Positions 1 to 64,000 of a DNA stretch of 64,000 nucleotides are shown one piece after another. Source of the stretch: Spirochaetia bacterium (GTDB taxonomy: Bacteria > Spirochaetota > Spirochaetia > SZUA-6 > Bin103). The position numbers and the translations under genes are program-made. The notes below the pieces were generated by a model, which searched no databases, had not been told where the DNA came from, and worked only from the letters and a program-made list of their open reading frames with translations. How positions within the stretch are numbered: the stretch's first letter is position 1; every line of letters begins with the position of its first letter. The stretch lies in assembly GCA_965203055.1 (NCBI GenBank), contig OZ241863.1:73313-137312 (forward strand), given 5' to 3'.

Positions 1-637
1 AACGTTCGTGGAGCGCGACCTGCCGCAGTTCGGCGCCAATCTCCCATCCCGCACCGTCACGCGTCTCCTGGTGATGCTGGCCCACTACCACGGCCAGCTC
101 ATGAACGTTGGCGAAATCGCCTCGGCGCTGCAGATCGGTCAGGCGACGGTGCGGCGCTACCTGGACCTGTTCGAGCAGCTCTTCATGATCCGGCAGTTGC
201 GCCCGTGGCACGAGAACCTGGGCAAGCGGCAGGTGAAGCGCCCCAAGCTCTACCTCCGAGACTCCGGCCTCTACCATCACCTGATCGGCGTCGCGACGCA
301 GGACGAGCTCCACACCCATCCGCGCATCGGAGCGTCATGGGAGGGGCTCATGCTCGAGAAGATCCTCTTCGAGGCGGCGCCGGAACAAGCGTACTTCTGG
401 GCAACGCATAACGGCGCCGAACTCGATCTGTTGTTGCTGGCGCGCGGCAAGCGGGTGGGCGTGGAGATCAAGCTGGTCGATGCGCCGCGGCGCACGCGGT
501 CCATGGTTTCGGCGCTAAGCGACTTGTCGCTGGACGCGCTCTTCGTGGTATATCCCGGCCGCACGCGGTACGCGCTCGATGACCGCATCACCGCGCTGCC
601 GGCGCACGAACCGTTCCCGGCGGTCCCGGCACCCTGA
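1..637 (+). CDS. DUF4143-domain ATPase, C-terminal part (5' end outside window)
   Basis: ORF 8..637 carries the C-terminal DUF4143-type region typical of AAA_14/DUF4143 ATPases. The N-terminal P-loop part is missing, so the gene starts upstream of the window. Confidence 0.55.
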   Translation, partial: TFVERDLPQFGANLPSRTVTRLLVMLAHYHGQLMNVGEIASALQIGQATVRRYLDLFEQLFMIRQLRPWHENLGKRQVKRPKLYLRDSGLYHHLIGVATQDELHTHPRIGASWEGLMLEKILFEAAPEQAYFWATHNGAELDLLLLARGKRVGVEIKLVDAPRRTRSMVSALSDLSLDALFVVYPGRTRYALDDRITALPAHEPFPAVPAP

Positions 638-685
638 CGTAGACGGCAGCGAAGCGGAGGGATACGGTGAAGAACGTGAGGGCAA

Positions 686-1069
686 ATGGCTGTCGATAGC
701 GCCGCCGCGGCTCGTTGGGTCGCCGCCCGGCAGGCCCGGCGGCGCGCTGCGCTACGCCGCCGGCTGCAGTCGGCGCAACGGGACGCGGCCCGCATCATCG
801 CCATGATCGCCGCGCACTACCGGCCGCGGCGCATCTACCAGTGGGGATCGCTGGTCCATACCGAGCGGTTCGCCGAGATCTCGGACATCGACATAGCGGT
901 CGAAGGGATGAACTGCGACGAGCGCCTCCTCGCGGCGATCCGGTCGCGGGCGGAAGAGATGACCGACCTGCACGTCGATCTGGTCGTGATGGAGCGTCTC
1001 GACCCGGGGCGGGCAGACCTCATTCGCCGCTTCGGCGCGGTCGCATGGCCGGCCGGCGAGCATGCCTGA
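686..1069 (+). CDS. Minimal nucleotidyltransferase (MntA-like antitoxin)
   Basis: 127 aa with GS...DIDIAV (G[SG]x9-13 DxD Pol-beta NTase motif). Overlaps the next gene by 8 nt. Confidence 0.65.
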   Translation: MAVDSAAAARWVAARQARRRAALRRRLQSAQRDAARIIAMIAAHYRPRRIYQWGSLVHTERFAEISDIDIAVEGMNCDERLLAAIRSRAEEMTDLHVDLVVMERLDPGRADLIRRFGAVAWPAGEHA

Positions 1070-1553
1070 ACGCGGCCTCGATGAGCTGATCGCCGAGCTC
1101 GCGCAGGCCCGGCAGCGCCTGCAGGCGGTCTACGCCAAGCTCGGCAACGCGCGGGAGACCGCGCTGCCGCGCCTCGGGCGCACCGATGACAGCGCGCTGA
1201 TCGTGGCCGGCTACCTGGAAACCTACTACACCGTCCTGGAGACCTTCTTCGTCCGCGTATCCGGTTACTTCGAAAACAATCTGCCGCCGGCGCGTTGGCA
1301 CACCGCTCTGTTGGAGAACATGACCCTCGAAATCGAAGGGCTGCGCGCCCGCGTCGTCGGCGATCTCAATCTGGTTCGCCTGCGCGAGCTGCTCCGATTT
1401 CGCCACTTCCGCCGCTACTACGTGGAGATGGAATACGACTGGGCGCGCATCGACTTCCTGCTCGCGACTCTGGACGCCGCCCACCCGACCGTGCTGCGCG
1501 AGCTCGACGCGTTCGACGCGTTTCTCCGTGAGGTCCGCGGCCGCACCGCTTAG
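1062..1553 (+). CDS. HEPN-domain protein (HepT-like toxin partner)
   Basis: 163 aa with an Rx4-6H motif (LRELLRFRHF), directly downstream of and overlapping the NTase gene. This is the classic MNT-HEPN arrangement. Confidence 0.6.
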   Translation: MPERGLDELIAELAQARQRLQAVYAKLGNARETALPRLGRTDDSALIVAGYLETYYTVLETFFVRVSGYFENNLPPARWHTALLENMTLEIEGLRARVVGDLNLVRLRELLRFRHFRRYYVEMEYDWARIDFLLATLDAAHPTVLRELDAFDAFLREVRGRTA

Positions 1554-1611
1554 TTGGTTTGTTTGCGCCTTCGTTTGACACGCGGCCGATGCGCGGCGAC
1601 ACTGCTGCGCC

Positions 1612-3693
1612 ATGACGCCGCTGGGGCAGCGCGTCGAACGCGCCGGCGGCGGGCTGATCCACACCCGCGAGCCGTGGAACGTCAGCGCCTTCGCCGCGCC
1701 GCAGGTCGAACTCCTCTCCATCGTGCCGTGGGGACCGGACGCCTTGCGGGTCCGGGTGACCGTCGGGCCGCGCATCCTCGACACCGCCTGGGCGCTGACC
1801 GAGCCGGTAGCCGGCAACGCGGCCGCGGTCACGGTCGGCGCCGCCGAAGCGACCGTGCGCAACGGCCGGATCTCGGCGCGGCTGACCGACCGGGCTGCCG
1901 GGCGCGCGGACGCGCGCCTGGAGTTCTTCCGCCATCCCGGCGGCGGCGCCGAGGCCGTTCCGATTCTGGCCGAGCATGACTACGTGGTCGGGTGCCACGA
2001 TCCGGGCAGCCGCATCTTCCAGCCGCGCAGCGCCGCGGGCGAAGCGGGGCTGTACTACGCCGAGCATCACTTCGCGGCGCGCGCCGGGGAGCGGCTGTAC
2101 GGCATGGGGCTCAACGCTACCGGCGGGGTCGACCTGAAGGGGTGCGTCATCGACCTGTACCAGCGCCACTGCAAGCACGTCGTGCCGTTCGTGGTATCGA
2201 GCGAGGGCTACGGCCTGCTGTGGAACAACCCGTCGCTGGGGCGGGTCGAGTTCGGCAACAACATGACCCGCTGGGTGTCGCGCGGCTGCCGCCAGCTCGA
2301 CTACTACGTCACCGCCGGTGACAGCTACGCCGACATCCTGGGCAACTACGCCGGGGTGACCGGCCACGCGCCGCTGCTCCCGGAGTGGGCGGCCGGCTTC
2401 TGGCAATGCAAGCTGCGCTATCGGACCCAGGAGGAGTTCCTCGCCGCGGCGCGGGAATTCAAGCGCCGCGGCCTGCCGGTAGCGGTGCTGGTGATCGACT
2501 TCCGGCACTGGCGCCACTGGGGCGACTGGAAGCTCGACCCGGAGTTCTGGCCCGACCCGGCGGCCATGGTGCGCGAGCTCGACGACCTGGGCGCGCGAAT
2601 CATGATCTCCCCCTGGGTGATGATGGAAGAAAACAGCGAAAACTTCGCCGAGTTCCACCGCCGGGGCATCTACGTGCGCGGGCCTGACGGTGCGGAAACG
2701 TGGTGGCCGGGCGATCCGCCGGGAACGACGGCGACACATCCGGCCGACCGGCCGCGCGCGCGCACGCTGCAGTACGATCCGACGCACCCCGACGCCGGAC
2801 CCTTTCTGTGGGAGCGTTGGAAGCGCAACTACGTGGACCTGGGCATCAAGACGTTCTGGCTGGACCCGTGCGACGACGTCAGCCGGATGGCCGACTACGA
2901 CAAGGTGCGCTATCATGTCGGCCCCGGCATCGAGGCCAACTGCTTCTATCCGGTGGCGCATCAGAAGAACGTGTACGACGGCCTGCGCGCGGCCGGCGAG
3001 CACGAGGTGGTCACCATCTGCCGCAGCTCCTGGGCCGGTTCGCAGCGTTACGGCGCCGCGCCGGCGGCGCATGACATCCAGTCATCGTTCGCCCATCTGC
3101 GCGAGTACCTGATGGCGGGGCTGAACCTGGCCATGGCGGGGATTCCGTGGGGCGCGGCGGAAATCGGCGGCTTCGTGACGCCGCAGGCGCAGGACGACGA
3201 ATTCCGCGAGCTGGTGGTGCGCTGGTACCAGTACGGCGTGTTCACGCCGATCTTCCGCACCCACGGCCACCGCGCCAACAACGAGCCGTGGAGCATCGGC
3301 GGCGGCACCTACCGCCACATCCGCGCCGCCATCATGCTGCGCGAACGGCTCCGCCCCTACGTCATGGCGCAAATGAAGGTCGCCGCCGAGCGCGGCATCC
3401 CGCCGATGCGGCCGCTGTTCTTCGACTTCCAGGACGACGCCCGCGCCGCGCGCGTCGAGGATCAATTCCTGTTCGGGCCGGACCTGCTGGTGGCGCCGAT
3501 CGTCGAGTACCGGGCGCGGCAACGCCGGGTCTACCTGCCGGCGGGAGCCGAGTGGATCGACGCCGCCGGCGGCGGACGGTACGAAGGCGGCGTCACCATC
3601 GACGCGCCGGCGCCGCTCGAGCGCATCCCGGTCTTCGTGCGCGCGCCGAACCGGGAACTCGCCGACCAGTTTCAGGGCCTGAACGACCTATGA
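1612..3693 (+). CDS. Glycoside hydrolase family 31 (alpha-glucosidase/alpha-xylosidase-like)
   Basis: 693 aa. GH31-type catalytic-region motifs KTFWLDPCD and RSSWAGSQRYGAAP. The long ORF is uninterrupted. Confidence 0.6.
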   Translation: MTPLGQRVERAGGGLIHTREPWNVSAFAAPQVELLSIVPWGPDALRVRVTVGPRILDTAWALTEPVAGNAAAVTVGAAEATVRNGRISARLTDRAAGRADARLEFFRHPGGGAEAVPILAEHDYVVGCHDPGSRIFQPRSAAGEAGLYYAEHHFAARAGERLYGMGLNATGGVDLKGCVIDLYQRHCKHVVPFVVSSEGYGLLWNNPSLGRVEFGNNMTRWVSRGCRQLDYYVTAGDSYADILGNYAGVTGHAPLLPEWAAGFWQCKLRYRTQEEFLAAAREFKRRGLPVAVLVIDFRHWRHWGDWKLDPEFWPDPAAMVRELDDLGARIMISPWVMMEENSENFAEFHRRGIYVRGPDGAETWWPGDPPGTTATHPADRPRARTLQYDPTHPDAGPFLWERWKRNYVDLGIKTFWLDPCDDVSRMADYDKVRYHVGPGIEANCFYPVAHQKNVYDGLRAAGEHEVVTICRSSWAGSQRYGAAPAAHDIQSSFAHLREYLMAGLNLAMAGIPWGAAEIGGFVTPQAQDDEFRELVVRWYQYGVFTPIFRTHGHRANNEPWSIGGGTYRHIRAAIMLRERLRPYVMAQMKVAAERGIPPMRPLFFDFQDDARAARVEDQFLFGPDLLVAPIVEYRARQRRVYLPAGAEWIDAAGGGRYEGGVTIDAPAPLERIPVFVRAPNRELADQFQGLNDL

Positions 3694-3908
3694 CGCGCGC
3701 TGAGCCGGCTCTGTGGGCGGAATTCGATGCCGCGGCGCGCCGCCCGCTTGCCGTACGGTGGCGTTACTCCTTCATCCGAACCTACAAGCCGATGTTGGAC
3801 GATGAGAACTACCGCTCCTTCGATTCCATGGAGGAATATCGCCAGTGGTGCGAGCGAGAGCTGCCCGACTGGCTAGGCTATGGCCGCGTTCGAGTACCGG
3901 CAAGCTGA
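3690..3908 (+). CDS. Small hypothetical protein (72 aa), possible partner of the downstream NTase
   Basis: ATGA overlap with the GH31 stop. Translates to MTRAEPALWAEFDAAARRPLAVRWRYSFIRTYKPMLDDENYRSFDSMEEYRQWCERELPDWLGYGRVRVPAS. Overlaps the next gene by 29 nt. Confidence 0.35.
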   Translation: MTRAEPALWAEFDAAARRPLAVRWRYSFIRTYKPMLDDENYRSFDSMEEYRQWCERELPDWLGYGRVRVPAS

Positions 3909-4356
3909 GGAGATACGGGACGCCCTGGAACGCCATGGCGTCCGCTACCTCTTCATAGGCAAGTCGGGCGCAATCCTTCTCGGATACCCCGACACGACTC
4001 AAGATGCCGATCTGTTCGTCGAGAAGGCCGCCGCCAACAGCCAGGCCCTGGTAACGGCTCTGCGAGAACTCGGGTTCGCGTTGACCGGCCGCCAAGCCGC
4101 GGAGATCGTCCGCGGTAAGGACTTCGTCCAACTCAAGAACGGTCCGTTCGATTTGGATCTCGTGTTCGCGCCCGACGGCATCGAGAGCTTCCAGGATGCG
4201 TTCCGGCGGCGCGTCGACGTCGAGGGGTTTCCGGTCTGCTCGCTGGACGACATCATCGCCAGCAAGGAAGCATCGAACCGGGCAAAGGATCGCGAGACGC
4301 TGCCGCGCCTTCGATCATTCCGCGACTACCGGAGTGCCCGCTCGCGCGGAGGATAG
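3880..4356 (+). CDS. Putative minimal nucleotidyltransferase (Pol-beta superfamily)
   Basis: 158 aa with FIGKSGAILLGYPDTTQDADLFV, fitting the GS-x(n)-DxD NTase signature. Confidence 0.4.
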   Translation: MAAFEYRQAEEIRDALERHGVRYLFIGKSGAILLGYPDTTQDADLFVEKAAANSQALVTALRELGFALTGRQAAEIVRGKDFVQLKNGPFDLDLVFAPDGIESFQDAFRRRVDVEGFPVCSLDDIIASKEASNRAKDRETLPRLRSFRDYRSARSRGG

Positions 4357-4376
4357 TTGCGCCGGCTTGACCGCGG

Positions 4377-5130
4377 TCAGGCCCAGCCGCGCAGGCGGTA
4401 GACCAGGAGACCGAGATATTCGCGGCACACCCGCGAGCTGCGCTGGAGGGCGGTCGCGAGGGGGAGCAGACTGGGGAGCCTGGTAGTGGCCCGCAGCCGG
4501 GCATAGTCGGCCGGAGCGGGGACGACCTCGAATCCGACCCGCCTGAAGGCGGCCTCGGCGCGCGCCATGTGCCAGGCCGAAGTGACCAGCAGCACCTGCT
4601 CGATGCCGTTCGCGGCGGCGATGGGCGCGGTGTAGGCGGCGTTTTCGCGCGTGCTGCGGCTGTTCGCTTCGAGGATGACGTCCGCGTCCGGCACGCCGAG
4701 GGCGGCGAGCAGGAGGCGGGTGGCGGACGCGGGCGATTGCCCGTGCGGAGCGCCCCGCGTGCTGCCGGCCGAAACGACGATAAACGGCGCCTTGCCGGCG
4801 TGATACAACCGCGCCGCGTGCCACACCCGATCGGCGGCGTCGTTCAACTCGGGATAGCCCCATGCCTCCGCCGCCGGGTCGAAGGAGCCGCCGAGCAGGA
4901 CGATCGCGTCCGCCGCCGGAAACAATTCCACGGGCCGCGGCCGGTACGCCGCGGACACCTGGTCGAGGAGCGCGTCGGAGGTGATCGGCATCGACCAGCC
5001 CCACAGCCACGCGACGCTGAACGCCATGAGGCAGGCGGCGCGGCCGCGCCAGCCGAGCGCGAGCGCCAACAGGGCAAGCAATCCGCATGCCACCGCCACC
5101 CCGAGCGGACTGGCCGCCTGGCCGAGAATC

Positions 5131-5147
<17 letters not shown>
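4377..5147 (-). CDS. YdcF/DUF218 (ElyC/SanA-like) family protein
   Basis: 256 aa. N-terminal transmembrane segment followed by DUF218-type core (IVLLGG..., VTSAWHMARA). Confidence 0.6.
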
Positions 5148-5936
<789 letters not shown>

Positions 5937-5943
<7 letters not shown>

Positions 5944-6971
5944 CCGGGGCGGGCGCTCGCCTTGACGCCGGGCAGAACGCAGCGGTGAAGGAGGGGAGCA
6001 GGGCCGGGAGGGGCGGCGCCGCGCTCCTGCGCCAGCGGCGGCACCGCTTGCGTGCAGCGCGCTTCCGCCTGCGCGCAGCGCGGCGCAAACGGGCAGCCCG
6101 GCTCCGGGCGCAGCGGATCCGGCACCGCGCCCGGAATCGCGCGCAGCGGCTGCTCGGTATAGTGCGCGCCCAACTCCAGGTGGGCGTCCAGCAGCGCCCG
6201 CAGGTAAGGGTGGCGCGGTTCCGCCAACAGCGCCGCGGCCGGGCCCTGCTCCATCACCAGGCCGCCGTACATCACCACGATGCGGTCCGCGAGCTGACCG
6301 ATCAGGGCAAGATCGTGGCTGATGAACAGAATCGCCAACCGGCGCGCGGCCCGCAGCCGCCGCAGCAGCTCCACCACCTGCGCCTGCACCGTAACGTCCA
6401 GCGCGGTGGTGGGCTCATCGGCGATCAGCACCTCCGGATCTCCCGCCAGCGCATGGGCGATCAGCACCCGCTGCAGCATGCCGCCGGAGAACTGGTGGGG
6501 AAAGCTGGCCAGGCGCCGCGCCGCCTCCGGGATGCCCACCTCTTCCAGCAGCGCCACGCAGCGCGCGCGCCGCGCCGCGCGCTCCAGCTCGGGGTGATGC
6601 GCGCGCAAGGTCTCGTTCAGCGAGCGCTCGATGGAGTAGATCGGATCGAAGGAGAGCGCCGGCTCCTGGAACACGATCCCCACCTGGCCGCCGCGCAGGC
6701 GCCGCAACGCCGCGCTGCGCATGGTCACCAAGTCCTCGCCGCGAAAGCGCAGCCGCCGCGCCGTGATCCGGGCATGCGGCGGCAGCAGCCGCAGCAGCGC
6801 CAGCGCGGTGACGCTCTTGCCCGAGCCGCTCTCGCCGACCAGTCCCACCACCTCCCCGGCGTGGAGCTCCAGATCGACGCCGCGCACCGCCTGCAGCAGC
6901 CCGCGGTCGGTGGCGAAGCTCACCGTCAGTTGCGCCGCCTGGTACAGCGGCCGGGCGCCGCGCTCAGCCAC
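5937..6971 (-). CDS. Oligopeptide/dipeptide ABC transporter ATP-binding protein (OppD/DppD-like)
   Basis: GESGSGKS, FSGGMLQRV, LIADEPTTALD, ILFISHDLAL. C-terminal Cys-containing tail typical of OppD. Confidence 0.85.
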
Positions 6972-8109
6972 GCACCGGCTCCCGGCGATGCGGGTCGAGC
7001 ACGTCGCGCAGCAGGTCCCCGAGGAAGCTGAACGCCAACGTCACCAGCAGCAGCGCCAGGCCGGGATAGAGGAACCACGGAAAGCTGCGCAGATTGCTCA
7101 GCGAGATCACGTCCCGCCGCAGCATCGAGCCCCAGCTCACCGCCGGGTCCGCGATTCCCAGGCCGAGGAAGGAAAGCGCGGTCTCCGCCAGGATGAAGCC
7201 CGGAATGCCCAGCGCGGCGTTGACGATCAGGATCGAGGCCATCTGCGGCACGATCTGGGTGAAGATGATCACCAGCGGCGGGATCCCCTGCAGTTGCGCG
7301 GCGGCGACGAAGTCCTCGGTCTTGATGCTGTGCACCATCCCCCGGATCAGCCGCGCGGTCCCGGGCCAGCCCACGACCGACAGAATGACGGTGATGAGGA
7401 AGAACGACCGGGCGGGGTCCCACTCGTAGGACAGGATGGAACGCAGGAACAGGATCATGTAGAGGCTGGGAATGAGGATGAAGAACTCGGCGACGCGCAT
7501 GATGGTCCAGTCGACGGCGCCGCCGTAGTAGCCGGCCAAGCCGCCCAGGATGATCGCCAGGGTCAGCGAGATCGCTATGGCAATGAAGCCGATCGTCAGC
7601 GAGATGCGCGAGCCGTACAGGATGCGCGACAGGATGTCGCGTCCCAGGTGGTCGGACCCCAACAGGAACACCGGGTAGGCTTGGCCGCCGCCGCGCCACG
7701 GGTCCGCGTCCGCCGCGGTCGCCGCGCCGGCGGCAGCGCCCTCCTCCGCGGCGCGGTACGGCGCCTCGGTCCCGAACAGATGCGCCCGCATCGGCACCAG
7801 CCCCCACAGCCGGTACTCCGGCCCCGGCGCCAGCAACCGCACCCGATAGTGCTGGCCGCGGATGCGCGCGTAGCGCCGCGTCACCTCGTCCACCAGCACC
7901 CGGCGCTGCACCTGCGGTCCGAATCCCAACTCGGCCGAGTAGAAGCTCAGGGAGGGTGGTTGGTGGGTATGGAAGCGGAACGCGGTGGTCGGGAGGTAGG
8001 GCGCCAGGAACTCCGCCAGCAGCATCGCGCCGTAGAGCAGCGCCAGCACCAGCGCCGAGGCGGCCGCCACCGGCCGCTGGCGCAGCCGGCGCCACAACGC
8101 GGCCCTCAC
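6964..8109 (-). CDS. ABC transporter permease (OppC/DppC-like)
   Basis: 381 aa multi-TM protein with the EAA-like region ALSFLGLG. Sits in the operon between the ATPases and the second permease. Confidence 0.8.
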   Translation of the reverse strand: MRAALWRRLRQRPVAAASALVLALLYGAMLLAEFLAPYLPTTAFRFHTHQPPSLSFYSAELGFGPQVQRRVLVDEVTRRYARIRGQHYRVRLLAPGPEYRLWGLVPMRAHLFGTEAPYRAAEEGAAAGAATAADADPWRGGGQAYPVFLLGSDHLGRDILSRILYGSRISLTIGFIAIAISLTLAIILGGLAGYYGGAVDWTIMRVAEFFILIPSLYMILFLRSILSYEWDPARSFFLITVILSVVGWPGTARLIRGMVHSIKTEDFVAAAQLQGIPPLVIIFTQIVPQMASILIVNAALGIPGFILAETALSFLGLGIADPAVSWGSMLRRDVISLSNLRSFPWFLYPGLALLLVTLAFSFLGDLLRDVLDPHRREPVRG

Positions 8110-8139
8110 CGGCGTCCGGCGGGCGGCTCTGCCTTGCTA

Positions 8140-9249
8140 TCAGTCATTGCCGCGCCGGGAATAGCGGATGCGGGGATCGACTACCGCCAGCAGCACGTCG
8201 GCAGCGATCATACCCAACAGGATCAGGACGCTGATGAACATGATGTTGGCCAGCACCAGGTTGATGTCCTCCTCCCGCACCGCCTCGTACATCAGCCGCC
8301 CGATGCCGGGATAGGCGAAGATGATCTCCATGATCAACGAGCCCGAAAACAGCCCCGCGAACAGATCGGCGCTGCTGGTGATATAGGGGTTGAGGGTGTT
8401 GCGGAAGGCGTGCACCACGTGCACGCGCCGCTCGTCGATGCCGCGCGCGCGCAGCGCGGTCACGTAGGGTTGGCCAAGCTGATCCAGCATGGTGGCGCGG
8501 ATGTAGCGCATGGTGGCGCCGACCCCGCCCAGGAACGCGCCGAGCAGCGGCAGCGCGACGTGGTGCAGGTAGCTGAAGGAGAAGCGCAGCGGCGCCTCCC
8601 GATACGGGAAGTCGGGATAGGCGGTGATCGGAAACCAGCCGCTGGCGGCGGCGAACAACTGCAGCAGGATCAGCAGCAGGATGCCGGGGAAGGCGTGCAG
8701 CAGCAGCGCAATGAAGGTCGCCTCCAGGTCTACCCGGGTACCCACCTTGGAGGAGAAGTAGAGGCCGGCGGCGAACGCCAACAGGGTCAGAAACAGCAGC
8801 GAGATCAGGTTCAGCACCAGCGAGTTGACCATCCGCGAGCGGATCAGGAACAGGATCGGCGCGCGAGAGATCAGCGACCGGCCCAGGTCGCGCTCCACCA
8901 CCACCTGGTAGAGCCAACGCCCGTACTGGGCGTAGAACGGCAGGTCGAGGCCGAGGCGCGCCTTGGCCGCGGCGATCTGTTCTTCGCTGTAGACGTTGTC
9001 CGCCTGGCGGTCGCCGGAAATCAGCATCTGGCTCTTGACGTAGTTGTCGACCATGTCGCTCGGCGCCAGCTTCATCAGGCCGAACACCGCCAGCCCAAGC
9101 ACCAGCAGCATGGCAACCAGCGACGCCAGCCGGGCCGCCAGAAAGTGCAGCAGCGGGAAGCGGCGGCCGCCCGCGCCGCGCCCTGCGCGCTCCGGCTCGT
9201 CGCGTCCCGGCGCGGCGGCGCCGTCACGTTGCCGCGCGGCCATCCTCAC
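8140..9249 (-). CDS. ABC transporter permease (OppB/DppB-like)
   Basis: 369 aa multi-TM protein in operon context. Confidence 0.8.
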   Translation of the reverse strand: MRMAARQRDGAAAPGRDEPERAGRGAGGRRFPLLHFLAARLASLVAMLLVLGLAVFGLMKLAPSDMVDNYVKSQMLISGDRQADNVYSEEQIAAAKARLGLDLPFYAQYGRWLYQVVVERDLGRSLISRAPILFLIRSRMVNSLVLNLISLLFLTLLAFAAGLYFSSKVGTRVDLEATFIALLLHAFPGILLLILLQLFAAASGWFPITAYPDFPYREAPLRFSFSYLHHVALPLLGAFLGGVGATMRYIRATMLDQLGQPYVTALRARGIDERRVHVVHAFRNTLNPYITSSADLFAGLFSGSLIMEIIFAYPGIGRLMYEAVREEDINLVLANIMFISVLILLGMIAADVLLAVVDPRIRYSRRGND

Positions 9250-9276
9250 CGGCGCCGCGCCGCGGCGGCGCCGGCG

Positions 9277-11172
9277 TCACTCGGCGGCGCGCAGGTAGAG
9301 GTAGTCGGAGTCGAGTCCGCCAAGGGTGTCATAGAACACGTTGCCCCACTTGTCGCGCACCGCCAGGAACGCCAGCGGGTGGACCAGGTAGGTCAATGGC
9401 GCCTGGTCGAGGAGCAGGCGCTGGTACTCGTCGTAGATCGCCTTCGCGCGCTCCCGGTCGATGGTGAAGCGCCCCTCATTGTAGAGATGGTCGACGCGCG
9501 CCTCCCACTCGGTGGCCGGTTCTTCCTGTAGCGGATGCCACAGGTGGAAGTTGCCCTTCGACTGCCACACGTTGCTGCCCCCCTCCGGCCAGTAGTTGGC
9601 GCCCAGGGAGGCGGTCGCCACGTGCCAGTCGTAGGTGCTGGTCAGCATTTCCACCAGCTTCTGGAAATCTATCGGGCGCACGTTGCCGGTGATACCGGCC
9701 GCCTTCAGCTCATCGGCGAAGATGGTCATCACGTCGATGCCGACGTTGTTCTCGGCGCCGACGTGGATGTTGAACTCGACGTGGTTGCCGGCGGCGTCCT
9801 CCATCAGACCCTCCGCGTTGGGGCGGATGCCGATCTCCGCCAGCAGCGCGCGCGCCCGCTCCGGGTCATAGGAGAACTCCTGCCGAATCGACTCGTCGAA
9901 GTAGGGATTGGCGCGGGCGAAGAAGTGCAGCGCCGGCTCGGCCAGGCCGCGGTACACCTGGCTGGCGATGCGGTCGCGGTCCAGCAGCGAGCTCATCGCC
10001 TGGCGGAACCTGGTCTGGCTGAACCAGCTATGGACCAGCTCGTCCATGGTGTCGGGGTTCTGGTTGAAGGCGACGAAGGCGGCCCCCAGGGAGGCGCCGC
10101 CCTGGTATACCGTGAAGTCGGGATCCTCGACGTTCAGCAGATCATCCAGGTCTTCGGGCCGCAGCGAGTAGGCGTCCTTGTTGCCCTCCTTGAACTTCAG
10201 CAGCTCGGTGTTCCGGTCGGGCACGATCTGGTAGATGACGCGCTCCAGGTAGGGCAGCGTGACGCCGGCGGCGTCCTTCTTCCAGTAGTCGGGGTTGCGT
10301 ACCACGACCACGCGCACGCCCGGCTCGTACTCGGCGATGTGGTAGGGGCCGACGGAGGGGATGGTCGCCGGGTCGGTGTCGATGCTGAACAGGTTGAGCA
10401 CCGCTTCGGCGCCGCCCTCCCGCTTGGCCGGCTCGTAGAGGTGGCGCGGGCCGAAGTCCATGTTGGTGGAGAGGATCGGATTGGCGACGATGCGCGGGAA
10501 GTGGAACGCCACCGTGCGCTCGTCGATCCTGGTCGCCTCGACGCGCGCCTCCGAGCCGTCCGGCAGCTCGATGAACTGGCCGGCGTAGCCCGGCTGCTGC
10601 AGCTCCTGGTCGCCCTCGATCTCCTCGTACCAGAAGATGACGTCGTCCGCGGTCACCGGGACGCGGGCGGCGGGATCGGCAAGGGTGGTCCAGTAGAGGT
10701 CATCGCGCAGGGTGTAGATCACCGTCAGGGAGTCGGCCTCCTCGTCGACCTCCACCTCGAAGCTGGCCAGATTGGGAACGAACTCGCGCCGGTAGGGATC
10801 GTAGTCGGCCAGATAGTCGAACAACACGTCCACCACGGCGCGGGTGTCTGCGTCGCGCGCGGTCATGGTGTTGAAGGTCTTGGGGTCATTGTTGATCGAG
10901 CTGAGCCAGGTACCGCCAACGGCGCCGAGCTCCCACTCCTGACCGCCGGGGCGGGACACGGTCTTGGCGAGGATCTCGGCGCGCGCCTGCTCGCGCTGCG
11001 ACGTCGCCTCGCCTTCCGACAGCTCCTCGTCCGCGACTCCCGCGGCGGCGGCGACGGCCGGCAGCAGGGCGCCGGCGGCGGCGGCGAACAGCGCCGCCCG
11101 GCAGGTCCGCAAGAAGGTCGCGGCGCGCCGGCCCTGGCGGCGGCAGCGTGGAAGAAGCATCATCATGCCCAC
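9277..11172 (-). CDS. ABC transporter substrate-binding protein, family 5 (peptide/nickel)
   Basis: 631 aa. N-terminal signal peptide with Ala-rich hydrophobic core. First gene of the minus-strand opp-like operon. Confidence 0.8.
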   Translation of the reverse strand: MGMMMLLPRCRRQGRRAATFLRTCRAALFAAAAGALLPAVAAAAGVADEELSEGEATSQREQARAEILAKTVSRPGGQEWELGAVGGTWLSSINNDPKTFNTMTARDADTRAVVDVLFDYLADYDPYRREFVPNLASFEVEVDEEADSLTVIYTLRDDLYWTTLADPAARVPVTADDVIFWYEEIEGDQELQQPGYAGQFIELPDGSEARVEATRIDERTVAFHFPRIVANPILSTNMDFGPRHLYEPAKREGGAEAVLNLFSIDTDPATIPSVGPYHIAEYEPGVRVVVVRNPDYWKKDAAGVTLPYLERVIYQIVPDRNTELLKFKEGNKDAYSLRPEDLDDLLNVEDPDFTVYQGGASLGAAFVAFNQNPDTMDELVHSWFSQTRFRQAMSSLLDRDRIASQVYRGLAEPALHFFARANPYFDESIRQEFSYDPERARALLAEIGIRPNAEGLMEDAAGNHVEFNIHVGAENNVGIDVMTIFADELKAAGITGNVRPIDFQKLVEMLTSTYDWHVATASLGANYWPEGGSNVWQSKGNFHLWHPLQEEPATEWEARVDHLYNEGRFTIDRERAKAIYDEYQRLLLDQAPLTYLVHPLAFLAVRDKWGNVFYDTLGGLDSDYLYLRAAE

Positions 11173-11197
11173 AGTGTACCGCAGATGGCGCTCGTAT

Positions 11198-12334
11198 TTA
11201 CCTCCGCGGTACGCCCAGGCGGGCGTAGCCCAACTGGTCCAGGATGCGGTACACGCTGGCGGCGATCAGATCCACCTGCAGGTCGCGGAGCTGATCGAGC
11301 AGCGGGCCGAAGAACACGTTGGCGTCGGCGCGCCCGGCGGCGTCGGGGTAGCGCGGCTCGCCGGCTTCGGTGAAGCCGATGGGGTAGCCGCGTTGCGGGT
11401 CGCGGGCGGCGTGCAGCGCCGCGGCTTCCTGCAGCAGCCGCCGGCCGATCTCCTGCGGGATGTAGCTGAAGGCGTTCATCGCCACCACGCCCAGCTCGCC
11501 CAGGCGCCGCTGCTCGGCCGGCGCCAGCTTGCGCACCGAGCTGAAGCCGTGCACCACCAGGCGCTGCCCCACGCCGCGCGCGGCCAGCTCCTCCAGCACC
11601 GGCCACTGCACGCCCACCTGGCGGTTGGTGACCGACTCGGTGCCGATGTTGGGCACCACCAGCTCGAAGCCGGTGCGCGCCAGGTACTCCTCGATCTGGC
11701 CGGGATCGGAGCTGGAGCTGGCGCCGGCGGCCAGCCCCTGGCCGCCGGCGGCCACCTCCTCCAGACAGCCTTCCATCACCTTCTTGCGGCCCGAGGCTTC
11801 GACGAAGCGGCGATACTCGATGGAGTTGGCGACGTTGGCGGCGAACGGCGAGTGGGTATCGTCGAACATCACGCTGGAGAACAGGTCGAGGAACTCCGGG
11901 TCGCGCAGCAACTCGTTCTGCGAGCGCACCCCGCCGGGCAGCGTGTGATGGCCGTGATCGTAGTGGTGGATCACGTGGACGGCGCCGTAATCGGAGTCGC
12001 CGGCGCGGGTGAGGGTGGCCAGGAAGCCGGTTGCCAGCCGCGCGTTGCGGTGCAGACGGCGGCGGTAGGCCGCCGGGTCGCCGCCGGCCGCCGGCAGCGC
12101 GTGGCCGGCATGCAGGTAGCGCGGCAGCATCTGCAGGACGTAATGGCCGACGGTGCTGAAGATGCCCAGCGGCAGCTCGGCGACGGCATGGTCGCGGGCG
12201 AAGCGCGCGGCCCCTTCCACGATGCCGAGCAGGTGGTGCTGGTCGCTGTAGCCGATCCGCGCCATGGTGAGCCGCGCCTCGCCGCAACGCCGGTAGAGGG
12301 CGGCGGTCGGCTCATAGTCGAGGATCAGCGGCAT
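11198..12334 (-). CDS. Class II aldolase family protein (tagatose/fructose-bisphosphate aldolase GatZ/KbaZ-like)
   Basis: 378 aa with weak similarity to the GatZ/KbaZ-type fold (…VPNIGTES…, LVVHGFSS). The assignment is tentative. Confidence 0.35.
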   Translation of the reverse strand: MPLILDYEPTAALYRRCGEARLTMARIGYSDQHHLLGIVEGAARFARDHAVAELPLGIFSTVGHYVLQMLPRYLHAGHALPAAGGDPAAYRRRLHRNARLATGFLATLTRAGDSDYGAVHVIHHYDHGHHTLPGGVRSQNELLRDPEFLDLFSSVMFDDTHSPFAANVANSIEYRRFVEASGRKKVMEGCLEEVAAGGQGLAAGASSSSDPGQIEEYLARTGFELVVPNIGTESVTNRQVGVQWPVLEELAARGVGQRLVVHGFSSVRKLAPAEQRRLGELGVVAMNAFSYIPQEIGRRLLQEAAALHAARDPQRGYPIGFTEAGEPRYPDAAGRADANVFFGPLLDQLRDLQVDLIAASVYRILDQLGYARLGVPRR

Positions 12335-12340
12335 GGCGGG

Positions 12341-12877
12341 TCAGGCCGCCGCGGGCAGCAGCTTGCGCAGGTAGCCGGCCTGGCCGGCGTGCCACGCGAC
12401 GTCGAGCAGGAAGTGGTCGAGAAACCACCACCCGGAACACTCCCGGTCGGACCAATTGAAATAGCGCTGCGCCGACCACTCGGCGTAGTGGTCGGTGAGG
12501 AACCGGCGCAGCGTCTGCCAGGCGCGGTCCAGGTAGGCGGCGTGGTCGGCGCCGGTCGGACCGGGCCCGGCCGCGTCACGGTCGAAGTCGAAGCTGAGCA
12601 CGCCCCAGCGCGCGGGGCGGCCGGCGGCGGTGCGAAACCCCGCCGCCGGCACCGGGAACCCGGACTGGTTCAGGTTGGCCGGGACGCGCGCCCCGGAGAG
12701 CTGGCCGTAGCAGAACCAGAACTCATCGGCGCAGTGGCGCACCAGCCAGCCGATGCCGTTGCTGATGCCCGGAGGGGTCCACTGCAGTTGCGCGGCGTCC
12801 AGATCGGCCGCAAACCTGTTCAGCCGCTTCCGGTACGACTCCGCTTCCTGCAGGTACCGGGTGACACGCTCATCCAT
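12341..12877 (-). CDS. DinB/DinB_2-like metal-dependent hydrolase family protein
   Basis: Start at MDERV. Four-helix-bundle DinB-like pattern with conserved His residues (LVRHCADEF, DHF). Confidence 0.45.
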   Translation of the reverse strand: MDERVTRYLQEAESYRKRLNRFAADLDAAQLQWTPPGISNGIGWLVRHCADEFWFCYGQLSGARVPANLNQSGFPVPAAGFRTAAGRPARWGVLSFDFDRDAAGPGPTGADHAAYLDRAWQTLRRFLTDHYAEWSAQRYFNWSDRECSGWWFLDHFLLDVAWHAGQAGYLRKLLPAAA

Positions 12878-13038
12878 GGCGCCACAGTAGCGCGCCCCGG
12901 CGGCCGGCGTCACCCCGTAGCGCGGCGCCGTGCGCCGCCGGCCGCCCGCCTCCCGCCGCCGGCGGCATAACCTTGCTTTGTTGCGTCCGTGACCGCGGCG
13001 CCGGCCTGTGGCATGCTGGGCGGCGAAACAGGCAAACC

Positions 13039-13977
13039 ATGCAACGCTTTCTGATCACCGGCGCCGGCGGCAACCTGGCGCGCCACCTCGTGGCCGAGCT
13101 GCGCGCCCTGGGCAAGGAAACGCTCGGCATCGACCTGACGCCGCCGCCGCCGGCGCAGCGCGCGGGCGCGTGGCGGCAGGCCGACGTCACCGACCGCTCC
13201 GGCATGGCGCGGCTGCTGGCGGAGTTTCGCCCGCAGTGCATCCTGCACATGGCATCGCTGCTGTCGATCTCCTCGGCGGCCGATCCGCGGCGCGCCTGGC
13301 AGGTCAACGCCGGTGCCGCCGTCGAACTGCTGGAGCTCGCCGCGGAGCACGGGGTGCAGCGCTTCTTCTTTCCCAGCACCTCGGCAACCTACGGCGGGCG
13401 GCTGCCCGACCCGCTGCCGGAGGACCACCCCCAGTGGCCGGACAACATCTACGGCGCCACCAAGGTGGCGGTGGAGCGCGTCGGCGCCTGCTTCGCCCTG
13501 AGCCGCGGCCTGGACTTCCGCTCGGTGCGCCTGCCGATCGTGGTATCGCCGTACGCGCCGCCGGCCGCGGTGAGCGCCTACGCCTCCCACCTCTTCACCG
13601 CCGCGGCGCGCGGCGAATCGTTCACCGTTCCGGTGGCGCCCGAGGTGGCGGTGGCGGCGATCTACGTCCGCGACGTGACCCGCGGCATTCTGCGCCTTGT
13701 GGCCGCGGCCGAGGAACGGCTGACGCGGCGCGTCTACAACCTGCACGGGTTTGCCGCCAGCGCCGGGGCCTTGGCGCAGGCCGCGGCGCGCCGGGCGCCG
13801 GGGTTCGCGTATCGCTTCGCGCCGGAGGAACTGGCCACCCGCATCCTCGGCGGGCAGCCATCCGTCTACGTTGACGCCAGCGCCCGCCGCGACTGGGGCT
13901 GGGAACCGCAGTTCGACCTCGCCGCCACCGCCGACGACATGCTCGCCTCCCTCAGCGCCGGCGGCAACGAACTCTGA
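13039..13977 (+). CDS. NAD-dependent epimerase/dehydratase (SDR family)
   Basis: MQRFLITGAGGNLARHLV Rossmann motif (GxxGxxG) and a YGATK catalytic motif (YxxxK). Confidence 0.8.
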   Translation: MQRFLITGAGGNLARHLVAELRALGKETLGIDLTPPPPAQRAGAWRQADVTDRSGMARLLAEFRPQCILHMASLLSISSAADPRRAWQVNAGAAVELLELAAEHGVQRFFFPSTSATYGGRLPDPLPEDHPQWPDNIYGATKVAVERVGACFALSRGLDFRSVRLPIVVSPYAPPAAVSAYASHLFTAAARGESFTVPVAPEVAVAAIYVRDVTRGILRLVAAAEERLTRRVYNLHGFAASAGALAQAAARRAPGFAYRFAPEELATRILGGQPSVYVDASARRDWGWEPQFDLAATADDMLASLSAGGNEL

Positions 13978-13983
13978 CCTTCT

Positions 13984-14982
13984 TCAACTTGACTCGCTGC
14001 CCGGCGCTGCCGGCGCTTCGCGCAGCCCCGGCACGCCTGCCGCGGTCGCGGCGCGCCGCACCGCGTTCCGTATCGCGCCGCCGACGCACTCCACCGCCAG
14101 CCCCGCCACCAGCTCGAACGGCGCCGCGCGGACCCCGGCCGCCAGCGCGTAGGCGGTGTCTCCGTCGTGCGTGGTGTGCGCCGGCAGCACCGCGCGGGCA
14201 ATGCCGTCATGGGCGCGCTGCGCCAGGCGCCCCGCCTCGGGCTTGCTCATGACGGCGTCGGTGAGCACCGCTGCCAGCGTAGTGTTGGTGCCGGAGCCGG
14301 CGAACTGCGCCGCGCCCGGCAGCCAGCGCTCCGGGACGCGGCGCGCCAGCCAGCCGCCGGCCGCAGCGCGCGCGCCGGCCAGCACCTCGCCGTGCTCATC
14401 CAGCACGTCGCCGACCGCGTTCACCACCGCCAGCGCCGCCACCACGGTGCCGCCGGCGCAGCGCTCGGCGTAGCCGACGCCGCCCTTCATCTTCGCCTCA
14501 GGCCCGCCCCACTTGCCGACGCTGGCGCCCGCGCCCGCTCCGGCGTTGCCCTGAGCGGCCGCGGGGAGCGGCAGCGGCCGCGCCGCCAGGCAGGCGGCGT
14601 AGCCCAGCTCCGCGTCCGGGTACGCGCGGCCCGCGCTCAGCGACAGATCGTAGATCACGCTGGCGGCTACCAATGGAATCGGCTTGACCGGCGTGGGATA
14701 ACCGGCCCCGCGCTCCGCCAGGTAGCGCATCACGCCATCGGCGGCGGCCAGTCCGAAGGCGCTGCCGCCGGTAAGCAGCAGGGCGTCCAGCCGCGCGATC
14801 GGCTTGTCCGCGGCGAGCAGCGCGGTTTCGCGCGAGCCGGGCGCCGGACCGCGCGCGTCCACCCCGGCAACGGTCCCTTCGGGACAGAGGATCACGGTGC
14901 AGCCGGTAAGGTGCCGGGAATGTACGGCGTGGCCGACCCGGAAGCCGGCGCGCGCCCTCTCCGTTGACCTTGAGTCTGTCAC
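13984..14982 (-). CDS. P1 family peptidase (DmpA/L-aminopeptidase, S58)
   Basis: 332 aa. Core GCTVIL…GV…G…E motifs typical of DmpA/ArgJ-fold aminopeptidases. Confidence 0.65.
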   Translation of the reverse strand: MTDSRSTERARAGFRVGHAVHSRHLTGCTVILCPEGTVAGVDARGPAPGSRETALLAADKPIARLDALLLTGGSAFGLAAADGVMRYLAERGAGYPTPVKPIPLVAASVIYDLSLSAGRAYPDAELGYAACLAARPLPLPAAAQGNAGAGAGASVGKWGGPEAKMKGGVGYAERCAGGTVVAALAVVNAVGDVLDEHGEVLAGARAAAGGWLARRVPERWLPGAAQFAGSGTNTTLAAVLTDAVMSKPEAGRLAQRAHDGIARAVLPAHTTHDGDTAYALAAGVRAAPFELVAGLAVECVGGAIRNAVRRAATAAGVPGLREAPAAPGSESS

Positions 14983-15000
14983 GCCGTCAACCGCCGCGGA

Positions 15001-16749
15001 CTACTCCACGGCGTCGCAGAACACCAGTTCCCAGCCGTGGAACACCAAGGTCAGGCCGGTGAAGCGCACGCCGGGATACTGCCGCGCCAGCCGCTGGTCC
15101 GCCAGATAGCGCCGGAGCTGCGCCGCTGCCTCCGCGGCCGCCGCCGCCACGCCGGCCGCGGCCGCCGACTCGCCGCGCTTGAGGTACTTGAGCTCGATCA
15201 GGTAGCCGTAGCGGAGGTGCGGAAAGGCGGCTACCAGCGGCTCCAGCGCGATGTCCGCGTGCCCCTTGCCCAGCTCCGCCTCCGAGCGGAACTCGTAGAA
15301 GTCGGTCACGCTCAGGTAGGCTGCCAGAAATCCCTGGATCACCTTCTCCCCGGCGATGTAGTCCCGAATCCCCGTCTGCCGCGCAATCGCCTCGCTCAGA
15401 AACTCGAACACCGGCCGCCACTCTCCCTCGTTCGCCATCCGCATCAACAACTGCTCGAAGCGAAACAGGTTCACTGAAAAGACCTTCACGTCGCGGTAGC
15501 CGTCGCGCAGGAAGCCGTACATCAGCCGCTTTACGGTCTGGTTGGGGATCGCCAGCCGAGGCAGGCCGCCAGGCGCACCGCGGATGCTCAACAAGCCGAA
15601 GAAGTGCAGCAGCGAGAGGAAGTTTTCCGGTTCGGCAAGCCGTTCCAGCGGGAAGCCGGGCTGGATGCGGGCGGCTGCCTGCTCCTCGCCAATGACGTCC
15701 CGCAGCAGATCGAAGTTGCCGTTCAACTGCCGGCCGACCACCAGCAGGTGGCGCAGCTTGCCGTAGTCGATGCGCACGTTGGTGTCGATCAGGTACTTGG
15801 GTACCCGGCGGTTGGGGATGGAGTACTTGAGATAATAGAGCACCATGTCGGAGTTGTAGAGGTCGGTCGATGCCTCTTCGGAGAAGCGGTAGCCATTGTA
15901 CCACTCGCCCATGATGCCCAGCGCGGTGTCGGCGTCCTGGTTGAAGACGCCCAGGTCGCGGTACGTCTCGACCAGGCGCCGCACCTCCGCCGCGGTGAAG
16001 CCGACCATCTCGTTGAAGTCCGGTTCCAGGCTGATGTTGGCGCCGATGTTGAAGCCGCTGGTGACGTCGTCCATGGTGACCGGCGACACGCCGGTGATGA
16101 ACAGGCGCTCCAGGCCTCCCCCGATGCGGTCGGCGCCGCCCTTGAGGGCGGCGAAGAAGTTGCGGTAGAAGCCGCCGCCGTGGGTGAAGGAATGGTACGC
16201 CTCGGCGCCGTGCCAGGCCAGCACGGTGTTGGCGAAGTTGTCGTACTCGTCGATCAGCACGTACAGCGGGATGTCGTGGTCGCCCGCGTACCGGAACAGC
16301 GCGGAAAGCCTGGTGGCGATGGACGGCCGGGCGAGGATGTCGCGTACCGCCTCTGCGGGAAACAGGTCAGGGTGCCTCCGCAGCGTCCCCTGGAGTTCGA
16401 CGTCGCAGTAACTTTCGAACTCCCGCTCCAAGGTTTCGAGCTTGTCGTTGACCATAGAGAAGTTGAAGCGCAGGGTGACGTAGCGGCTGCGTTCCTCGGT
16501 CGGGCTGCGCCCGATGTCGGTGCCGGCGTACGTGGCGTCGAAGCGGTCGGCCCAGAAGCGGTCGTAGTAGCTCTCCAGCAGCGCCACCCACAGTGACTTG
16601 CCGAAGCGCCGCGGGCGAATCAGGAAGGCGTAGCGCTCCTGTTCCAGGCGGCGCAGGAAGCGGGTCTTGTCGACGTACAGCCACCGGTTCAGGCGGATGC
16701 GGCTGAATGACGCCTCACCGTAGGGAATGCGCGGATAAGCAGGTACCAT
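15001..16749 (-). CDS. AAA-ATPase (DUF1703-type) with C-terminal PD-(D/E)xK nuclease-like domain
   Basis: 582 aa. Walker A RRFGKSL. C-terminal …GHADIALEP…YLIELKY… has the PD-(D/E)xK pattern. GC is lower than the flanks. Confidence 0.6.
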   Translation of the reverse strand: MVPAYPRIPYGEASFSRIRLNRWLYVDKTRFLRRLEQERYAFLIRPRRFGKSLWVALLESYYDRFWADRFDATYAGTDIGRSPTEERSRYVTLRFNFSMVNDKLETLEREFESYCDVELQGTLRRHPDLFPAEAVRDILARPSIATRLSALFRYAGDHDIPLYVLIDEYDNFANTVLAWHGAEAYHSFTHGGGFYRNFFAALKGGADRIGGGLERLFITGVSPVTMDDVTSGFNIGANISLEPDFNEMVGFTAAEVRRLVETYRDLGVFNQDADTALGIMGEWYNGYRFSEEASTDLYNSDMVLYYLKYSIPNRRVPKYLIDTNVRIDYGKLRHLLVVGRQLNGNFDLLRDVIGEEQAAARIQPGFPLERLAEPENFLSLLHFFGLLSIRGAPGGLPRLAIPNQTVKRLMYGFLRDGYRDVKVFSVNLFRFEQLLMRMANEGEWRPVFEFLSEAIARQTGIRDYIAGEKVIQGFLAAYLSVTDFYEFRSEAELGKGHADIALEPLVAAFPHLRYGYLIELKYLKRGESAAAAGVAAAAAEAAAQLRRYLADQRLARQYPGVRFTGLTLVFHGWELVFCDAVE

Positions 16750-16757
16750 GACTGCGG

Positions 16758-18377
16758 TCAGACCGACGGGGCGACGATCCGGGCGATGGCGGCGCGCATC
16801 CAGCCGGTAGCGGCCAGATCGGCCGGCCGCAGATCGAAGCCGGTCAAGTAGCTGGGCCGATGGGACTTCATGCTCAGAAACTGGTAGAACCGCTCGAAGT
16901 CATCGGCAGCGGTCGCCACCGTAATCTCCTCGATAGCCCGCGCCTTTAGCTCTTTGGAGAACGTCTTGATGATCTCGTAGCTGTTGCGATTCTTCTCCAG
17001 GCTGACCAGCAGGCGGTCCCGCACCGTGCGCATGGTCATGGCGATCGCGCTCAGATAGCGCGACCGGTCGAAACCGGCCGGAGCGAGCTCCGCTACGTTG
17101 TCAGGATGATAGAGATAGTTCTCGATACAATAGTGGCGCAGCACCAGCAAACGCGGACGGTTGCGGCGTATCTCGTCGAGCTCCTCGGTGCCCAGAAAGT
17201 CACGGTCGATCAGGCCGTGAAACCCGTCCGTTCCTGCCGTCTGGATAGAGATCGAATTCTTGTCCTGTGCGGAAATGAACAATGTGTCCTGCAGGCCGAT
17301 CGCATTGTAGAGCAAGGCGTCCTTATTCTCGCACAGGATCAGACGCTTGTTTGGAAACACCTTGAGCGCCGAGCTGCGCGGTACGGCGATATCGAATACG
17401 CGCTCGGTCTTCGGGGCAGGCCGCAGCACCTGCGGCCGATCGAAGTCCAAATCGTCGAAGTCGACGATCGCGGTGTCGCTGCTGGAGCTTCCGTAGTCGA
17501 TGAACCCGAGCGAGTGGCTGGCCGTCCACAGTTGCGAGTGTTCGGGAATCCAGCGCTCCACGATCTCCTGCAGCAGAGCGTACTGCAGCCGGGTATGCAG
17601 GTGCACGTCCAGCTCGTCGATGAAGTAGATGGCATTGGCGAAGTGCTCGCGTCGCACGAACAGGTTGAGCAGGATATTGAAGACCTCCTTCTCGCCGCTG
17701 CTGAGCAGGTCGTAGTGGACCTCGGAATGCCCTTTGCTGAATCGAATGTCCGGCGGCTTTCGATCCAGCGCCGGAATCATACCGGTCAGGCGCAGAGTGG
17801 TGGCGTCACCATTGCCGAATACCCTGGCCATCGCGTCGTTGATCGGCTCGAGGAAGCGCGCCTTCATCTGCTCGGAGTCGAATCGCTCTCCCCACACCTC
17901 GCGCAGGATGCGCGCGGTGACGTGCGAGATGTCGGCCTCGAAGCGAGTGTCCCACTCTATCGACCGCTGCGGGCGGTCGTCGTCCGCCGGCAGGTCGACG
18001 GTGCGGCCATTTCGGTGCCGGAGCTCCGGGACCGTTCGGAGCGAACTTCTGCCGTAGAACGCGTCCTTGAGATTCAGGTTGGGAGGTGTAGGGGCGACCG
18101 ATCCGTTCGTCCTGCGGAGGGATGCTCCACCACCGAACGAGCAGGAGACCGCTACCTCCTCGTCCCAGTCCTTCTTGAAGTAGCTCAAGTAATCGTTACG
18201 ACCGACTCCCTTGGAGGGACCGGAAAGAAACTCGAACGCATCGAATACGGATGACTTTCCGCTCCCGTTCGCGCCGATCAGCAGCACCAGCTTTGGCGCC
18301 GAGGCGCACGCTGACAGATCAATCTCAAGATCGGTAAACCGCTTGAAGTTCGTGAGATGGAGGTTGCTGATGTTCAT
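16758..18377 (-). CDS. Fused ABC-type ATPase (AAA_15/21) plus DUF4435/Toprim-like domain protein (PARIS AriA-AriB-like single polypeptide; OLD-family-like)
   Basis: 539 aa. Walker A GANGSGKSS, ABC signature LSSGEKE, Walker B IYFIDELDVHLH. C-terminal LILCENKDA…GLIDRDF resembles the Toprim/DUF4435 acidic motifs. About 60% GC versus about 70% in the flanks. Confidence 0.55.
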   Translation of the reverse strand: MNISNLHLTNFKRFTDLEIDLSACASAPKLVLLIGANGSGKSSVFDAFEFLSGPSKGVGRNDYLSYFKKDWDEEVAVSCSFGGGASLRRTNGSVAPTPPNLNLKDAFYGRSSLRTVPELRHRNGRTVDLPADDDRPQRSIEWDTRFEADISHVTARILREVWGERFDSEQMKARFLEPINDAMARVFGNGDATTLRLTGMIPALDRKPPDIRFSKGHSEVHYDLLSSGEKEVFNILLNLFVRREHFANAIYFIDELDVHLHTRLQYALLQEIVERWIPEHSQLWTASHSLGFIDYGSSSSDTAIVDFDDLDFDRPQVLRPAPKTERVFDIAVPRSSALKVFPNKRLILCENKDALLYNAIGLQDTLFISAQDKNSISIQTAGTDGFHGLIDRDFLGTEELDEIRRNRPRLLVLRHYCIENYLYHPDNVAELAPAGFDRSRYLSAIAMTMRTVRDRLLVSLEKNRNSYEIIKTFSKELKARAIEEITVATAADDFERFYQFLSMKSHRPSYLTGFDLRPADLAATGWMRAAIARIVAPSV

Positions 18378-18557
18378 CTTTTACGCCGCGCATCATACGC
18401 GAACGATCGTGATTCGGCAAACAGGCGCAGGATCGGCACGGATCGGCACTGTGGGAAGCAACTGCCGGGGCCGACGGCGACTCCGCCTTGCGCCGGTGTG
18501 GCGCAAGCGGCGGGTGACGACCGAACGCCTCGACCGGGCACGTGATACGATGTCGGG

Positions 18558-19289
18558 GTGATGATCGATGCCATCTTCTTCGATTGGGACGGTACGCTGA
18601 TGGACGACGACGCGAGTTGGCGTCGATGCGTGTCGGCCGCGGCCGGCGCGGTCGCGCACCGCTGCCACGTCGATCCCGGCGAGCTGACCGCCGCGTACCA
18701 TGCGGCCGCGCAGCGCCTCTGGGAGGAAGTCAAGAACGTCAGCGGGCCGCCGTGGGGGAACACGGACGACCGCTGCCTCGTACGGCGGACGTGGAACGCG
18801 GCCCTGCGCCGGCCGCACGCCTCCGGCGAGGCCGAGGCCGCGGCTGCGCAGGCGGTCGAAATCTACCTCCGGCTCAGATCGAAGGAGACGCCGATCTACG
18901 ATGACGTCGTCGATTGCCTGAGCGCCCTGCGCGGCCGCTATCGGCTTGGCGTGATTACCAACGGCTCGAACGCGACCCATCTTCCGAAGGTCGAAGCCTC
19001 CGGCCTGGGCCGCTACTTCGGTTCCGTGACCACCACCGACGTCGGTTCCGGCAAGCCGTTCCGGCCGATCTTCGCTCATGCGCTGGCCTCCCTGGATGCC
19101 GTACCGGCGCGCGCGCTCTACGTCGGCGACTGGCCGTTCGCGGACGTCGGCGGCGCCAATGGCGCCGGGATGTTTTCCGTGTGGATCAACCGGACCGGCG
19201 CCGCGCTCCGTCCCGACGACCCGGTCCCGGACGCGCAGATCACCTCCCTGCGCGACCTGCCGCGCGTACTCGCCCGCCTGCAGGCATAG
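18558..19289 (+). CDS. HAD-superfamily hydrolase
   Basis: Motif I FFDWDGTL, motif III GKP, motif IV VGDW…D. Confidence 0.75.
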   Translation: MMIDAIFFDWDGTLMDDDASWRRCVSAAAGAVAHRCHVDPGELTAAYHAAAQRLWEEVKNVSGPPWGNTDDRCLVRRTWNAALRRPHASGEAEAAAAQAVEIYLRLRSKETPIYDDVVDCLSALRGRYRLGVITNGSNATHLPKVEASGLGRYFGSVTTTDVGSGKPFRPIFAHALASLDAVPARALYVGDWPFADVGGANGAGMFSVWINRTGAALRPDDPVPDAQITSLRDLPRVLARLQA

Positions 19290-19311
19290 CCGCCGCGGCG
19301 GCATTCTTCGG

Positions 19312-20673
19312 TCAGTCCACCGCCGGCAGCTCCGCCAACGCCTCGGCGATGCGCTCCTGCGGATACTCGTAGTTGACGAGCTGGCCGTCGAGGAACGAGC
19401 GGTACGCCTGCATGTCGAAGTGCCCGTGGCCGCACAGGTTGAAGGCGATCACCCGCGACTCGCCGGCCTCCTTGCAGCGCAGCGCTTCCTCGATGGCGAC
19501 GTGAACGGCGTGCGCGGGCTCCGGCGCGGGCACGATCCCCTCGGTGCGCGCGAACAGCCGGGCCGCCTCGAACACCGGCACCTGCGGCACGGCGCGCGCT
19601 TCGATCACGCCCAGGTCGTGCAGATGGCAGACCAGCGGCGCCATCCCGTGGTAGCGCAGGCCGCCGGCGTGAATCGGGGCCGGCACGAAGGAATGGCCCA
19701 GCGTGTACATCTTGAGCAGCGGCGTGGTGGCCGCCGCGTCGCCGAAGTCGTAGCGGTACTGTCCGCCGGTCAGGCTGGGCGCCGCCTGCGGCTCGACCGC
19801 CACGAAGCGCGTGGCGCGCGCGCCGCTCAGATTGGCGGGCACGAACGGGAAGATGAACCCGCCGAACGAGGAGCCGCCGCCGGTGCAGCCGACCATGACG
19901 TCGGGGTAGACGCCGGCGCGCTCGAACTGCGCCTGCGCCTCCAGGCCGATCACGGTCTGATGCAACAGCACGTGATTGAGCACCGATCCCAGGCAGTACT
20001 TCTTGCTGCCGCCGCTGGCGGCCGCCGCTTCCACCGCCTCCGAGATGGCGATGCCGAGCGATCCCGGCGAATCGGGCTGCCGCTCCAGCACCTGCCGGCC
20101 GGCGTTGGTGGCGGGCGACGGACTGGCGGTGACGCCGGCGCCGTAGGCCTCCATCATCGAACGGCGGTACGGCTTGCCGTCGTAGGAGACGCGCACCATG
20201 TACACCTCGCAGTCGACGCCCAGGAACGCGCCGGCCATCGCCAGCGCGCTGCCCCACTGTCCGGCGCCGGTCTCGGTGGTGAGCTGCGTCACCCCTTCCT
20301 CGCGGTTGTAGAACGCCTGCGCCACCGCCGTGTTGGGCTTGTGCGAGCCGACCGGCGAGACGCCCTCGTACTTGTAGTAGAGGCGCGCGGGGGTATCGAG
20401 CTCCCGTTCCAGGCGCCGCGCCCGGAACAGCGGCGTCGGGCGCCACAGCCGGTAGATCTCGCGGATCGGCTCCGGAATCGGTATCTCCCGCTCCCGGCTG
20501 ACCTCCTGCTCGATCAGCGCCAGTGCGAACAGCGGCGCCAGGTCATCGGGACCGATCGGGTCCATCCGGCCCGGATGGATCACCGGCGGCAACGGTTCCG
20601 GCAGGTCGGCCTGGATGTTGTACCAGGAGGCGGGAATCTCGGACTGCGGCAGATCGAAGCGAATCGTCTCCAT
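19312..20673 (-). CDS. trpB2: Tryptophan synthase beta-like protein, TrpB2 type
   Basis: 453 aa. PLP lysine context GSHKPN, GGGS loop, and the TrpB2-characteristic long N-terminus. Confidence 0.8.
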
Positions 20674-20689
20674 CGTTTCTCCTCATCGT

Positions 20690-20730
20690 ATTATCATAGC
20701 GCTGCTGCGGGCCATGATACCGCAAGCGAC
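20690..20730 (-). promoter_or_regulatory. Putative promoter plus RBS for trpB2
   Basis: On the minus strand: TATGATAAT (-10-like), then GAGGAG, then ATG within about 20 nt. Confidence 0.25.
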
Positions 20731-20860
20731 CGGAAAGGGAGCGACAGGCACACGTGACGCGCAAGAAGCCGGCCAAGCGCCCGGACAACTACCGGCACCC
20801 GGAAGCCGGGGCGCTGCTGCGCCCGGACATCGGCACCCAGCCGCGCGCGGTATCTGACCC

Positions 20861-21796
20861 GTGATCCGGTCGGTTCGCATCCGCGGCTTCAAGCGGTTCG
20901 GCGAGGTCGAGTTCCGGCTGCCGGGGCACGTCGTGCTGGCCGGGCCCAACGACACCGGCAAGACCACGCTGCTGCAGGCGGTCGCGGCATGGGCGCTCGC
21001 CCTGCGGCGCTGGCGGGAGCTCAACGACTTCAATCGCCGCAACGGCTACCGGCGGGCGCCGCTTGCCCGCCAGGCGTTCGCGGCGGTGCCGGTGCGCAAC
21101 TTCGACCTGCTGTGGACCGACTGCCGCTACCGCGGGCAGATCGAGATCGAGCTGCGTCACGACGCCGGCTGGGCGGTGACGATGGAGTTGATCCCCGACA
21201 GCAGCGAACAGATCTACGTGCGACCGGCGAGTTCCTCGTCCGGCGACCTGCGCCGGATCGATCCGCAGGTGGTGTTCGTGCCGCCGATGACCGGCCTCGG
21301 CACCGACGAACCGGTGCTGCAAGCCCCCAAGATCGAACAGCTTCTCGGCATCGGGCGGCCGGGTGAGGTGCTCCGCAACCTGCTGGCCGAGGCGAACCGC
21401 GACGCGGCGGCATGGGACGCGCTGCAGGCAACGATCGGCAAGCTGTTCGGCTATCGGCTGCTGCCGCCCGACGCCAGCGGCGCGCACATCCGCGCGGAAT
21501 ACACCGTGACCGATCAGGGGCCGCCGTTCGACGTGGCCAGCGCCGGCAGCGGATTCCAACAGGTCCTGATGCTGCTGGCGTTTCTCACCACCCGTCGCCG
21601 CGCCGTCCTGCTGCTGGACGAACCCGACGCCCATCTGCACGTGATCCTGCAAGACGCGATCTACCATGAGTTGCGCAGCGCCGCCGCCCGCCGCGGCTCG
21701 CAGCTCATCGTGGCCACCCATTCGGAAGTGGTCATCAACGCCGTCGAGCCGCGCGAACTCATTCGAGTCGACGCCCCTGGCACTAAGTATCACTAA
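20861..21796 (+). CDS. AAA_21/ABC-like ATPase (defence-associated family), possibly C-terminally truncated
   Basis: Walker A GPNDTGKTT, Walker B LLLDEPDAHLH, H-loop VATHS. The gene has native-like GC, but its last about 8 codons fall in the low-GC DNA that begins near 21780. Confidence 0.55.
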   Translation: MIRSVRIRGFKRFGEVEFRLPGHVVLAGPNDTGKTTLLQAVAAWALALRRWRELNDFNRRNGYRRAPLARQAFAAVPVRNFDLLWTDCRYRGQIEIELRHDAGWAVTMELIPDSSEQIYVRPASSSSGDLRRIDPQVVFVPPMTGLGTDEPVLQAPKIEQLLGIGRPGEVLRNLLAEANRDAAAWDALQATIGKLFGYRLLPPDASGAHIRAEYTVTDQGPPFDVASAGSGFQQVLMLLAFLTTRRRAVLLLDEPDAHLHVILQDAIYHELRSAAARRGSQLIVATHSEVVINAVEPRELIRVDAPGTKYH

Positions 21797-21847
21797 GATT
21801 GTCGGGTATGTAAGTTTGGTCACCCATTATGGGATACATAGAAGCCG

Positions 21848-22732
21848 ATGGACTCACCGAAGACACCGATTGACTTGTTCGGGCGCCCGGCGTACGTCCG
21901 GCCAAACGGGTCGCTGCTCAAGTGGATCGGCAACAAGTATAAGGTCGCAGAGGAGATTACCTCCTATTTCCCGGCCGAGATGCGGGCCTTCTACGACGTG
22001 TTTGTCGGCGGCGGTTCAATCCTGGCCACGGTAGCGCCGGCTCGCGGCGTGGGGTCGGACTCATTCGCGCCCTTGATCGAAATATGGAGCATGATTCGGT
22101 CCGATCCCGCTGTGGTCAAAGGGTGGTACGAGCAGCGCTGGCGGTATGCCATGTCGGGGGACCGCCGGGAGCGGTATGAAGAGATCAAGGCTTCATACAA
22201 CGCCCGGTCGAATGGAGCCGACTTCCTGTATCTCACCCGCGCTTGCTACGGCGGCGTCATCAGGTTCAGGAAGCATGACGGTTATATGTCCACGCCGGTG
22301 GGCATTCATCGGCCCATCGAGCCCCGCAACTTCGCCAAGCGGGTGGACGAATGGCACGTGAGAGTACAAGGCACCGAGTTTATTCGTGCCGATTATGCCG
22401 ACGTAATGGAACGCTGTGAGGCCGGAGATATGGTCTATTGCGACCCTCCGTATACCCACAGTCAAGCTATTTTGTATGGCGCCCAGGACTTCAGCATCGT
22501 TCAGTTGTTCGAGTCGATCGAACGCTGCAAGACGCGAGGTGTTCGCGTCGCCCTGAGCATCGATGGTACCAAGAAGTCCGGGAGTGAGAACTGCCATGTT
22601 CCCATACCGGAAGGGTTGTTCGAGCGGCAGATCCTGGTCAAGACCGGGAGATCGATGCTGCGGCGCTTTCAGATGGATGGCCAGACCCTGGAGTCGGAGG
22701 TCGTGGCGGATCGCCTATTGCTGACGTACTAA
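21848..22732 (+). CDS. Dam-class (D12, alpha-group) DNA N6-adenine methyltransferase
   Basis: KWIGNKY N-terminal motif, FVGGGS (motif I), VYCDPPY (motif IV). About 57% GC. Confidence 0.8.
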   Translation: MDSPKTPIDLFGRPAYVRPNGSLLKWIGNKYKVAEEITSYFPAEMRAFYDVFVGGGSILATVAPARGVGSDSFAPLIEIWSMIRSDPAVVKGWYEQRWRYAMSGDRRERYEEIKASYNARSNGADFLYLTRACYGGVIRFRKHDGYMSTPVGIHRPIEPRNFAKRVDEWHVRVQGTEFIRADYADVMERCEAGDMVYCDPPYTHSQAILYGAQDFSIVQLFESIERCKTRGVRVALSIDGTKKSGSENCHVPIPEGLFERQILVKTGRSMLRRFQMDGQTLESEVVADRLLLTY

Positions 22733-22750
22733 GCTCCTGATGGCGATCAG

Positions 22751-25102
22751 TCAGATGGAGGAAGCTTCAAGGGCATCCCAAAATCGCCGTATCTGTGGCG
22801 GCACGTCGCTTGCTTTGTTTGCTCCTGACATGATCTTTTCCGGCGGAAACTGTCTGCGCAAGAACTCCTTGGCTGGCCCTGAAGCTGATTTTCGATCGAT
22901 CGTCACTATACCGTGCTCAAGGAGAAGCCTGCGTAACCTGCGCCAGCGCCAGGAATCATGAAACAGACGACCCCCATCATCAACGTCGTAGATCGGATTC
23001 GCTCGCTCGTATGCGCGCATCAGCCATTCGAGCAATTCCATTGATCGATCCGACACGTTCCGCCTATCTTGATCTGAATCAGTATCTACCGATGTTCCAC
23101 AATCGGACAGCACACGCATGATCTTATCGGGAATACGTATTGTCTCCTTTCCCTTATCGATCAGACTCTGAACTCCAGCGACATCACGTGGAACCCGGAG
23201 TCCATTCAGTTCCAGCCGGGTGCTCCCGACCTCCACCATTGGCTCCTCGAGCAAGATGTTGTGTGCGTAACACTCTACAAACTTCGTGGCTCCCAAATTC
23301 GTCCGTCGTACTGTAACGCCGTCCAGCGTACAATTTCGCAAAGTGACGCCGGAAAGATCACCGCCGGGAAAGATTACGTTACTTATCTTGAGCCCTGCTA
23401 TGTCAGCCTCGTTGTTCGACCCGAATGCCTTCAACAAGGCCAAGACGATCAGTCCGGCATTTTCCCGAACCTGAGACGCTCGTCGCCATTCGTCACGTCC
23501 CGCCATCGCCAGACGGTTCAGCATTACTTGAAGATCATCAAGAGTTGACAAGGTGTCGTTTGTCATCACCTCTGCTGCAAATCGTTCAGCGACCAACTCG
23601 GGCAACGCAGCGCGACTCAGGATCGCACGCAGGTCTGAATTCGAACCGTACTGCTCGGCAATAACACGGGCAAGGAAGTAGAAGAAATAGACCTCATGCT
23701 CGAACCCGATCGTCTCATGCTTCTCACTGTGGGTGAGAAATGCAAGTGTCGGCATCCGTTCAATGATGATCTGTCTCTCAGACTCGTCAATTTCATCGTG
23801 AAGAAAAAACTCTGCGACTTCCCTTACGGATACACCATCGAGCTCGCGGGTCTCCTGGTTCCACATCTCTTCGGCAAGTTCTCGTACGATCATTTCAAGC
23901 TGATCTTCGGACAACAGCGGTCGCTGTTGGCGATCGAGGATCTTCTCCGCCTGTTCCCGCTTCAGGAAGCTATGGATCAAGGTGTCAAGCAAGTTGCCAT
24001 CTTCAGAAAATTCGCTACCCGTTAGTACCAAATCGACAGTCTTGGCAAAGAACAGCGGCTTATCCATGAGATGACTATCTTGTTGGAACGCCGCGCGGAC
24101 TTTTTTTCGTAACTCATTCTTCCTTTCCGTCGGCAGCGAGTATTGACGCGCGATCTCATTCAGGTAGTCTGACCGGTGGGCGTCGTCCCACGGCGCTATC
24201 TCCACGGGTATGTGCGACCATCGCTGTTTCCCCGTCGCAGCGGCTCGGTCGGCGCGCCGGAGGAACTCTTCCTCGTAATAAGTTGATCTAGCTGAGGTAA
24301 TTATTCTACCGTAGCCATCCAGTTGTTCCAGAAAAGTCGCCAGAGTACTGAAGGCGTCATCATACCCACTGACCCCTAGAAGCTCGTCGAATCCGTCTAT
24401 CACGGGCACCAACAGTCCTACGCGGACCAGGGTTGCAACGGAATGGTAAGTCAGGTTGACCCTCAGATCCTGCAGTTCCGTAGCAAGCGCTTCGTGCAGC
24501 CGCGCCAGGGCGCGGCCTTGCGCATTCACATATAGCAGCAACTTTCCCGTACTGCCGCGCAGGTACCGGTCGGCCTGTTGCCAGACCAGCTCCTGTAGCA
24601 CCCGCGTCTTGCCGGCGCCGGCGCCGCCGGTGGCCATGATGACCTCGGTCACATCAGGCTCGTCATCTTCCATGAGTTCAGTGAGCAACTCCGTGGCGGG
24701 TTGGGGTCCTTTCAGCACCCCGCCCCCATCCGGGCAGCGAGCTCCGGTAGGAACGAATATTTTGTCTTGTCTGGACCGATAGATCATGCGAGCGACATGC
24801 TTCAGATCTGCCATCCGTGTATCCGCAAGAAAAACGGTATACGGCAGGGTCGTACCGTTGGCGCTTGCGGTAACCTCGTGGTCTCGCGAAACCGTAAAAT
24901 TAGCTTCCCGAGGTTCGCCGCGCATTTGCCACTCGGCCTGGAGTCTCCTCCCCGTTGCAGAGATCACGTGGATACCACCCGGGTCTGCAAATGACGTCAG
25001 GTCGCTTTCGATGCGCTCGAGGTCTGCGTCGTATGTCTCGCGCACTTGATCAGCTCCCCAGTTGATGGACGGTAAGCCCCTCGCTGACCAGCGCAGCGTC
25101 AT
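22751..25102 (-). CDS. NACHT/STAND-class NTPase with unknown N-terminal domain and C-terminal pentapeptide repeats
   Basis: 783 aa. Walker A MATGGAGAGKT, Walker B VPVIDGFDEL (NACHT-style hhhhDGxDE), a long helical region, and a C-terminal run of A(D/N)LxG-type pentapeptide repeats (…NVIFPGGDLSGVTLRNCTLDGVTVRRTNLGATKFVEC…). About 52% GC. Confidence 0.7.
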   Translation of the reverse strand: MTLRWSARGLPSINWGADQVRETYDADLERIESDLTSFADPGGIHVISATGRRLQAEWQMRGEPREANFTVSRDHEVTASANGTTLPYTVFLADTRMADLKHVARMIYRSRQDKIFVPTGARCPDGGGVLKGPQPATELLTELMEDDEPDVTEVIMATGGAGAGKTRVLQELVWQQADRYLRGSTGKLLLYVNAQGRALARLHEALATELQDLRVNLTYHSVATLVRVGLLVPVIDGFDELLGVSGYDDAFSTLATFLEQLDGYGRIITSARSTYYEEEFLRRADRAAATGKQRWSHIPVEIAPWDDAHRSDYLNEIARQYSLPTERKNELRKKVRAAFQQDSHLMDKPLFFAKTVDLVLTGSEFSEDGNLLDTLIHSFLKREQAEKILDRQQRPLLSEDQLEMIVRELAEEMWNQETRELDGVSVREVAEFFLHDEIDESERQIIIERMPTLAFLTHSEKHETIGFEHEVYFFYFLARVIAEQYGSNSDLRAILSRAALPELVAERFAAEVMTNDTLSTLDDLQVMLNRLAMAGRDEWRRASQVRENAGLIVLALLKAFGSNNEADIAGLKISNVIFPGGDLSGVTLRNCTLDGVTVRRTNLGATKFVECYAHNILLEEPMVEVGSTRLELNGLRVPRDVAGVQSLIDKGKETIRIPDKIMRVLSDCGTSVDTDSDQDRRNVSDRSMELLEWLMRAYERANPIYDVDDGGRLFHDSWRWRRLRRLLLEHGIVTIDRKSASGPAKEFLRRQFPPEKIMSGANKASDVPPQIRRFWDALEASSI

Positions 25103-25649
25103 TCATCGCTGAACCGACCTCTCTGGTACGCATCCATACGACCGCATCGGGGTGGCCTGCGTGCGCTGAGAGCGCGCCCGGGAGAAGATCGTCATCGTCT
25201 GTCACAATGCCAACACAGGTCCGCGCCTGCGCCGCGGCATATAGCGCATCGCAGGCCAGCATGCCGTCTACCATTTTCTGTACGTAGCGGCGGTCGGTGC
25301 CGCTCCCGGTGGGAGGCCGCATCCGGCGCCGCACCGTGCCTCGCGGGTGAAACATCGGGAATTGGATCATCGAGGTGGCAAGCGCCGGACGGACGATCAG
25401 GCCATTGCGCCGGCCGCGCAGCACCGGCAGCAACTCATGCAGCCATGACGCATGGCGGCTCGGCCATCCCTGCTCAGTGATCCATCCTCCGTACAGCCGG
25501 AGATCGAGCTCGCGCGCGTCCGGGAACAGGGTTGCGAACGCGCGAGACACCTGCTCCACGATGGTCAGAGTAACGAGTTCCAGATCAGCTTTCGAGTTCT
25601 GGTCACGGCGGCGAAAATTGTACCAGTCGACAAGAGCCAGCCCTTGCAT
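25050..25649 (-). CDS. NYN/YacP-like (PIN-fold) nuclease domain protein
   Basis: 199 aa. N-terminal LALVDWYNF (the VDGYN-type motif of NYN/YacP) and a distal acidic cluster VGIVTDDDDLLPG. Overlaps the start of the STAND gene by 53 nt, giving the operon order NYN then STAND. Confidence 0.45.
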   Translation of the reverse strand: MQGLALVDWYNFRRRDQNSKADLELVTLTIVEQVSRAFATLFPDARELDLRLYGGWITEQGWPSRHASWLHELLPVLRGRRNGLIVRPALATSMIQFPMFHPRGTVRRRMRPPTGSGTDRRYVQKMVDGMLACDALYAAAQARTCVGIVTDDDDLLPGALSAHAGHPDAVVWMRTREVGSAMNDAALVSEGLTVHQLGS

Positions 25650-25793
25650 GAGTTACTACCCAACCCAATATACGACCTGGAGCGGGGGGTCAGCTTTGGG
25701 AAGCGGCCGGCCCGCCCGGTAGTGGTACGCGACGGGCCGGCTGCCGGTAATGGTGACGGAGGCGCTCCGGTTGCCGTTAGCCCACCCGCCTGA

Positions 25794-25877
25794 TGCCCGG
25801 AAGAGGACTCGAACCTCCACAGCCGTACGGCCACCAGACCCTGAACCTGGCGTGTCTACCAATTTCACCATCCGGGC
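25794..25877 (-). tRNA. tRNA-Leu (anticodon CAG)
   Basis: The reverse complement gives GCCCGGATGGTGAAATTGGTAGACACGCCAGGTTCAGGGTCTGGTGGCCGTACGGCTGTGGAGGTTCGAGTCCTCTTCCGGGCA: a long-arm class II tRNA with anticodon loop CTCAGGG. Its 3' end faces the low-GC islet. Confidence 0.85.
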
Positions 25878-25971
25878 AGGATGACGGTAACAACCTACCC
25901 CTGCCCGGCACTCCTGTCAAGACCTTGAGACGAGACGAGACGAGATCTGCGCCGCGCGGCGGGAGCGCCGG

Positions 25972-27639
25972 TCAGGCGGGGGCGGCGGCCCCCTGGCCGA
26001 CGGTATCGGTCGGGCCGGTGAAGCCGGGACCGCCGGCCGCCACGTAGCCGCGGCTGGCGCCGGAGCGGTCCGGGCTCACCCAGAAGGAGTACAGCGCCGC
26101 GTCGCGCAGGTGGAAGCGCAGCCGCACCGGCCGGCCCGCGAGTTCCGCCAGGCCGCCGGCATTGCCCCAGGTGACCGCCTGCCGGGTGGCATCGCCGGTC
26201 ACCGGCGCGCAGCGCTCGCGTGAGCAATGGCCGAGCGGGTTGCCGGCGGCGTCCAGCGCCTCCACCCGCAGCTCGCCGCCCGCCGCGGCGGCGTTGACGA
26301 ACAGGTGGCGGCCGCTGAAGCGCAGCGGGCGGGTGGTCAACGTGCCGCCGTCGGCGCCGGCCGCATGGGACACGAAGCCGTCGCGGCGCAGGGTCGCCAG
26401 GCCGGTGCTGCCGCCGGCGTACATGTGCGCGCCGAGCTTCGGCGAGACGCCGGAGAAGGCGCCGAAGTAGAGGTAGAGCCGGTCGCCGACGATCAGACAG
26501 CACCCGCCGCAGGAGTGGATGTAGTCGCGGTTCCAGTCGCCCGGCTGGTGGGTGCCGGCCACGATCGGCAGGCGGTCGCGGCGGTCGAAGTGGAACCCGT
26601 CCCGGCTGTAGCCCACCAGCAGCTCGGTGATCTTGGGAAACCCGCCGGCCTCGCAGATCTCGTTGGGCGGCCCGCGGTGGATCATGAAGAAACCCAGCAT
26701 GAGACTCTCGTAGCCCACGGCATCGATGTTGTAGAGCTGGGTCGGGTAACCGTGTTCCGGGGCCGGCGGGTCCAGATCGTCGGCGCCGGCCCAGTGGGCG
26801 ACTTGCTCCGGTTCCCAGGCGGCGCCGGCGAACAGGTCCGGGTGCTCGTGGTAGCCGCGCAGGCGCCCGACCGCCGGAGCGCTGGTGCGGATGCTGTATA
26901 CCCAGCGCTTGCGGAACGGGTTGTAGAAGATGGTGGTATTGTCGCCGCCGCGGCCGGTGGCGGCGCGTTCGCGCCAGTGGATGCCGTCCGCCGAGGAATA
27001 GACGTGGCCGCCCACCCACTCGTTGGCGGTGCCGGGGCCGCCCAGCTCGCCGTAGCGGAAGCCGGCGCCGCGCCGGCGGTGGTAGGCGAACATCTTGAAG
27101 CGTTCCGCGGCGCGCGCGGCCTCCTGATCGAGCCATACTCCGACGCCGTCCCGCTGATAGCTGGGCCGTAGCGGCAGCACCCGGTTGGTACCCGGCTCCA
27201 CGTCCAACTCCGGGCGCTCCCAATGCACGCCGTCGCGGCTGGTGGCCAACGCCACTCCGTCGAACCAGCCGGCGTGGTACCACAGCTTGAACAGCCCGTC
27301 CGCCGGATCGTAGAAGGCGCCGTCCTTGAATGGGCAGGCCGTGGGACACAGCCCGAAGTTCATTTCCAACGGGGTCTCCGGCACCAGCACCGGGCTTGCC
27401 TCGTGCAGCACCGGGGTATGGAACTCGCGCCGCAGGGAACTCTCGGCGATCAGAAACTCATCCACCAGGAGTTGCCGCCCCACGTCGATGGGGATCACCG
27501 CCGGCGGCCGCTCCAGGTAGGGGACCGGCCCCGGCTCCCGCGCCTCGCGCGCCAGCCCGCGCGGCGGCCACTCCGCAGGTTGCTCGATCCCGTTGTAGCT
27601 CACCGCGCCTGTTTCTCCCGTGCCTTCGCCGTTGCCCAT
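25972..27639 (-). CDS. Beta-propeller glycoside hydrolase-like protein (GH43/GH32/GH130-clan-like)
   Basis: 555 aa with repeated W/Y…D…G blades (WYHAGWF, YSSADGIHW, VGYSRDGFHF). The assignment is tentative. Confidence 0.3.
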   Translation of the reverse strand: MGNGEGTGETGAVSYNGIEQPAEWPPRGLAREAREPGPVPYLERPPAVIPIDVGRQLLVDEFLIAESSLRREFHTPVLHEASPVLVPETPLEMNFGLCPTACPFKDGAFYDPADGLFKLWYHAGWFDGVALATSRDGVHWERPELDVEPGTNRVLPLRPSYQRDGVGVWLDQEAARAAERFKMFAYHRRRGAGFRYGELGGPGTANEWVGGHVYSSADGIHWRERAATGRGGDNTTIFYNPFRKRWVYSIRTSAPAVGRLRGYHEHPDLFAGAAWEPEQVAHWAGADDLDPPAPEHGYPTQLYNIDAVGYESLMLGFFMIHRGPPNEICEAGGFPKITELLVGYSRDGFHFDRRDRLPIVAGTHQPGDWNRDYIHSCGGCCLIVGDRLYLYFGAFSGVSPKLGAHMYAGGSTGLATLRRDGFVSHAAGADGGTLTTRPLRFSGRHLFVNAAAAGGELRVEALDAAGNPLGHCSRERCAPVTGDATRQAVTWGNAGGLAELAGRPVRLRFHLRDAALYSFWVSPDRSGASRGYVAAGGPGFTGPTDTVGQGAAAPA

Positions 27640-28004
27640 ATCCGCTTCGCTTCCTCCTCGGTGACTTCGGTGCCGTCGAACACGAACGGCTTGCGCCGCT
27701 GCATCTTGGCCACCACCTGATCCAGCACTTCATGCGCCGCGAAGTAGCCGCTACGTTCCGCCAACAGCGCGCAGACTACGACGTCCCACAGCAGATCGCC
27801 AAGTTCCTCGCGGAGATTCTCGTGGTCGCGGTTGGCGACCGCGAGCAGTACCTCGTCGGCTTCGGCGCGCAGCTCCGCCGCGTACTGCTCCACGGTGCGC
27901 GTCGTGGTCCACGGGCAGCGGGCCAGCACCTTGCGCGCCGCGGCCGCCAGTTCCACAAAGCTCTCCGTCACGAGTCGTTCGCTCATCTGGAATCTCATCA
28001 TCAT
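27600..28004 (-). CDS. MazG-like nucleotide pyrophosphohydrolase domain protein
   Basis: Start at MMMRFQ. EELGDLLWDVV and ExxE motifs typical of MazG/NTP-PPase all-alpha proteins. Confidence 0.65.
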   Translation of the reverse strand: MMMRFQMSERLVTESFVELAAAARKVLARCPWTTTRTVEQYAAELRAEADEVLLAVANRDHENLREELGDLLWDVVVCALLAERSGYFAAHEVLDQVVAKMQRRKPFVFDGTEVTEEEAKRIWATAKAREKQAR

Positions 28005-28059
28005 TATATGCTGCGGCTGCCGGCTCCGCATCGGAGCCGCTGCCCGCCGCCGGCGGTGA

Positions 28060-28581
28060 ATGAATGGACCCGGTCGATTCGGCCGTGGTATGACCCACGG
28101 CGTGGAGCAGCTCCCAATGATCTCCCTGCGCGTCAACGGCGCGGCGCGCCGCGTGCCGGCGCCGCCCGACACCCCGTTGCTGCTGGTGCTGCGCAACGAC
28201 CTGCAGCTCGGCAGCCCCAAGTACGGCTGCGGCGCGGAGCAGTGCGGGGCCTGCATGGTGCTGATCGACGGCAACGCGGCGCCCACCTGCCGGCTGCCGG
28301 TGAGCGCCGCCGCGGGGCGCGAGATCGTCACCGTCGAAGGGCTGGCGCCGGGCAGCGCCCTGCACCCGGTTCAGCAGGCGTTCATCGACGGCAACGCAGT
28401 GCAGTGCGGCTACTGCGCGAGCGGCGTAATGATTGCGGGCGCGGCGCTGCTGGCGCGCAACCCGACGCCCACGCGGGCCGAGATCCAGGCGGCCCTGGAC
28501 CGCAACATCTGCCGGTGCGGGGCGCACAACCGCATGATCGCCGCGCTCCGGCGGGCCGCGGCCGCCGCGGCCGCGGACTGA
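28060..28581 (+). CDS. (2Fe-2S)-binding small subunit of a molybdopterin-dependent oxidoreductase (CoxS/IorA-like)
   Basis: CGxGxCGACxV and CGYC cysteine clusters. A possible true start is at MISLRVNG (about 28117). Confidence 0.8.
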   Translation: MNGPGRFGRGMTHGVEQLPMISLRVNGAARRVPAPPDTPLLLVLRNDLQLGSPKYGCGAEQCGACMVLIDGNAAPTCRLPVSAAAGREIVTVEGLAPGSALHPVQQAFIDGNAVQCGYCASGVMIAGAALLARNPTPTRAEIQAALDRNICRCGAHNRMIAALRRAAAAAAAD

Positions 28582-28589
28582 CCCGGCGC

Positions 28590-30692
28590 ATGACCGCCGA
28601 GGTCAGCGCCCGCCTGCGCTTCGCGCCCGACGGCACGCTCACCGTGCTCAGCGGCAAGGTAGAGCTGGGCCAGGGCCTGCGCGACGCCCTGACCCTGATC
28701 TGCAGCACCGAACTGTCGCTCGACGCGCGCCGCATCCGCGTGCGCTGCGGCGACACCGGGCTGACCCCGGACGACGGCCTTACCGCGGGCAGCAACTCGA
28801 TGGAGCAGACCGGCGCCGCGGTGCGCGCCGCGGCCGTTGCGGCCCGCGACGAGTTGCTGCGCCGGGCGGCGGCGCGCTGGCAGGCGCCGCCCGGCGAGCT
28901 CGTAGCGCGCGCCGGCCGCGTCCGGCGGCGGGACGGGGAGGGCGCCGCGCTCGACTACTGGGAGCTCCTCGACGCCGGCGAGATGGAGGATCTGCCTCCC
29001 GCGCCGCGGGAAGAGCGCGCGCCGGCGGGGCGGGTGGCGGCGCTGGTGAGTGGGTGCGACACCTTCGTGCATGATCTGCGGCTGCCCGGCATGGCGCATG
29101 GCCGCGTGCTGCGGCCGCCGGGCTACGGCCGGCGGCTGACGCGCCTCGATGACCGCGCCGCCGGCGCCATGCGCGGCGTCCTGGCGGTGGTGGTCGACGG
29201 CAGCTTCGCCGGCGTGGTGGCGGAGCGCGAGGAGCAGGCGATCGCCGCCCGCGACGTGCTGGCCGGCGGCGCTCGCTGGCAGGCGCCCGCCGATGCCGCG
29301 CTGCCGGCCTCCGGCCGCGCCGCCCTGGCCGAGGCCGCGGCCCACGCTACGCCGATCCTCGACCGCGGGACGGCGCCGGCGCAGGCCGTGGCGGCAACGC
29401 TCAGCGCCACCTACTCGCGGCCGTTTCTGCTGCACGCGGCGTTGGGCCCCTCGGCCGCGGCGGCGCGCCTGGACGCCGCGGGGCGGCTCACCGTCTGGTC
29501 GCACACCCAGGGGCCGTTTCAACTGCGCGCCGCGCTGGCCGACGCGCTGGCGCGGGAGCCGGCCGGCATCCGGGTAATCCACGTCGACGGGGCCGGCTGC
29601 TACGGCCACAACGGCGCCGACGACGCGGCGTTGGACGCGGCGCTGCTGGCCCTGGCGGTGCCCGGGCGGCCGGTGCTGGTCAAGTGGACGCGAACCGACG
29701 AGAACCGGTGGGAGCCGTTCGGCAGCGCGATGATCGTCACCTGCGCCGCCGACCTGGACGCCGCCGGCAGCGTGCTGCATTGGCGCCATGAGGTGCGCAG
29801 CTACCCCCACGGCGCCCGCCCGCGCGCCGCGCCGGGACACTCGGCGCTGCTGGCCGCCTGGCACCGGCGCCGCGCGCTGGCGCCGCCGCCGGTGCGCAAC
29901 AGCCGCGGCCTGACCGCCGGTCCGCAGCGCAACGCCGAGCCGCCGTACCGGTTCCCGCGGGTAAGCGTGGTTACCCACTTCGTACCCGAGGCCCCGGTGC
30001 GAGTCTCCGCCCTGCGCAGCCTCGGCGCCTACGCCAACGTGTTCGCCGCCGAGTCGTTCATGGATGAGCTGGCAGCCTGCGCCGGCGCCGATCCGGTGTC
30101 CTATCGGCTGCGCCACTTGCGCGACCACCGCGCGCGTGACGTGCTGGCCGCGGCGGTCGCCGCGGCGCCGGCCGCCGGAGGCGGGAGGTATCGCGGGCGC
30201 GGCGTCGGGCTGGCGCGCTACAAGAACCTGCAGAGCTACGTCGCCGTGGTGTGCGACGCGGCGGTGGATCCCGGCAGCGGGCGCATCCGCCTCGAACACG
30301 CCGCCATTGCCGCCGACGCCGGCCGCATCATCGATCGCGACGGTCTTGCCAACCAGCTCGAAGGGGGCTTCCTGCAGGCCGCGAGCTGGACGCTGAAGGA
30401 AGCGGTACGCTGGGACCACGCGGGAATGACCGGTACCGACTGGGATTCCTATCCGGTGCTGCGCTTCAGCGAGGTGCCGCCGGTTGCGCTGCGCCTGCTC
30501 GACCGGCCGGAACTGCCCAGCCTGGGCGCCGGCGAAGCCGCCCACGGTCCGGCCGCGGCGGCCATCGCCAACGCCGCGGCGGCCGCGGCCGGAGTGCGCC
30601 TGCGGCACACCCCGTTCACGCCGGCGCGGGTAATGGCGGCCCTCACTGCCGGCCCGGACGCGCGCACACCTCGGCCAGCGCCGCCACGGTAG
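28590..30692 (+). CDS. Molybdopterin-binding large subunit of an aldehyde oxidase/xanthine dehydrogenase-family oxidoreductase (IorB-like)
   Basis: Starts at MTAEV, 9 nt after the 2Fe-2S gene stop. About 700 aa of xanthine dehydrogenase-family a/b-hammerhead plus MoCo-binding region. The upstream part of the 1120-aa ORF in the track is antisense read-through. Confidence 0.7.
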   Translation: MTAEVSARLRFAPDGTLTVLSGKVELGQGLRDALTLICSTELSLDARRIRVRCGDTGLTPDDGLTAGSNSMEQTGAAVRAAAVAARDELLRRAAARWQAPPGELVARAGRVRRRDGEGAALDYWELLDAGEMEDLPPAPREERAPAGRVAALVSGCDTFVHDLRLPGMAHGRVLRPPGYGRRLTRLDDRAAGAMRGVLAVVVDGSFAGVVAEREEQAIAARDVLAGGARWQAPADAALPASGRAALAEAAAHATPILDRGTAPAQAVAATLSATYSRPFLLHAALGPSAAAARLDAAGRLTVWSHTQGPFQLRAALADALAREPAGIRVIHVDGAGCYGHNGADDAALDAALLALAVPGRPVLVKWTRTDENRWEPFGSAMIVTCAADLDAAGSVLHWRHEVRSYPHGARPRAAPGHSALLAAWHRRRALAPPPVRNSRGLTAGPQRNAEPPYRFPRVSVVTHFVPEAPVRVSALRSLGAYANVFAAESFMDELAACAGADPVSYRLRHLRDHRARDVLAAAVAAAPAAGGGRYRGRGVGLARYKNLQSYVAVVCDAAVDPGSGRIRLEHAAIAADAGRIIDRDGLANQLEGGFLQAASWTLKEAVRWDHAGMTGTDWDSYPVLRFSEVPPVALRLLDRPELPSLGAGEAAHGPAAAAIANAAAAAAGVRLRHTPFTPARVMAALTAGPDARTPRPAPPR

Positions 30693-31563
30693 TCTCCAGG
30701 CTGCGCGAGGTGTCCACCGCCTCCTCCGGTTCCGCCGCAAAGGGAGTGGCGCTGAGCAGCTCGTAGAGCGCCGCGGCGCCGTGGAGGAACTGGCCGGGGA
30801 CTCCCACCGACTCGAAGGTCGCCGCGATCTGGCGCATCTCCTCGATCCAGCGCGGCGCCTTGGCGGGCAGCGCCGGCAACGCGCGGCGCCGCGCCGCCCA
30901 GGCCGCGCCCTGGCTCTCCGCCAGCTCCGCGGCAAGCGCCTGGTCCACCCCCAACCGGCTGGCGGCGGCGAGTTGGGCCAACTGCAGCGCCGCGCTGCCC
31001 TTGGTGACCGCCGCATAGCACATCTTGAGGGCGGACGCGCGCCCGACCGCGCCGCCGAGGTCGCGCACCACCAGGCCGCCGCCTTGCAGCGGCGCCAGCA
31101 GGTGGGCGGCCGGTCCCGAGGCGTAGAAGCGCGGCCCGGAGCCGTTGGCGGGCGGCCCGCCGATGATGCCGGCGTCGACGTAGGCCGCGCCGGCGCCGCG
31201 GATCATGTCGGCGATGCGGGCCGTGGTAGCGGGCGCAATTGCGTTGCAGTCGGCGTAGGGCGGGATGGCTCCGGTTGCGATCATGGCATTTGCGGCCGCC
31301 CGCGCGGCCGCGACCGCAGCCGCCGGCGGGAGAATCGACAACACCAGATCGGCGGCCCCGACCACGGTCTTGATCCCGCCCAGGTTGCGGATCCCGGCCT
31401 GCGTCGCCAGCCTGCGGGTACGCGGCGAACGGCCCGCCAAGGCGGTAACGACGGTGAAGCCGCGGCTGCCGAGCAGCCGGCCTACGGCATGCCCCATGTT
31501 GCCGGGGCTGATGATGGCGATGATCTTCAAACGTTGACCTCCTCTCTTCGAAAACGTCTTCAT
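30643..31563 (-). CDS. NAD(P)-binding domain protein (6-phosphogluconate dehydrogenase-like, DUF1932-type)
   Basis: Rossmann motif IISPGNMGHAVG. Confidence 0.5.
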   Translation of the reverse strand: MKTFSKRGGQRLKIIAIISPGNMGHAVGRLLGSRGFTVVTALAGRSPRTRRLATQAGIRNLGGIKTVVGAADLVLSILPPAAAVAAARAAANAMIATGAIPPYADCNAIAPATTARIADMIRGAGAAYVDAGIIGGPPANGSGPRFYASGPAAHLLAPLQGGGLVVRDLGGAVGRASALKMCYAAVTKGSAALQLAQLAAASRLGVDQALAAELAESQGAAWAARRRALPALPAKAPRWIEEMRQIAATFESVGVPGQFLHGAAALYELLSATPFAAEPEEAVDTSRSLETTVAALAEVCARPGRQ

Positions 31564-31991
31564 TCTTCGGCCGCGGGCTCGGTCCGCTGGCGCTTGACCG
31601 CCGCGCGGCGCGTCTTGTCCTGCAGGCGCCGCTCGCGGGCGGCGCGGGAGGGCCGCGTCGCCCGCCGCGGCCGCGGCGTCTCGAGGGCGCGCGCAATGGC
31701 GGCCGCCAGCCGCGCCCGCGCGTCACGGCGATTGGCCTCCCGGGTACGAAAGCGGCGCGCGGTGATGATCAAGGCCCCGCCGGCGGTGACGCGCGCGCCA
31801 AGGCTGCTCAGCAACCGCTCCCGCACCTCGGGCGGCAGGGCCGGCGAGCCGGCCACGTCGAAGCGGAGCTGCACCGCGGTGGCGACCTTGTTCACGTTCT
31901 GTCCGCCCGGCCCGCGGCTGAGGATGAAGCGCTCGGCGAGCTCATCCTCCGGAATGGCCAGACCGGATGTGACCTGCACCATGGCGGTCAT
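31560..31991 (-). CDS. arfB: Alternative ribosome-rescue factor ArfB (peptidyl-tRNA hydrolase, YaeJ)
   Basis: GGQ motif (SRGPGGQNVNKV) and a basic C-terminal tail. Confidence 0.85.
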   Translation of the reverse strand: MTAMVQVTSGLAIPEDELAERFILSRGPGGQNVNKVATAVQLRFDVAGSPALPPEVRERLLSSLGARVTAGGALIITARRFRTREANRRDARARLAAAIARALETPRPRRATRPSRAARERRLQDKTRRAAVKRQRTEPAAEE

Positions 31992-33071
31992 TTGACCGCG
32001 ATACCGCCGGCTGCTGCAAGCGAACGTTCGTTCCGCCCGCAGAGGCAGTATATTCAGCGGGTGAAGTCCACGAATTCGGCGCCGGCTCGCGCGCGGGGCG
32101 CCCCGCCGCCTCCCGTCGAAGCTGCCGGCCTGGTGAAGCGGTACGGGCAGGTGACCGCGCTGGACGGTCTCGACCTGAGCGTGTCCGAGGGAACCGTGCT
32201 CGGCCTGCTTGGTCCGAACGGCGCGGGCAAGACCACCGCGGTGTCGATTCTGGCCACGCTGATCACGCCGGACGCCGGCAGCGCGCGGATCACCGGCGTC
32301 GACGTGGTGGCGAAGCCGCGCTCGGTGCGGCGCCGCATTGGTCTGTCAGGACAGTTCGCCGCGGTGGACGAGCACCTCACCGGGTTCGAAAACCTCGACA
32401 TGATCGGGCGCCTCTACCATCTGGGCCGCGCGCGCGCCCGGGCCCGCGCCGCCGAGCTGCTCGACCTGTTCGATCTGACAGCCGCCGGCGGGCGCCCGGT
32501 AAAGACCTACTCGGGCGGGATGCGGCGGCGCCTCGACCTGGCCGGCGCCCTGGTGGCGGCGCCGCCGGTGCTGTTTCTGGACGAGCCCACTACCGGCCTC
32601 GACCCGCACAGCCGACGCCAACTCTGGGAGGTGATCCGGCGCATGGTCGGCGGCGGCACCACGGTGCTGCTCACTACCCAGTACCTGGAGGAGGCGGACC
32701 AGCTCGCCGACCGCATCCTGGTGATCGACCACGGCAAGGCGATTGCCGAGGGCACCCCCGACGAGTTGAAGAGTCTGGTGGGCGCGGAGCGGATCGAGGT
32801 CACGGTGACCGCCGGCGAGGACGGAACCGGCGGCGGCGCGCTGCAGCGCGCGCAACGGTTGCTGGCCCGCTTCGCGGTTGGCGAGCAGCAGGTGGACCGG
32901 CGCGCGCGGTCGCTGATCATGCCGGTCGAAGGAGGGCCGGGAGTGCTTGCCCAGGCGCTGCGCGAGCTGGACCGGGCGCAGATTGCGGTGCAGGACGTCG
33001 GGCTGCGCCGCCCGACGCTGGATGACGTGTTCCTGACCCTGACCGGACATGCCACCGAGGAGGAGCAATGA
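31992..33071 (+). CDS. ABC transporter ATP-binding protein (DrrA-like)
   Basis: GPNGAGKTT, YSGGMRRRL, LFLDEPTTGLD. The true start is likely at an internal GTG (about 32063), because the ORF abuts the divergent arfB start with no spacer. Confidence 0.8.
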   Translation: MTAIPPAAASERSFRPQRQYIQRVKSTNSAPARARGAPPPPVEAAGLVKRYGQVTALDGLDLSVSEGTVLGLLGPNGAGKTTAVSILATLITPDAGSARITGVDVVAKPRSVRRRIGLSGQFAAVDEHLTGFENLDMIGRLYHLGRARARARAAELLDLFDLTAAGGRPVKTYSGGMRRRLDLAGALVAAPPVLFLDEPTTGLDPHSRRQLWEVIRRMVGGGTTVLLTTQYLEEADQLADRILVIDHGKAIAEGTPDELKSLVGAERIEVTVTAGEDGTGGGALQRAQRLLARFAVGEQQVDRRARSLIMPVEGGPGVLAQALRELDRAQIAVQDVGLRRPTLDDVFLTLTGHATEEEQ

Positions 33072-33874
33072 CGGCGCTGCTGCACGCTCTCGCTGACGCC
33101 GCGGTCATCGCCAAGCGCAACGTGATCAAGATCAAGCGGGTGCCGGAGGTGCTGGTCTTCGTGCTGCTGTCGCCGATCATGTTCGTGCTGCTGTTCGCGT
33201 TCGTGTTCGGCGGTTCCATCAACATCCCCGGCGGCTCCTACCGGGAGTTCCTGATCGCCGGGATCTTCGCCCAGACCGTGGTGTTCGGCGCGACGTTCAC
33301 CGGCGCGGGCCTGGCGGAGGACATCCAGAAGGGAATCATCAACCGCTTCCGCGCGCTGCCGATGTCGCGCAGCGCGCTGCTGGTGGGGCGTACGGTGAGC
33401 GACGTGGTGTACAACGCCCTGTCCCTCATGATCATGGCCCTGACCGGCCTGGTCGTGGGGTGGGGAATCAGCACCAGCGTGCCGGAAGCCGCGGCCGGAT
33501 TCGGCCTGCTGCTGGCGTTCGCCTACGCGTTCTCCTGGGTGATGGCCTACGTGGGCCTGCTGGTACCCAGCGTGGAGGTGATCAACAACGCCTCGTTCAT
33601 GGTGACCATGCCGCTCACCTTCGTCGCCAACACCTTCGTGCCGGCCGAGAACCTGCCGCCGGCGTTGCGCGTCTTTGCCCTGTGGAATCCGATTTCGGCC
33701 GTCACCCAGGCGACCCGCGAGCTGTTCGGCAACATTCCCCCCGGCACGCCGCCGCCTGCCGCCTGGCCGCTGCAGCACCCGGTGCTCTACACGCTGCTCT
33801 GGGCGGTGGTCATCATCGCCGTGTTCGCGCCGCTGGCCGTGCACCGCTACCGCACCATCGGACAGCGCTCCTGA
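33068..33874 (+). CDS. ABC-2 type transporter permease (DrrB-like)
   Basis: 268 aa, six predicted TM segments, ATGA overlap with the ATPase gene. Confidence 0.75.
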   Translation: MTALLHALADAAVIAKRNVIKIKRVPEVLVFVLLSPIMFVLLFAFVFGGSINIPGGSYREFLIAGIFAQTVVFGATFTGAGLAEDIQKGIINRFRALPMSRSALLVGRTVSDVVYNALSLMIMALTGLVVGWGISTSVPEAAAGFGLLLAFAYAFSWVMAYVGLLVPSVEVINNASFMVTMPLTFVANTFVPAENLPPALRVFALWNPISAVTQATRELFGNIPPGTPPPAAWPLQHPVLYTLLWAVVIIAVFAPLAVHRYRTIGQRS

Positions 33875-33880
33875 AGGCGC

Positions 33881-35098
33881 CTACAGCGCACTGAGAGCGG
33901 GGCCGGCCGCCGCTCCGATCAGTACCACCAGCCAGGGCGGCAGCTTCCACCACGCCAGCAGGCCGAACGCCGCCAGCGCCAGCGCCAAGTCGCCCGGCGC
34001 ATGGATCGCCGTGACCCACACCGGATCGTACAGCGCCGCCAGCAGCAGGCCCACCACCGCGGCGTTGACCCCCGCGACGGCGGCGCGGAAGCGGCCGGCC
34101 GAGCGCAGCCGGTCCCAGAGCGGCAGGATGCCGATCAGCAGCAGAAACGAGGGCAGATAGATGGCGCCGAGGGCCACCGCTCCGCCGCGCCAGCCGCCCG
34201 CCGGTCCCGCCATCACCGTCCCCAGATAGGCGGAGAAGGTGAACAGCGGCCCCGGAACCGCCTGCGCCGCCCCGTAGCCGGCGATGAACTGGTCGCCGGT
34301 CACCCAGCCGGCCGGCTCCACCTCGGCCTGCAGCAGCGGCAGCACCACGTGCCCGCCGCCGAATACCAGTGCGCCCGAACGGTAGAACCCGTCGATCAGC
34401 GCCAGCCAGGCGTGGTCCGTAAACTGCCGGGCAACCGGCAGCCCGGCCAGCAGGATCAGAAACAGGGCCAGGCAGATGACCGTCCGGTGGACGGCGGTTC
34501 CCGCACCGGCGCGCACCGGCGCCCGCGGAGACGCGGCCTCGTCTCGCAGCAGCAGCCACCCGGCCGCCCCGGCAAGGGCAATGACCAGCACCTGGGCCAG
34601 CGGCGTCCGCCAGAACAGCATGCCGACGGCGGCCAGCGCGGCGATGGTAGCGCGGCGGCGGTCGGGCGCCAAGTTGTGCGCCATACCGTAGAGCGCGTAT
34701 GCGACCACCGCCGCCGCCACTGCCTTGAGGCCCCGCAGCCAGCCCGCGGCGATCAGTTGCTCGAAGGTCGCCACCCCGTAGCCGAACAGGATCAGCGCCG
34801 CCGCGGAGGGCAGCGTGAAGCCGAGCCACGCCGCCACCCCGCCGCCGATTCCGGCGCGCGTCATGCCCACCGCGATGCCGACCTGACTGCTGGCGGGACC
34901 GGGCAGCAACTGGCACAGGGCCACCAGATCGGCATAGGAGCGGTCGTCCAGCCACCGGCGCCGGGTAACGTACTCGGCGCGGAAGTAGCCGAGGTGGGCG
35001 ACCGGCCCGCCAAATGAGGTGACGCCCAGCTTCAGCGCCGCGAGCAGCACTTCGAGAATCCGAGACCGCACGACCTGCCGTTGCCCGCCGTCCGTCAC
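33881..35098 (-). CDS. chrA: Chromate transporter ChrA (CHR family)
   Basis: 405 aa. Duplicated CHR halves with the GGPxAHLGY… and LPGP motifs. Confidence 0.8.
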   Translation of the reverse strand: MTDGGQRQVVRSRILEVLLAALKLGVTSFGGPVAHLGYFRAEYVTRRRWLDDRSYADLVALCQLLPGPASSQVGIAVGMTRAGIGGGVAAWLGFTLPSAAALILFGYGVATFEQLIAAGWLRGLKAVAAAVVAYALYGMAHNLAPDRRRATIAALAAVGMLFWRTPLAQVLVIALAGAAGWLLLRDEAASPRAPVRAGAGTAVHRTVICLALFLILLAGLPVARQFTDHAWLALIDGFYRSGALVFGGGHVVLPLLQAEVEPAGWVTGDQFIAGYGAAQAVPGPLFTFSAYLGTVMAGPAGGWRGGAVALGAIYLPSFLLLIGILPLWDRLRSAGRFRAAVAGVNAAVVGLLLAALYDPVWVTAIHAPGDLALALAAFGLLAWWKLPPWLVVLIGAAAGPALSAL

Positions 35099-35101
35099 AC
35101 G

Positions 35102-35428
35102 TCACCAACGGGCGGCGTCGAGGCCGGGCACGCGGGAGAACTCGCCCAGGTTGCGGGTCGCCAACCTGATGGAATGCGCCAAGGCGATGGCGGCGATCAT
35201 CAGATCGTTCGCCCCGAGCGGACGGCCCTCACGCCGTAGCTGGGCTCTGATCATTCCGTAGCGCATGGCTGCCTCGTCGTCGAAGGGCAGCGACGGAAAC
35301 GCTTGGCAGAAGGTCTCCACCCGCTGCAGGTTCTCGGCTACCCGCGCCGAGTTATACGCGGTATGCAGACGCTGGTGTCCAGCAGCCAGATCAGCGGATC
35401 GCCTCGACGTCCTCCGGCGGAGGATCAT
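35102..35428 (-). CDS. VapC-like PIN-domain protein lacking the N-terminal catalytic segment
   Basis: The C-terminal two-thirds is typical VapC (FDDEAAMRYGMIRAQLRREGRPLGANDLMIAAIALAH…LATRNLGEF). No N-terminal LDTNV-type segment is found in frame upstream. Confidence 0.5.
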   Translation of the reverse strand: MILRRRTSRRSADLAAGHQRLHTAYNSARVAENLQRVETFCQAFPSLPFDDEAAMRYGMIRAQLRREGRPLGANDLMIAAIALAHSIRLATRNLGEFSRVPGLDAARW

Positions 35429-35612
35429 CCGGTTCGACCAGATCGCCGCGCCCGTGACGGAGCAGGTCGACCAGGCTCCGCGGCCACTCGGTGAGGCTCT
35501 CCCGCCGGATCAACGCGCTGATCCACGCCGACAGGCTGCGGTGCTGCTGCCCGGCCTGCTTGCGCGCCGCTTCCAGCACCTCCGCAGGCAGATACACGGT
35601 AACTTGCGCCAT
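35391..35612 (-). CDS. Putative antitoxin (VapB/RHH-like) of the VapC gene
   Basis: Start at MAQVTVYLPAEVLEAARK (73 aa). Overlaps the VapC ORF by about 38 nt. Confidence 0.45.
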   Translation of the reverse strand: MAQVTVYLPAEVLEAARKQAGQQHRSLSAWISALIRRESLTEWPRSLVDLLRHGRGDLVEPDDPPPEDVEAIR

Positions 35613-35766
35613 GTCCGCCGCACTATACGCGCCCAAGTATACGACCCGCAAGCTCCTTGTCAGGGCCGCGCGCGGCGCGCGGCCGGCGTGCATTCGCCGC
35701 ACTCAACTGGCTCGCGTTGCTTGCGGAGTCGCATTGGGAGAGGCGGCTCTGCTATGGTGGCATGGA

Positions 35767-36783
35767 ATGCGCATCCTGTTCATTGGCGAAGTCGTCGGGG
35801 GAGCCGGCGTGTACTGCGTCAAGACGCTGCTGCCCGGTCTCAAGCGCGAGTTCGACATCGACCTCACCATCGCCGCCGCGGAGGGTGCTACCGGCGGCTT
35901 CGGCCTGGGCAAGGGACACTCCGTATACCTGCACAAGCTGGGAGTCGACGTCATCACTACCGGCGACTTCGCGTACTTCAAGCGCGACATGGTGGGCCAC
36001 ATCGCCCAGGCGCGCTACCTCCTGCGCCCGGCGAACTATCCCTACGGCAACCCCGGACGAGGGTGGCTGGTAGCGCGCCCGGCTCCCGGCGCGCGCCGGA
36101 AACCGCGGCGCGGCGAACCGCAACCGGACGCCGCCGGCGCCGCTCCGGGCGCCGCCCCGGCGGAATCAGGCGCCGCCAGCTCCCCGGCGCCGGAAGCCGC
36201 CGCGGCGCCGGAAGCCGCCGCGGCGCCGGCAACCGCCATTCGGCCTCCCGCTCCGGGCGCAGGGGTGATCTCGCTGCTGGGCCAGGCCGGATTCAGCCGC
36301 GTGCACCTGCGCAATCCGTTCGAAGTCGCCGGCGGGTTGATCGACCGCGTGCGGCAGCAGACCCCCATCGTGCTGGTGGACTTCCACGCCACCACCACGG
36401 CCGAGAAGGTGGCCATGAGCCTGTTCCTCGACGGCAAGGTGAGCGCGGTGCTCGGCACCCACGTGCGGACCCTGGCGGCGGACGCGCGCCTGCTCCCGGG
36501 CGGCACCGCGGCCATCACCCACAGCGGCCGTACCGGCAGCCTGAACTCGGTAGGCGGCCTCGATCCCGCGGTCGAGACGCGCAAGTTCCTCACCCAGGTG
36601 CACGAGCAGTCGCGCGATGCCTGGGGCCTGCTGGAGCTGCAAGGCGTGGTGCTGGAAATAGCCTCCGACGGCCGCGCGCAAAGCATCACCGCGTTGCGCC
36701 GCCAGACCACGGCGCCGGAAGGCGCCCAGGCAACGCCGGCGGCGCAGCAGCAGCGCGGCCGCCGCGCGGGCAGACGCCGCTGA
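35767..36783 (+). CDS. YmdB-like metallophosphoesterase (TIGR00282 family) with an internal Pro/Ala-rich insertion
   Basis: MRILFIGEVVGGAG matches the YmdB N-terminus (GDxxG), but with Glu in place of the metal-binding Asp. About 70 aa of P/A/E-rich insertion lies between the conserved halves. Confidence 0.55.
   Translation: MRILFIGEVVGGAGVYCVKTLLPGLKREFDIDLTIAAAEGATGGFGLGKGHSVYLHKLGVDVITTGDFAYFKRDMVGHIAQARYLLRPANYPYGNPGRGWLVARPAPGARRKPRRGEPQPDAAGAAPGAAPAESGAASSPAPEAAAAPEAAAAPATAIRPPAPGAGVISLLGQAGFSRVHLRNPFEVAGGLIDRVRQQTPIVLVDFHATTTAEKVAMSLFLDGKVSAVLGTHVRTLAADARLLPGGTAAITHSGRTGSLNSVGGLDPAVETRKFLTQVHEQSRDAWGLLELQGVVLEIASDGRAQSITALRRQTTAPEGAQATPAAQQQRGRRAGRRR
36187..36229 (+). repeat. 18-nt tandem repeat (about 2.4 copies) inside the YmdB-like CDS
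   Basis: gcgccggaagccgccgcg x2 plus a partial copy. Encodes PEAAAA PEAAAA. Confidence 0.8.
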
Positions 36784-36876
36784 CGCCGCTGACGCCGGCC
36801 CGGCCGCGCTCCGGCGCCCCCGGCGTCCGATTCTCGTTGACAAACGGGGTCCCCTCGCCCACCATGCGGCCACGCC

Positions 36877-38259
36877 ATGTTGTCGCAACAGCCCGTTCTG
36901 CGCCAGGAGCAGCGTCTCAAGATGACCCCGCAGCTCTACCAGGCGATTCGCATCATGGCGCTGCCCCTGCACGATCTGCAGTCCACCATCCAGCAAGAGC
37001 TGGAGCGCAATCCGGCGCTCGAGGTGGTCGAGGACAACACCACTACCTCGTTGGACGAAGCCGGCGCGGCGCGTAACGAGGAGGAGAGCGTATTCGCCGA
37101 GTCGTCCGACCCCGGCTACCTGAACGGCAGCCGCGGCACCGACGAAGACGCCAAGCGCCGGTTCCTGGAGGGAGCTCTGGCGCGGCCGGAAACGCTGCAG
37201 GAACATCTGTCGTGGCAACTTCGCCTGCAGCCCCTCACCGCGCAGGAGTACCGCCTCGGCGAGCTGCTGATTCGCAACCTGGACCACAACGGGTTTACGC
37301 TGGAGGAGCCCGAGACTCTGGACCGGGACGCTCCGCCGGAGCGGCTGGGCAAGCTGATCGAGATGATCCAGGGATTCGACCCGCCCGGCTGCTGTACCAG
37401 CGACTTCACCGCTTCGCTGCTGGCCCAGATCCGCGTGCACCCACATTCCGAACCGGGCAGCGCGGAGCTGGTGCGCAACTACATGGGACTGGCCGAGCGC
37501 GGCAAGATCGCGGAGATCGCGCGCCGCATGGCGGTTTCGGAGGAGGAGGTGCGCGCCATCCTCGACTTCGTGCGCGAGCTGGATCCGATTCCCGGGCGCA
37601 ACTACAGCGCCGAGCAGGTGCGTTACGTGAGCCCCGACGTTATCGTCAAGCAGCTCGACGGCGAGCTTGGCCTGCTGCTCAATGACGAACAGCTGCCGGT
37701 GTTGGGAGTCAATCGGTTCTTCGAGCAACTGAGCCGCGACGACTCTGACCGCGAGCTGCGCAAGTTCGTCAATCACAATCTGCAGGATGCGCGCTGGTTC
37801 ATGCGCAGCCTCGCCGAACGCAACCGTTCCCTGCGCAAGGTCACCGAGGCGGTAGTGAACGCGCAACGCGAATTCTTTCGCCGCGGGCCCAAGTACCTGG
37901 TACCCCTCACCCTCAAGGACGTCGCCGCCGAGGTCGGGGTCAGCGAGGCGACCGTATCGCGGCTGGCCAACGGCAAGTACGTGCAGACCGAGTTCGGTAT
38001 CTTCGAGTTGCGCTACTTCTTTACCAACTCGATCTCCGGGGCGGGTTCCAAAGGTTCCCGCTTTTCGAAAGCCGGCGTCAAGGAGATGATCCGCGAGATC
38101 GTCACCGGCGCGGGCCCGACGGACGGGGCGGCCGGCAAGCCACTGTCCGACAGCCGTATCGCCGAGATACTCGCCGGTCGAGGAGCGAAGATCGCCCGGC
38201 GTACGGTGGCAAAGTATCGCAAGGAGCTGGATATCGACAGCTCCTATCGACGTACCTGA
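36877..38259 (+). CDS. rpoN: RNA polymerase sigma-54 factor
   Basis: N-terminal MLSQQPVLRQEQRLKMTPQLYQAIRIMALP and C-terminal RpoN box ARRTVAKYR. Confidence 0.9.
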   Translation: MLSQQPVLRQEQRLKMTPQLYQAIRIMALPLHDLQSTIQQELERNPALEVVEDNTTTSLDEAGAARNEEESVFAESSDPGYLNGSRGTDEDAKRRFLEGALARPETLQEHLSWQLRLQPLTAQEYRLGELLIRNLDHNGFTLEEPETLDRDAPPERLGKLIEMIQGFDPPGCCTSDFTASLLAQIRVHPHSEPGSAELVRNYMGLAERGKIAEIARRMAVSEEEVRAILDFVRELDPIPGRNYSAEQVRYVSPDVIVKQLDGELGLLLNDEQLPVLGVNRFFEQLSRDDSDRELRKFVNHNLQDARWFMRSLAERNRSLRKVTEAVVNAQREFFRRGPKYLVPLTLKDVAAEVGVSEATVSRLANGKYVQTEFGIFELRYFFTNSISGAGSKGSRFSKAGVKEMIREIVTGAGPTDGAAGKPLSDSRIAEILAGRGAKIARRTVAKYRKELDIDSSYRRT

Positions 38260-38285
38260 AATTCGACGACCAGGAGCAACGAACG

Positions 38286-38606
38286 ATGCAGCTTCAGGTA
38301 AAAGCGGTTCACTTCGAGCTGGCAGAGCGGCAACGACAACACGTCCACCGCCGGGTGCAGCGGTTCACCTTTGCGCACGAGTACCTGGTGGACCTGGCAG
38401 TGACCCTCACCCGGGAACGCAACCTGTTCCACGCCGAGGCCTCGCTGCACTTCCGGTGGGGCGCGATCACCCACCTCAAGGTGAGTGGCTATGATCTGAT
38501 CGAGGCAGTCGACAGGCTGTTCGACAAGGTGCAGGCCAAAGTAACCAAGGAAAAGAGCCGGATCACTTCGCACGGCGACCCGCACCGCGCCGCGCCGCGC
38601 GGCTGA
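38286..38606 (+). CDS. hpf: Ribosome hibernation promoting factor (HPF/RaiA, short form)
   Basis: 106 aa with the sigma-54 modulation protein fold pattern. Conserved position downstream of rpoN. Confidence 0.75.
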   Translation: MQLQVKAVHFELAERQRQHVHRRVQRFTFAHEYLVDLAVTLTRERNLFHAEASLHFRWGAITHLKVSGYDLIEAVDRLFDKVQAKVTKEKSRITSHGDPHRAAPRG

Positions 38607-38628
38607 CGCCGGCGCCGGCCGCCATCGG

Positions 38629-39585
38629 ATGACTGTTCTCGACCTGCTGCAGCTCGACCCGAAGGAGCACGAGCCGCTGGACCTGCGCTGCGTCGGCGGG
38701 CGCCGCGGGCTGACGGCGCAGCTCCACGGACCGGAGCTGAACCGGCCCGGCCTCGCCCTGGGCGGCTTCTTCGACAGCTTCGCCTGGCAGCGCATCCAGG
38801 TGTTCGGCCGGGGCGAGAGCGCCTACTTGCAGAAGCTGGCCGCGGAAGGGGTCACCGCGCCGCTGCGTGAGATGGTCTCGTATGAGCTTCCCTGCAGTGT
38901 ATTTACCCACGGCATCGATCCCACCGAAGACTTTTTGCGCCTGGCGGAGGAGGCCGGACGGGCGGTGCTGCAAACGCCGCTGTCCACCGCCGACTTCACG
39001 TCGCGCGTGGTCCGCATTCTGGCCCTCATGTTCGCGCCGTCCACGCAGGTGCACGGCGTGATGCTGGAGGTGTTCGGGATGGGGGTGCTGCTTCAGGGGC
39101 CCAGCGGCGTCGGCAAGAGCGAAGCTGCGCTGGCACTGGTGGAGCGCGGCCACCGGCTGGTGGCCGACGACAAGGTCGATCTGCGCCTGGTCGGCAACGT
39201 GCTGCACGGCAGCGGGCCCCACGCCAGTCATCACATGGAGATCCGCGGCTTGGGCATCATCAACATCTCATACCTGTTCGGCGTGGGCGCGGTCCTCGAT
39301 TCCAAGAGCGTGCAGCTCGTGGTGCGGCTGGAGGATTGGGAGCCGGGCAAAAGCTACGACCGGGTGGGACTCGATAAGAGTACCGTCGAGTTTCTCGACG
39401 TCGGCGTCCGTGAGGTGCTGATTCCGGTGCGCCCCGGGCGTCCCATCTGGATCCTCATCGAGACGGCGGCGATGAACGAACGTCTCAAACACATGGGCTA
39501 CTACTCGGCGGCAGAGTTCAACCGCAACGTCCCGCACTGGATGGACGGCAGTCGCCCGCGGACCGTCACGATCGAGGAGTGGTGA
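38629..39585 (+). CDS. hprK: HPr kinase/phosphorylase
   Basis: Walker A GPSGVGKSE. 318 aa, immediately upstream of ptsH. Confidence 0.85.
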   Translation: MTVLDLLQLDPKEHEPLDLRCVGGRRGLTAQLHGPELNRPGLALGGFFDSFAWQRIQVFGRGESAYLQKLAAEGVTAPLREMVSYELPCSVFTHGIDPTEDFLRLAEEAGRAVLQTPLSTADFTSRVVRILALMFAPSTQVHGVMLEVFGMGVLLQGPSGVGKSEAALALVERGHRLVADDKVDLRLVGNVLHGSGPHASHHMEIRGLGIINISYLFGVGAVLDSKSVQLVVRLEDWEPGKSYDRVGLDKSTVEFLDVGVREVLIPVRPGRPIWILIETAAMNERLKHMGYYSAAEFNRNVPHWMDGSRPRTVTIEEW

Positions 39586-39588
39586 GCG

Positions 39589-39861
39589 TTGATCGAACGT
39601 GAAGTTCTCATCATCAACCGGGCGGGCATCCATGCCCGCCCGGCCGCCAAGCTGGTGCAGACCGCCAGCGCGTTCTCGTGCGACATCTTTCTCGAGAGCG
39701 GGGGCGAACGGGTCAACGGAAAGTCCATCATGGGCATCATAACGTTGGGGGCCACCTATCAGACCAGGGTCAGAATCATTGCCGACGGCGCCGATGAACA
39801 GGCCGCGGTGGCCGCTCTGGCCGAGCTGTTCGCGCGCCGCTTCGAAGATCCGGAGTCGTGA
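39589..39861 (+). CDS. ptsH: Phosphocarrier protein HPr
   Basis: 90 aa, GIHARPA (His15 region), TTG start. Confidence 0.85.
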   Translation: MIEREVLIINRAGIHARPAAKLVQTASAFSCDIFLESGGERVNGKSIMGIITLGATYQTRVRIIADGADEQAAVAALAELFARRFEDPES

Positions 39862-39931
39862 TCGGAGCCGGGGCGCCGGCCGGCGCCCTTGGCGCGGCGC
39901 GGCGCAATCTTCATAATGCCGGAGAGCGGCG

Positions 39932-40543
39932 ATGAAGGGGTTGACGATCCGCCAGCGCGAGGTGTATGAGTTCATCGAAGGGTTCATCCGGCACAAGTAC
40001 CCGCCGACGGTGCGCGAGCTCGCCGGCCACTTCGCCATTTCCGTCAGAGCGGCGCACGATCATCTCAAGGCACTGAAGAAGAAGGGCTTCATCCGCTGGG
40101 ACGAGGGCCGGTCGCGGTCCATCGAGTTGCTTGACGCCGTCAGTCCCGCGCCGCCCCCGGAGCTGATAACGCGCGTTCCCTTGCTGGGCATCGTGGCGGC
40201 CGGGGTTCCGGTATTTGCCGACGAGAACTTCGAGGGCAGCGTGGTAATAGCCAGCGAGCTGCTCGGTTCCGGCGATCACTTCGCGTTGCGCGTGCAGGGG
40301 GACAGCATGAACGACGCCGGCATCCTCGACGGCGACATCGCCGTCATCCACCGCCAGCAGCATGCCGACAACGGCGACATCGTGGGAGTGATGATCGATC
40401 AGAAGGCGACCCTGAAGCGGTTCTTCCTGGAAGCCAACCGGGCCCGCCTGGAGCCGGCGAGTCGCAACCGCAGCCACCGGACGATATTCACCCGCGAACT
40501 CAGAATCCTCGGCAAGCTCCGGGTGGTGCAGCGGGTCTATTGA
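39932..40543 (+). CDS. lexA: LexA repressor
   Basis: N-terminal wHTH, Ser-Lys dyad context (VQGDSMNDAGI … KRF). Confidence 0.85.
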   Translation: MKGLTIRQREVYEFIEGFIRHKYPPTVRELAGHFAISVRAAHDHLKALKKKGFIRWDEGRSRSIELLDAVSPAPPPELITRVPLLGIVAAGVPVFADENFEGSVVIASELLGSGDHFALRVQGDSMNDAGILDGDIAVIHRQQHADNGDIVGVMIDQKATLKRFFLEANRARLEPASRNRSHRTIFTRELRILGKLRVVQRVY

Positions 40544-41616
40544 TGCCGTCCGGGACGAAGCGTACGCGGCGCGGCGCCAGCTCGCGCCGCGCCGCGCCGG
40601 CGCGCCGGGACGGCAGCCTGAGCGGCGGCGTACATCTCCTGCTCGGCCCGGAGGCGGGCCGCAAACGCGCCTTCGTGGAGCAGATCGCGGCGGCCGCCCA
40701 AGCGCGCCACGGCAACGTCGAGGTGCGGCGCGCCTTCCCCTACGACAACGACCTGATCGATCTGGTCGCCACCCTGCGCACGCCGGGATTGTTCGCCGCC
40801 CATCAAGTCGTAGTGCTGCAGGAGGCGCAGGATCTGCGCGCCGGCAACCAGCTTGCCGCGCTGGCGGCGTACTGCCAGGAGCCGGCCGCGGCCAGCACGC
40901 TGGTCATGACGGCCAACGGCATGGCGCGCGACCTGCCGGCCGCCCTGACCCGCGCCGTGGGCAAGGAACGCACCAGAGTCTTCTGGGAAATGTTCGACAA
41001 CGAGAAGCAGGGCTGGCTGCTGCACTTCTTCCGCAGCCGGGACATTCGCATCGACGCCGCCGCCTGCGCCCTGATCCTGGAACTGGTGCCGGCCGACGTT
41101 GCCTCGCTCGACGCGCTGTGCGGCAACCTGGCCAGCTTCTTCGGCGCCGGCGCCGCCATCTCGGCGCCGGACATCGAACAGTTCCTCTACCACAGCAAGG
41201 AAGAGACCGTGTTCTCGCTGTTCGACCGGGTAGCGGAACGCGACCTGCAGGGCTGCCTGGAGACGGTGACGACGCTGCTCCTGTCGCGCCGCGGCGATGC
41301 GGTGCAGATCATCGGCGTGCTGCTGAGTCAGTTCCAGCGTCTGACCCAGCTCAAGGAGCTGCTGGCGGAGCGTACTTCCGAGGCGGCCGCGCTGCAGAAG
41401 TTGCGCATCACCGGCAAGCGCCTGCAACACACCTACCAGGAGGCTCATCGCCGCTACCCGGACGCGGCGATGGAGCCGATCTACCGCCTGCTGGTCGAGT
41501 TCGACACGCGCGCCCGCCTCCTCAGCCAGGAGTTGTCCGAGCCGCTGCTGCAGCTCCTGCTGTATCATGTTGTCGCGCGAGGCGGGCAAGGAGTGTGGCG
41601 GCCGTTTCGCGTGTAA
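40540..41616 (+). CDS. holA: DNA polymerase III subunit delta
   Basis: 358 aa with the delta-subunit pattern (LLLGPE…, AAA-lid-like helices). ATGA overlap with lexA. Confidence 0.7.
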   Translation: MMPSGTKRTRRGASSRRAAPARRDGSLSGGVHLLLGPEAGRKRAFVEQIAAAAQARHGNVEVRRAFPYDNDLIDLVATLRTPGLFAAHQVVVLQEAQDLRAGNQLAALAAYCQEPAAASTLVMTANGMARDLPAALTRAVGKERTRVFWEMFDNEKQGWLLHFFRSRDIRIDAAACALILELVPADVASLDALCGNLASFFGAGAAISAPDIEQFLYHSKEETVFSLFDRVAERDLQGCLETVTTLLLSRRGDAVQIIGVLLSQFQRLTQLKELLAERTSEAAALQKLRITGKRLQHTYQEAHRRYPDAAMEPIYRLLVEFDTRARLLSQELSEPLLQLLLYHVVARGGQGVWRPFRV

Positions 41617-43426
41617 TCCCGGCGCGGGAGGCGATCGTCTCCGGCGACTCGGCCAGGAGCGCCTCCACCGAGCCGAACACCTCCAGCAGGCGGCGGCTGC
41701 GGGCGCGGCCGATGCCGTGCACCGATTCCAGCAGCGACAGACCGACGCGCTTGCTGCGCAAGCGGCGGTTGAAGCCGGTGGCGAAGCGGTGGGACTCGTC
41801 CCGGGCGCTCTGCAGCACGCGCAACGCCGGCGAAGTGGCGGGCAGGAGCACCGGATGGGAGCGGCCCGGCAGGAAGATCTCTTCGTTGCGCTTGGCCAGT
41901 CCGGCGACCGGCAGGTGGTCCAGTTCGAGGGCGCGCAGGATGCGCACCGCGGCGCTTACCTGCCCCTTGCCGCCGTCTACCAGCACCAGGTCGGGCAATG
42001 GGCGGTTGTCGTTGACCAGGCGGGTGTAGCGCCGCGCCACTACCTCGCGCATGGCCGCGAAGTCGTCCACCTGGTCGCCCAGGGTGCGCAGTTTGAAATG
42101 CCGGTAGGACTGCTTTTCCGGGCTGCCGTCCACGAACACCACCAGCGAGGCCACCGTGTCGCGACCCTGCAGGTGGGAGATGTCGAACGCCTCGATGCGG
42201 CGCGGCGTGGCATCCAGTTGCAGCGCGTCACGCAACGCTTCGAGGGCGCTGAGCTTCGCGTCGCGGTCGGCGCGCTGCTGTTCACCGGTCTCCCAATCCA
42301 CGCGCGCGTTGTGCTCCGCAAGGCGCAGGAAGCGGGCGTGCTTGCCGCGTTGCGGCACCTTCACGTGCAGCCGCGCCGGCCGCCGCCCGGCGGCAGGAGC
42401 GGCCGCATCGCCGCGGTCCGCGCCGCCGCCGGGCGCAGGGCCAAGCACGGTACGGTCGAGAGCGCGCTGCAACAGCTCCGCGGCCGCCGCCGGCAGGCGC
42501 AGGAACACGCTGCGCGGGCGGGTCTGGATGCCGGCGTAGTACTGGAGCAGAAAGCTAGGCAGCACCTCCTCAGGCGGCGCCGTATCCAGCAGCCGGAAGC
42601 GCTCCTTGCCGAGTAGCTGGCCGTGGCGGACCGGCAACAGGGTGACGGTGTAGTGGGCGCCGTCCTGGTGGCAGCCCACGTAGTCGCGCGCCTCCCGCGA
42701 GAAGTCGACCACGTCCTGTTCGCTGTCGACCACCTCGCCGATCGCGCGGATCCGGTCGCGCAGCTCGGCGGCGCGCTCGAAGCGCAGCGCCGCGGCTTCC
42801 TGCTGCATCAGGGCGCGCAGCTCGCGGATCAGCTCGGCGCTGTTGCCGGTAAGCAACTTGCGCACCGCGGCCACCCGCCGCTGGTACGCCGGGGCGTCGA
42901 TGTGGCCGACGCAGGGCGCCGCGCAACGCCCGATATGGTAGTTCAGACAAGGCTGGTCGCGGCGCTTGAACACCTCGCCGCGCTTGCGCAGGGGAAACAG
43001 CTTGTCGATCAAGGTAAGGTAGACGTCGATCCGGTTGACCTTGGGAAAGGGACCGAAGTACTCGGAGCCGTCGAGCACGATGGTGCGGGTGCGGAACACC
43101 TTCGGGTATTCCTCATTGGTCAAGCGGATGACGGGGTAGGACTTGCCGTCCTTGAGATTGATGTTGTAGCGCGGGGCGCGGTCCTTGATGAGCGAGTTCT
43201 CCAACAGCAGCGCCTCGAACTCGCTGTGGGTGACGATCACCTCGAAGTCCGCCACCCGGCTGACCAGCACGAGGGTCTTGAGATCGCGCGCCGCGCCCGC
43301 CCCCCCGGCATTGAAGTAGGTCCCGACCCGAGCCCGCAGGTTCTTGGACTTGCCCACGTACAGCACCTGACCGCGGCGGTCCTTGAGCAGGTAGACGCCG
43401 GGCGCGCGCGGCAGCTCCCGCGCCAT
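41522..43426 (-). CDS. uvrC: Excinuclease ABC subunit C
   Basis: GIY-YIG N-terminus (GVYLLKDRRGQVLYVGKSKNLRARV), UvrBC and RNase H-like/HhH C-terminus. Start chosen at MARELP. Confidence 0.9.
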   Translation of the reverse strand: MARELPRAPGVYLLKDRRGQVLYVGKSKNLRARVGTYFNAGGAGAARDLKTLVLVSRVADFEVIVTHSEFEALLLENSLIKDRAPRYNINLKDGKSYPVIRLTNEEYPKVFRTRTIVLDGSEYFGPFPKVNRIDVYLTLIDKLFPLRKRGEVFKRRDQPCLNYHIGRCAAPCVGHIDAPAYQRRVAAVRKLLTGNSAELIRELRALMQQEAAALRFERAAELRDRIRAIGEVVDSEQDVVDFSREARDYVGCHQDGAHYTVTLLPVRHGQLLGKERFRLLDTAPPEEVLPSFLLQYYAGIQTRPRSVFLRLPAAAAELLQRALDRTVLGPAPGGGADRGDAAAPAAGRRPARLHVKVPQRGKHARFLRLAEHNARVDWETGEQQRADRDAKLSALEALRDALQLDATPRRIEAFDISHLQGRDTVASLVVFVDGSPEKQSYRHFKLRTLGDQVDDFAAMREVVARRYTRLVNDNRPLPDLVLVDGGKGQVSAAVRILRALELDHLPVAGLAKRNEEIFLPGRSHPVLLPATSPALRVLQSARDESHRFATGFNRRLRSKRVGLSLLESVHGIGRARSRRLLEVFGSVEALLAESPETIASRAGITRETAATLLARLARQHDTAGAAAAARTTPG

Positions 43427-43556
43427 CCGCGGCAGATCGGCCGTTGCCGTGTCGCCAACACCCATTGGGTAGTAGTATAGTATGGCGGGTGCGCGCGATC
43501 TGTGGCATACTGGTTTGACGGGACGTGGCGGCGGCTTGGCGCGCGGTCCCGGCCGC

Positions 43557-43629
43557 GGGGGATTAGCTCAGGTGGTAGAGCGATTGGTTCGCAATCAATA
43601 GGTCAGGGGTTCGAGTCCCCTATCCTCCA
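43557..43629 (+). tRNA. tRNA-Ala (anticodon CGC)
   Basis: GGGGGATTAGCTCAGGTGGTAGAGCGATTGGTTCGCAATCAATAGGTCAGGGGTTCGAGTCCCCTATCCTCCA. Cloverleaf with anticodon loop TTCGCAA and a G3-U70 pair typical of tRNA-Ala. Confidence 0.85.
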
Positions 43630-43644
43630 AGGAGGCCCCACGCC

Positions 43645-44196
43645 GTGATCGTCTCCCAGGAGACGTTGCGGGAGCTCATGGCCAGCGGCGCGGTAGTCGT
43701 CGCGCCGCTGGCGCCGGATCAGTTGCAGCCCGCCTCCATCGACCTCACCTTGGGCGACCACTTCCTCAAGGTAGACGAGAACGCCGTCGACCGCATCACC
43801 CTGGACGCAGAGTTGCGCTACGTCCCGCTGCACACCGAGGAGATCGTGATTCCCCCGCTCTCGTTCCTGCTCGCCGTCACCCGCGAGCGGATCAAGCTGC
43901 CGCACGACATTACGGCGTTCGTCGAGGGCCGCAGCTCCATCGGGCGGCTGGGACTGTTCATTCAGAATGCCGGCTGGGTGGATCCCGGCTTCGACGGCAC
44001 CCTTACCCTGGAGCTGTTCAACGCCAACCGGCTCCCCATTCGACTGCGCGCCGGCCGGCGCATCTGCCAGATCGTATTCGCCCAACTGGACCGCAGCACC
44101 GGTCATCCCTACCGCGGCAAGTACCAGCATCAATCGAGCGCCGTCGGCAGCCGCATCCACCTCGACCGGCAAGCGCCGGCGCCGGCCGACGCCTGA
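43645..44196 (+). CDS. dcd: dCTP deaminase
   Basis: 183 aa with the dUTPase-like fold. GTG start. Confidence 0.8.
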   Translation: MIVSQETLRELMASGAVVVAPLAPDQLQPASIDLTLGDHFLKVDENAVDRITLDAELRYVPLHTEEIVIPPLSFLLAVTRERIKLPHDITAFVEGRSSIGRLGLFIQNAGWVDPGFDGTLTLELFNANRLPIRLRAGRRICQIVFAQLDRSTGHPYRGKYQHQSSAVGSRIHLDRQAPAPADA

Positions 44197-44226
44197 CGCG
44201 GCCGCCGGCCACTCCCGCCGCGGCCG

Positions 44227-45522
<1,296 letters not shown>

Positions 45523-45610
45523 TGATGATATGGCCTGCTACAAAGTATAGGGTACCCGGAAACCGCGCCGCAACGGCGCTGCCGGAGGGCGGGCGGGCAG
45601 GCGCTTGCTG

Positions 45611-47029
45611 CTACGAGGCCGGCAGGCGCAGGGTGAAGGTGCTGCCGCGGCCTGGGCTGCTGCGGACGTTCACCTCGCCGGCGTGCGCCTGGGCGATGTG
45701 CTTGACGATGGCGAGGCCGAGGCCGGTGCCGCCGTAGGCGCTGCTGCGGGCGCGGTCTACGCGGTAGAAGCGCTCGAAGATGCGCTCCTGGTGCTCGGGC
45801 GCGATGCCGCTGCCGGCGTCGGTCACGTCTATCAGCACGCTGCCGGCGGCGCGCCGGGCGCGGACCTCGACCGGCGCGCCGCGGCGGCTGTAATTGATGG
45901 CGTTGTCGAGCAGGTTGGTGACCGCCTGCTCCACGAGCTGCGCGTTCATGCGGCAGGTAAGGTCGGGATCGCAGCTTGACTGCAATGCCACGCCGCGCGC
46001 CGCGGCGGCCTGCCCGCACGACACCATGGCGGAGGAAATGACCGGGGCGAGCGCCGTGTCGGTGAACCTGATGCTGCTGCGCTCCTCACCCAACTCGATG
46101 TCGGCCAGACTCAGCAGATCGTCGATGATCGCGCCCAGGCGTAGCGCCTGCCGGTGAGTGATCCGCAGAAAGCGACGCGCCTCCGGGCCGGCGCACATCT
46201 CGTTGTCCAGCAGGGTCTCTACGAAGCCGCTGATGGAGGTGACGGGGGTGCGCAGTTCGTGGGAAACGTTGGCCACGAAGTCGCGCCGCACCTGCTCCAG
46301 ATGGCGCAGGCGGGTCACGTCGCGCACCACCACCAAGGCGCCGCGTTCGCCGCCGGCGCCGGCGAACGGCTGGCTCTGCGCCTGCAGCCAACGCGGTTCG
46401 CGGCCGGGAATGCGAACGTCGGCGTCGGCGCACTCGTCGTGATACAAGGCCGGCTCCGCCACCTCGGCCACGCCGTGCTCCTGCAGCAGGCCGCGCGCCG
46501 CGCTGAGCCGCGCGCCGGCGCCAGCCGCGGGCTCCGCGCCACCGGCGCCCAACATGTCCGCCCCGGTGGGATTGATCTCCAGGAGCGTGCCGTCGCGGCC
46601 GAACACCAGCACCCCGTGCGGCAGGCCGTCGATCACCGCGCTCAGGCGCCGGTGGGCCTGCTCCAGGTCACGCATCCGTTCCTGCGCCGCGGCCGCGAGC
46701 GACTCCAGCGGCGCGTCCGGCCCGGCGCCATCCCCGCGCGCGGCGGCCAGCATCCGGCCGCTGCGCGCGGCCGGGCGCGCGTAGCAACGCCACACCGCCA
46801 GCAGCGCCGCGCCAACCGCGACCGCCAGCAGCGCCGCGCCAACCGCGGCCGCCGGCGCGCGCCCGGGCAGGCCGGCGGCCAGACCGGTCGCCACTCCCAA
46901 TGCGGCTACGGCCGCCAGGCTGCCGCCAACGGCCGCCAACCGCCGCCAACCGCCGGTGCCGCCGCGGCGCGGCGTCCCGAGTGGTGAGCCGCGCGCCTGG
47001 TCCGGTTGCGGCGTCGGCGGGTCGTTCAC
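45611..47029 (-). CDS. Sensor histidine kinase (PhoR-like)
   Basis: Two N-terminal TM segments, HisKA H-box (VSHELRTP), and HATPase N, G1 and G2 boxes (DNAINY, DTGSGI, GGTGLGL). Confidence 0.8.
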   Translation of the reverse strand: MNDPPTPQPDQARGSPLGTPRRGGTGGWRRLAAVGGSLAAVAALGVATGLAAGLPGRAPAAAVGAALLAVAVGAALLAVWRCYARPAARSGRMLAAARGDGAGPDAPLESLAAAAQERMRDLEQAHRRLSAVIDGLPHGVLVFGRDGTLLEINPTGADMLGAGGAEPAAGAGARLSAARGLLQEHGVAEVAEPALYHDECADADVRIPGREPRWLQAQSQPFAGAGGERGALVVVRDVTRLRHLEQVRRDFVANVSHELRTPVTSISGFVETLLDNEMCAGPEARRFLRITHRQALRLGAIIDDLLSLADIELGEERSSIRFTDTALAPVISSAMVSCGQAAAARGVALQSSCDPDLTCRMNAQLVEQAVTNLLDNAINYSRRGAPVEVRARRAAGSVLIDVTDAGSGIAPEHQERIFERFYRVDRARSSAYGGTGLGLAIVKHIAQAHAGEVNVRSSPGRGSTFTLRLPAS

Positions 47030-47031
47030 GC

Positions 47032-47736
47032 CTAGGGCGCCGGGTCGGAGAAGCGGTAGCCGACGCCGCGCACGGTCTCGATGAGCCGATTGTTGGCGCC
47101 CAGCTTCTTGCGCACCCCGGCGATGAGCACGTCGATGGAGCGGTCGGTTACCGGGTAATCGGGCCCATGGACCGCGGCCACGAGCTGGTTGCGGGTAAAC
47201 ACCCAGCCGGGGCGGGCGGCGAGGAACTGCAGCACCGCGAACTCGGTGGCAGTCAGCGGCACCGCCCGCCCGCCGTACTTTACGTCGCGCTTGCCGGGGT
47301 GAATGGTCAGCTCGCCGATGGTCAGGGGCGCCTGCTCGTCATGCACCTCAGCGCCATGCCGGCGCAGCACCGCCTTGAGCCGCGCGACCAGTACCCGCGG
47401 CCTGAACGGCTTGGTGACGTAGTCCTCGGCGCCCTGTTCCAGGCCGGCCACGATGTCGGCCTCGTCGCCCCTGGCGGAGATCATGATGATCGGCACCCCG
47501 CGGGTCATGACGTTGGACTTCAGCGCCCGGCACAGCGCCAGACCGTCCATACCCGGCAGCATGATGTCTACCAGGATCAGCCCCAGGGAGACCTGCTCCA
47601 CGATCCGCAGGGCCTTCTCGGCGGTGGCCGCGGCCAAGGTGACGAAGCCCTCCTTCTCGCAGTTGAAGCGGATCAGCTCCGTGATGTCGGCCTCATCCTC
47701 GACCACCAGGATGCGGTTGCTTGCGGAAGCCGCCAT
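47032..47736 (-). CDS. OmpR/PhoB-family response regulator
   Basis: Receiver domain (ILVVEDE, D in LILVDIMLP, K in YVTKPF) plus winged-helix (trans_reg_C) C-terminus. Confidence 0.85.
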   Translation of the reverse strand: MAASASNRILVVEDEADITELIRFNCEKEGFVTLAAATAEKALRIVEQVSLGLILVDIMLPGMDGLALCRALKSNVMTRGVPIIMISARGDEADIVAGLEQGAEDYVTKPFRPRVLVARLKAVLRRHGAEVHDEQAPLTIGELTIHPGKRDVKYGGRAVPLTATEFAVLQFLAARPGWVFTRNQLVAAVHGPDYPVTDRSIDVLIAGVRKKLGANNRLIETVRGVGYRFSDPAP

Positions 47737-47741
47737 CCCGC

Positions 47742-49025
47742 CTACCCTGCGCCGGGGTCCGCGTTCGGCGTTATCGCGGCGCGCGTGGCCGCCAGCCGCG
47801 CTCCCTTCCATTCGGTGCGCACGCCGGCGATGGCCAACACCGTGATGTAGGCGTAGAAGCCCATGAAGAACAACGTATAGGGCACCACCCGCGCCAGGGC
47901 GCGCCCGCGGCGCCGCCGGTACAGCACCGCTTCCAGGGTGGCCAGCGTGCCGATGCTGAGCAGCGAGGTGAGCGGCAGCGCCGCCAGCCACGGCGCCAGC
48001 AGCGTCCCCGGCGCGGCCGCCACGCTGGCAATCAGAAACAGCGTCACGTAGCGGTACCCCCAGGCCGCGGCGCGGTCGCCGCTGAAGAACGCGCCGCCGT
48101 TCCAGCGTACGTGCTGGTTGATGAAGCGGCGCCAGCTCGGTTGCGGCTCGGTGGTGACCTGGGTGGCCGGCAAGGTAGCGGGCCGCACCCTCCAGCCGCA
48201 CCGGCTCGCCGCCCCGATCAGCGCCGCATCTTCCGTCAGGGTGTAACCCAGCGAGCGAAATCCGCCGATCCGGGCCAGCACCGGCGCGCGTAGCGCCAAG
48301 TTGTTGCCGAAGCATCCCGTGGGTCTGCCCAGGCCGGCGCTGCCGGTGGAATACTGATGCACCAGCGGCTGCTCGAACGCTTGGTAGCGGTCCAGAAAGC
48401 GGGGCCGCCGGCGGGCCCCCCTGGAACGCACTGCCAACTGCCCGAAGACCACGCCGACCGCGCCGCCGGGGTCGCCGGTGAAGTAGGCCGCCAGACCCGC
48501 CACCCAGGTGGGAGGCACGATGCAGTCGGCGTCGGTGAAGAACAGCAATTCGCCGCCGGCCGCCGCCACCCCCAGGTCCAGCGCCTGCTGCTTGCCGGTG
48601 CAGTCCACCGGCGGGCGCCGGTTGCGTACCACCCGCACCGGATAGGGCGCCGCGGCCCGATGCCGCTCCATGATCGCTGCGGTGGCGTCGCTCGAACGGT
48701 CATCCACCAGTACCAACTCGAAGGCGGTCGTGGTCTGAGCGGCCAGGGAAGCCAACAGATGCGGCAATGCGTCCTGCTCGTCCATCGCCGCGACCACCAC
48801 CGACACCGCGGGCGGCGCGGGGGCGGGGCGCCCGCCGCGCGCGGCTCCGGCCCGGGCCGGATGCGCCGGAGCCCGCGCCGGGCGCGCCAGAGCCCGCGCC
48901 GGCAGAACGGAGCGACGGTCGTGGCCGCGGGCGCGCAGGATACCGGTCGCGAGCCCGCCGTGGGTGAGCAGCATCGACGCGCAGAGCGCCAACACTGCCC
49001 ACTGCAGCGCGCCGCCGGCGGTCAT
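47742..49025 (-). CDS. Family 2 glycosyltransferase
   Basis: DxD (TDAD), GT-A fold (VSVVVAAMDE…), C-terminal TM segments. The N-terminal about 70 aa is Ala/Pro/Arg-rich, so the true start may be internal. Confidence 0.65.
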   Translation of the reverse strand: MTAGGALQWAVLALCASMLLTHGGLATGILRARGHDRRSVLPARALARPARAPAHPARAGAARGGRPAPAPPAVSVVVAAMDEQDALPHLLASLAAQTTTAFELVLVDDRSSDATAAIMERHRAAAPYPVRVVRNRRPPVDCTGKQQALDLGVAAAGGELLFFTDADCIVPPTWVAGLAAYFTGDPGGAVGVVFGQLAVRSRGARRRPRFLDRYQAFEQPLVHQYSTGSAGLGRPTGCFGNNLALRAPVLARIGGFRSLGYTLTEDAALIGAASRCGWRVRPATLPATQVTTEPQPSWRRFINQHVRWNGGAFFSGDRAAAWGYRYVTLFLIASVAAAPGTLLAPWLAALPLTSLLSIGTLATLEAVLYRRRRGRALARVVPYTLFFMGFYAYITVLAIAGVRTEWKGARLAATRAAITPNADPGAG

Positions 49026-50899
49026 GACAGCGCGCGCTCCAATGACCGGTTGAGGCGACCGGCGAAGGCGACCGGATCAGCGAGCTGCGCGCCCTCGATG
49101 AGCAACGCCTGCTCCAGCAGCAGGCGGCTGGCGTCCTCCAGCAGCCCCGCCTCCGCGCCGGCCGCCAGCAGCGCTTCCAGCCTAGTTACGATGGCGTGGT
49201 CGGGATTGATCTCCAGCACCGGCTGGAGGCGATCCGCCTCCTGACCCAGCGCCCGCAGCACGCTCTGCATCGACAGCGTCGGATCGTTCTCGTCGGCCAC
49301 GATGCAGCTCGGCGAATCGCTCAGCCGGGCGCTCGCCTTCACCTCTTTCACCTCGTCTCCGAGGACTTCCTTGATGCGCTTGAGCAACGGTTCGACCTTC
49401 CTGGCGCGTTCCTTGGAAACGTCGTCGGTCTTGAGGTCGTCGGCGGTGTCGCTGCGATTGACCGACTTGAGTTCATGCTCCCGGTACTTGCCAATGGTGG
49501 GGATCACGAAGGCATCGATCTCGTCGTCCATCAGCAGCACTTCGAGGTTCTGCTCCCGGTACACCTCCAACAGAGGCGACCGGCGCAGGTTGGCGCCGCG
49601 CTCCCCGGTGAGGTAGTAGATCGCCTTCTGCTCCGGCTGCATGCGGCCGGCGTAATCGTTCAGGCTGGTCAGCTCGTCGTGGGCGGTGGTGCGAAAGCGG
49701 ACCAGCTCCAGCAGCGTCTCGCGGTTGGCGTAATCCTGGTACAACCCTTCCTTGAGGGGGCGCCCGAACTCGGTCACGAACTTGGTATACCGCTCGGGGT
49801 TGCCGGTCAGGGACTGGAACTCGCTCAGCAGCTTCTTGACCGAAGCGTTGCGGATGCCGGTCAACACGCGATTCTGCTGCAGCAGCTCACGGCTCACGTT
49901 GAGCGGCAGGTCTTCGGAGTCGATCACGCCGCGCACGAAGCGCAGCCAGGCGGGCAGCAACTCCTTGTCGTCGTCGGTAATGAACACCCGCTTCACGTAC
50001 AGCTTCACCCCGGGCCGATAGTCGGCGTAATACAGGTCGGCAGGCGCCTTGTTCGGCACGAAGAACAGCGTGGTGTACTCCTGGGTGCCCTCGGCGTGGG
50101 TGTGGACGTAGTGCAGCGGGTCCTCGTCGTCATGCGTCAGGGAGCGGTAGAACTCGAAGTAGTCGCTGTCCGCCAACTCCGACTTGGGGCGCTTCCAGAG
50201 CGCGGACGCGGCGTTGATCTGCTCGCTGCGCGGCTCCGTCTTCTTGTCCTCCGTCTCCGTGTAGTGCAGATGGATCGGATAGGGGATGTGGTTGGAATAC
50301 TTCTTGACCAGGGAGTCGATCTGCCAGCGCGCGGCGAACTCGGCGCCGCCGTCGTTGAGCTGCAGGGTGACCGTGGTGCCGGCGCCGGTGCGCTCCGCCG
50401 GAGTGATCTCGTAGGAGCCGCGCCCGTCGCTGACCCAGCGGTGGGCCTGGCTGTCGCCGGCGCGCAGGCTGAGCACCTCGACCCGGTCGGCCACCATGAA
50501 GCTGGAGTAGAACCCCACCCCGAACTGCCCGATCAGGTTGCTGTCGCCGGGCGCGCCCTCCTTGGCCTCCTGCTGCATCGCGTCGAGGAACCGTTTGGTC
50601 CCGGAGCGCGCAATGGTGCCCAGGTTGTCACGCAGCTCGTCGGCGCTCATGCCGATGCCGCGGTCCGCGACCGTCAGGGTCCGCGGCTTGGCTTCGGCGT
50701 CGAAGGAGATGTCGATGCGCGGCGTGAACGGCGCCCCCTTGAAGTCGGCGTCGGTGAGCGTCAGGTAGCGCAGCTTGTCCAGGGCGTCGGAGGCGTTGGA
50801 GACCAGCTCGCGCAGAAAGATCTCCTTGTGCGAGTACAGCGAGTGGATGATGAGGTCCAGCAGTTGGCTGACCTCGGTCTTGAAACGGTGTTTGGCCAT
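49022..50899 (-). CDS. htpG: Molecular chaperone HtpG (Hsp90)
   Basis: [12 protein letters not shown] (Bergerat ATP-binding motif), 625 aa. Confidence 0.9.
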
Positions 50900-50965
50900 C
50901 GTCTGCTTGCGGTTCCGTCCTTGTTCAGCGTAACTGGGTCGGCCCGGGCGGCCGGGCGTGGGCGC

Positions 50966-52051
<1,086 letters not shown>

Positions 52052-52171
52052 GACGCACCCTCAGAGTAACGATGCGGCGCCGCCGCGGTCAAACCCCGCC
52101 AGCCTCCCCCATCCCCACCGCCGCCGGTTCACCCCGCGCTTTGTGGGCACGAGCTGTACTCCCCGGATCCC

Positions 52172-52200
52172 TTGACCAAGTTGGCTCTATTTCCTATCGT
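52172..52200 (+). promoter_or_regulatory. Putative sigma-70-type promoter of the higB-higA operon
   Basis: TTGACC, 17 nt spacer, TATCGT, about 37 nt upstream of the higB ATG in an AT-richer spacer. Confidence 0.35.
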
Positions 52201-52236
52201 GCTACTTGAGTTGATTTCGGGAGCGAAGTATATTGA

Positions 52237-52530
52237 ATGAGAATTATCGCCAAGAGGACGTTGCGGGAGTTCTGGGAGCGTCACCGGGACTCGGAACCTC
52301 CGTTGCGCGCTTGGTATCAGGAAGTCGCGCGAGGGGATTGGGATACGCCGGCCAAGTTGAAGACGCGGTATCCGAGCGCCAGCATCGTCGCCGGCAACCG
52401 CGTGGTGTTCAACATCAAGGGCAATACCTACCGGCTGGTAACGAAGATCAACTATCGATACCGCGCCGTCTACGTGCGGTTCCTGGGAACCCACGCCGAG
52501 TATGACGCCGTGAACGTGGAGGAGGTGTGA
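52237..52530 (+). CDS. higB: HigB-type toxin (E. coli K-12 HigB-like, RelE/ParE superfamily)
   Basis: 97 aa. …VVFNIKGNTYRLVTKINYRYRAVYVRFLGTHAEYD closely parallels E. coli HigB (…YVFNVGGNELRVV…YIREVMTHKEYD). The toxin-first gene order matches higBA. Confidence 0.7.
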   Translation: MRIIAKRTLREFWERHRDSEPPLRAWYQEVARGDWDTPAKLKTRYPSASIVAGNRVVFNIKGNTYRLVTKINYRYRAVYVRFLGTHAEYDAVNVEEV

Positions 52531-52531
52531 G

Positions 52532-53746
52532 ATGGCCGAGGTCAAGCCGATCCGGACCGAGGCGGGCTATACGGCCGCGCTCGCCCGGGTCGACGAGCTG
52601 ATGGACGCCGAGCCAGGGACCCCGGAAGGCGAGGAACTCGATGTGCTGGTTGACTTGGTGGAGTTGTACGAGAGCAAGCACGTGCCGATGGAGTATCCGA
52701 GCCCCATCGCCGCGCTCGAGTTCCGCATGGAGCAGGCGGGGTTGGCACCGCGCGATCTGGTCCCTTACCTCGGCAGCCGCGCCAAAGTGGCGGAAGTGCT
52801 CTCCGGCAAGCGCGCAATCACCATGCCGATGGCGCGCGCCCTCCATCGGCATCTGGGAATACCGGCCGAGGTGCTGCTGCGCGAGCCAACTGCAATCGCC
52901 GAGCAACCGTTGGCGAACATCGAATGGAGCCGCTTTCCTCTCAGGGAGATGGCCAAGCGGCAGTGGATTCCGGATCTCCCTGACCTCGCGCAGCGGGCGG
53001 AAGCGCTGGTCGGCGATTTGATCAAGCGCTCCGGCACCCGGCAGGTGGCTCCTGTCGGTCTGTACCGCAAGAACGACCGCCTCCGTACCAACGCCAAGAC
53101 CGATTGGTATGCGCTCCAGGCGTGGTGCTGGCAGGTGTTGGCGTCGGCGAATCGGAATCCGCCGACGACGAAGTACGCGCCGGGCACGGTCACCTTGGAG
53201 TTCCTCGGACAGGTCGCACGGCTGAGTCGTGAGGAGGAGGGCCCGCGTCTTGCCCACGAGTTCCTGGCAACCCACGGCATCCCGCTGGTCGTCGAACGGC
53301 ATCTGCCGCGCACCTATCTCGACGGAGCGGCGCTCCGTCTCGGCGGCCGGCCGGTGGTCGCTCTGACCCTGCGCTACGACCGCATCGACGGCTTCTGGTT
53401 CTGTCTGCTGCACGAGCTGGCGCACGTTGGCCGCCACCTGGACCACGATGTCGGCGCCGCCTTCGTCGACGACCTGTCACTGCGCAAGCCGGATGGGACA
53501 GCCGAAGACCGGCGCGAGGCGGAGGCGGACGAATGGGCCGCGGAGGCGCTCATCCCGGGCTCGGTCTGGGAAGCGAGCGCGGTGAGGAATGAGCCGACAC
53601 CGCTGGCGGTCATGGGCTTGGCCCAACGCCTGCAGATTCATCCGGCCACGATTGCCGGCAGGGTCCGGTACGAGCGCCGGAACTATCGGCTGCTGTCCCA
53701 ATTCGTCGGCACCGGTAAGGTCCGCCGACAATTCGGCATTACATAA
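52532..53746 (+). CDS. higA: HigA-type HTH antitoxin fused to an ImmA/IrrE (DUF955, HEXXH) metallopeptidase domain
   Basis: The N-terminal about 120 aa aligns by eye with E. coli HigA (…LGSRAKVAEVLSGKRAITMPMARALHRHLGIP versus IGSKSMVSRVLSGKRKLTLEHAKKLATRFGISP). The C-terminal about 280 aa carries LLHELAHV…E…EADEWAAEALIP, the ImmA/IrrE zinc-peptidase signature. Confidence 0.65.
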   Translation: MAEVKPIRTEAGYTAALARVDELMDAEPGTPEGEELDVLVDLVELYESKHVPMEYPSPIAALEFRMEQAGLAPRDLVPYLGSRAKVAEVLSGKRAITMPMARALHRHLGIPAEVLLREPTAIAEQPLANIEWSRFPLREMAKRQWIPDLPDLAQRAEALVGDLIKRSGTRQVAPVGLYRKNDRLRTNAKTDWYALQAWCWQVLASANRNPPTTKYAPGTVTLEFLGQVARLSREEEGPRLAHEFLATHGIPLVVERHLPRTYLDGAALRLGGRPVVALTLRYDRIDGFWFCLLHELAHVGRHLDHDVGAAFVDDLSLRKPDGTAEDRREAEADEWAAEALIPGSVWEASAVRNEPTPLAVMGLAQRLQIHPATIAGRVRYERRNYRLLSQFVGTGKVRRQFGIT

Positions 53747-54348
53747 ACGGTCTGAGGGCGGGCAGGCGCCGGTGGCCTGCAGTTGGCGTCGAGGGTAGTC
53801 GCTAGAGCTCAGCTCGCTGGGGGTGCGCCCGACTGCGGGCATGACGGCGCGGCGGAGGGCGGGGAGCAGCGCCTGCAGGTAGCGGGCCACCGTGCGGTGG
53901 TCGGCCAGCACCCGGCCCACGCCGTCGTCGATGAGGGCGCGCACGGGGAGCGGCGCCGCGGCCGGTACTTCGTGCCGGTCGAGCACGCGCGGCGCGCCGT
54001 GCGGGGTGACCAGCACGTCCACCCACAGGTCGCGCCAGGCGAAGCGGCCGGCGGCCAGCGTCACTTGGTCGCAGATGTTGAAGTAGAGCGCGCGCGGAGC
54101 GGTCAAACCGGGCGCCATCCAGGCGTACAGGTTGTAGGGGCGGTCCTCCCAGAACAGGCCGAAGGTTACCGTGCCGCGCGGCAGATGGATGCCGCCCGGA
54201 TCGTAGGCGCGGTCGCTGACGAAGTGCAGAACGCCGTGGCCCGGGCGCAGCAGCAGCAGGCGGGCGCGGAACCGGTTGCGGCGCCCGTCGGGGTAGCGCT
54301 TCTCCTCGTAGCACCAGCGCGGGTAGCCGCGGCCGGTCACGGGCGCCA
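53477..54348 (-). CDS. DUF402 (FomD-like nucleoside-phosphatase-fold) domain protein; 3' end uncertain
   Basis: …YFNICDQVTLAAGRFAWRDLWVDVLVTPHGAPRVLDRHE matches the DUF402 motif (Y.N…DL.LDV.V.PDG…LDEDE). Start at MAPVTG overlaps the atl stop. The frame stays open to 53477, which would place about 270 nt antisense over higA. Confidence 0.4.
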
Positions 54349-54693
54349 TTGGCTGGCGGCCAGATCGAGGCGCCCCGCGCCGTCGACCGCAACCCCTTCG
54401 GCCAGCAGCAACGCGCGTTGCCGTTCCAGCCCGTTGCCCGGCGGCAGGCGAATGACGCCGCCGGCGCCGATCACGCGATGCCAGGGCAGCGCGCGGCCGG
54501 CGTAGACCCGCAACGCCCAGGCCACTTGGCGCGCCGCCCGCGGATTCCCGGCCTGCGCCGCTACCTGACCGTAGGTGGCAACCCGCCCGCACGGGATCGC
54601 CGCCACCACCCCGGCGATGCGCTGCAGCAGACCTTCCGCCGCCGCAGGCGCGGAGCGGCTCGGCGCGCCGGCGCCGGCAACGTGCGCCGCCAC
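54337..54693 (-). CDS. atl: Alkyltransferase-like protein (Atl; MGMT-fold DNA-binding domain with Trp replacing the active-site Cys)
   Basis: 118 aa. PWHRVIGAGG in place of the MGMT PCHRV, as in E. coli Atl/YbaZ. Confidence 0.7.
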   Translation of the reverse strand: MAAHVAGAGAPSRSAPAAAEGLLQRIAGVVAAIPCGRVATYGQVAAQAGNPRAARQVAWALRVYAGRALPWHRVIGAGGVIRLPPGNGLERQRALLLAEGVAVDGAGRLDLAASQWRP

Positions 54694-54696
54694 GGG

Positions 54697-55509
54697 TCAG
54701 CGGTCGACCGGATCCTTGAGGCGAACCATGATGCGTTGCCGGAGGCGGTCCCGCTTCACCTCGAAGGCGTCGTTGCGCGCGGCGATGATCTTGACCAGCT
54801 TGGAGGAGCCGTAGGTGCGCGGGTCGAACGCCGGGTCCAGCTTCTTGAGGTTGTTGGCGATCTTGCGCAGGTCGACCCACGCCGACTCCTGATCCACCAT
54901 CTCATGGGCCTCGGTGACGATGGAGATCAGGTCGGCGTCGACGCTGGCATCCTCGATCCCCATACTGCCGTTCGGACCCGGATCGCCGGCCGCCGGCTCG
55001 GGAGTCGCGCCGGCCGGGTTGTCGCGCCGCCGCGGCCGCCGGCGCCGGTCGCCCTCGTAGCTCTTCATGATGTTCTCGACGTAGCGAAACTCGTTGCAGG
55101 CGTTGACGAACGGCTTCGGGGTATGGTGCTTGCCGATCCCGACCACCTCCATTCCCGCCTCCCGCAGACGAATCGCCAGCTTGGTATAGTCGCTGTCGCT
55201 GGAGACGATCACGAATCCGCCGACGTGATCGCTGTAGAGGATATCCATGGCGTCGATGATCATCGCCGAGTCGGTGGCGTTCTTGCCGACCGTGTTGCGG
55301 AACTGCTGGATCGGCTGAATGGCGTGTACCGGGAGCTTCTTCTTCCACGAGTCGAGCTGCGGCGTGGTCCAGTCGCCGTAGATCCGGCGAATGGTGACCA
55401 CACCGAACTTCACGACTTCCTTCATGACGTGTTCGATTTGCGAAGCCTGCGCGTTGTCGCCGTCGATCAGGACGGCCAGACGGCGCTCGGCGCTAATGGT
55501 TGGACTCAT
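54697..55509 (-). CDS. NYN-domain nuclease with C-terminal OST-HTH/LOTUS domain
   Basis: N-terminal LAVLIDGDNA … VIVSSDSDYTKL (NYN motifs). C-terminal about 70 aa (…LISIVTEAHEMVDQESAWVDLRKIANNLKKL…) resembles an OST-HTH winged helix. Confidence 0.6.
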   Translation of the reverse strand: MSPTISAERRLAVLIDGDNAQASQIEHVMKEVVKFGVVTIRRIYGDWTTPQLDSWKKKLPVHAIQPIQQFRNTVGKNATDSAMIIDAMDILYSDHVGGFVIVSSDSDYTKLAIRLREAGMEVVGIGKHHTPKPFVNACNEFRYVENIMKSYEGDRRRRPRRRDNPAGATPEPAAGDPGPNGSMGIEDASVDADLISIVTEAHEMVDQESAWVDLRKIANNLKKLDPAFDPRTYGSSKLVKIIAARNDAFEVKRDRLRQRIMVRLKDPVDR

Positions 55510-56140
55510 ATGAGGTTCCTCGAGGTGTTGGTATTGGTATGTGGTGACCGGCGGCCGGGCGCGCAGCCGCGGTCAGCTCGGCGAAGCGGAAGCAGTCGAT
55601 CAGGTGGTCGTTGACCACTCCCACCGCCTGCAGATGGGAGTACACGATGATGGGTCCCACGAAGCGAAAGCCGCGCGCTCGCAGGTCTCGGCTCACCCGC
55701 CGCGACAGTTCGGTTGCGGCCGGAACGTCGCCGGCGGCGCGCCACCCGCCCACCACGGGTTGGCCGTCGACGAAGCGCCACAGATAGGAGCAGAAGCTGC
55801 CGAACTGCTCCTGCACGGCGAGAAAGGCGCGCGCGTTGTCGATCGACGCCGCCACTTTCAGCCGGTTGCGCACGATGGCCGGGTTGGCGAGCAGCGCCGC
55901 CTGCTCGGCCGCGCCGTAACGCGCCACCCTGGCTACCTCGAAATCCTGGTAGGCGCGCCGATATCCGGCGCGCTTATGCAGGATGGTGCGCCAACTCAAC
56001 CCCGCCTGCGCCCCTTCCAGCACCAGAAACTCGAACTGCAGGCGGTCGTCCTCCCACACCGGCGTACCCCATTCGGCGTCGTGGTAGGCGCGCATCGACT
56101 CGTCTCCGGCGCACCAGTCGCAACGGCGGCGCCCGCCCAT
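55493..56140 (-). CDS. tag: DNA-3-methyladenine glycosylase I
   Basis: 215 aa with the zinc-binding C…C…H…C pattern, YHD.EWG and …WRF… typical of Tag. Confidence 0.8.
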   Translation of the reverse strand: MGGRRRCDWCAGDESMRAYHDAEWGTPVWEDDRLQFEFLVLEGAQAGLSWRTILHKRAGYRRAYQDFEVARVARYGAAEQAALLANPAIVRNRLKVAASIDNARAFLAVQEQFGSFCSYLWRFVDGQPVVGGWRAAGDVPAATELSRRVSRDLRARGFRFVGPIIVYSHLQAVGVVNDHLIDCFRFAELTAAARPAAGHHIPIPTPRGTSYESNH

Positions 56141-56913
56141 CAGCCGGCGCCCCCCTCACGGTCGCCGGCCGCGGCATGGCGGTTGATCAGCTCCGTGTTC
56201 ACCGTACCCGCGGCGCGATCGATGAACGCCGCCAGCGCGGCCACGCGGTGGTCGCGATCGAGCAGGTCCCACAGTTCCCGCACCGCCTGCCGCGGGGTGG
56301 CGCCGAGCGGCAGGAGAAACGGCTCGCCGGCGAACGGCGGCAGCGGCGCGCCGTCGCCCTCGTAGGTAGTGATGCAGTGCCCCCAACCGGGACGCGGGCT
56401 GCGGTAGGTGAAGTGCTGGAAGCTCACCTGCCGCGGGTCGCCGGCGACGGTCTTGATGATGGCCAGTTGATAGCCCCCGCGGCCGCCGGCGGCAACCACG
56501 CCCGCAATGCGCGGCGTGTAGTGGGGCGGGTCCGGCTCCACGTCCCGGCGCGCGAAGGCGGCGGCGAAGGAGTCGCCGGCCGTCATCCCGGCGGCGATGG
56601 TCTCCGTATGGTCGCCGTTGCCGACCACGTGCGCGGCGCGGCCGGCCTGCGCGGTACGGGCGACCGCAGTCGCCCGATACAGAATGAGGCTGTCGCCGCC
56701 GTCCTGCGGCGCCGCGCCGGCCGCCGCCACGACCCGCACCGCGCCGCCGCGGTCCCGGACGAAGCGCCGGTTCCGGCTGCGGTCGCTGCGCCCCATGATC
56801 CAATATAGCTGCACGCCGGCGGCCCCGTCCGCGCTGCAGCCGACCACGAGGCCGCGCCCGGGATAGGCGGTCCGCGCCAGCCAGGCGCGGTCTTTGCCTA
56901 CCCCGGCTAGCAT
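56140..56913 (-). CDS. IMP cyclohydrolase PurO-like family protein
   Basis: Start at MLAGVGKD. …GRGLVVG…LYWIMGRSDRSRNRRF resembles the archaeal-type PurO signature. Overlaps the tag start. Confidence 0.45.
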   Translation of the reverse strand: MLAGVGKDRAWLARTAYPGRGLVVGCSADGAAGVQLYWIMGRSDRSRNRRFVRDRGGAVRVVAAAGAAPQDGGDSLILYRATAVARTAQAGRAAHVVGNGDHTETIAAGMTAGDSFAAAFARRDVEPDPPHYTPRIAGVVAAGGRGGYQLAIIKTVAGDPRQVSFQHFTYRSPRPGWGHCITTYEGDGAPLPPFAGEPFLLPLGATPRQAVRELWDLLDRDHRVAALAAFIDRAAGTVNTELINRHAAAGDREGGAG

Positions 56914-56957
56914 GGCGCACTCGCCCGCGGGCGCGGGCGCCAGCGGCCCGCCTTTAC

Positions 56958-58364
56958 ATGGGATTGGGGAGCGGTTACCGTCGCGCCGTGAGCGAGCACG
57001 GCGCCTTCGAGGCGGCCGCCGAACGCCTGCTGAGCCTGACCGACCTGCGCCGCGGCAGCGCTCAGGGCGACCGCCGGCGCTACCGCGCGCCGCGCATGCG
57101 CGCCTTGCTGGAACGGTTGGGGAACCCTCACCTGGCGGTTCCCACCATCCACGTCGCCGGCACCAACGGCAAGGGCACCACCGCGGCAATGCTCGCCTCG
57201 ATTCTGAGCAGCGCGGGCCTGCGCGCCGGCCTGTTCACCTCGCCCCATCTTCACTCCCTGGTGGAACGCATCCGGGTAGGCATGAGTCCCATCAGCCGCG
57301 CGCAGTTCGCCGCCCGGTTCGCCCAGGTCTGGCCCGCGGCGCAAGCGGTCGCCCGCTACTCCGGGTTGCCCGGCCCGGCGGCCCAGGTCACTACGCTCGA
57401 ACTGTTGACGGCGATGGGGTTGCATCACTTCCGTGAGGTAGGGGCGGCGTACCAAGTCATCGAGGCGTTCGTCGGCGGCCGCGACGACACTACCAATATA
57501 GTGCAGCCGGTACTGTCCGTAATCACCAACATCAGCCGCGATCACGTCCCGGCGCTCGGCCGCACGCTGGTCGATATCGCCCGCGCCAAGGCCGGCATCA
57601 TCAAACCGGGGGCGGCGGTCGTGGCGGCGCCGCAACTTCCCTCCGTGCAGGCCGAGCTGGAACGCGCGGCGCACCGCCGGGGGGCGGCGCTGGAGGCGGT
57701 TGCGAGCGTGCCGGCGCCGCCCGCCGCCAACCCGTTGGCGCAGTCGCAGCAGCACCTGCGCTGGCGGGGGCGCCATGGCGAGTACCGCGTGGCGCTGCCG
57801 TTGCGCGGTGCGGTACAGCGCGAAAACGCTGCCGTAGCCATTACCGCCGCGGAACGGTTGATCGATCTCGGCGCGCCACTGACCAGTGCGGACATCCGGC
57901 GCGGGCTGGAACGGGTCACCTGGCCGGCACGGTTCGAACTGCTGCAGCGGCAGCCGGTGCCGGTAGTGGCCGACGGCGCCCACTGCCCGCACGCCATGGC
58001 GCGGCTGGTGGCCGAGCTGCGGCTGGTGCGGCCGCGGCCGCGGCTGCACGCGCTGGTCGGCGGCCAGCAGGGTCACGACGCCGGCGCAACGCTGCGCCTC
58101 CTGCACCCGCTCGCGGACTCGGTCACCGCGGTCCGCTCGCGCCACCCGCGCGCCCTGCCGGCCGCCGAGCTGGCGGCCGCGCTGCAGGCGGCAGGCATCG
58201 CCGCGCGGGCCAGCGAACTCCCGGTAGCGGACACCCTGCGGGAGTTGCTGGCCGCGGCCGCCGGCACCGACCTGGTGCTTGCCACCGGCTCACTGGCGGT
58301 CGCCGCGGAAGCGCGTGAGGCGCTCTTCCCGGCGATCGCCGCCGATCGCTATCCCGCGGCCTGA
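56958..58364 (+). CDS. folC: Bifunctional folylpolyglutamate synthase/dihydrofolate synthase
   Basis: P-loop HVAGTNGKGTT, Mur-ligase-type domains. The true start may be an internal GTG. Confidence 0.8.
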   Translation: MGLGSGYRRAVSEHGAFEAAAERLLSLTDLRRGSAQGDRRRYRAPRMRALLERLGNPHLAVPTIHVAGTNGKGTTAAMLASILSSAGLRAGLFTSPHLHSLVERIRVGMSPISRAQFAARFAQVWPAAQAVARYSGLPGPAAQVTTLELLTAMGLHHFREVGAAYQVIEAFVGGRDDTTNIVQPVLSVITNISRDHVPALGRTLVDIARAKAGIIKPGAAVVAAPQLPSVQAELERAAHRRGAALEAVASVPAPPAANPLAQSQQHLRWRGRHGEYRVALPLRGAVQRENAAVAITAAERLIDLGAPLTSADIRRGLERVTWPARFELLQRQPVPVVADGAHCPHAMARLVAELRLVRPRPRLHALVGGQQGHDAGATLRLLHPLADSVTAVRSRHPRALPAAELAAALQAAGIAARASELPVADTLRELLAAAAGTDLVLATGSLAVAAEAREALFPAIAADRYPAA

Positions 58365-58390
58365 AGGAACCTGGCGCCCGGCAGTCCGGC

Positions 58391-58570
58391 TCAGATTATG
58401 TCGGTGTCACGCACCGTCTTGCGCTTCGCCTTGCGGGCGTTCTCCACGGCCTCGTCACACACCTTGCGTACTTTCTCCGACAGCGCCTCGGCCACCGAGG
58501 CCGCCGTGTTCATTCCCGCGTCTTTGATGTAGCTCTTGACCTTGGAAGTAACTATCAAGATTTCTGCCAT
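58391..58570 (-). CDS. DUF1931-family small histone-fold-like protein
   Basis: 59 aa, MAEILIVTSKVKSYIKDAGMNTAASVAEALSEKVRKVCDEAVENARKAKRKTVRDTDII. Lower GC than the surroundings. Confidence 0.4.
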   Translation of the reverse strand: MAEILIVTSKVKSYIKDAGMNTAASVAEALSEKVRKVCDEAVENARKAKRKTVRDTDII

Positions 58571-58700
58571 GCTGTGAGCTCCTTGTGCTGGATGGATAGT
58601 GTCAGGAACCGACGCGCGAACCATACCCGAAAGGCAAGGCGCGCGTCACCGGTCCTGCTGCGCTTGTTGCGCTTTGCGCGGGCGTGCTTGCCAAGCCAAC

Positions 58701-59528
58701 TCACGCTCCCGGCACGCGGCCCAAGCGCGCCCCGCAGCGCCGGCAGAAGGCGGCATCCAGCTCGTGGCCCCGGCGGCCGCAGGCCGGACAGCGCCGGCGG
58801 TTGCGGGCATGGATGGTCTCGGACACCACCTCGGCGGTGACCAGTCCGGTGGGTACGGCGATGATACCGTAGCCCATGATCATGATCACCGCGGCGATGC
58901 TCTGGCCCAGCCCGGTGCGCGGCGTGACATTCCCGTAGCCCACCGTAGTGAGGGTCACGATGGTCCAATACATGCTTTGCGGGATGCTGGTAAAGCCGTT
59001 CTCCTCGCCCTCGACCACGTAGATCAGCGAGCCCAGGATCACCGCAATGATCAACACGCTGAACAGGAACACCGTGATCTTGCGCCGACTGGCGCGCAGC
59101 GCGCCCAGGATCACCGCGGCTTCCGCCATGTAGGGAACCAGCTTCAGAACCCGAAACACGCGCAGCACGCGCAGGAGCCGCAACACTGCCAGGTAATGGG
59201 TTCCGGGCAGCACCAGTGCGAGGAACGCCGGCAGCACCGCCAGCAGGTCGATGATCCCGAAGAAGCTCGCCGCATAGCGCTGCGGCTGGCGAACCGCGGT
59301 CAGACGCAGCAGATATTCGACCAGGAACACGCCGGTGAACACCCACTCGGCCGCTCGCAAAGCCGAAATCCAGTTCGCGGTTGCGGCGGAACTCTCGGCC
59401 AGCACCACCGCGACGCTGGCGATGATGACGGCAATCAGGACCACGTCGAAGGTGCGGCCGGCGCGGGTATCGGACAGGAAGATGATGGTATGCAGCCGTT
59501 CGCGCCAGTCGGGGAACGATTGCTTCAT
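58701..59528 (-). CDS. Voltage-gated-type potassium channel (6TM, Kv-like) with C-terminal zinc-ribbon
   Basis: S4 helix with Arg every third residue (LRLLRVLRVFRVLKLV), selectivity filter TVGYG, C-terminal CPACG…CRRCG. Confidence 0.8.
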   Translation of the reverse strand: MKQSFPDWRERLHTIIFLSDTRAGRTFDVVLIAVIIASVAVVLAESSAATANWISALRAAEWVFTGVFLVEYLLRLTAVRQPQRYAASFFGIIDLLAVLPAFLALVLPGTHYLAVLRLLRVLRVFRVLKLVPYMAEAAVILGALRASRRKITVFLFSVLIIAVILGSLIYVVEGEENGFTSIPQSMYWTIVTLTTVGYGNVTPRTGLGQSIAAVIMIMGYGIIAVPTGLVTAEVVSETIHARNRRRCPACGRRGHELDAAFCRRCGARLGRVPGA

Positions 59529-59626
59529 CGCGCTGCCGCCGCGTGCCGATTCGCCGCCGCGCGCCGGCGGAGGCGCGCGAGGACGACGGTTGTGTGGCAG
59601 TCAGGGTCGAGGGTGCGCAGGAGGCG

Positions 59627-61084
59627 TCAGGCCGTGGCGCGCTGCGCCGCCGGCAGCTCGAGGAAGCCATCCTCGATCTGACCTCCCAGGCTGCGGAGCT
59701 TGGTCAATACCGCCTGGTAGCCGCGTTCGATGTTGCCGACTTCGGTAAGCGTGCTCTCCCCGTCCGCCACCAGCGCGGCCAGCAGATAGGCGAAGCCGGC
59801 GCGCAGATCGGGCACTTCCAGCTCGCACGCCTGCAGCGAGGTCGGGCCTGAAATCAGCGCGCTGTGCTCGCAGCCGCGGTTGTGGAAGCGGCACCGCCGG
59901 GGGCCGAGGCACGCGGTGTGCAGCTCGATCGCGGCACCCATCTCGCCAAGTGCGGCGACGTAGCCGAGGCGGTGTTCGTAGACGGTCTCATGGACGGTGG
60001 AGACGCCGTCCGCCTGGGTCAGCAGGACCACCAGCGGCGGTTGCCAGTCGGTCATGAACCCAGGATGCGGGGCGGTCTCCATCAGCACCGGGCGCGGCGT
60101 GCGCGGACCGCGGAAGCGGATGCCGCCGGGCTCCACGTCGCAGCAGCCGCCGGCGGCGCGCAGCGTGGTCAGGAAGGCGCTCAGGTGCGCGGGCTCCGCG
60201 CCGTGCACGAATACGTCGCCGCGCGTGGCGACCGCCGCGGCGGCGTAGGAGGCGGCCTCCAGCCGGTCGCCGATGACCCGGTGACGGGCGCCGTGGAAGC
60301 GCGCTACCCCATCGATCACCCAGGTACGCCCGCGCCGGCGCCGGATGCGCGCGCCCAGCGCCCGCAAGAAGCCGACCAGGTTGCAGATCTCCGGCTCGAT
60401 GGCCGCGTTGCGGATTATCGTTTGCCCGTCGGCGCCGGCTGCCGCCAACAGGAGCTGCTCGGTGGCGCCGACGCTCGGGTAGTCCAGGCGGATGGCGGCG
60501 CCGCGCAGCGCGCTGCAGCGCACGCGGGTAATGCCGTCGTCCCGTTCGATCTCGGCACCCAGGCTGCGCAGCCCCGCGAGGTGGTAGTCGATCGGCCGGC
60601 GGCCGATGGCGTCGCCGCCGATCGACGCGATCTGGGCGCGCCCGAGACGCCGCAACAGCACTGCCAGGAAGATCACGCAGCAGCGATGCTCCGGGCTCAC
60701 GTCCGCAGGAATGCGCCAATCGGTGATCGTGGACGGGTCTATCTCCAGGGTGGCTTCGCCAAGCCAGCGCCAGCGCACGCCGAGGGCGGAACAGATGCGC
60801 AGCGTCAACTCCACCTCGCCGATACGCGGCACGTTGTCCAGCACGCTCGGCTCCTCCGCCAGCAATGCGGCAATGATCAGCTTGGGGGCCGCGTTCTTCG
60901 CGCCGGCGACGTGGATCTCGCCGCGCAGCGGACGCCCGCCGCTGACGCTGTAGAAGCGCTCCCCCCGCGCCGGCGGCGCGGGCACGGCGCGCCCGGCAAT
61001 GGCGACGTGGCGGCGCTCGGGCAACGCCGGCCCAGCCACCGCGGCAACGGGTTCGCCCGGATCAGAGTAACGGTATGCGCGCAC
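59627..61084 (-). CDS. murA: UDP-N-acetylglucosamine 1-carboxyvinyltransferase
   Basis: …RGEIHVAGAKNAAPKLIIAALLA… . The true start is probably about 25-35 codons downstream of the first ATG, at a non-ATG codon. Confidence 0.85.
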   Translation of the reverse strand: MRAYRYSDPGEPVAAVAGPALPERRHVAIAGRAVPAPPARGERFYSVSGGRPLRGEIHVAGAKNAAPKLIIAALLAEEPSVLDNVPRIGEVELTLRICSALGVRWRWLGEATLEIDPSTITDWRIPADVSPEHRCCVIFLAVLLRRLGRAQIASIGGDAIGRRPIDYHLAGLRSLGAEIERDDGITRVRCSALRGAAIRLDYPSVGATEQLLLAAAGADGQTIIRNAAIEPEICNLVGFLRALGARIRRRRGRTWVIDGVARFHGARHRVIGDRLEAASYAAAAVATRGDVFVHGAEPAHLSAFLTTLRAAGGCCDVEPGGIRFRGPRTPRPVLMETAPHPGFMTDWQPPLVVLLTQADGVSTVHETVYEHRLGYVAALGEMGAAIELHTACLGPRRCRFHNRGCEHSALISGPTSLQACELEVPDLRAGFAYLLAALVADGESTLTEVGNIERGYQAVLTKLRSLGGQIEDGFLELPAAQRATA

Positions 61085-61173
61085 GGCCCCTCCCCAGCGC
61101 TAAAGCTCTCTAGCCGCTTTCTCTAATGTTCGGCTGAGGAGGGTGGCGGGCTAAGCGAAATGGCGGGGACGGG

Positions 61174-61425
61174 TCAGGATTGCCGGATGCCGTAGCGGCG
61201 GCGGAACTTCTCGATCCGGCCGGCGCTGTCCACCAGGGTCTGCTTGCCGGTGTAGAACGGGTGCGAGGCGCTCGATATTTCGATGTTGATCAACGGGTAC
61301 TCGTTGCCGTCCTGCCACGTGATCCGTTCTCTCGAGGAACAGGTGGACCGGCTCAGGAAGGCAAAATCGGAGGAGGTGTCCTTGAACACCACGAACCCGT
61401 ACTTCGGATGGATCTCATTCTGCAT
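61174..61425 (-). CDS. rpmE2: 50S ribosomal protein L31, type B (zinc-ribbon-less)
   Basis: MQNEIHPKY…HPFYTGKQ…[11 protein letters not shown], without the CxxC pairs. Confidence 0.8.
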
Positions 61426-61461
61426 GGGCGAAGCCTCTCTCAGGGTGCGCCGGAGGCCGCG

Positions 61462-61923
61462 CTAACCGCTCTCCGGCTGCCGCATAGTATACCAAACGCC
61501 GCGCCCGAGGGACAGCTTCTTGGTATTCGGGATCTCGGGGGTGGTGCCCTTGCGGTACCCCCAGAACCGCTCGATCACTTCTTCCGAGAAGTCGATCTGA
61601 GTCATCTGCTGCAGCTCTTCGATCTGTTCCCACGACGCCTTCCTGGACTTCTGCTGCGCAGGAGTCATCTCGCGGATTTCTTCCTCGTACTGCTCGATCA
61701 GGGAATCGATCATCTCCGCCAGCTCCTCCTTGCCGACGCGCGGCGCCTCGGGAGCCACCGCGGCGGTCGCGGCCGGGCTCCCCGCCGGCTCCGGGGCGTC
61801 GGCCGCCGCCTCCTCCGGGGCCGGCTCCGGGGCGGCCTCCGGCGGCGGGTCCGGCTTGCGGCGGAAGGTGCGGTAGAGGACGTAGACGGCGACTACGACG
61901 CCGGCCAGGAGCGCCCAGGTCAC
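61462..61923 (-). CDS. Hypothetical membrane-anchored protein with Pro/Ala/Glu-rich linker
   Basis: 153 aa. N-terminal TM helix, low-complexity PEAAPEPAPEEAAADAPEP segment, then a helical C-terminal domain. No recognisable family. Confidence 0.35.
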   Translation of the reverse strand: MTWALLAGVVVAVYVLYRTFRRKPDPPPEAAPEPAPEEAAADAPEPAGSPAATAAVAPEAPRVGKEELAEMIDSLIEQYEEEIREMTPAQQKSRKASWEQIEELQQMTQIDFSEEVIERFWGYRKGTTPEIPNTKKLSLGRGVWYTMRQPESG

Positions 61924-62104
61924 CGGCGGGCGCCCCGCGCGGCGGCGGCTTGCGGGGGCGGGCGCCGTCCGGCCCCCGCGTCAACCTCGTGATTCGTACG
62001 TGCAGGCATGTTCGGCCTCAGCATAGGAGGTTGTGGCACTGCCGACAACCTCCCGGCAGTGAGCGGCGTCGACGCGGCCGGGAGAATAGCGGTACTGTGG
62101 CCTC

Positions 62105-63398
62105 GATGGCGGTCTCGAAGCCGCTCCACGGAGTCACGGTGCTGGACCTGACGCGCGTCCTCGCCGGGCCCTTCTGCACCATGGTGCTGCGCGACCTGGG
62201 CGCCGACGTGATCAAGGTGGAGCCGCCGGAAGGCGATGAGGCGCGCGGCTTCGGACCGTTCCTGCCGGGCGAGGAAGCCGGCAAGCGCGGCGCTTCGGCC
62301 TACTTTACCAGCCTCAACTGCGGCAAGCGCTCGGTGGTGCTGGACCTGAAGCGCGGCGGCGGGCGGACCGCGCTGGCCGAGCTGATCCGCCGCGCCGACG
62401 TCCTGGTGGAAAACTTCCGGCCCGGCACCCTGGCGCGACTCGGCTTCCCGCCGGAGCGCCTGCAGCAGCTCAACCCGCGGCTGGTGTACGCCGCGGTCAG
62501 CGGTTTCGGCGCCACCGGCCCCGCGGCCCAGCGCCCGGCCTACGACCTGATCATCCAGGCACTGTCGGGCCTGATGTCGATCACCGGCACCGCGCCGGAC
62601 GAGGCGGCGGCGGACCCGGCGCAGGGCGGCGCGGCGCAGCGCGGGCGGCGGGTGCGCGTCGGCACCTCGATCGCCGACATCGTCAGCGGCCTGTACGCCG
62701 CCATCGGCATCGCCGCGGCCCTGGTCCGGCGCGCGCAGAGCGGACCGGGGGCGCAGCTCGACCTGGGAATGCTGGATGCCACCGTCTCGGTACTGGAAAA
62801 CGCGATCGCCCGCTATCAGGTCACCGGCTCGGCGCCGGAACCGCTGGGCACGCGCCATCCCTCCATTACCCCGTTCGAGACCTATGCCACCGCCGACGAC
62901 GAGATCGTGGTGGCGGCCGGCAACGACCGCCTGTTCGCGGCCCTGTGCGCGGCGCTCGAGCGGCGCGAGCTGGTGAACGACCCGCGCTTCGCCGGCAACG
63001 CCGCCCGCAACGAGCACGCGGCGGCGCTGAAGGGGGAGTTGGAGAGCGTGTTGGCGCGCCGCTCCAGCCGTACCTGGCTGCCGCGGCTGGCCGCGGCCGG
63101 CGTCCCCGCGGCGGCGGTGAACACGGTGGCGGACCTGTTCCACGACCCGCAGCTCGCGGCGCGCGGCATGTTGCTGCCGGTGAGCGGCAGCGGCGGCCTG
63201 CTGGTTCCCGGCAGCCCGCTCAAGTTCGCCGGCAGCGCGCCGGAGCGGGCGCGGCCGCCGGCGCCGGCGCTCGGCGAGCATACCGAGCAGGTGTTGGCCG
63301 AGCTGGCCGCGGCCCGCGCACAGGGCGGGCCGGGCGGGCCGGAAGGCGCACCGCCGCAGCGCGGCGCCTCACCGGCAACGGGCGGCGGCCCAGCGTAG
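62105..63398 (+). CDS. CoA-transferase family III protein (CaiB/BaiF-like)
   Basis: Start at MAVSKPLHGVTVLDLTRVLAGPFCTMVL. Asp in …GDE…, GxxGP pattern. Confidence 0.75.
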
Positions 63399-63779
63399 CG
63401 CGGCGGCTACCCGGTCACCGAGCAGGGCGGCCCCGTCGGCGGCGCTGACCCAACGGTACTCGTGGTGCTCCGGGCGGCCCAGCTCGGGGCTGACCGGCAG
63501 GGTCACCGCCGCCTGGCCGGTACGGCCCAGGTAGTAGCGCGCCACCTTGCCGCCGGCATACGGCGCGGTCTCGTAATAGTCGCCGCCCCACGCCAACTCC
63601 ACCTGCTCGATGCCGGTCTCTTCGCGCAGTTCGCGCACGGCCGCGGCCAGCGGCTCCTCGCCGGGCGCGACCAGTCCCTTGGGAAAATCCCAGTAGCGGT
63701 ACGCGCGCAACAGCAGGAAGCGCGGGCCGGCGGCGGTGGCGCGCACCGGGACGATACCGGCGGAGAGACGCGCCGCCAT
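63369..63779 (-). CDS. NUDIX hydrolase
   Basis: Nudix box GKVARYYLGRTGQAAVTL…REL-REETGIE (REx2EE). Start at MAARLS. Confidence 0.7.
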   Translation of the reverse strand: MAARLSAGIVPVRATAAGPRFLLLRAYRYWDFPKGLVAPGEEPLAAAVRELREETGIEQVELAWGGDYYETAPYAGGKVARYYLGRTGQAAVTLPVSPELGRPEHHEYRWVSAADGAALLGDRVAAALRWAAARCR

Positions 63780-63805
63780 ATTCCGGGATTCCGGGCCGGG
63801 GCGCG

Positions 63806-64000
63806 CTACTCCGGCAGGTGGAACACCGCCATCTTGGTCTCGGTCATCTCCTGCACCGCGTACTTGGGGCCCTCCTTGCCCATGCCGCTCTCCTTCACGC
63901 CGCCGTACGGCATCATGTCGGCGCGCCATTGGGTGCCCCAGTTCACGTGCAGGTTGCCCGACTCGCACTCGCGCACGAATTTCATCGCCCAATCCACGTT
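63806..64000 (-). CDS. Aldehyde dehydrogenase family protein, C-terminal end (N-terminus outside window)
   Basis: …GNLHVNWGTQWRADMMPYGGVKESGMGKEGPKYAVQEMTETK matches the ALDH C-terminus (PFGGxKxSG). Confidence 0.6.
   Translation of the reverse strand, partial: NVDWAMKFVRECESGNLHVNWGTQWRADMMPYGGVKESGMGKEGPKYAVQEMTETKMAVFHLPE

Follow-up and report, generated by a model that had tools for sequence, protein, structure and literature searches.

A candidate single-chain PARIS relative in a Spirochaetia genome: a compact ABC ATPase fused to an AriB-like Toprim domain

We analyzed a 64,000-nucleotide stretch of contig OZ241863.1 from a Spirochaetia bacterium (hereafter the window; positions are counted from its first letter) and found that the gene at 16758..18377 on the reverse (–) strand probably encodes a compact, AriAB-like single-chain relative of the PARIS immune system, in which, by analogy with characterized systems, an ATPase half would gate a Toprim nuclease half and thereby abort infection. 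Fused PARIS genes are known already, and the protein described here is best regarded as a divergent variant of merged PARIS, compact in size and close to the limit of what current models detect. Merged ariAB genes, forming a 'merged 1' and a 'merged 2' clade and said to stem from a single event, were published by Burman et al. 2024 (PMC11464382), who defined them bioinformatically only, from DefenseFinder hits with >75% coverage; two AriAB models (PDLC02981 and PDLC02982) exist in PADLOC. A first-pass annotation of the window, made from the letters alone, had proposed a PARIS-like fusion in a single polypeptide. The single chain of 539 residues and the rank of AriAB as best-matching model agree with that proposal, whereas the fusion as such is not new. 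Overall, the proposal is supported: the checks suggested along with it turned out favorably, and neither of the outcomes named there as refuting it was observed. A literature search returned no experiments on this compact family or on any merged AriAB.

The open reading frame begins with ATG and encodes 539 aa. Because 1565 database proteins match this protein at E ≤ 0.001, many of them full-length orthologues (525–560 aa, with the closer ones 57–89% identical), we regard the gene as real; an exact-sequence look-up of the 539-aa protein itself returned no record. A promoter-like site (TTGCCG, a 17-nt spacer and TATGAT; 18392..18420, on the reverse strand like all other features given below), obtained by a consensus scan and a pattern match only, ends 14 nt upstream of the ATG. 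An Rfam scan of the 64-kb window detected two tRNAs only. Translation of 16758..18377 confirmed each of the motifs quoted in the first-pass annotation at its place, namely GANGSGKSS (residues 35–43), LSSGEKE (225–231), IYFIDELDVHLH (250–261), LILCENKDA (346–354) and GLIDRDF (388–394), and all of them were invariant or near-invariant among 25 diverse family members with identities down to 40%.

Residues 1–300 (17478..18377) correspond to an ABC ATPase domain of the AAA_15/AAA_21 type, as indicated by Pfam, the structure model and Foldseek. The Pfam cut-offs were passed for both AAA_15 (63 bits; cut-off 32.1) and AAA_21 (57.1 bits; cut-off 27), so that the N-terminal half had been correctly named an ABC ATPase. 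Across the same 25 members, invariant residues were found in the Walker A motif (18249..18275; G35, N37, G38, G40, K41 and S42), in the ABC signature (17685..17705; L225, S226, G228, E229 and K230), and in the Walker B motif and D-loop (17595..17630; Y251 to E255, including D254 and the catalytic E255, together with D257, H259 and L260), and the H-loop histidine H288 was likewise invariant. The prediction that this ATPase is catalytically intact is well supported by these residues. The AriA, PtuA and AbiLi models of PADLOC gave similar scores on the ATPase half, and a Foldseek search of the full-length structure model (pLDDT 70.7), which shows a normal ABC head, against the PDB returned PtuA as the top matches, with RecN and SMC heads also found; AriA and AriB were absent from the top 50, which held generic ABC heads only. 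Judged by sequence and model, the ATPase is not specifically AriA-like. A housekeeping role of the RecF, SMC, RecN or Rad50 kind was rejected, since the score for RecF was 27.3 bits against a cut-off of 172 and those for Rad50 and SMC were 14–18 bits against cut-offs of 700–1087; these NCBIfam matches covered the Walker A region only.

The protein differs from the two-gene PARIS of E. coli B185 (AriA and AriB; PDB 8UX9 and 8V46) in that the two parts are joined in one chain, and it also differs in the architecture of the ATPase. Here, 214 residues separate the lysine of Walker A from the glutamate of Walker B (K41–E255), compared with 354 in AriA (K39–E393). Since this span is shorter by approximately 140 residues, the insertions IS1 and IS2 and the coiled coil, which build the homohexameric propeller of AriA, cannot all be present; as a set, they are absent from the protein by span and by model, in which the insert consists of two helices of approximately 20 residues only. 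Conservation revealed a family-specific motif in this insert, FYGRSS..R..P.L...D.DRP..(Y)I..D.RFE.D (residues 107–149; 17931..18059), with F107, Y108, G109, R110, R114, L119, D134, P136, D143, R145 and D149 invariant; its residues 112–147 were modelled at pLDDT <50.

The ATPase domain is followed by a conserved linker (residues 301–340; 17358..17477) with a DFD.LDFD motif, in which D306, F307, D308, F312, D313, P320, K323 and P333 are conserved, then by the Toprim core of an AriB/DUF4435-like domain with a beta-alpha-beta-alpha-beta-alpha-beta fold (residues 341–431; 17085..17357), and finally by a C-terminal helical subdomain (residues 432–539; 16761..17084). For membership of the C-terminal domain in DUF4435 (PF14491), the sequence evidence alone is marginal: the Pfam score was 14.6 bits, below the cut-off of 27, and weak matches were found in 5 of 21 family members. 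However, the link was recovered when profiles were compared. A profile of the domain family, searched against 5.8 billion sequences, detected two stand-alone Pfam-DUF4435 proteins, P0222 (E 2.4e-5) and P0223 (E 1.2e-4), and an hhalign comparison of the domain family with the P0222 family gave a probability of 98.8% (E 8.7e-17) over 91 columns that span the whole Toprim core. When the C-terminal 220 aa were searched alone, AriB was the sole defense model of PADLOC that matched (7e-6, with matches listed up to E ≤ 10). These results support well the view that the C-terminal domain of approximately 200 residues (Toprim core and helical subdomain) is homologous to the DUF4435/Toprim nuclease AriB, as the suggested resemblance to DUF4435/AriB had anticipated, at an amino-acid identity to AriB of 14%.

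This view is also supported by the predicted active site. The PARIS mechanism and the active-site residues of AriB have been described (PMC11464382, PMC10802264 and PMC12409363), and the AriB substitution E26A abolishes defense (PMC11464382). Mapped to AriB numbering (E26, D30, D88, E90 and E122) through the DUF4435 motifs and not by structural superposition, four of the five metal-binding positions are kept in the 25 diverse members. E350 (17328..17330), equivalent to the first Toprim glutamate E26, is invariant and aligns with the invariant E27 of the DUF4435 family; D391-R392-D393 (17199..17207), the Toprim DxD motif equivalent to D88 and E90, is invariant and aligns with D79-R80-D81; and E419 in the IENYLYHP motif (17121..17123), at the position of E122, is present in at least 90% of members and aligns with the invariant E107. 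The fifth position, D30, is occupied by A354 in this protein and is variable within the family, which is a further difference from E. coli PARIS. The absence of a D30 equivalent, together with the fusion of the domain to signaling modules (receiver and Roc-COR) elsewhere, would agree with a Toprim-like domain that serves as a non-catalytic binding or regulatory module, so that the protein would act only as an ATP-driven sensor or scaffold. However, we consider this very improbable, because E350, D391, D393 and also E399 are invariant and E419 is kept in at least 90% of members across phyla, and because the domain always occupies the C-terminal 'output' position in fusions.

Matches to other Toprim-containing systems were also sought. 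The C-terminal domain showed no match to AbiLii, MAD4, RloB or DUF4276, with AriB the only match in PADLOC and DUF4435 the only one among the relevant Pfam families; membership in AbiL, MADS3-4 or RloAB was rejected, since the AbiLi and mad3 matches were confined to the generic ATPase half. At the level of structure, Foldseek of the C-terminal domain against the PDB gave nothing significant (best E 0.098), and sequence and profile searches of PDB chains with the protein and three profiles, including that of the P0222 family, found neither AriA nor AriB; the matches to designed helical repeats in these searches were rejected as low-complexity artefacts. The first-pass annotation had also named, as its alternative, a variant of the class-1 OLD enzymes, i.e. 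a single-chain ABC ATPase and Toprim protein that nicks or degrades DNA like P2 Old and Thermus OLD. The arrangement in one chain is common to both. However, the Toprim_OLD family (PF20469) gave no Pfam signal in the C-terminal domain, the structural match to class-1 OLD (P2 Old and Thermus scotoductus OLD, 6P74) was far weaker than that to AriB, which the helical subdomain also resembles. The evidence thus favors the AriB-like reading over the OLD variant, which we consider unlikely.

The AriB-like reading of the C-terminal domain extends to the protein as a whole, for which the best PADLOC model was AriAB (PDLC02981; 3.4e-20), with a weak score of 70 bits. The alignment crosses the fusion junction, with residues 219–426 matched to model positions 304–525 of 694, and covers approximately 40% of the model, compared with the >75% coverage of the hits retained by Burman et al.; a plasmid search with a DUF4435 query for a reference AriAB gave one unrelated match. 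The family may belong to the published merged clades or may go back to a separate fusion. Merged AriAB and the present protein are alike in carrying an N-terminal AAA_15/21 ATPase and a C-terminal DUF4435-like Toprim domain in one chain, whereas the latter is shorter than the matched model by approximately 90 residues in the ATPase insert and approximately 55 at the C-terminus. Family members scored 42–77 bits with AriAB, and in one Bacteroidales member the model was undetected at E ≤ 1e-8. A full-length homologue on plasmid pZMOB01 of Zymomonas mobilis ATCC 10988 (WP_014466397.1), 29% identical, scored 101 bits and was also matched by the second AriAB model.

Compact two-gene pairs resemble the protein in size. 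P0222 and P0223, the nearest stand-alone relatives of the C-terminal domain, are encoded directly downstream of short AAA_15/21 ATPases (308 and 349 aa; loci L063 and L065), and PADLOC scores these pairs as AriA and AriB. The short ATPases match the N-terminal half in size and order, and the one of 349 aa is collinear with it (31% identity over 145 aa). From this layout and collinearity, the two halves of the 539-aa protein seem to derive from a compact ATPase–DUF4435 pair of this kind that became fused. The similarity is nevertheless remote, with 91 aligned columns, and the pairs differ in being separate genes and in the first DUF4435 motif, which is EG..D compared with CEN.[DN] in the fused family.

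In PARIS, the response is activated by the phage anti-restriction proteins Ocr and Ptr1/2, and tRNA-Lys and related tRNAs are cleaved. In the fused protein, the chain is continuous and the insertions that form the hexamer are missing; release of the nuclease therefore cannot be the switch, and activation has to occur by rearrangement or dimerization. We consider ATP-driven dimerization or relief of inhibition in cis the most economical alternative. By analogy with PARIS and OLD-family proteins, the ATPase half would keep the nuclease half inactive in cis in the resting state. Once the ATPase had received a phage-derived cue, and with ATP driving a head-to-head dimerization, two Toprim domains might then pair to form an active dimer, in which metals bound at E350, D391, D393 and E419 would allow host nucleic acid to be cut. 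The likeliest target would be tRNA, as for AriB, and such cutting would stop translation and abort the infection. The substrate, the trigger and the oligomeric state in this scheme are all inferred by analogy.

We further analyzed the distribution of the family. With the patterns used, a genome scan detected 60 loci among 185,579 species genomes, belonging to Acidobacteriota (Vicinamibacterales and Blastocatellia), MAGs labelled Spirochaetia, Bacteroidota, Chloroflexota, Verrucomicrobiota and others, with identity dropping to approximately 40% in Bacteroidota and Chloroflexota. In Vicinamibacterales, a PQQ-repeat gene lies upstream in conserved synteny, and the ATPase–Toprim gene has diverged slightly faster than this neighbor (70–89% compared with 74–96% identity). 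In Blastocatellia, the gene is flanked by glycosyltransferase and nucleotidyltransferase genes, with uvrA nearby. Such stable chromosomal synteny is atypical of defense genes with high mobility. Together with the host-like GC3 in Vicinamibacterales, the high conservation among the closer full-length orthologues and the result of a tblastn search of a phage genome collection, in which no relative was found, it would suit a chromosomal factor for nucleic-acid processing or repair that shares the domain set of OLD and PARIS without being involved in defense; RNase M5 is an example of a housekeeping Toprim nuclease. However, the family is patchy across phyla, its neighbors vary between lineages and the RecF, SMC and Rad50 scores are far under their cut-offs, so that the protein does not fall into the housekeeping ABC/SMC-like families. 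Moreover, the Zymomonas copy, which apart from a short Bacillus match was the only one found by tblastn against plasmids, is flanked by RelE/ParE and YafQ/DinJ toxin–antitoxin modules, and the domain recurs as the C-terminal part of receiver, Roc-COR and ATPase proteins whose genes lie in mobile surroundings (transposase, reverse transcriptase and SocA). We accordingly regard a non-defense role as quite unlikely, if slightly less so than a non-catalytic Toprim domain.

The first-pass annotation had further taken the GC content of the gene as a sign of acquisition. The dip itself was measured (0.605 for the gene and 0.70–0.72 for the flanks), although the argument drawn from it is weak. The GC content of the gene is below that of the flanks at nearly every homologous locus, including those of Vicinamibacterales, and because the dip recurs even where GC3 is host-like, it is largely due to the amino-acid composition of the protein. 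In the window, GC3 is 0.80 for the gene and 0.87–0.93 for the neighboring genes, which is a weak sign of foreign origin.

The lower-GC stretch at 15.0–18.5 kb also includes the adjacent gene (15001..16749), which encodes a 582-aa protein with AAA-ATPase_like and PD-(D/E)XK (PDDEXK_9) matches in Pfam. This gene starts 8 nt past the stop codon of the ATPase–Toprim gene on the same strand and is probably co-transcribed with it. The short gap, the shared strand and the shared base composition, as well as a weak homologue directly upstream of the ATPase–Toprim gene at one other locus (L040), raise the possibility of a two-gene module in which the neighbor supplies a second nuclease. However, apart from that weak case, the pairing is missing at the approximately 45 other loci compared, including those of orthologues with 76–85% identity, and the neighbor matched no PADLOC model. 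Obligatory pairing was rejected on these grounds, and a module of this kind is highly improbable. No universally conserved partner gene was found across the approximately 45 loci. The largest neighbor 'cluster' was rejected as an artefact, in which UvrA and ABC transporters were chained through generic ATPase similarity, and the remaining clusters correspond to lineage-specific synteny.

An exhaustive profile search for the C-terminal domain detected 334 representative proteins at E ≤ 0.001 (226 at E ≤ 1e-10), and in every fusion found the domain was placed C-terminally. Its N-terminal partners comprised short ATPases, long AAA_15/21 ATPases (950–1056 aa), receiver domains, LRR-Roc-COR and N-termini that could be assigned to no known domain. 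The receiver fusions are encoded by the third gene of an operon for Y4jQ, a small receiver and a receiver–Toprim protein; this operon adjoins genes for a transposase, a reverse transcriptase and SocA, and the N-terminal regions that it encodes match the PADLOC candidate system PDC-M60. The placement of the domain at the C-terminus of varied sensor-type modules, as seen in these sequences, fits the role of an immune effector. Among viral contigs, a single relative was found, which contains the ATPase only and has a degenerate Walker B motif.

These observations also allow a somewhat different interpretation, in which the family is not a descendant of merged AriAB but a separate, unclassified clade of AriB-like Toprim effectors to which at least five kinds of sensor are attached, the compact fusion having an activation logic of its own (inhibition in cis relieved by ATP-driven dimerization) and the phage-borne relative (locus L070, 7992–8954) possibly acting as a dominant-negative counter-defense. 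We consider this interpretation conceivable but rather doubtful, and favor a compact single-chain relative of PARIS.

If active, such a protein would be a minimal PARIS-type immune protein that combines a sensor with an effector cutting tRNA or other nucleic acids within 539 residues, without the 425-kDa hexameric scaffold, and would represent a case of nuclease control in which the nuclease cannot leave its sensor. The range of PARIS-like systems would then reach into soil phyla (Acidobacteriota, Bacteroidota and Chloroflexota), in which they are marginally detected by current models, and the Toprim clade would stand out as a portable effector common to other candidate systems. Three features deserve particular interest, namely an architecture reduced to a minimum, a Toprim clade reused as a module and the phage-borne relative that consists of the ATPase only, and the plasmid-encoded protein of Zymomonas mobilis ATCC 10988 (pZMOB01, WP_014466397.1) represents a homologue from a culturable host.

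We identified a family-specific motif, FYGRSS..R..P.L...D.DRP..I..D.RFE.D, at residues 107-149 of the single-chain PARIS relative (window 17931-18059, minus strand), which is strictly conserved in the family. The motif falls inside the insert of the ATPase domain, where AlphaFold pLDDT is below 50. This strict conservation differs from the situation in AriA, the ATPase of two-gene PARIS, whose putative trigger-binding pore residues are poorly conserved.

An ATPase-only relative of 320 aa was found on a 95-kb viral contig (IMG/VR UViG_3300036781_000838; L070, 7992-8954, plus strand). This protein shares 39% identity with residues 4-323 of the fusion protein, ends shortly past the conserved linker without a Toprim domain, and has a degenerate Walker B in which VIYIDDMDCNIN replaces IYFIDELDVHLH. 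One speculative role for the phage ATPase is that of a decoy acting dominant-negatively on the host protein.

Neighbour order around the homologues was lineage-specific: a PQQ-repeat gene lies immediately upstream in Vicinamibacterales (L011-L021), and GT2 glycosyltransferase and nucleotidyltransferase genes flank the homologue in Blastocatellia (L025-L049), with uvrA upstream; uvrA also adjoins the homologue in one Bacteroidota locus (L050). On plasmid pZMOB01 of Zymomonas mobilis ATCC 10988, RelE/ParE and YafQ/DinJ toxin-antitoxin modules lie on either side of a full-length homologue of 532 aa (L066, 13115-14713; WP_014466397.1), whose sole annotation is 'AAA family ATPase'. Given this setting and the culturable host, WP_014466397.1 offers a handy experimental handle for the family.

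In the window itself, the stop codon of the fusion gene is followed after 8 nt by the start of a 582-aa gene (15001-16749, minus strand) encoding a Predicted AAA-ATPase (PF09820) with a PD-(D/E)XK domain (PDDEXK_9), and the two genes share a lower-GC stretch at 15.0-18.5 kb. The 582-aa protein matched no PADLOC or NCBIfam model, and its gene is not kept as a neighbour across the family. A second lower-GC island (20861-25878; GC 0.52-0.61), beside tRNA-Leu(CAG) (25792-25878), encodes a 311-aa AAA_21 ATPase (PADLOC matches to NsnB, AriA and mad3-like) and an N6-adenine methyltransferase of the Dam family (PADLOC MTase_II, 2e-69). Its opposite strand carries the gene for a 783-aa NACHT-like NTPase that contains pentapeptide repeats. 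The region is probably an integrated defence-type island.

The AriB-related, Toprim-like domain also closes database proteins of other architectures, including an LRR-Roc-COR (ROCO) protein and long AAA_15/21 ATPases (P0270, 843 aa; P0262, 952 aa; P0347, 1056 aa; P0240 and P0252, about 900 aa; P0242 and P0289, about 420 aa), and the N-termini of some of these matched no Pfam family. Moreover, the domain is joined to a receiver domain in proteins of 340-355 aa encoded by the third gene of an operon with conserved order, namely Y4jQ (PF27260, about 1150-1190 aa), followed by a small protein resembling a receiver and then the receiver-Toprim protein (L067, 2100-7023; L068 and L069, 2034-7068). 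This operon was found in Sphingobacterium faecium and metagenomes, adjoined by transposase, reverse-transcriptase and SocA genes, and its N-terminal regions matched the PADLOC candidates PDC-M60B and PDC-M60C.

Follow-up and report, generated by a model that had tools for sequence, protein, structure and literature searches.

A low-GC islet beside tRNA-Leu(CAG) in a Spirochaetia genome: a probable composite of defence cassettes

When about 4 kb of AT-richer DNA in a high-GC genome ends at a tRNA gene, one question comes first: is it an integrated island that has lost its integrase? Genomic and defence islands linked to tRNA genes, such as P4-like islands and ICEs, are delivered by tyrosine integrases. 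The locus analysed here lies in a 64-kb window (by which we mean the whole stretch of DNA that was analysed) from a high-GC Spirochaetia lineage that, judging by its database neighbours, appears to be sponge-associated. An earlier note on this DNA suggested a decayed or minimal defence islet of ~4 kb (MTase, STAND and NYN genes) in tRNA-3' integration geometry, or a cargo exchange at a tRNA hotspot. Spelled out, the first reading has a site-specific integrase putting a single islet into the tRNA-Leu 3' end, clipping the end of an ATPase gene and leaving a 7-bp duplication, the integrase being lost later. Low GC beside a tRNA, without an integrase, should not be equated with one decayed island; aligned base by base with its relatives, the locus resolves into a pair of cassettes, two deletions at microhomologies and a recombination tract inside a gene. 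The reading that we favour, at a probability of roughly 70%, is that a variable defence hot spot of long standing, maintained by recombination and deletion, lies downstream of tRNA-Leu(CAG), and that its low-GC islet is a composite. This islet would combine two AT-richer cassettes, independent of each other and arranged tail to tail: (a) an operon of two genes, for a 199-aa NYN/PIN-like protein and a NACHT-type STAND, and (b) what is left of a Type II restriction-modification (R-M) system, originally a restriction endonuclease (REase, DUF7690/DUF7687) and a Dam-family methylase with a C-box region.

A sharp compositional islet at the tRNA 3' end

The tRNA-Leu(CAG) gene was placed on the minus strand at 25792..25878 by ARAGORN and at 25794-25877 by Rfam (RF00005, 48.6 bits), with its discriminator base at 25794, so its 3' end faces the islet, which begins at most 4 nt away and is collinear with the tRNA. 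Homology with empty-site relatives ends 2-4 nt beyond the tRNA, the blastn break falling at 25790-25793 against L001, L039, L002 and L084 (our handles for related genomes or contigs). The tRNA-3' geometry that had been proposed is therefore real, since low-GC DNA does abut this end of the gene.

Across 21763-25791 the GC content is 0.57, against ~0.70 elsewhere in the window (0.573 for 21797-25791, and 0.702 for the rest of the window without 15001-25878). The step is sharp, from 0.64 (21700-21779) to 0.45 (21780-21859) in 80-nt windows, and the lowest 1-kb bin of the 64 kb (23001-24000, GC 0.521) sits about 3.6 SD below the mean (0.689, SD 0.047). Codon usage runs the same way, GC3 being 0.60 in the STAND gene, 0.72 in the gene for the 199-aa protein and 0.75 in the Dam gene, against 0.89-0.94 in core genes; composition is milder near the tRNA, where the 199-aa gene and the spacer next to it have a GC content of ~0.64-0.65. 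A sudden GC fall near 21780 that persists to tRNA-Leu, and a compositionally foreign islet with defence-type genes, are thus features on which the earlier note was right. That the dip might be ordinary variation of this genome, with no discrete feature behind it, can be dismissed with near certainty: although other fairly low bins occur in the window (0.61-0.65 between 15 and 19 kb, with several more at 0.64-0.66), none is as low as this one, GC3 falls to 0.60 vs 0.91, and the compositional boundaries coincide with presence/absence polymorphism in relatives.

As had also been claimed, there is no sign of an integrase or transposase: Pfam found neither type of domain in the eight genes of 14965-25791, and a hidden integrase gene has no room, since the intergenic gaps inside 21797-25791 (51, 18, 4 and 142 nt) are too short. 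A direct repeat of the tRNA 3' end, which might have been expected near 21780, is found nowhere in the window besides the tRNA itself (by blastn-short, and by a fuzzy search that tolerated as many as 5 errors in 27 nt), the best att-like match being a chance 12-mer at 12762 (E 0.47), and this speaks against insertion of the islet as one integrase-borne unit. On the other side of the balance, the same fuzzy search revealed in L039 a second copy of the tRNA 3' end (27 nt with 3 mismatches), 170 nt downstream of the tRNA; this att-like scar indicates that the tRNA site has been used by an integrase.

Two deletion scars at the left edge

The left junction near 21780 had been taken for the other end of an integration. 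It is better described as two microhomology deletions in a once-intact array of ATPase, REase and Dam genes, which is complete in L170 (where the ATPase has 550 aa) and partial in L082, where the ATPase is full-length and 306 nt are missing from within Dam; L081 retains only the last ~37 nt of Dam, together with a longer REase stub than that of the window.

In the window, the first member of this array is a 3'-truncated ABC-type ATPase gene (20861..21796, plus strand; Pfam AAA_21, 9.6e-22) of host-like GC (0.69). From codon 1 to codon 301 it can be aligned with the 550-aa genes of L082 and L170; the break falls at 21762/21763, and the gene ends at codon 311, the last 10 codons and the stop being supplied by what was left of the restriction gene. 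This restriction-gene scar (21754..21834, minus strand), defined by alignment with L170, comprises the 3' flank of the REase gene and its last ~12 codons (21793-21828, the stop being the reverse complement of 21793-21795); a full cognate REase gene adjoining Dam was looked for in the window, and only this stub was found. The scar is bounded by two microhomology deletion junctions of 6 nt each, CGAACT (21754-21759) and CCCATT (21823-21828), and leads into what remains of a C-box-like palindrome, CCCAT-T-ATGGG (21823-21833). From CGAACT onward, 21754-21828 aligns with the spacer and the REase 3' end of L170, of which positions 1071-3043 (1973 nt) are missing from the window. In the window's lineage, the CCCATT deletion would have removed the restriction gene and the CGAACT deletion the C-terminal domain of a full-length, PARIS-like ATPase whose gene cassette (b) formerly adjoined, the outcome being an orphan methylase and a truncated ATPase. 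Together, these two deletions explain the abrupt GC step near 21780; their order, and the arrival of the R-M cassette together with the ATPase, are deduced from three comparators (L081, L082 and L170).

Since the deletions account for the left edge base by base, they weigh against the clipping of the ATPase by an insertion. The 7-bp repeat fares no better as evidence for it. The repeat is real, but its copies lie at 21781-21787 and 21791-21797 rather than within 21786-21802, and it is statistically ordinary: the window holds 264 repeated 7-mers with a gap of at most 10 nt, and in 35 of these the gap is exactly 3 nt. Both copies fall inside the scar. As a target-site duplication the repeat was rejected, for it belongs to the native REase 3' end and flank, L170 having CACTGAATATCACTCAG at the corresponding place.

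The methylase that survived is a Dam-family (D12 class) N6-adenine DNA methyltransferase (21848..22732, plus strand), with matches to Pfam PF02086 (2e-24) and, at full length, to PADLOC MTase_II PDLC03290 (2e-69); against TIGR00571 it scores 114.0 bits, for a cut-off of 114.85. It has the DPPY motif and a dN/dS of ~0.1, and its homologs at 95%, 85% and 72% identity each lie beside a divergent REase gene. By its sequence it is predicted to be an intact methylase, now an orphan, that outlived the rest of a Type II R-M cassette. GATC sites show no avoidance (O/E 1.03). Evidence for the missing partner comes from relatives: in L170 and L173-L175, Dam homologs have a complete REase_II gene for 280-286 aa as their neighbour, and its L170 product is recognised by the PADLOC REase_II model (7e-60). 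What is left of the gene in L081 corresponds to positions 158-187 of the 187 in DUF7687, and the REase neighbours of Dam homologs occur with or without an HTH_3 controller. The likeness to Type II R-M systems that combine a Dam-family methylase and a PD-(D/E)XK REase with a C-protein/C-box controller lies in the D12 methylase with its DPPY motif and in the REase found beside it in relatives, whereas the window keeps the methylase only, and the relatives' REase family is covered in Pfam by DUF7690/DUF7687 only. The locus would be a clean natural example of an R-M system decaying to an orphan Dam methylase.

It would equally be one of a PARIS-like ATPase disabled as collateral damage. Like PARIS (AriA/AriB) and fused AriAB, the truncated protein is an AAA_21/AAA_15 ABC ATPase that matches AriA (1.2e-22) and AriAB in PADLOC; NsnB is the best match (3.4e-23), and mad3 is also among the top ones, hence our description of it as AriA/NsnB/MAD3-like. 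Unlike PARIS/AriAB, it is without the extra domain that makes up the ~250 further residues of the L082 and L170 proteins. This domain has an RxYxIExYLxHP motif, common to a neighbouring 539-aa AriAB-like protein, but neither DUF4435 nor Toprim gave a significant match to it in the full-length relatives, so membership of PARIS is not established.

A two-gene operon with a NACHT-type STAND protein

Cassette (a) begins next to the tRNA with a 142-nt spacer (25650..25791, minus strand, the orientation of the tRNA). Transcription of the operon presumably starts from a promoter inside this spacer or reads through from the tRNA; a search of the spacer for a consensus promoter found none, and its conservation in L082 is poor (identity 0.69 with 41 gaps over 25773..25579, which includes the first ~70 nt of the gene that follows). 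That gene, the first of the operon, encodes the 199-aa NYN/PIN-like protein (25050..25649, minus strand), named from its fold and motif. The protein has no Pfam match, NYN (PF01936) included, and no PDB sequence match; of the 168 homologs found, the best 120 are all free of Pfam domains, and Pfam NYN matches occur in only 4/57 members of the family, at E 0.033 or weaker. Its AF2 model (pLDDT 91.5) retrieves the MARF1 NYN domain and VPA0982 with Foldseek at a probability of 0.96-0.99, but with an E of ~1e-2 and a TM of 0.42-0.54, and D8, N11, D128, D134, D152 and D154 are invariant in the family. The protein is a candidate nuclease effector, and its "NYN" label is a weak one, drawn from weak fold matches and motifs only.

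The second gene encodes a 764-aa NACHT-clade STAND NTPase (22751..25045, minus strand), delimited by fold, homologs and start-codon context: a GTG at 25045, 4 nt past the stop of the 199-aa gene, is the start, although the mechanical ORF extends to 25102. At least 499 homologs were found, mostly of ~765 aa. In the AF2 model (pLDDT 83), an N-terminal domain of ~130 aa (no family match in Pfam) is followed by the NACHT module, a pentapeptide beta-helix (~553-636) and a C-terminal alpha/beta domain; homologs have pentapeptide matches (PF13599 or PF00805). Pfam NACHT scores 25.3 bits, slightly below the 26.7 cut-off, but NLRC4, NOD2 and NLRP3 top the Foldseek matches (E 3e-13 to 1e-10), and G143, G145, K146, T147 and D217-E221 are invariant, so that the NACHT fold is confirmed at the level of the model. 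Among the gene calls of the earlier note, MTase, AAA_21 and STAND (the last through its fold, Pfam being weak) all hold, and NYN is the one to be kept with reserve.

The two genes travel together. Directly upstream of the STAND, a homolog of the 199-aa protein is present throughout L081-L089 and beside all full-length metagenome homologs whose identity is 38% or more, and the family occurs in Spirochaetia, Acidobacteria ICEs and soil metagenomes; neither protein matches any PADLOC or NCBIfam model. The pair is under purifying selection (dN/dS 0.1-0.3 overall, with 0.11-0.34 for the 199-aa gene and 0.21-0.28 for the STAND). It is AT-richer than its flanks in 25/25 loci, and its GC is kept at 0.55 in all lineages, with no amelioration. 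In L085/L086, which carry it at a different locus, nucleotide homology covers exactly the two ORFs (25652..22751), and in Acidobacteria it is carried by an ICE, with a tyrosine integrase as its neighbour in L088 and L089. Since the same cassette is found at other loci and in an ICE of other genomes, the pair is mobile.

How might such a pair work? By analogy with bacterial NLR-related proteins and Avs, the STAND would sense a phage-derived cue through its C-terminal part, oligomerise in an NTP-dependent manner and license its nuclease-like partner, which would degrade nucleic acid (probably RNA) and so abort infection. With bNACHT and Avs STANDs it shares the central NACHT module, a C-terminal superstructure-forming repeat and a defence-island context. 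In bNACHT proteins, pentapeptide repeats are among the sensor types, effectors are usually fused N-terminally, and operons are rare and poorly conserved when present (Kibby et al., bioRxiv 10.1101/2022.07.19.500537). The window differs in that its candidate effector is a separate protein without a Pfam family, encoded in a strictly conserved operon with a 4-nt spacing. This architecture varies what is already known from bNACHT and Avs and brings no new principle, and the pair is a reasonable candidate defence system. We advance more tentatively, as possible rather than probable, the fuller proposal that it is a distinct, widespread and unnamed two-gene antiphage system, in which an NLR-like sensor activates a trans-encoded RNase and homologous recombination exchanges the C-terminal sensor among symbiont strains that live together.

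A recombination tract (21829..23350) was delineated by sliding identity against the near-identical L081. The two sequences are 98-100% identical elsewhere, but identity drops to 75-88% in roughly the final 200 codons of the STAND, and Dam, which also lies in the tract, is replaced in L081. Within the STAND gene, the first 1640 nt are 98.5-99% identical between the window and L081, whereas over the last 350 nt L081 and L082 agree at 97.2% and the window matches either at ~81.5%; dS is 0.54 in the C-terminal domain vs 0.03 in the NACHT part. On these alignments, the gene is a recombination mosaic, a clean natural example of an NLR-like sensor diversifying through allele mosaicism in uncultured symbionts. 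Its synonymous divergence, 2-3.4x the core value, argues for imported alleles, although relaxed codon bias in low-GC3 genes could account for part of the raised dS.

A variable site shared by related genomes

Is the islet then one recent insertion, an old block lost by others, or a site of continuing turnover? Empty sites exist, since the islet is absent from L001, where PALP starts 12 nt past the tRNA, and from L039 and L002, where the S58 peptidase gene follows the tRNA within 20-230 nt. The comparison with relatives that the earlier note had proposed thus brings out an indel, and not the same gene content throughout, but the missing block is not the 4 kb envisaged: it spans 5.1 kb (20674-25789, high-GC ATPase gene included) against L001, the closest empty-site genome, and 10.8 kb (14965-25789) against L039 and L002. 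These sizes, and the two unrelated cassettes, are at odds with one 4-kb unit. The distribution of the parts is too: L081 keeps no more of Dam than the 37-nt remnant, L084 has no Dam at all, and L170 is without the STAND pair, so the two are not one unit. Nor is the pair a recent arrival, as it lies at this tRNA in L081, L082 and L084 (98.3%, 95.9% and 90.3% nucleotide identity to the window in a 555-aa core gene), and its STAND tree is congruent with the core-gene tree; in the latter, L001, L084 and the clade of the window form a trichotomy, compatible with one gain or with a gain followed by loss in L001.

That congruence is what an ancestral block would give, namely one deleted in L001, L039 and L002 and never inserted at the tRNA, its low GC being an intrinsic constraint of the genes. 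The unameliorated GC of 0.55, the AT-richness in all 25 hosts and the frequent deletions demonstrable at this locus fit this explanation as well. We nevertheless consider it unlikely, because the deeper-branching L039 and L002 are without the entire 10.8 kb and show, on their side, an att scar in one genome and not remnants of islet genes, because the cassette is mobile elsewhere, and because its synonymous divergence above the core points to imported alleles.

The single integrase-delivered islet is, for its part, quite unlikely. Much about the locus does resemble tRNA-linked islands: the 3' side of a tRNA, atypical GC, defence cargo, presence/absence among close relatives (with empty sites), an att-like repeat at this very tRNA in L039 and, for the pair, integrase-borne cargo in Acidobacteria. 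It departs from them in that the window has no integrase, excisionase or att repeat, that this is not one element, that its distal edge is a deletion scar already accounted for by the L170 array, and that its content is vertically common to lineages ~10% apart in core nucleotides, which makes the pair older than that divergence. A decayed tRNA-targeting integrative element is, however, a plausible first carrier of the pair.

We thus return to the long-lived hot spot, in which turnover would today proceed without an integrase, through deletion and through homologous recombination with divergent alleles, via conserved flanks and inside the STAND. The two suggestions of the earlier note, a decayed islet and a cargo exchange at a tRNA hotspot, both hold in this sense. 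Defence hot spots without integrases, situated between core genes and turned over by flank recombination, are a concept from pangenome studies of Vibrio, E. coli and Pseudomonas. The locus shares with them conserved flanks (the 555-aa gene and the tRNA; PALP or S58), defence cargo that varies gene by gene, and sharp identity breaks between otherwise 99%-identical strains; it differs in that one breakpoint lies inside a sensor gene, and in being seen in a handful of MAGs/contigs rather than a population sample. Most of the relatives are metagenome-assembled, and chimeric assembly at a variable locus is possible. As a whole, the tRNA-Leu islet belongs to a common type of defence hot spot in bacteria.

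The variable region extends further, from the ATPase gene towards the S58 peptidase gene (14965..20860, annotated by Pfam, PADLOC and synteny), with genes for a PALP/TrpB-like protein (19312-20673, minus), a HAD protein (18558-19289, plus), an intact AriAB-like ATPase (16758-18377, minus; GC3 0.80) and an AAA-ATPase_like+PDDEXK_9 protein (15001-16749, minus). Their presence or absence is independent among relatives: L039 and L002 have 0/4, L001 only PALP, and L084 only HAD and the AriAB-like gene. A second, weaker low-GC patch (GC 0.63) lies at 15001-18377. Relatives carry further defence-like cargo in neighbouring intergenic slots; examples are the Ssp-like module of L001 and the HNH protein of L002.

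The low-GC islet on the 3' side of tRNA-Leu(CAG)

The low-GC islet next to tRNA-Leu(CAG) that the earlier note had described is borne out by GC bins, 80-nt windows, GC at third codon positions (GC3) and the tRNA call. The window has a mean GC of 0.69 (SD 0.047 in 1-kb bins), its lowest 1-kb bin in 64 kb is 23001-24000 (GC 0.521), and the stretch 21797-25791 has a GC of 0.573 versus 0.702 for the window sequence outside 15001-25878. The step on the left is sharp, from 0.64 at 21700-21779 to 0.45 at 21780-21859 (80-nt windows), and the 800 nt nearest the tRNA are only mildly low (about 0.64-0.65). Since tRNA-Leu(CAG) lies on the minus strand at 25792-25878 (ARAGORN; also found by Rfam), the islet is on its 3' side. 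From left to right, an AAA_21 ATPase gene (20861-21796, plus strand) is followed by genes for a D12-class Dam methylase (21848-22732, plus), a STAND/NACHT NTPase (22751-25045, minus) and a 199-aa protein with no Pfam match (25050-25649, minus). GC3 splits the genes cleanly: 0.89-0.94 in core genes, 0.60 in the STAND gene, 0.72 in the 199-aa gene and 0.75 in dam. Pfam shows no recombinase or transposase domain in the eight genes that lie between the tRNA and the S58 peptidase gene (13984-14982), at the far edge of the variable region, in keeping with the note's remark that integrases and transposases are missing. Promoter and terminator scans gave nothing above shuffled expectation.

A second, milder low-GC patch (15001-18377, GC 0.63) holds two defence-type genes: an AAA-ATPase_like+PDDEXK_9 gene (15001-16749), present among the relatives in the window only, and an intact gene for an AriAB-like 539-aa ABC ATPase (16758-18377, GC3 0.80), common to the relative L084 at 83% amino-acid identity. 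Across the window (1-64000), TTAA does not occur (about 5 expected) and CTAG is strongly avoided (9 observed, 66 expected), while GATC avoidance, sought as a clue to restriction-modification (R-M) specificity, was not seen (O/E 1.03).

The same locus in relatives

The comparators, mostly MAGs or short metagenome contigs, were high-GC Spirochaetia MAGs at 83-92% amino-acid identity, found by scanning GTDB species genomes with the 555-aa protein of the core gene flanking the tRNA, and metagenome contigs of still closer strains, added via look-ups of STAND homologs. Exact-sequence look-ups with the 555-aa protein of the window and with a Dam protein (P0241) 100% identical to that of the window led to no recorded contig. 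Nucleotide identity to the window in the core gene is 98.3% for L081, 95.9% for L082, 90.9% for L001, 90.3% for L084 and about 87% for L039 and L002. The core tree groups ((window, L081), L082), with L001 and L084 in a trichotomy with that clade, and then (L039, L002), a branching order that fits gain as well as loss at the locus. Reading away from tRNA-Leu, after the 555-aa gene (tblastn and blastn), the S58 gene follows directly in L039 and L002 (230 and 20 nt after the tRNA, respectively), and in L001 it comes after a PALP gene that starts 12 nt past the homology break. L084 has the 199-aa gene, the STAND gene, a transposase fragment, a 356-aa ORF, a HAD gene, the AriAB-like gene and S58; L082 has the 199-aa gene, the STAND gene, dam (with a 306-nt internal deletion), a full-length ATPase gene and PALP; L081 has the 199-aa gene, the STAND gene, 266 nt of debris and a truncated ATPase gene.

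Relative to L039 and L002, the window thus has 10.8 kb of extra DNA (14965-25789), and relative to L001 two extra blocks, 20674-25789 (including the high-GC ATPase gene) and 14965-19308. The empty site that the earlier note had sought in relatives therefore exists (L001, L039 and L002), but the edge of the indel does not match the GC boundary at 21780. L001, which of the empty-site relatives is the closest, has a low-GC insert (L001:16028-19764; Aminotran_5, DUF4007 and an ABC-like ATPase) that separates its S58 gene from an epimerase gene; this insert, absent from the window, resembles an Ssp/Dnd-type phosphorothioation module. L002 has a 2.5-kb insertion at the 5' side of the same tRNA-Leu (L002:11650-14163), and the 544-aa ORF within it has an HNH motif at its C-terminus (Pfam E 4.6e-4). 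ARAGORN also calls a tRNA-Ser (anticodon ACT) at L001:15405-15482, in high-GC, coding-looking DNA, which is probably a false positive.

As a check, the note had further suggested a search near 21780 for a direct repeat of the tRNA 3' end. No copy of that end was found elsewhere in the window by a repeat search, blastn-short or a fuzzy 27-mer search, and the window keeps no trace of a tRNA attachment event. A 12-nt exact match at 12762-12773, CTGATGCCCGGA (the tRNA-Leu 3' end plus the first downstream bases), lies inside a conserved 190-aa gene and was judged due to chance (E 0.47). L039 does carry, 170 nt downstream of the tRNA, a 27-nt copy of the tRNA-Leu(CAG) 3' end with three differences (L039:10104-10298), versus no match of the fuzzy search on shuffled sequence. 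This att-like scar encloses about 170 nt of DNA without assignment, and its presence implies that, in this lineage, an integrase has attached an element at tRNA-Leu on at least one occasion.

Cassette A: a NACHT/pentapeptide gene and its 199-aa partner

One part of the islet is cassette A, the STAND and 199-aa genes. The STAND protein has at least 499 homologs, most of about 765 aa, a length that points to the GTG at 25045 as its start codon, 4 nt past the stop of the 199-aa gene and just downstream of GGGGAG. Its AlphaFold model (pLDDT 83) matches NLRC4, NOD2 and NLRP3 (E 3e-13 to 1e-10) and continues past the NACHT domain with a beta-helix (about residues 553-636) and an alpha/beta C-terminal domain; pentapeptide Pfam matches are present in its homologs. 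For the 199-aa protein (model pLDDT 91.5), 168 homologs were found, and the 120 of them that were listed are all without a Pfam domain; its family has the invariant residues D8, N11, D128, D134, D152 and D154. Among its best PDB neighbours are the NYN domain of MARF1 and VPA0982, a LabA/NYN-like protein (probability 0.96-0.99, E about 1e-2, TM 0.42-0.54), and Pfam NYN is touched by 4 of 57 homologs, at E 0.033 or weaker, so that 'NYN-like' is a reasonable but unproven label.

The two genes form one unit: directly upstream of the STAND gene, a 199-aa homolog is present in L081-L089, at every full-length metagenome STAND homolog of at least 38% identity (a count that leaves aside three matches starting at STAND residue 165, without partner), and at about half of the STAND homologs near 30% identity. 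Two of the latter, without a 199-aa partner (L121:536-1945 and L135:5368-6939), have a ThiF/E1-like ORF immediately upstream instead, which hints at partner swapping in the wider STAND family.

We infer both the NYN assignment and what the pair might do. By analogy with bNACHT and Avs systems (Kibby et al., bioRxiv 10.1101/2022.07.19.500537), the STAND protein would sense an infection cue via its C-terminal beta-helix and the domain that follows. On the same analogy it would oligomerise on NTP binding and activate the co-translated 199-aa nuclease-like partner, leading to abortive infection. No description of a NACHT and NYN operon was found in the literature searched, nor a model for the pair in the defence databases tried (PADLOC, NCBIfam). 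All that is seen here is of known kinds: a variable defence region beside a tRNA gene, a STAND sensor resembling NLRs, a Type II R-M system in decay with an orphan methylase left over, and an ATPase of AriA-like type. The least-charted part, the conserved NACHT/pentapeptide operon with its separate, family-less NYN-like partner, is a variation on known STAND systems and brings no new principle. The region is chiefly of value for showing, step by step, how such islets are assembled and worn down.

Cassette A is mobile between contexts. The window is homologous, over exactly 25652-22751, to a copy located elsewhere on the chromosome in a different Spirochaetia genome (L085/L086). In an Acidobacteria MAG (L088:1-14367 and L089:1-14367) a conjugative element with TrbC, VirB3, a VirB4-like gene and CagX carries the pair (about 49% identity) as cargo, beside a tyrosine integrase and with an N6_N4 methylase gene nearby. 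The STAND protein had no tblastn match in plasmid and phage collections. An integrative element may originally have carried cassette A to the tRNA, as the L039 scar and the carriage by a conjugative element suggest. The low GC moves along with the cassette: the pair is AT-richer than its flanks, by a mean of 11.8 GC points, at all 25 loci (among L081-L165; host GC 0.56 to 0.72) that had sufficient flanking sequence. The L085/L086 copy (5407-8298 in both) occupies a second chromosomal landing site, some 20 kb from the tRNA locus. It directly follows an operon for an oligopeptide-type ABC transporter, of which the orthologs in the window end near 5157, and a DDE transposase has inserted just downstream of it in L085.

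Cassette A did not come to this tRNA recently. The trees of its two genes agree in topology with the core tree, which puts the pair at tRNA-Leu since before about 10% core divergence, and both genes are under purifying selection (dN/dS 0.11-0.34). Their dS is 2-3.4 times the value for the core gene alongside (window-L082, 0.46 versus 0.13; window-L084, 0.62 versus 0.30), an excess of which relaxed codon bias may explain part. In the first 1640 nt of the STAND gene the window has 98.5-99% identity to L081, versus 81.6% in the last 350 nt, where L081 and L082 share 97.2%. The divergent tract (21829 to about 23350) spans the pentapeptide and C-terminal domains and runs into the dam region, a mosaic of the kind that is left when divergent alleles are taken up by homologous recombination. 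Cargo exchange at a hotspot, as the note had suggested, is thus seen in the STAND/Dam tract in a form that needs no integrase, and the part that recombines is the putative sensing part.

Cassette B and the left junction

The GC step near 21780 is the joint of the host-like ATPase gene and an AT-richer R-M remnant, cassette B. The genes for close homologs of the window Dam (95%, 85% and 72% identity) each have as a neighbour a divergently transcribed gene, which encodes 214-286 aa and carries DUF7687 (also DUF7690 in L170, L173 and L174), and an HTH_3 controller adjoins dam in L171 and sits between the two genes in L175. DUF7687 has no description in the literature searched; the protein matches PADLOC REase_II over its full length (7e-60), and Dam, this putative restriction enzyme (REase) and, where present, the controller are laid out as a classic Type II R-M system. 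Dam, the STAND protein and the NYN-like protein were also considered as one system and rejected, because L081, L082 and L084 combine an intact pair with a missing or broken dam, and because Dam travels with an REase elsewhere (L170, L173-L175).

The intact array in L170 runs from a 550-aa ATPase gene (GC 0.69) through an 85-nt spacer, the REase gene on the opposite strand (GC 0.52) and a 302-nt control region, at the end of which lies the palindrome ATATCCCAT-T-ATGGGATAT, to dam (GC 0.57). The window matches it at 20840-21762 (95.8%) and 21823-22745 (92.4%), and lacks the intervening 1973 nt. Local alignment shows that 21754-21828 corresponds to the L170 spacer plus the last REase codons, from CGAACT on, a hexamer that also ends the ATPase homology; the second junction, CCCATT, is common to the REase 3' end (GGTCACCCATT) and the palindrome. 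The present structure was therefore made by two microhomology deletions, in place of the integration junction once proposed at 21780. Their products are (i) a truncated ATPase with 301 codons of its own, followed by 10 codons and a stop supplied by the scar, (ii) an REase stub of about 12 codons, its stop overlapping, on the opposite strand, the stop that the ATPase has acquired, and (iii) an intact orphan Dam, which restricts no longer and may still methylate DNA.

The 7-bp repeat noticed at this boundary (CACTAAG-TAT-CACTAAG) is real and sits slightly further left than first placed, at 21781-21797. It is unremarkable in itself, since the window has 264 comparable 7-mer repeats with gaps of at most 10 nt. 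A target-site duplication was rejected because of that number and because the motif pre-exists in L170 (CACTGAATATCACTCAG), within the REase 3' end and flank; the repeat is native to the REase 3' end and flank and no product of insertion.

The truncated ATPase is probably non-functional. It and its intact 539-aa neighbour (16758-18377) are ABC-type AAA_21/AAA_15 proteins, with best PADLOC matches to NsnB, AriA and mad3 for the former and AriAB, AriA and AbiLi for the latter; both are provisionally called PARIS-like. Assignment of the truncated protein to MADS/NsnB, which PADLOC and NCBIfam matches had suggested, was rejected (NF047739, 50.9 bits versus a 420-bit cut-off). The 250-aa domain that it lacks has no Pfam match even in full-length relatives and resembles the 539-aa protein solely in an RxYxIExYLxHP motif; the DUF4435 match of the 539-aa protein is marginal (E 0.18).

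Erosion has taken other courses in the closest strains. L081 has the same ATPase truncation as the window but a different second deletion, after which more of the REase stub survives (it matches DUF7687 at positions 158-187 of 187) and dam is reduced to roughly its final 37 nt, and L082 has kept the full ATPase gene and has no REase, next to a dam gene with its 306-nt internal deletion.

Follow-up and report, generated by a model that had tools for sequence, protein, structure and literature searches.

Does the pair of adjacent genes on the minus strand of this window (the whole stretch of 64,000 nucleotides analysed here) encode a defence system in which an NLR-like sensor acts through a nuclease supplied by a separate gene? 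An earlier note, made from the sequence alone, proposed as much on the basis of two open reading frames, one of 199 aa (25050..25649, minus strand) and one of 783 aa (22751..25102, minus strand), and of four motifs (LALVDWYNF, IVTDDDDLL, MATGGAGAGKT and VPVIDGFDEL). Both reading frames and every quoted motif are present in the sequence, and homology searches that returned hundreds of homologues for each gene exclude chance open reading frames. The answer that we favour, with modest confidence, is that the genes form a tightly coupled two-gene operon in which an NLR-like sensor would recruit or license a separately encoded NYN nuclease in an antiviral response. The pair is probably an unnamed antiviral module of a familiar general type. 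The fold of the upstream protein, the pairing of the two genes across genomes, and comparison with PADLOC v2 are all favourable to the earlier suggestion of a split defence module, which remains plausible.

The first gene of the pair (25050..25649) encodes a stand-alone, NYN/PIN-like predicted nuclease of 199 aa, and the second, with a revised start (22751..25045, minus strand), encodes a STAND NTPase of the NACHT clade with 764 aa. The 53-nt overlap described previously arose because the longest open reading frame, starting at 25102, was called. The junction itself (25043..25059, minus strand) can be read from the sequence, homologue lengths, N-terminal alignment, and the junctions of related loci. 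The NYN stop codon TGA (25052-25050) is followed by a 4-nt spacer and a GTG codon (25045-25043), and a GGGGAG Shine-Dalgarno sequence (25059-25054, minus strand) ends 8 nt upstream of that GTG. Homologues of the NACHT protein are about 761-768 aa long, with N-termini that align to V20 of the 783-aa frame, and in the called genes of related loci the NYN/NACHT junction ranges from -4 to +4 nt. The real start is therefore probably GTG 25045, giving a product of 764 aa, and the genes are tightly juxtaposed, probably without the 53-nt overlap. A scan for promoters and terminators between 22500 and 26000 was uninformative, its counts being no higher than expected from shuffled sequence.

The first product is predicted to adopt a PIN-like three-layer alpha/beta/alpha fold (AF2 model, pLDDT 90.8). 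Its conservation was followed in two alignments, A1 and A3, of 55 and 72 sequences. Motif 1 (LALVDWYN, aa 4-11; 25617..25640, minus strand) places D8 and N11 at the end of strand 1 and carries what we take to be the DxxN start of NYN/Regnase-type domains. Motif 2 (QKMVDGMLACDA, aa 124-135; 25245..25280, minus strand) contributes D128 and D134, and motif 3 (DDDD, aa 151-154; 25188..25199, minus strand) contributes D152. Both alignments show these four aspartates (D8, D128, D134 and D152) to be invariant, even in members with about 26-47% identity to the window protein, while N11 and D154 never vary in A1 and show at least 90% conservation in A3. The alignments thus point to a set of acidic residues of the metal-binding type, predicted to lie where the core strands end on their C-terminal side, and the proposal of a NYN/PIN-like protein with an acidic site is borne out by both the modelled fold and the invariance of these positions.

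Detection by sequence profile is another matter. The window protein has no match to PF01936 at E<=1 in a Pfam HMM search; 53 of 72 divergent family members match the profile at E<=0.1, and two of them (P0375, 28.5 bits; P0361, 26.2 bits) exceed its cutoff of 24.2 and form a sequence bridge to NYN. Matches in relatives span profile positions of about 56-122 and so cover motifs 2 and 3. When PDB sequences were searched with a profile of the NYN family, the lone match scored 13.6 bits and is regarded as spurious, so that it is structure and the divergent members that tie the protein to NYN. The protein shares with LabA-like PF01936 domains of the PIN-like superfamily (e.g., MARF1 and VPA0982; Anantharaman and Aravind 2006) the same predicted fold and the order DxxN, xxD...D, DxD. 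It differs from them in lying below Pfam detection, in its family-specific, arginine-rich insert of about 65 residues with a YGGW motif, and in its position upstream of a NACHT gene. The family comprises 362 clusters (50% identity, E<=1e-10), the top 150 of which are all stand-alone proteins of about 190 aa, and represents a large NYN subfamily that Pfam misses at the level of sequence.

The second product was examined in a conservation set of 54 sequences. Its P-loop NTPase core (aa 131-287; 24185..24655, minus strand) is the most conserved region, with 76% mean identity. Within it, the Walker A motif GGAGAGKT (24605-24628, minus strand) has G143, G145, K146 and T147 invariant in all 54 sequences, as are D217, G218, F219, D220 and E221 of the Walker B motif and NACHT signature VPVIDGFDE (24383-24412, minus strand). 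A D[GAS]hDE signature after Walker B defines the NACHT clade (Kibby et al., bioRxiv 10.1101/2022.07.19.500537), and the protein carries both this signature and the Walker A pattern GxxxxGK[ST]. Two family members are labelled 'NACHT domain-containing protein' at NCBI. In the structural model, the NOD continues with helical and winged-helix modules (aa 288-545; 23411..24184, minus strand), and 389-446 residues align with the NACHT modules of NLRP3 and NOD2; the predicted architecture (NBD, helical, winged-helix) resembles that of NACHT NLRs more closely than that of other STANDs. A short pentapeptide-repeat beta-helix follows (aa 546-637; 23135..23410, minus strand), with about 12-16 pentads in some 85-90 aa, identified by PF00805/PF13599 matches together with a modelled right-handed quadrilateral beta-helix. 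The Pfam assignments named in the earlier note fall short in the window proteins themselves, where NACHT scores 25.3-25.4 bits (PF05729, cutoff 26.7), Pentapeptide 15.2 bits (cutoff 20.2), and NYN has no match, but they are supported by structure and at family level, PF05729 being matched by all 54 members at E<=0.01 (best 1.2e-9).

The repeats do not form the C-terminus, as had been thought. They are followed by an alpha/beta, winged-helix-like domain of about 125 aa (aa 638-764; 22754..23134, minus strand) that has no Pfam family and is a candidate sensor or tether. Assignment of the sensor function to the pentapeptide repeats is consequently uncertain, and the winged-helix-like domain may be at least an equal candidate. 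Regional identities reveal no hypervariable sensor region in the protein: mean identity is 52% in the beta-helix and 47% in the C-terminal domain, against 51-57% elsewhere, and the NTPase core alone departs from the rest, being more conserved. At the other end, aa 1-68 (24842..25045, minus strand) are modelled as one helix and a five-stranded beta-sheet with 52% mean identity to the window protein, and no Pfam family covers them in any of the 54 members. We propose this small domain as a putative site at which the NYN protein docks.

How these parts could work together in the favoured sensor-nuclease operon is suggested by comparison with Avs, bNACHT, and animal NLRs. The first gene would supply a metal-dependent nuclease with the NYN (LabA-like, PIN-like) fold, and the second a protein that begins with a small novel domain, continues with a NACHT NTPase/NOD and a short pentapeptide beta-helix, and ends in a winged-helix-like domain. 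At rest, the NACHT protein would be ADP-bound and auto-inhibited. An infection cue may bind its C-terminal region (beta-helix and/or winged-helix domain), causing nucleotide exchange and oligomerisation, and the clustered N-terminal domains would then activate the NYN protein by recruiting or releasing it. The active nuclease would degrade RNA, possibly also DNA flaps, stopping phage replication or killing the cell (abortive infection). That NYN is the effector, and not a co-sensor or a toxin, is suggested by the placement of effectors in other STAND systems. A more specific version is tentative: an 'inflammasome-like' design in which a NACHT protein with an unrecognised N-terminal adaptor of about 70 aa might recruit and activate a free-standing NYN ribonuclease in trans; the family, with at least 360 clusters (50% identity) spread over many phyla, would be one that current defence catalogues lack.

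Comparative evidence comes from the association of the two genes. In 29 of the 30 genome loci, the NYN gene is followed directly by a NACHT gene in the same orientation, and the paired loci represent at least 8 lineages (Acidobacteriota, Binatia, Latescibacterota, Spirochaetia, Gamma- and Alphaproteobacteria, Planctomycetota, and Longimicrobium). Gene order is kept in pairs with only about 27-30% identity, and the most divergent NYN relatives among those listed (P0379, P0388 and P0389) are paired too. One locus (L007) also holds a paralogous NACHT gene, 27% identical, with its own NYN-like gene upstream (hhalign 99.4%). Co-occurrence of the STAND and NYN genes, on which the earlier proposal depended, is therefore nearly without exception, divergent pairs included. 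The pair is duplicated in tandem in L021 and decayed in four loci (L020, L026, L030 and L032). No real NYN-NACHT fusion, which would place NYN in the canonical effector position, was found among family members. One candidate, P0214 (971 aa), was rejected as a natural fusion: its last NYN strand is replaced and the native NACHT Met is retained, pointing to a frameshift or long-read indel.

Such tight coupling and fixed order, with the small gene first, would also fit a stoichiometric complex in which NYN is a constitutively active toxin, sequestered by the resting NACHT protein and released when infection is sensed or the NACHT protein is degraded, much as in toxin-antitoxin (TA) abortive infection. 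TA genes are common among the neighbours of the pair, and other nuclease-NTPase defence pairs, e.g., Hachiman HamAB, keep their nuclease in check until triggered. However, a 764-aa STAND protein with intact Walker A and B motifs resembles no known antitoxin, and the remnant loci L020 and L032 retain pieces of both genes instead of an orphan antitoxin. We regard this alternative as unlikely.

A second alternative would reverse the roles of the two proteins. NYN would bind or trim phage nucleic acid, and the product or complex would activate the NACHT protein, whose N- or C-terminal domain would respond. The arginine-rich insert speaks for this idea, since its conserved residues (R78, R80, R87 and R107 invariant; R81 and R103 at least 90% conserved; YGGW likewise conserved) suggest specific nucleic-acid binding, and aa 1-68 and 638-764 of the NACHT protein could be effectors or DNA binders. 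Those domains, however, are small and lack recognisable conserved residues of the catalytic type, the full acidic set of NYN is invariant, and the STAND systems that have been characterised use the nuclease as their output. We judge such a co-sensing role to be quite improbable.

If the favoured reading of a sensor with a separate nuclease holds, which known systems does the pair resemble? Against PADLOC-DB v2.0.0, the NYN protein matched 0 families at E<=1 (the HEC-09 model appears to be included, judging from HEC-01A hits), and no system model matched the NACHT protein significantly (best mad8, E 0.016, 12.7 bits); the wider family, too, gave no match to a model. In NCBIfam, only DS8_antiphage was returned, at 15.1 bits against a cutoff of 790, and the literature searched yielded no description of a NYN and NACHT pair. 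The view that this is not an already-named system is thus upheld as far as PADLOC v2 and that literature extend. Its novelty is nevertheless lower than had been implied, because split effectors have precedent among STAND systems; some AVAST types are multi-gene.

The closest likeness is to bNACHT proteins, which are antiphage and include pentapeptide repeats among their C-terminal sensor classes (Kibby et al., bioRxiv 10.1101/2022.07.19.500537; Cell 2023). The window protein shares with them a NACHT NTPase with D[GAS]hDE, a predicted NLR-like NOD fold, and the pentapeptide 'antigen-receptor type' sensor class, and its extra small C-terminal domain fits their 'hybrid' class. It differs in its N-terminus, where a small domain of some 70 aa belongs to no known family. 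In the surveyed bacterial NLR-related sensors, moreover, enzymatic effectors are described as fused, mostly N-terminally, and NYN is not in the effector list, nor does it appear in the examined part of Table S1 of Kibby et al.; here the putative effector is a separate upstream gene. Avs/AVAST systems (Gao et al. 2020, 2022; PMC13581612) follow the same sensor-NTPase-effector logic, and in Avs7 ligand-induced oligomerisation assembles a Cap4 nuclease effector (PMC13581612). In contrast with Avs, the NTPase here is of the NACHT clade, a short beta-helix and a winged-helix-like domain take the place of TPR, the NYN effector would be separate, and no PADLOC Avs model was matched.

Two further comparisons concern the nuclease and its possible recruitment. 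HEC-09, a single-gene NYN candidate embedded in Hachiman loci, has a MARF1-like NYN domain, and a role as a defence RNase was proposed for it (Payne et al., bioRxiv 10.1101/2024.01.29.577857), but this HTH-NYN protein stands alone, lacks an NTPase partner, and gave no protection in its authors' assays. Bacterial NLR-like systems with CARD, protease, and gasdermin, and eukaryotic inflammasomes, combine a STAND sensor with a separate effector recruited via an N-terminal adaptor (PMC10312443). In contrast, searches of the NYN and NACHT proteins revealed no CARD, Death-like, or EAD domain, and an adaptor role for the N-terminal domain is a proposal of ours. If the nuclease is consistently a separate, coupled gene, the pair would offer a tractable model for a STAND oligomer activating its effector in trans, which is the inflammasome logic, and would add a missing model to defence catalogues for Acidobacteriota, Binatia, and Latescibacterota, all poorly studied phyla.

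The chromosomal setting bears on whether the pair is immune at all. It occupies a variable tRNA site, marked by a tRNA-Leu(CAG) gene (25792..25878, minus strand; ARAGORN) that lies outside the module; it shares the strand of the NYN gene and sits 142 nt upstream of it. A close relative (L038) carries the pair at the same tRNA-Leu site, and the segment adjoining the pair in the window, with a Dam-type MTase and an AAA_21 ATPase, differs from that relative. Direct repeats of att type, copying the 3' end of the tRNA-Leu gene, were sought, but only short, chance-level ones were seen, and there is no integrase; we therefore do not claim an integrated mobile island at this tRNA. In a sample of 7 independent neighbourhoods, taken without a statistical background, several are defence-island contexts: in one locus the pair directly follows type I hsdRMS, with AbiEii and HigB close by, in another it comes immediately after a type III-like Mtase and ResIII with AAA_21 ATPases, HicB, and a transposase nearby, and in further loci it lies near transposases. 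Loci L039 and L040 place it among housekeeping-like genes. A non-immune role, in which a MalT- or AfsR-like STAND regulator would bind DNA through its C-terminal winged helix and act with an RNase in housekeeping or stress-linked RNA turnover, is very unlikely, given the patchy distribution over unrelated phyla, the atypical GC, the variable flank at the tRNA site, the directly adjoining R-M, Abi, and TA genes and transposases, and the tandem duplication and decayed copies, features that are together typical of accessory conflict genes. As to composition, both GC and GC3 of the pair are atypically low. The earlier note had put both genes at about 52% GC; both are indeed below the 69% of the window, but the NYN gene has 63.7% and the NACHT gene 54.7%, and values of about 52% are confined to the 3' half of the NACHT gene.

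The small NYN gene (25050..25649, minus strand, 199 aa) and the large NACHT gene (longest ORF 22751..25102, minus strand, 783 aa) constitute a real, well-supported and conserved two-gene module. Both same-strand ORFs were recovered from the window together with all four motifs quoted for them in an earlier note, and a tRNA-Leu(CAG) gene (25792..25878, minus strand) lies 142 nt upstream of the small gene on the same strand. Both genes are atypical in composition, as that note had held, but less uniformly than the approximately 52% GC it assigned to each: against a window GC of 69% and a host-gene GC3 of about 90%, the small gene has a GC of 63.7% (GC3 72%) and the large gene of 54.7% (GC3 60%), with only the 3' half of the latter near 52%. 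The claimed 53-nt overlap between the genes probably does not hold. Large-protein homologues are 761-768 aa long, with N-termini that align to V20 of the 783-aa ORF; a GTG codon (25045-25043) lies 4 nt past the TGA of the small gene (25052-25050), with a Shine-Dalgarno sequence (GGGGAG) ending 8 nt 5' of it; and the called genes of related loci are separated by 4 nt (L001, L037, L038, L040) or 2 nt (L033), or overlap by 4 nt (L041, L042 and the contig of P0379, a divergent NYN relative) or 1 nt (L034). Since these features point to a later start, the overlap is most likely an artefact of longest-ORF calling. The tight coupling itself is real and conserved.

One genome per species was scanned with a degenerate pattern, which gave 30 loci distributed over Acidobacteriota (Vicinamibacterales, Bryobacterales, Thermoanaerobaculia), Binatia, Latescibacterota, Spirochaetia, Gammaproteobacteria, Alphaproteobacteria (Methylorubrum, Lichenihabitans), Planctomycetota and Longimicrobium. 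The NACHT gene lay immediately downstream of the NYN gene, on the same strand, in 29 of them (tblastn), the single exception (L026) being a truncated NYN remnant. Two loci (L020, L032) are deletion remnants with pieces of both genes, two others (L030, L029) carry frameshifts, and L021 holds two tandem pairs. When looked up, the three most divergent NYN relatives listed were each followed by a NACHT-type gene, 761-765 aa long where complete on the contig, and a paralogous NACHT-pentapeptide gene at locus L007 (27% identical) has its own NYN-like gene upstream (hhalign probability 99.4%, E 1e-21). Because these divergent relatives and the paralogue keep both genes, the two-gene unit is ancient and acts as a single module. 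The co-occurrence that the earlier note had put up for checking is thus borne out, and the two genes are obligately coupled.

Several of these loci have features of their own. The L007 paralogous module (15473..18465, minus strand) is distant in sequence and shares a genome region with an orthologous pair; its 237-aa NYN-like protein, encoded upstream of the 755-aa NACHT-pentapeptide protein, has a cysteine-rich insert of ~50 residues, possibly a metal site. The tandem pairs of L021 (10001..15911) lie head to tail and share 42%/39-44% and 39%/40% identity with the window proteins; within the second NYN gene, antisense to it, ARAGORN places a tRNA-Leu(CAG) (13496..13582) that is possibly a false positive. 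At L039 (10001..12916) both genes are read in one 971-aa ORF. A true domain fusion is improbable, as unrelated residues stand in for the last NYN strand and the NACHT part retains its native Met; a frameshift or long-read indel is the probable origin.

Searches of Pfam, NCBIfam and PADLOC gave no match to the small protein, even with a cutoff of E<=1, and its family profile found no credible match among PDB sequences. The family comprises 168 clusters at 90% identity in an indexed search and 931 clusters at 50% identity (E<=1e-3; 362 at E<=1e-10) in an exhaustive profile search, the best 150 of which are all stand-alone proteins of ~190 aa. Residues D8, D128, D134 and D152 are invariant in alignments of 55 and 72 sequences, the latter extending down to ~26% identity with the window protein, while D154 and N11 are invariant among the 55 and at least 90% conserved among the 72. 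The motifs LALVDxxN, QKMVDxMxxxDA and DDDD are colinear with the NYN consensus, and Pfam PF01936 matches 53 of the 72 divergent members (E<=0.1; profile positions ~56-122), two of which exceed the gathering score. The NYN assignment made earlier from motifs is right on the strength of these conserved motifs and matches, and the protein conforms to the family in both fold and motifs, an identity that standard HMM annotation of the window protein would miss. It is a catalytically plausible nuclease, of predicted activity. Furthermore, an invariant RxYGGW motif is specific to the family, as is an insert of ~65 residues with conserved arginines (R78, R80, R87 and R107 invariant; R81 and R103 at least 90%), which suggests nucleic-acid binding.

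The large protein has the NACHT features we examined, with the exception that the window protein itself falls just under the Pfam NACHT threshold (25.3 bits against 26.7); pentapeptide models match it weakly. All 54 aligned homologues match NACHT (best 1.2e-9), 34 match Pentapeptide_4 (best 7e-8) and 17 Pentapeptide. Walker A (GGAGAGKT) and the D[GAS]hDE signature diagnostic of NACHT in the definition of Kibby et al., here DGFDE, are invariant across homologues. An AlphaFold model of the 764-aa protein (pLDDT 82.7) consists of a helix with a five-stranded sheet (aa 1-68), a pre-NTPase segment (69-130), a P-loop core (131-287), helical and winged-helix modules (288-545), a beta-helix (about 546-637) and an alpha/beta domain with a winged-helix pattern (638-764). 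The pentapeptide solenoid of the earlier note is therefore present as the beta-helix, but the alpha/beta domain comes after it. In none of the 54 members is aa 1-130 or 638-764 matched by a Pfam family, in line with the note's N-terminal part of no recognisable family. Conservation is highest in the NTPase core (mean identity to the window protein 76%, all other regions 47-57%), and none of the regions compared is hypervariable. The large protein combines an NLR-like NACHT switch, its ATP-binding motifs intact, with a repeat beta-helix and a C-terminus that resembles a winged helix. Cysteines C572 and C592 (beta-helix) and C649 (start of the C-terminal domain) are invariant, and C686 is nearly so, with Y at this position in the window protein; these four positions (window about 22988-23332) could mark a metal or redox site, or mere core packing.

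By analogy with characterised bNACHT and Avs proteins, we consider an immune mechanism moderately probable. The C-terminal region of the NACHT protein would bind an infection cue, the protein would oligomerise, and its small N-terminal domain, which occupies the place of fused effectors or adaptors in other bNACHTs, would gather NYN subunits or free them; the nuclease would then cut RNA, or possibly structured DNA, and abort infection. Release of a toxin is an unlikely alternative reading of the pair, and a role of the NYN protein as co-sensor is less likely again. Individual neighbourhoods are suggestive of defence islands: the pair directly follows type I hsdR/M/S near AbiEii and HigB/HTH at one locus, directly follows an N6_N4 methylase and ResIII (type III-like) among AAA_21 ATPases, HicB and a transposase at another, and adjoins DDE transposases in a third context; two contexts are housekeeping-like. 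That the pair is a non-immune regulator is the least probable reading.

Pentapeptide repeats are a listed bNACHT sensor class, and 'hybrid' C-termini have been described as well (Kibby et al.), so the large protein belongs to a known kind. Undescribed in the literature searched are an NYN effector and the fact that it is always encoded by a gene of its own upstream. The effector list of Kibby et al. lacks NYN, as does the portion of their Table S1 that was covered, and NYN was not found in such a role in the Aravind-group conflict-system papers. PADLOC v2 has no matching model, and no NACHT or STAND with an NYN partner appeared in the literature searched; the 2026 STAND survey (PMC13581612) may well include this clade. 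To this extent, the pair's status as a system not already described holds. HEC-09, by contrast, is a single-gene NYN candidate that gave no protection in tests (Payne et al., bioRxiv 10.1101/2024.01.29.577857). The pair is thus of the bacterial NLR-like STAND defence type, with a trans-encoded NYN nuclease and a novel N-terminal domain as its new parts and a predicted function; it is interesting rather than startling.

In the close relative L038, whose syntenic housekeeping flanks are 84-89% nucleotide-identical to the window, the pair occupies the same tRNA-Leu site at a lower identity of 80% (window 25652..22751, L038 9998..12869), consistent with a module that evolves faster or has undergone allelic replacement. 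Downstream of the NACHT gene the two no longer match: the window segment (19295-22750) carries genes for a Dam-type methyltransferase, an AAA_21 ATPase and a TrpB-like protein, and that of L038 a DDE transposase gene and one hypothetical gene. Within the window segment, 20861..22732 (plus strand) encodes the 311-aa AAA_21 ATPase (NsnB 3.4e-23, AriA, MADS3-like) and then the Dam-type N6-adenine methyltransferase (PADLOC MTase_II 2e-69; TIGR00571 114.0, cutoff 114.85), which converges on the NACHT gene and stops 18 nt short of its end; no partner restriction nuclease was identified. A 539-aa ABC/OLD-type ATPase (16758..18377, minus strand), conserved in L038, matches PADLOC AriAB (fused PARIS ATPase-Toprim, 3.4e-20), AriA, AbiLi and PtuA. 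The adjoining 582-aa ORF (15001..16749, minus strand) has no PADLOC match and is absent from L038; together the two could form a second defence locus ~5 kb from the pair.

Follow-up and report, generated by a model that had tools for sequence, protein, structure and literature searches.

The question raised by this locus is whether an antitoxin can carry the means of its own destruction. In the window (the whole stretch of DNA that was analysed, 64,000 nucleotides), a first-pass annotation had read two adjacent genes, here called A and B, as a HigB toxin followed by a HigA antitoxin fused to an ImmA/IrrE-type peptidase, and had suggested that the antitoxin is self-cleaving or signal-gated. Both open reading frames were recovered exactly at the coordinates it had given:

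52237–52530, + strand: gene A, 97 aa, HigB-family toxin of the E. coli K-12 type (Pfam, PADLOC and PDB matches)
52532–53746, + strand: gene B, 404 aa, 1 nt after gene A

Judged from its sequence, the pair is a two-gene cassette of toxin–antitoxin (TA) type, composed of a predicted HigB RNase gene and a gene whose product joins a HigA antitoxin to a zinc peptidase. It had also been described as AT-richer than its surroundings, and is so, since GC content is 0.58–0.60 at 52050–52500 and 0.64–0.69 across most of B, against ~0.70–0.75 in the flanks, and GC3 of A–B is 0.81–0.82 versus 0.88–0.93 in adjacent genes. The reading favoured here, with a probability of roughly 0.55, is that of a horizontally acquired, autoregulated TA-type cassette in which release of HigB is gated by the peptidase.

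[quoted passage not shown]

In the profile search for which the first-pass annotation had called, the product of A matched the Pfam family HigB_toxin (PF09907, E=1.1e-31, 109 bits against a cutoff of 27). It also matched the PADLOC profile PD-Lambda-2_A (PDLC03979, E=2.4e-41, model positions 1–97 of 97) and HigB chains of known structure from E. coli/Shigella (5IFG_A and 5YCL_B, E=5e-8), in agreement with the original HigB call. Residues common to A and E. coli HigB, namely F58, G62-N63, R66, T85-H86 and Y89, are well conserved among 73 family members. Gene A is an E. coli-type HigB that keeps the conserved core residues, and is predicted to be active as an RNase.

The first third of B consists of two further features:

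52532–52882, + strand: residues 1–117 of B, HigA antitoxin domain with toxin-binding helices and an SGKR-containing XRE helix-turn-helix, HTH (PDB and Foldseek matches)
52883–52909, + strand: residues 118–126 of B, flexible inter-domain linker and start of a natural split zone at residues 116–145 (pLDDT, lesions)

Residues 7–112 align to E. coli HigA (5IFG_B/5YCL_A, E=4e-7), the alignment including VLSGKRAITMPMARAL of B versus VLSGKRKLTLEHAKKL of the E. coli chain, so that the annotated E. coli-type HigA module with its SGKR motif is borne out. Foldseek matched this domain to 6JQ4/6KML_B (E=4e-4), and the short stand-alone HigA proteins carried by E. coli plasmids and by phage D6 are ~50% identical to residues 1–116. 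A match to TIGR02607 antidote_HigA (NCBIfam, E=0.002) was far below cutoff and was judged uninformative for B. In the predicted structure, pLDDT falls below 50 along the linker, residues 118–126. Through this linker, the complete HigA domain of B is connected to an M78 zinc peptidase of compact fold.

The peptidase module

The remainder of B comprises the module itself and the two elements of its predicted active site:

52910–53746 including the stop codon, + strand: residues 127–404 of B, compact M78 (ImmA/IrrE/CapP-type) zinc metallopeptidase with no GAF domain (AF2, Foldseek, profiles)
53411–53425, + strand: HELAH codons (H294, E295, H298), predicted zinc-binding and catalytic motif (sequence, family conservation)
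53516–53518, + strand: E329 codon, predicted third zinc ligand within an ExxAD/N motif (invariance; role from knowledge of M78/IrrE)

LLHELAHV occupies residues 292–299 of B and is followed downstream, from residue 329, by EAEADEWAAEALIP; E329 we take to be the third zinc ligand, as is established for the M78/IrrE family. A zinc site broken on alignment had been named as the result that would overturn the annotation, and the site was found to be intact: across 138 sequences reaching down to 34% identity, H294, H298 and E329 never vary and E295 is present in at least 90%, and in an alignment of 75 sequences that includes distant plasmid and phage relatives H294, E295 and H298 are each at least 97% conserved, with E329 again invariant. 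The Pfam profile Peptidase_M78 (PF06114) scored marginally below threshold on residues 286–369 (E=2e-4, 21.6 bits, with the gathering score at 22), but M78 membership of B stands because of the zinc-site invariance together with the structural matches. An AF2 model of residues 120–404 forms a single compact, mostly helical domain (pLDDT 90.3, pTM 0.90), which Foldseek matched to CapP (7T5T, E=4.7e-3, prob 1.00), IrrE (3DTI, prob 0.97) and PprI (8SLM), although the structural alignments to CapP/IrrE span only ~170–180 columns with TM near 0.3. The module carries a family-specific N-terminal elaboration, and B also matches the PADLOC profile capP (E=3e-6). These matches uphold the annotated ImmA/IrrE assignment. 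An identity with Lit (NCBIfam E=0.07) was judged uninformative, the similarity being at motif level only.

The GAF domain of the IrrE/CapP subgroup is absent from the B module, both in the AF2 model of residues 120–404 and in the Foldseek alignments. In CapP and IrrE this domain forms the ssDNA-binding groove that serves for sensing; their ssDNA-sensing mechanism therefore cannot be assumed for B, and a DNA-damage trigger is not simply transferable to it by analogy.

Distribution and genomic setting

Copies of A–B that are 55–81% identical occur across about ten phyla and also on predicted viral contigs. Of 80 genome loci, ~69 have A immediately 5' of B, a count that includes split or truncated B, with 64 of the 80 holding an intact A and a full-length B, and the same order is seen in 10 of 11 viral contigs. 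Such a survey had been proposed by the first-pass annotation, which would have yielded to a finding that these long proteins are ordinary XRE–M78 regulators unrelated to a toxin. What was found is that A adjoins B systematically, and the toxin partnership being real, neither this objection nor that of a broken zinc site applies. The family of toxin-linked Xre–M78 fusions as a whole comprises no fewer than 598 clusters when grouped at 50% identity (E≤1e-30).

The cassette is mobile, present across phyla and on phage-like contigs, and conserved as a tightly coupled pair. An 84% identical copy was found in an unrelated context, a 90% relative keeps the cassette at the same site, and dS between the window cassette and copies elsewhere is only 0.25–0.44. 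Each part is under purifying selection (ω 0.15–0.41 in comparison with the copies L009 and L086), dN/dS being 0.33–0.41 for gene A, 0.22–0.36 for the peptidase module, and 0.15–0.17, the lowest value within the cassette, for the HigA domain. In the window the cassette occupies a variable trpS-adjacent hotspot, a site that in sister genomes holds differing methylase, ATPase and TA cargo. B has no co-directional gene behind it, the next gene being a convergent DUF402 gene of housekeeping type; this neighbouring ORF has a damaged look. That the cassette forms part of a prophage or ICE in the window was considered and rejected, given its flanks (htpG/trpS and DUF402/ATL/NYN/tag) and the distance of 8.6 kb to the nearest tRNA.

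Putative promoter and operator region

Upstream of A lie two promoter-like sites, against 0.3±0.6 expected from shuffled sequences, and one operator-like box:

52172–52200, + strand: P1, distal sigma-70-like promoter, TTGACC-17-TATCGT (consensus scan, 9/12 matches)
52206–52234, + strand: P2, proximal promoter-like site, TTGAGT-17-TATATT, ending 2 nt before the A start codon (consensus scan)
52219–52224, + strand: GGGAGC box, proximal copy of a conserved GGGANC operator-like motif (comparison of related loci)

P1 is the promoter that had been annotated originally, and 31 of 69 related loci have a P1-like site at the corresponding position. A TACTTGACA…TATATA architecture, with the -10 element ending 4–6 nt before the ATG, is conserved across phyla (27/69 loci), and P2 probably functions as a promoter, one whose transcripts may be leaderless. 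No inverted repeat was found in the A–B promoter of the window, for which reason the evidence for an operator is taken from relatives. Among these, GGGANC stands at -20 to -22 in 42/69 loci and at -46/-47 in 37/69, at least two such boxes are present in 33/69 versus 0.6 expected from shuffles, and a GNTCCY-N4-6-RGGANC palindrome occurs in 15/69. Only the proximal box is kept in the window; its distal counterpart has diverged, as it has also done in the window's relative L009. The HigA domain probably binds these putative operator boxes.

Polarity of the pair

Assigned on the strength of PADLOC profiles, A and B belong to the PD-λ-2 system, B matching PD-Lambda-2_B over residues 1–401 (PDLC03982, E=8.3e-138, model positions 1–396 of 402). 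PD-λ-2 is an anti-phage system of E. coli ECOR42 that provides Abi-type defence (Vassallo 2022, Nat Microbiol, PMC9519451), and a literature search found no mechanistic follow-up. In the same study, overexpression of PD-λ-2 B alone was toxic to E. coli and co-expression of A rescued it (Vassallo 2022, PMC9519451). This experiment speaks for a reversed polarity, in which the B peptidase would be a toxic effector cutting an essential host protein, as Lit cuts EF-Tu, and A would be its antitoxin or inhibitor. The invariance of the B active site and the weak motif-level similarity to Lit are also in its favour.

A clue to the polarity lies in the manner in which the cassette decays in nature, A or B being disrupted in ~20% of related loci. 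In a set of 17 such loci, not all of them independent, each of the 12 disrupted B copies has its first lesion at residues 116–145, none of the five loci with an intact A and a broken B has lost the HigA domain, and B is intact in five loci where A is lost, truncated or stop-bearing (L005, L062, L022, L047, L014). A recurrent W132 stop was not accepted as one inherited mutation, since flanking sequences differ between L043/L077, L067 and L071. From the five loci it follows that A is dispensable where B is intact and that B is tolerated alone at native expression, contrary to what is expected of a toxic B. Also contrary to reversed polarity, it is always the HigA domain and not the peptidase that a broken B retains beside an intact A, and A itself retains the conserved HigB-type residues under purifying selection; the toxicity of B in E. 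coli could reflect cross-talk with the host's homologous HigBA. Natural variation thus points to HigB as the toxic partner, to the HigA domain of B as its indispensable neutraliser, and to the peptidase as a separable module dispensable for neutralisation. The pattern of decay supports HigB in the role of toxin, with the HigA domain as its antitoxin, although it fits awkwardly with the E. coli overexpression experiment, and reversed polarity is considered unlikely.

Regulator, complete defence system or remnant

Less probable again is that the pair is mainly a transcriptional regulator, a fused analogue of CapH–CapP or ImmR–ImmA that would switch on neighbouring defence or mobile-element genes, with HigB as an addiction accessory. 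Its appeal derives from ~16 related loci in which SMODS (CBASS) cyclases or their 5' remnants, belonging to two unrelated types only 21% identical to each other, follow the B stop codon by ~20–50 nt on the same strand. The likeness of B to CapP, by PADLOC as well as structurally, points in the same direction, as do reported CapH–CapP fusions and a vapC-like gene with such a fusion upstream of DISARM (Lau 2022). However, most of the 71 intact loci lack a conserved downstream partner, several of the linked cyclases have decayed while A–B remained intact, and in the window itself B is followed by the convergent DUF402 gene, with no co-directional gene that it could switch on.

In E. coli, defence against λvir by PD-λ-2 needed a third gene, C (Vassallo 2022, PMC9519451). 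C (Beta_protein, PF14350) was sought by PADLOC on the ORFs downstream of B and by tblastn with two full-length references, from Rhizobium and Sinorhizobium. PADLOC gave no match among those ORFs, tblastn detected no C anywhere in the 64 kb of the window, where the best E was 0.31, nor in the ±5 kb around 80 related loci, and none was seen among 127 downstream ORFs of related loci. Hence, despite the very strong full-length PADLOC matches to PD-Lambda-2_A and _B, it is most improbable that the window holds a complete PD-λ-2 system whose third gene lies elsewhere or has diverged past recognition. A–B is the A/B core of PD-λ-2 without the C component, an architecture already described of which the window contains an ordinary instance. 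The two genes on their own are maintained and disseminated as a unit, in the absence of the third gene on which λvir defence depended in E. coli. It is equally hard to credit that the cassette is an inert relic of a mobile element, decaying and at present without function, for while the ~20% of related loci with disrupted A or B and the damaged look of the adjacent DUF402 ORF would suit it, A and B of the window are both undisrupted and of full length, every domain has a dN/dS well under 1 (against L009 and L086), and the 90% relative keeps the cassette at the same site.

Proposed peptidase-gated release of HigB

By analogy with ImmR/ImmA, DdrO/IrrE and CapH/CapP, the favoured reading of a peptidase-gated TA cassette would operate as follows. 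At rest, an inert A:B complex would repress its own promoter via the GGGANC boxes. Some trigger, phage infection or another stress, would switch on the peptidase module, which would then cut the HigA/HTH part either in cis or between B subunits. HigB so freed would cleave ribosome-bound mRNA and bring about growth arrest or abortive infection, and cleavage of HigA would also derepress the operon along with any co-transcribed cargo downstream. Binding of A probably restrains the peptidase as well, which would explain why B alone is toxic when overexpressed in E. coli. Signal-gated proteolysis of B is plausible on the precedent of CapP, IrrE and ImmA, which cleave their HTH partners upon a signal, and the flexible linker (residues 118–126) and the natural splits at residues 116–145 would both accommodate self-cleavage or signal gating.

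A broader version of the same scheme is put forward tentatively and is on balance doubtful. It would regard A–B as a trigger cassette, portable and self-addictive, much like a CapH/CapP that has been fused into one protein and armed with a toxin, in which an infection or stress signal would lead the HigA/repressor domain to be self-destroyed, the RNase to be freed and co-transcribed defence cargo to be turned on. For ~16 relatives this cargo would be the SMODS/CBASS cyclases, for E. coli PD-λ-2 the β-protein, and the window would hold the bare cassette; mutual restraint of toxin and peptidase would, here too, explain the paradoxical E. coli result. 

Several predictions issue from natural variation: that HigB is the toxin, that the HigA domain alone neutralises it, that the peptidase is separable and joined at residues 116–145, and that the A–B pair can serve as leader of a CBASS operon. 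If true, proteolytic gating would tie classical type II TA biology to the signal-sensing of ImmA/IrrE/CapP.

Comparison with known systems

Closest to the TA half of the locus is HigB–HigA of E. coli K-12 (YgjN–YgjM; 5IFG, 6KML, 6JQ4), which shares the toxin-first order, a toxin in PF09907, and an antitoxin with an N-terminal toxin-binding region and an SGKR-containing HTH as in B, but whose HigA lacks the extra ~280-aa zinc peptidase module. The peptidase half resembles CapH/CapP, DdrO/IrrE(PprI) and ImmR/ImmA in its M78 fold, its HExxH…E site and its XRE HTH partner, and some A–B relatives share with CapH/CapP a tie to defence operons, including CBASS. In A–B, by contrast, the HTH and the peptidase form one protein, next to which a toxin is encoded. 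The module has neither the GAF domain of CapP/IrrE nor, in consequence, its ssDNA groove, and unlike the divergent CapH/CapP the pair is co-directional with its cargo where cargo is present, the window itself having none.

Plasmid loci of Rhizobium, Sinorhizobium and Acinetobacter (DUF6932 + XRE–M78 + β-protein) encode a B-like protein, 37% identical over residues 70–401, whose Acinetobacter copy matches PADLOC PD-Lambda-2_B at E=7e-78. They differ in that the upstream partner is DUF6932 instead of HigB, the N-terminus of the B-like protein is not HigA-like, and the C gene is present. All three Acinetobacter plasmid records share an identical IS30-truncated copy of C.

PD-λ-2 of E. coli has a similar layout, with a HigB-like first gene and a second that combines a HigA-type HTH (near residues 60–120) with a C-terminal ImmA/IrrE peptidase (M78 near residues 246–374 by HHpred, M78 family profile 99.1%). 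The two differ in the third gene, the P4 β-like Beta_protein PF14350, present in E. coli and absent here, and in the host, which here is an uncultured high-GC bacterium.

Xre–COG2856 fusions in operons with RelE or PIN toxins were described by Makarova, Wolf and Koonin (2009, PMC2701414), who proposed that the fused protease cuts the Xre antitoxin/repressor and so constitutes a more complex TA system. A Zn-peptidase–Xre HTH fusion beside a RelE-superfamily toxin is exactly the class to which A–B belongs. Of the initial interpretation, the anatomy and the systematic partnership with a toxin have stood; the arrangement is not a new one, having been described before. The 2009 account was a genome-wide prediction without experiments, to which the A–B locus adds a specific HigB/HigA-type subfamily.

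Identity of the two genes

52237..52530, plus strand: gene A, HigB toxin, 97 aa
52532..53746, plus strand: gene B, HigA domain followed by M78 peptidase, 404 aa

By its sequence the 97-aa product of gene A belongs to the E. coli K-12 type of HigB toxins, a resemblance first proposed from the sequence alone and borne out by Pfam PF09907 (E=1.1e-31) and by the structures 5IFG_A and 5YCL_B (E=5e-8). Both ORFs lie at the coordinates given in the first-pass annotation, every observed element of which was confirmed, and a single base separates the stop codon of A from the start of gene B. The HigA module that the first-pass annotation recognized in B corresponds to residues 7–112, which align with 5IFG_B/5YCL_A (E=4e-7) with the SGKR helix included, and the N-terminal ~116 residues share ~50% identity with the ordinary, unfused HigA antitoxins encoded by E. 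coli plasmids and by phage D6. The expected profile match of the C-terminal region was obtained in part: Peptidase_M78 was located at residues 286–369 (E=2e-4), at 21.6 bits just below the gathering score of 22, and the zinc site was therefore examined independently by family conservation. The motifs LLHELAHV and EAEADEW occupy residues 292–299 and 329–335, and the predicted HExxH and downstream glutamate (H294, E295, H298 and E329) each show at least 97% conservation in an alignment of 75 family members that took in distant plasmid and phage relatives. H294, H298 and E329 do not vary at all among 138 B-family sequences with identity down to 34%, so that an intact HExxH…E site is conserved across the family.

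PADLOC identifies A as PD-Lambda-2_A over its full length (E=2.4e-41) and B as PD-Lambda-2_B (E=8.3e-138, residues 1–401 on model positions 1–396 of 402). A functional selection had yielded PD-λ-2 from E. coli ECOR42 (Vassallo et al. 2022, PMC9519451); gene 1 of that system is HigB-like, gene 2 joins a HigA-like HTH to a C-terminal ImmA/IrrE peptidase, and gene 3 is related to a P4 phage protein, appearing in the HHpred table as Pfam Beta_protein PF14350 (PMC9519451). We consider the HigB/HigA-M78 identity of the locus highly probable.

In the full-length AlphaFold2 model of B (pLDDT 79) a HigA domain (1–117) is followed by a low-confidence linker (118–126) and a C-terminal region, and the Foldseek matches were E. 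coli HigA (6JQ4, 6KML_B; E about 4e-4) for the N-terminus and CapP 7T5T with IrrE/PprI for the C-terminus. Modelled separately with a more diverse alignment, residues 120–404 are predicted to form a single compact domain (pLDDT 90.3, pTM 0.90), with CapP (E=4.7e-3, probability 1.00), IrrE 3DTI and PprI 8SLM/8SLN as top PDB matches, in alignments of only ~170–180 columns with TM near 0.3. The predicted fold of this module is that of an M78-like peptidase core with a family-specific N-terminal elaboration. CapP and IrrE hold their activating ssDNA in a groove between peptidase and GAF domains; no GAF domain was found in the 120–404 model, so that this trigger is not simply transferable, and CapP-type ssDNA sensing by B is unlikely.

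Absence of the β-protein gene

In the window htpG and trpS lie upstream of A-B, and a convergent DUF402 gene, then ATL-like, NYN and tag genes, downstream; no co-directional gene follows B, and PADLOC found no match among the ORFs downstream of it. For C, the third PD-λ-2 gene, the references were full-length β family proteins (360 aa) encoded on plasmids of Rhizobium lentis and Sinorhizobium terangae, and tblastn detected it neither in the 64-kb window (best E=0.31) nor in 80 related loci with their 5-kb flanks. Nor did C surface in a PADLOC scan of 127 ORFs just downstream of B at the 80 related loci. The locus is thus the A/B core of PD-λ-2, incomplete by the three-gene definition, and belongs to a widespread two-gene form without the β-protein. 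C-bearing relatives of B (L087, Rhizobium lentis p4; L088, Sinorhizobium terangae; L082, Acinetobacter pNDM-AP_882) have DUF6932 as upstream partner, in contrast to HigB at the window, indicating that the peptidase module combines with different front-end partners. On Acinetobacter NDM-1 plasmids an IS30 element cuts C to 66 aa.

Distribution, mobility and selection

Close homologues of B number more than 3,300. When representatives clustered at 50% identity were searched exhaustively, 9,906 clusters matched at E≤1e-3, of which 598 reached E≤1e-30; nearly all of the top 150 are ~400 aa long and align end to end, and the HigA–peptidase fusion is thus a large, stable family. A species-level genome scan yielded 80 B loci (54–81% identity) in MAGs labelled Spirochaetia, Alphaproteobacteria, Gammaproteobacteria, Gemmatimonadota, Vicinamibacterales, Latescibacterota, Thermodesulfobacteriota, Binatia, Dadabacteria and Chloroflexota/Dehalococcoidia; several of the isolate names resemble what we take to be sponge-symbiont bins. 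An intact A lies upstream of some form of B at 69 of the 80 loci, and directly 5' of a full-length B at 64, which argues against the view that such fusions are ordinary regulators unrelated to a toxin. The family has no conserved third gene; of the clusters downstream, the largest covers ~10 of 71 intact loci.

The cassette is AT-richer than its surroundings, as originally noted, with GC of 0.58–0.60 at its 5' end and values below the flanks throughout; GC3 of A/B is 0.81–0.82 versus 0.88–0.93 in neighbouring genes. The closest relative (90% identity) occupies the identical site (trpS, A-B, DUF402), and an 84% copy has uricase/transthyretin genes on one side and an acetyltransferase gene on the other. 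The window host groups with "Spirochaetia" MAGs (trpS 84–97% identical), and between trpS and DUF402 these sister genomes carry N6/N4 DNA methylases, an ATPase_2/DUF234 protein, a Phd/YefM antitoxin, a 1,210-aa Eco57I/MmeI-type enzyme with DUF7008, and a second partial B copy (cargo from L070, L005 and L009, compared with window 52052–53805). This differing cargo marks the trpS-adjacent site as a hotspot of defence and mobile genes, of which the window holds the minimal content.

Eleven predicted viral contigs (IMG/VR; GC 0.47 to 0.66) encode B relatives of 46–55% identity; A accompanies B on ten of these contigs, C on none. On one, L089, A-B separates lysis genes (endolysin/holin-like) from a P4-type integrase, as is typical of prophage morons. 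Measured against copies in other contexts, dN/dS is 0.33–0.41 for A, 0.15–0.17 for the HigA domain, 0.36 for the middle region of B and 0.22–0.34 for its peptidase part, indicating that every part is functional, and the low dS of only 0.25–0.44 points to a spread that is recent relative to host divergence. At four Gemmatimonadota and Latescibacterota loci a PhyH-family dioxygenase (PF05721 E=9e-17) directly follows B (L004:6275-7153, L008:6239-7117, L065:6275-7147, L078:5556-6428); this family is probably PADLOC candidate PDC-S34, matched by four ORFs.

Promoter-like pairs and operator-like boxes

52206-52234, plus strand: proximal promoter-like pair P2, TTGAGT-17-TATATT
52219-52224: proximal operator-like box GGGAGC, retained in the window

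The TTGACC-17-TATCGT promoter of the first-pass annotation was found again as a promoter-like site at 52172–52200, where it forms the distal (P1) of two such pairs upstream of A (0.3±0.6 expected). The 90 nt 5' of A, including two tandem -35/-10 pairs, are conserved across phyla (L001–L080; window 52160–52236). The -10 element of P2 ends 2–6 nt 5' of the start codon, and the A-B transcript may thus be leaderless. GGGANC boxes recur at -46/-47 in 37 loci and at -20 to -22 in 42, with at least two boxes in 33 of 69 loci (0.6 expected), and the palindrome GTTCCC-N5-GGGAAC is present in 15; we infer that the HigA domain binds these boxes. The distal box has diverged in the window and in relative L009, and no inverted repeat is detectable in the window's own A-B promoter.

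Natural decay and the polarity of the pair

When the 80 loci were classed by the integrity of A, HigA domain and peptidase module, B proved disrupted at 12, in every case with its first lesion at residues 116–145. The lesions include a stop at 119, stops at 142 and 143, a W132 stop in four loci (TGG→TAG, at least three independent events) and frameshifts or deletions at about 116–130, 128, 129 and 143 (boundary-lesion copies: L034, L043, L063, L066, L067, L068, L071, L075, L077, L078, L080). Residues 1–116 carry no lesion except in one multi-stop pseudogene that also lost A. If neutral loss of the peptidase scattered first lesions over ~290 codons, at least eight independent ones would fall within a 30-codon stretch with a chance of roughly 1e-8. 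The HigA domain is kept in all five loci where B is broken and A intact, and in five others B is intact while A is missing, truncated or stop-bearing. Such decay is expected for an active toxin A, with the HigA domain as its indispensable neutraliser and the peptidase separable, and variation among copies thus suggests a HigB toxin, a HigA-domain antitoxin and a separable peptidase module.

The opposite polarity, with B as toxin and A as its antitoxin, was suggested by an overexpression experiment with PD-λ-2 in E. coli (PMC9519451) but fits the natural decay pattern poorly. The two could be reconciled if A, by binding B, restrains the peptidase as well; overexpressed free B would then be harmful and autorepressed native B tolerated. 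B toxicity in E. coli could also reflect cross-talk with the host's own homologous HigBA. As to the lesion hotspot itself, the antitoxin may remain stable only when B is cut cleanly at the linker; alternatively, some cases may be functional fissions into HigA and a free peptidase, as in ImmR/ImmA. L034, L043, L066 and L068, in which a lesion at the HigA/peptidase boundary is the only one, may be splits of this kind, and the invariant M140 might, speculatively, serve as a restart codon, favouring fission.

Other features of the window

8-634, plus strand: left-edge ORF, PADLOC candidate PDC-S01 (E=1.1e-41, C-terminal part of the model)
21848-22732: type II DNA adenine methyltransferase, PADLOC MTase_II (E=2e-69)
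22751-25102, minus strand: 783-aa P-loop protein, no PADLOC match
25050-25649: 199-aa protein

The DUF402 gene (53477–54400, minus strand) converges on B and, through a 1-nt indel near its 3' end, lacks the stop codon of the 93%-identical orthologue in L084; its frame continues for ~110 codons, overlapping the 3' end of B in antisense. In the identical metagenome contig L100 the gene was left unannotated by gene callers. It is possibly a pseudogene, or carries a C-terminal extension. The lower-GC3 block 21848–25878, adjoining tRNA-Leu(CAG) (25792–25878), may be another defence or mobile islet. Several window ORFs matching generic ATPase/methylase defence profiles (mad3, AriA, PtuA, GajA) are probably housekeeping ATPases.

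A possible proteolytic gate

The locus joins a HigB/HigA-type pair to an intact M78 peptidase; its two genes are tightly coupled, conserved as a pair, mobile and under purifying selection. By analogy with ImmA, IrrE and CapP, a trigger would activate the peptidase of B to cut the HigA/HTH part, which would release HigB and also derepress the A-B operon; free HigB would then act by ribosome-dependent mRNA cleavage, leading to growth arrest or abortive infection. Such a scheme of peptidase-gated cleavage was already proposed in 2009 (Makarova, PMC2701414). Proteolytic gating of HigB release is at present a tentative idea, slightly less probable than its contrary, and to identity and gating as a combined statement we assign a probability of roughly 0.55.

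Comparison with known systems

Makarova, Wolf and Koonin (2009, PMC2701414) described COG2856-Xre fusions in RelE/PIN toxin operons, proposed that the protease cuts the Xre repressor that is the antitoxin, and termed these more complex, three-component TA systems; the protease-gated antitoxin of the first-pass annotation is essentially a re-derivation of this published hypothesis. Xre–peptidase fusions beside a toxin-like gene had been seen before PD-λ-2, as PMC9519451 itself states. The architecture has thus been known since 2009, with one member experimentally part of an anti-phage system (2022), and no mechanistic follow-up of PD-λ-2 was found in the literature searched.

A further relationship is with CBASS. 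At ~16 related loci a SMODS-domain oligonucleotide cyclase, or its 5' remnant, begins ~20–50 nt past the B stop on the same strand (L012:6234-7178, L013:6257-7198 and ~14 more: L011, L016–L018, L020, L025, L026, L029, L035, L040, L043, L064, L072, L077). These cyclases (best PADLOC Cyclase E=2.5e-127; Pfam SMODS E=1.8e-32 and 1.8e-6) form two families only 21% identical to each other, and several are decayed or truncated while A-B persists; the window has no cargo beside A-B. A-B upstream of cyclases resembles the CapH/CapP regulator pair of CBASS, and B also matches the PADLOC capP profile (E=3e-6), but unlike CapH/CapP the pair is co-directional with its cargo. Related arrangements were recorded by Lau et al., who found a CapH–CapP fusion in 15 systems, and a vapC-like gene with a fusion protein ahead of one DISARM system. 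Three results go slightly beyond what has been published: the decay-based polarity of the pair, the fission hotspot between the two domains of B and the repeated association with SMODS cyclases.
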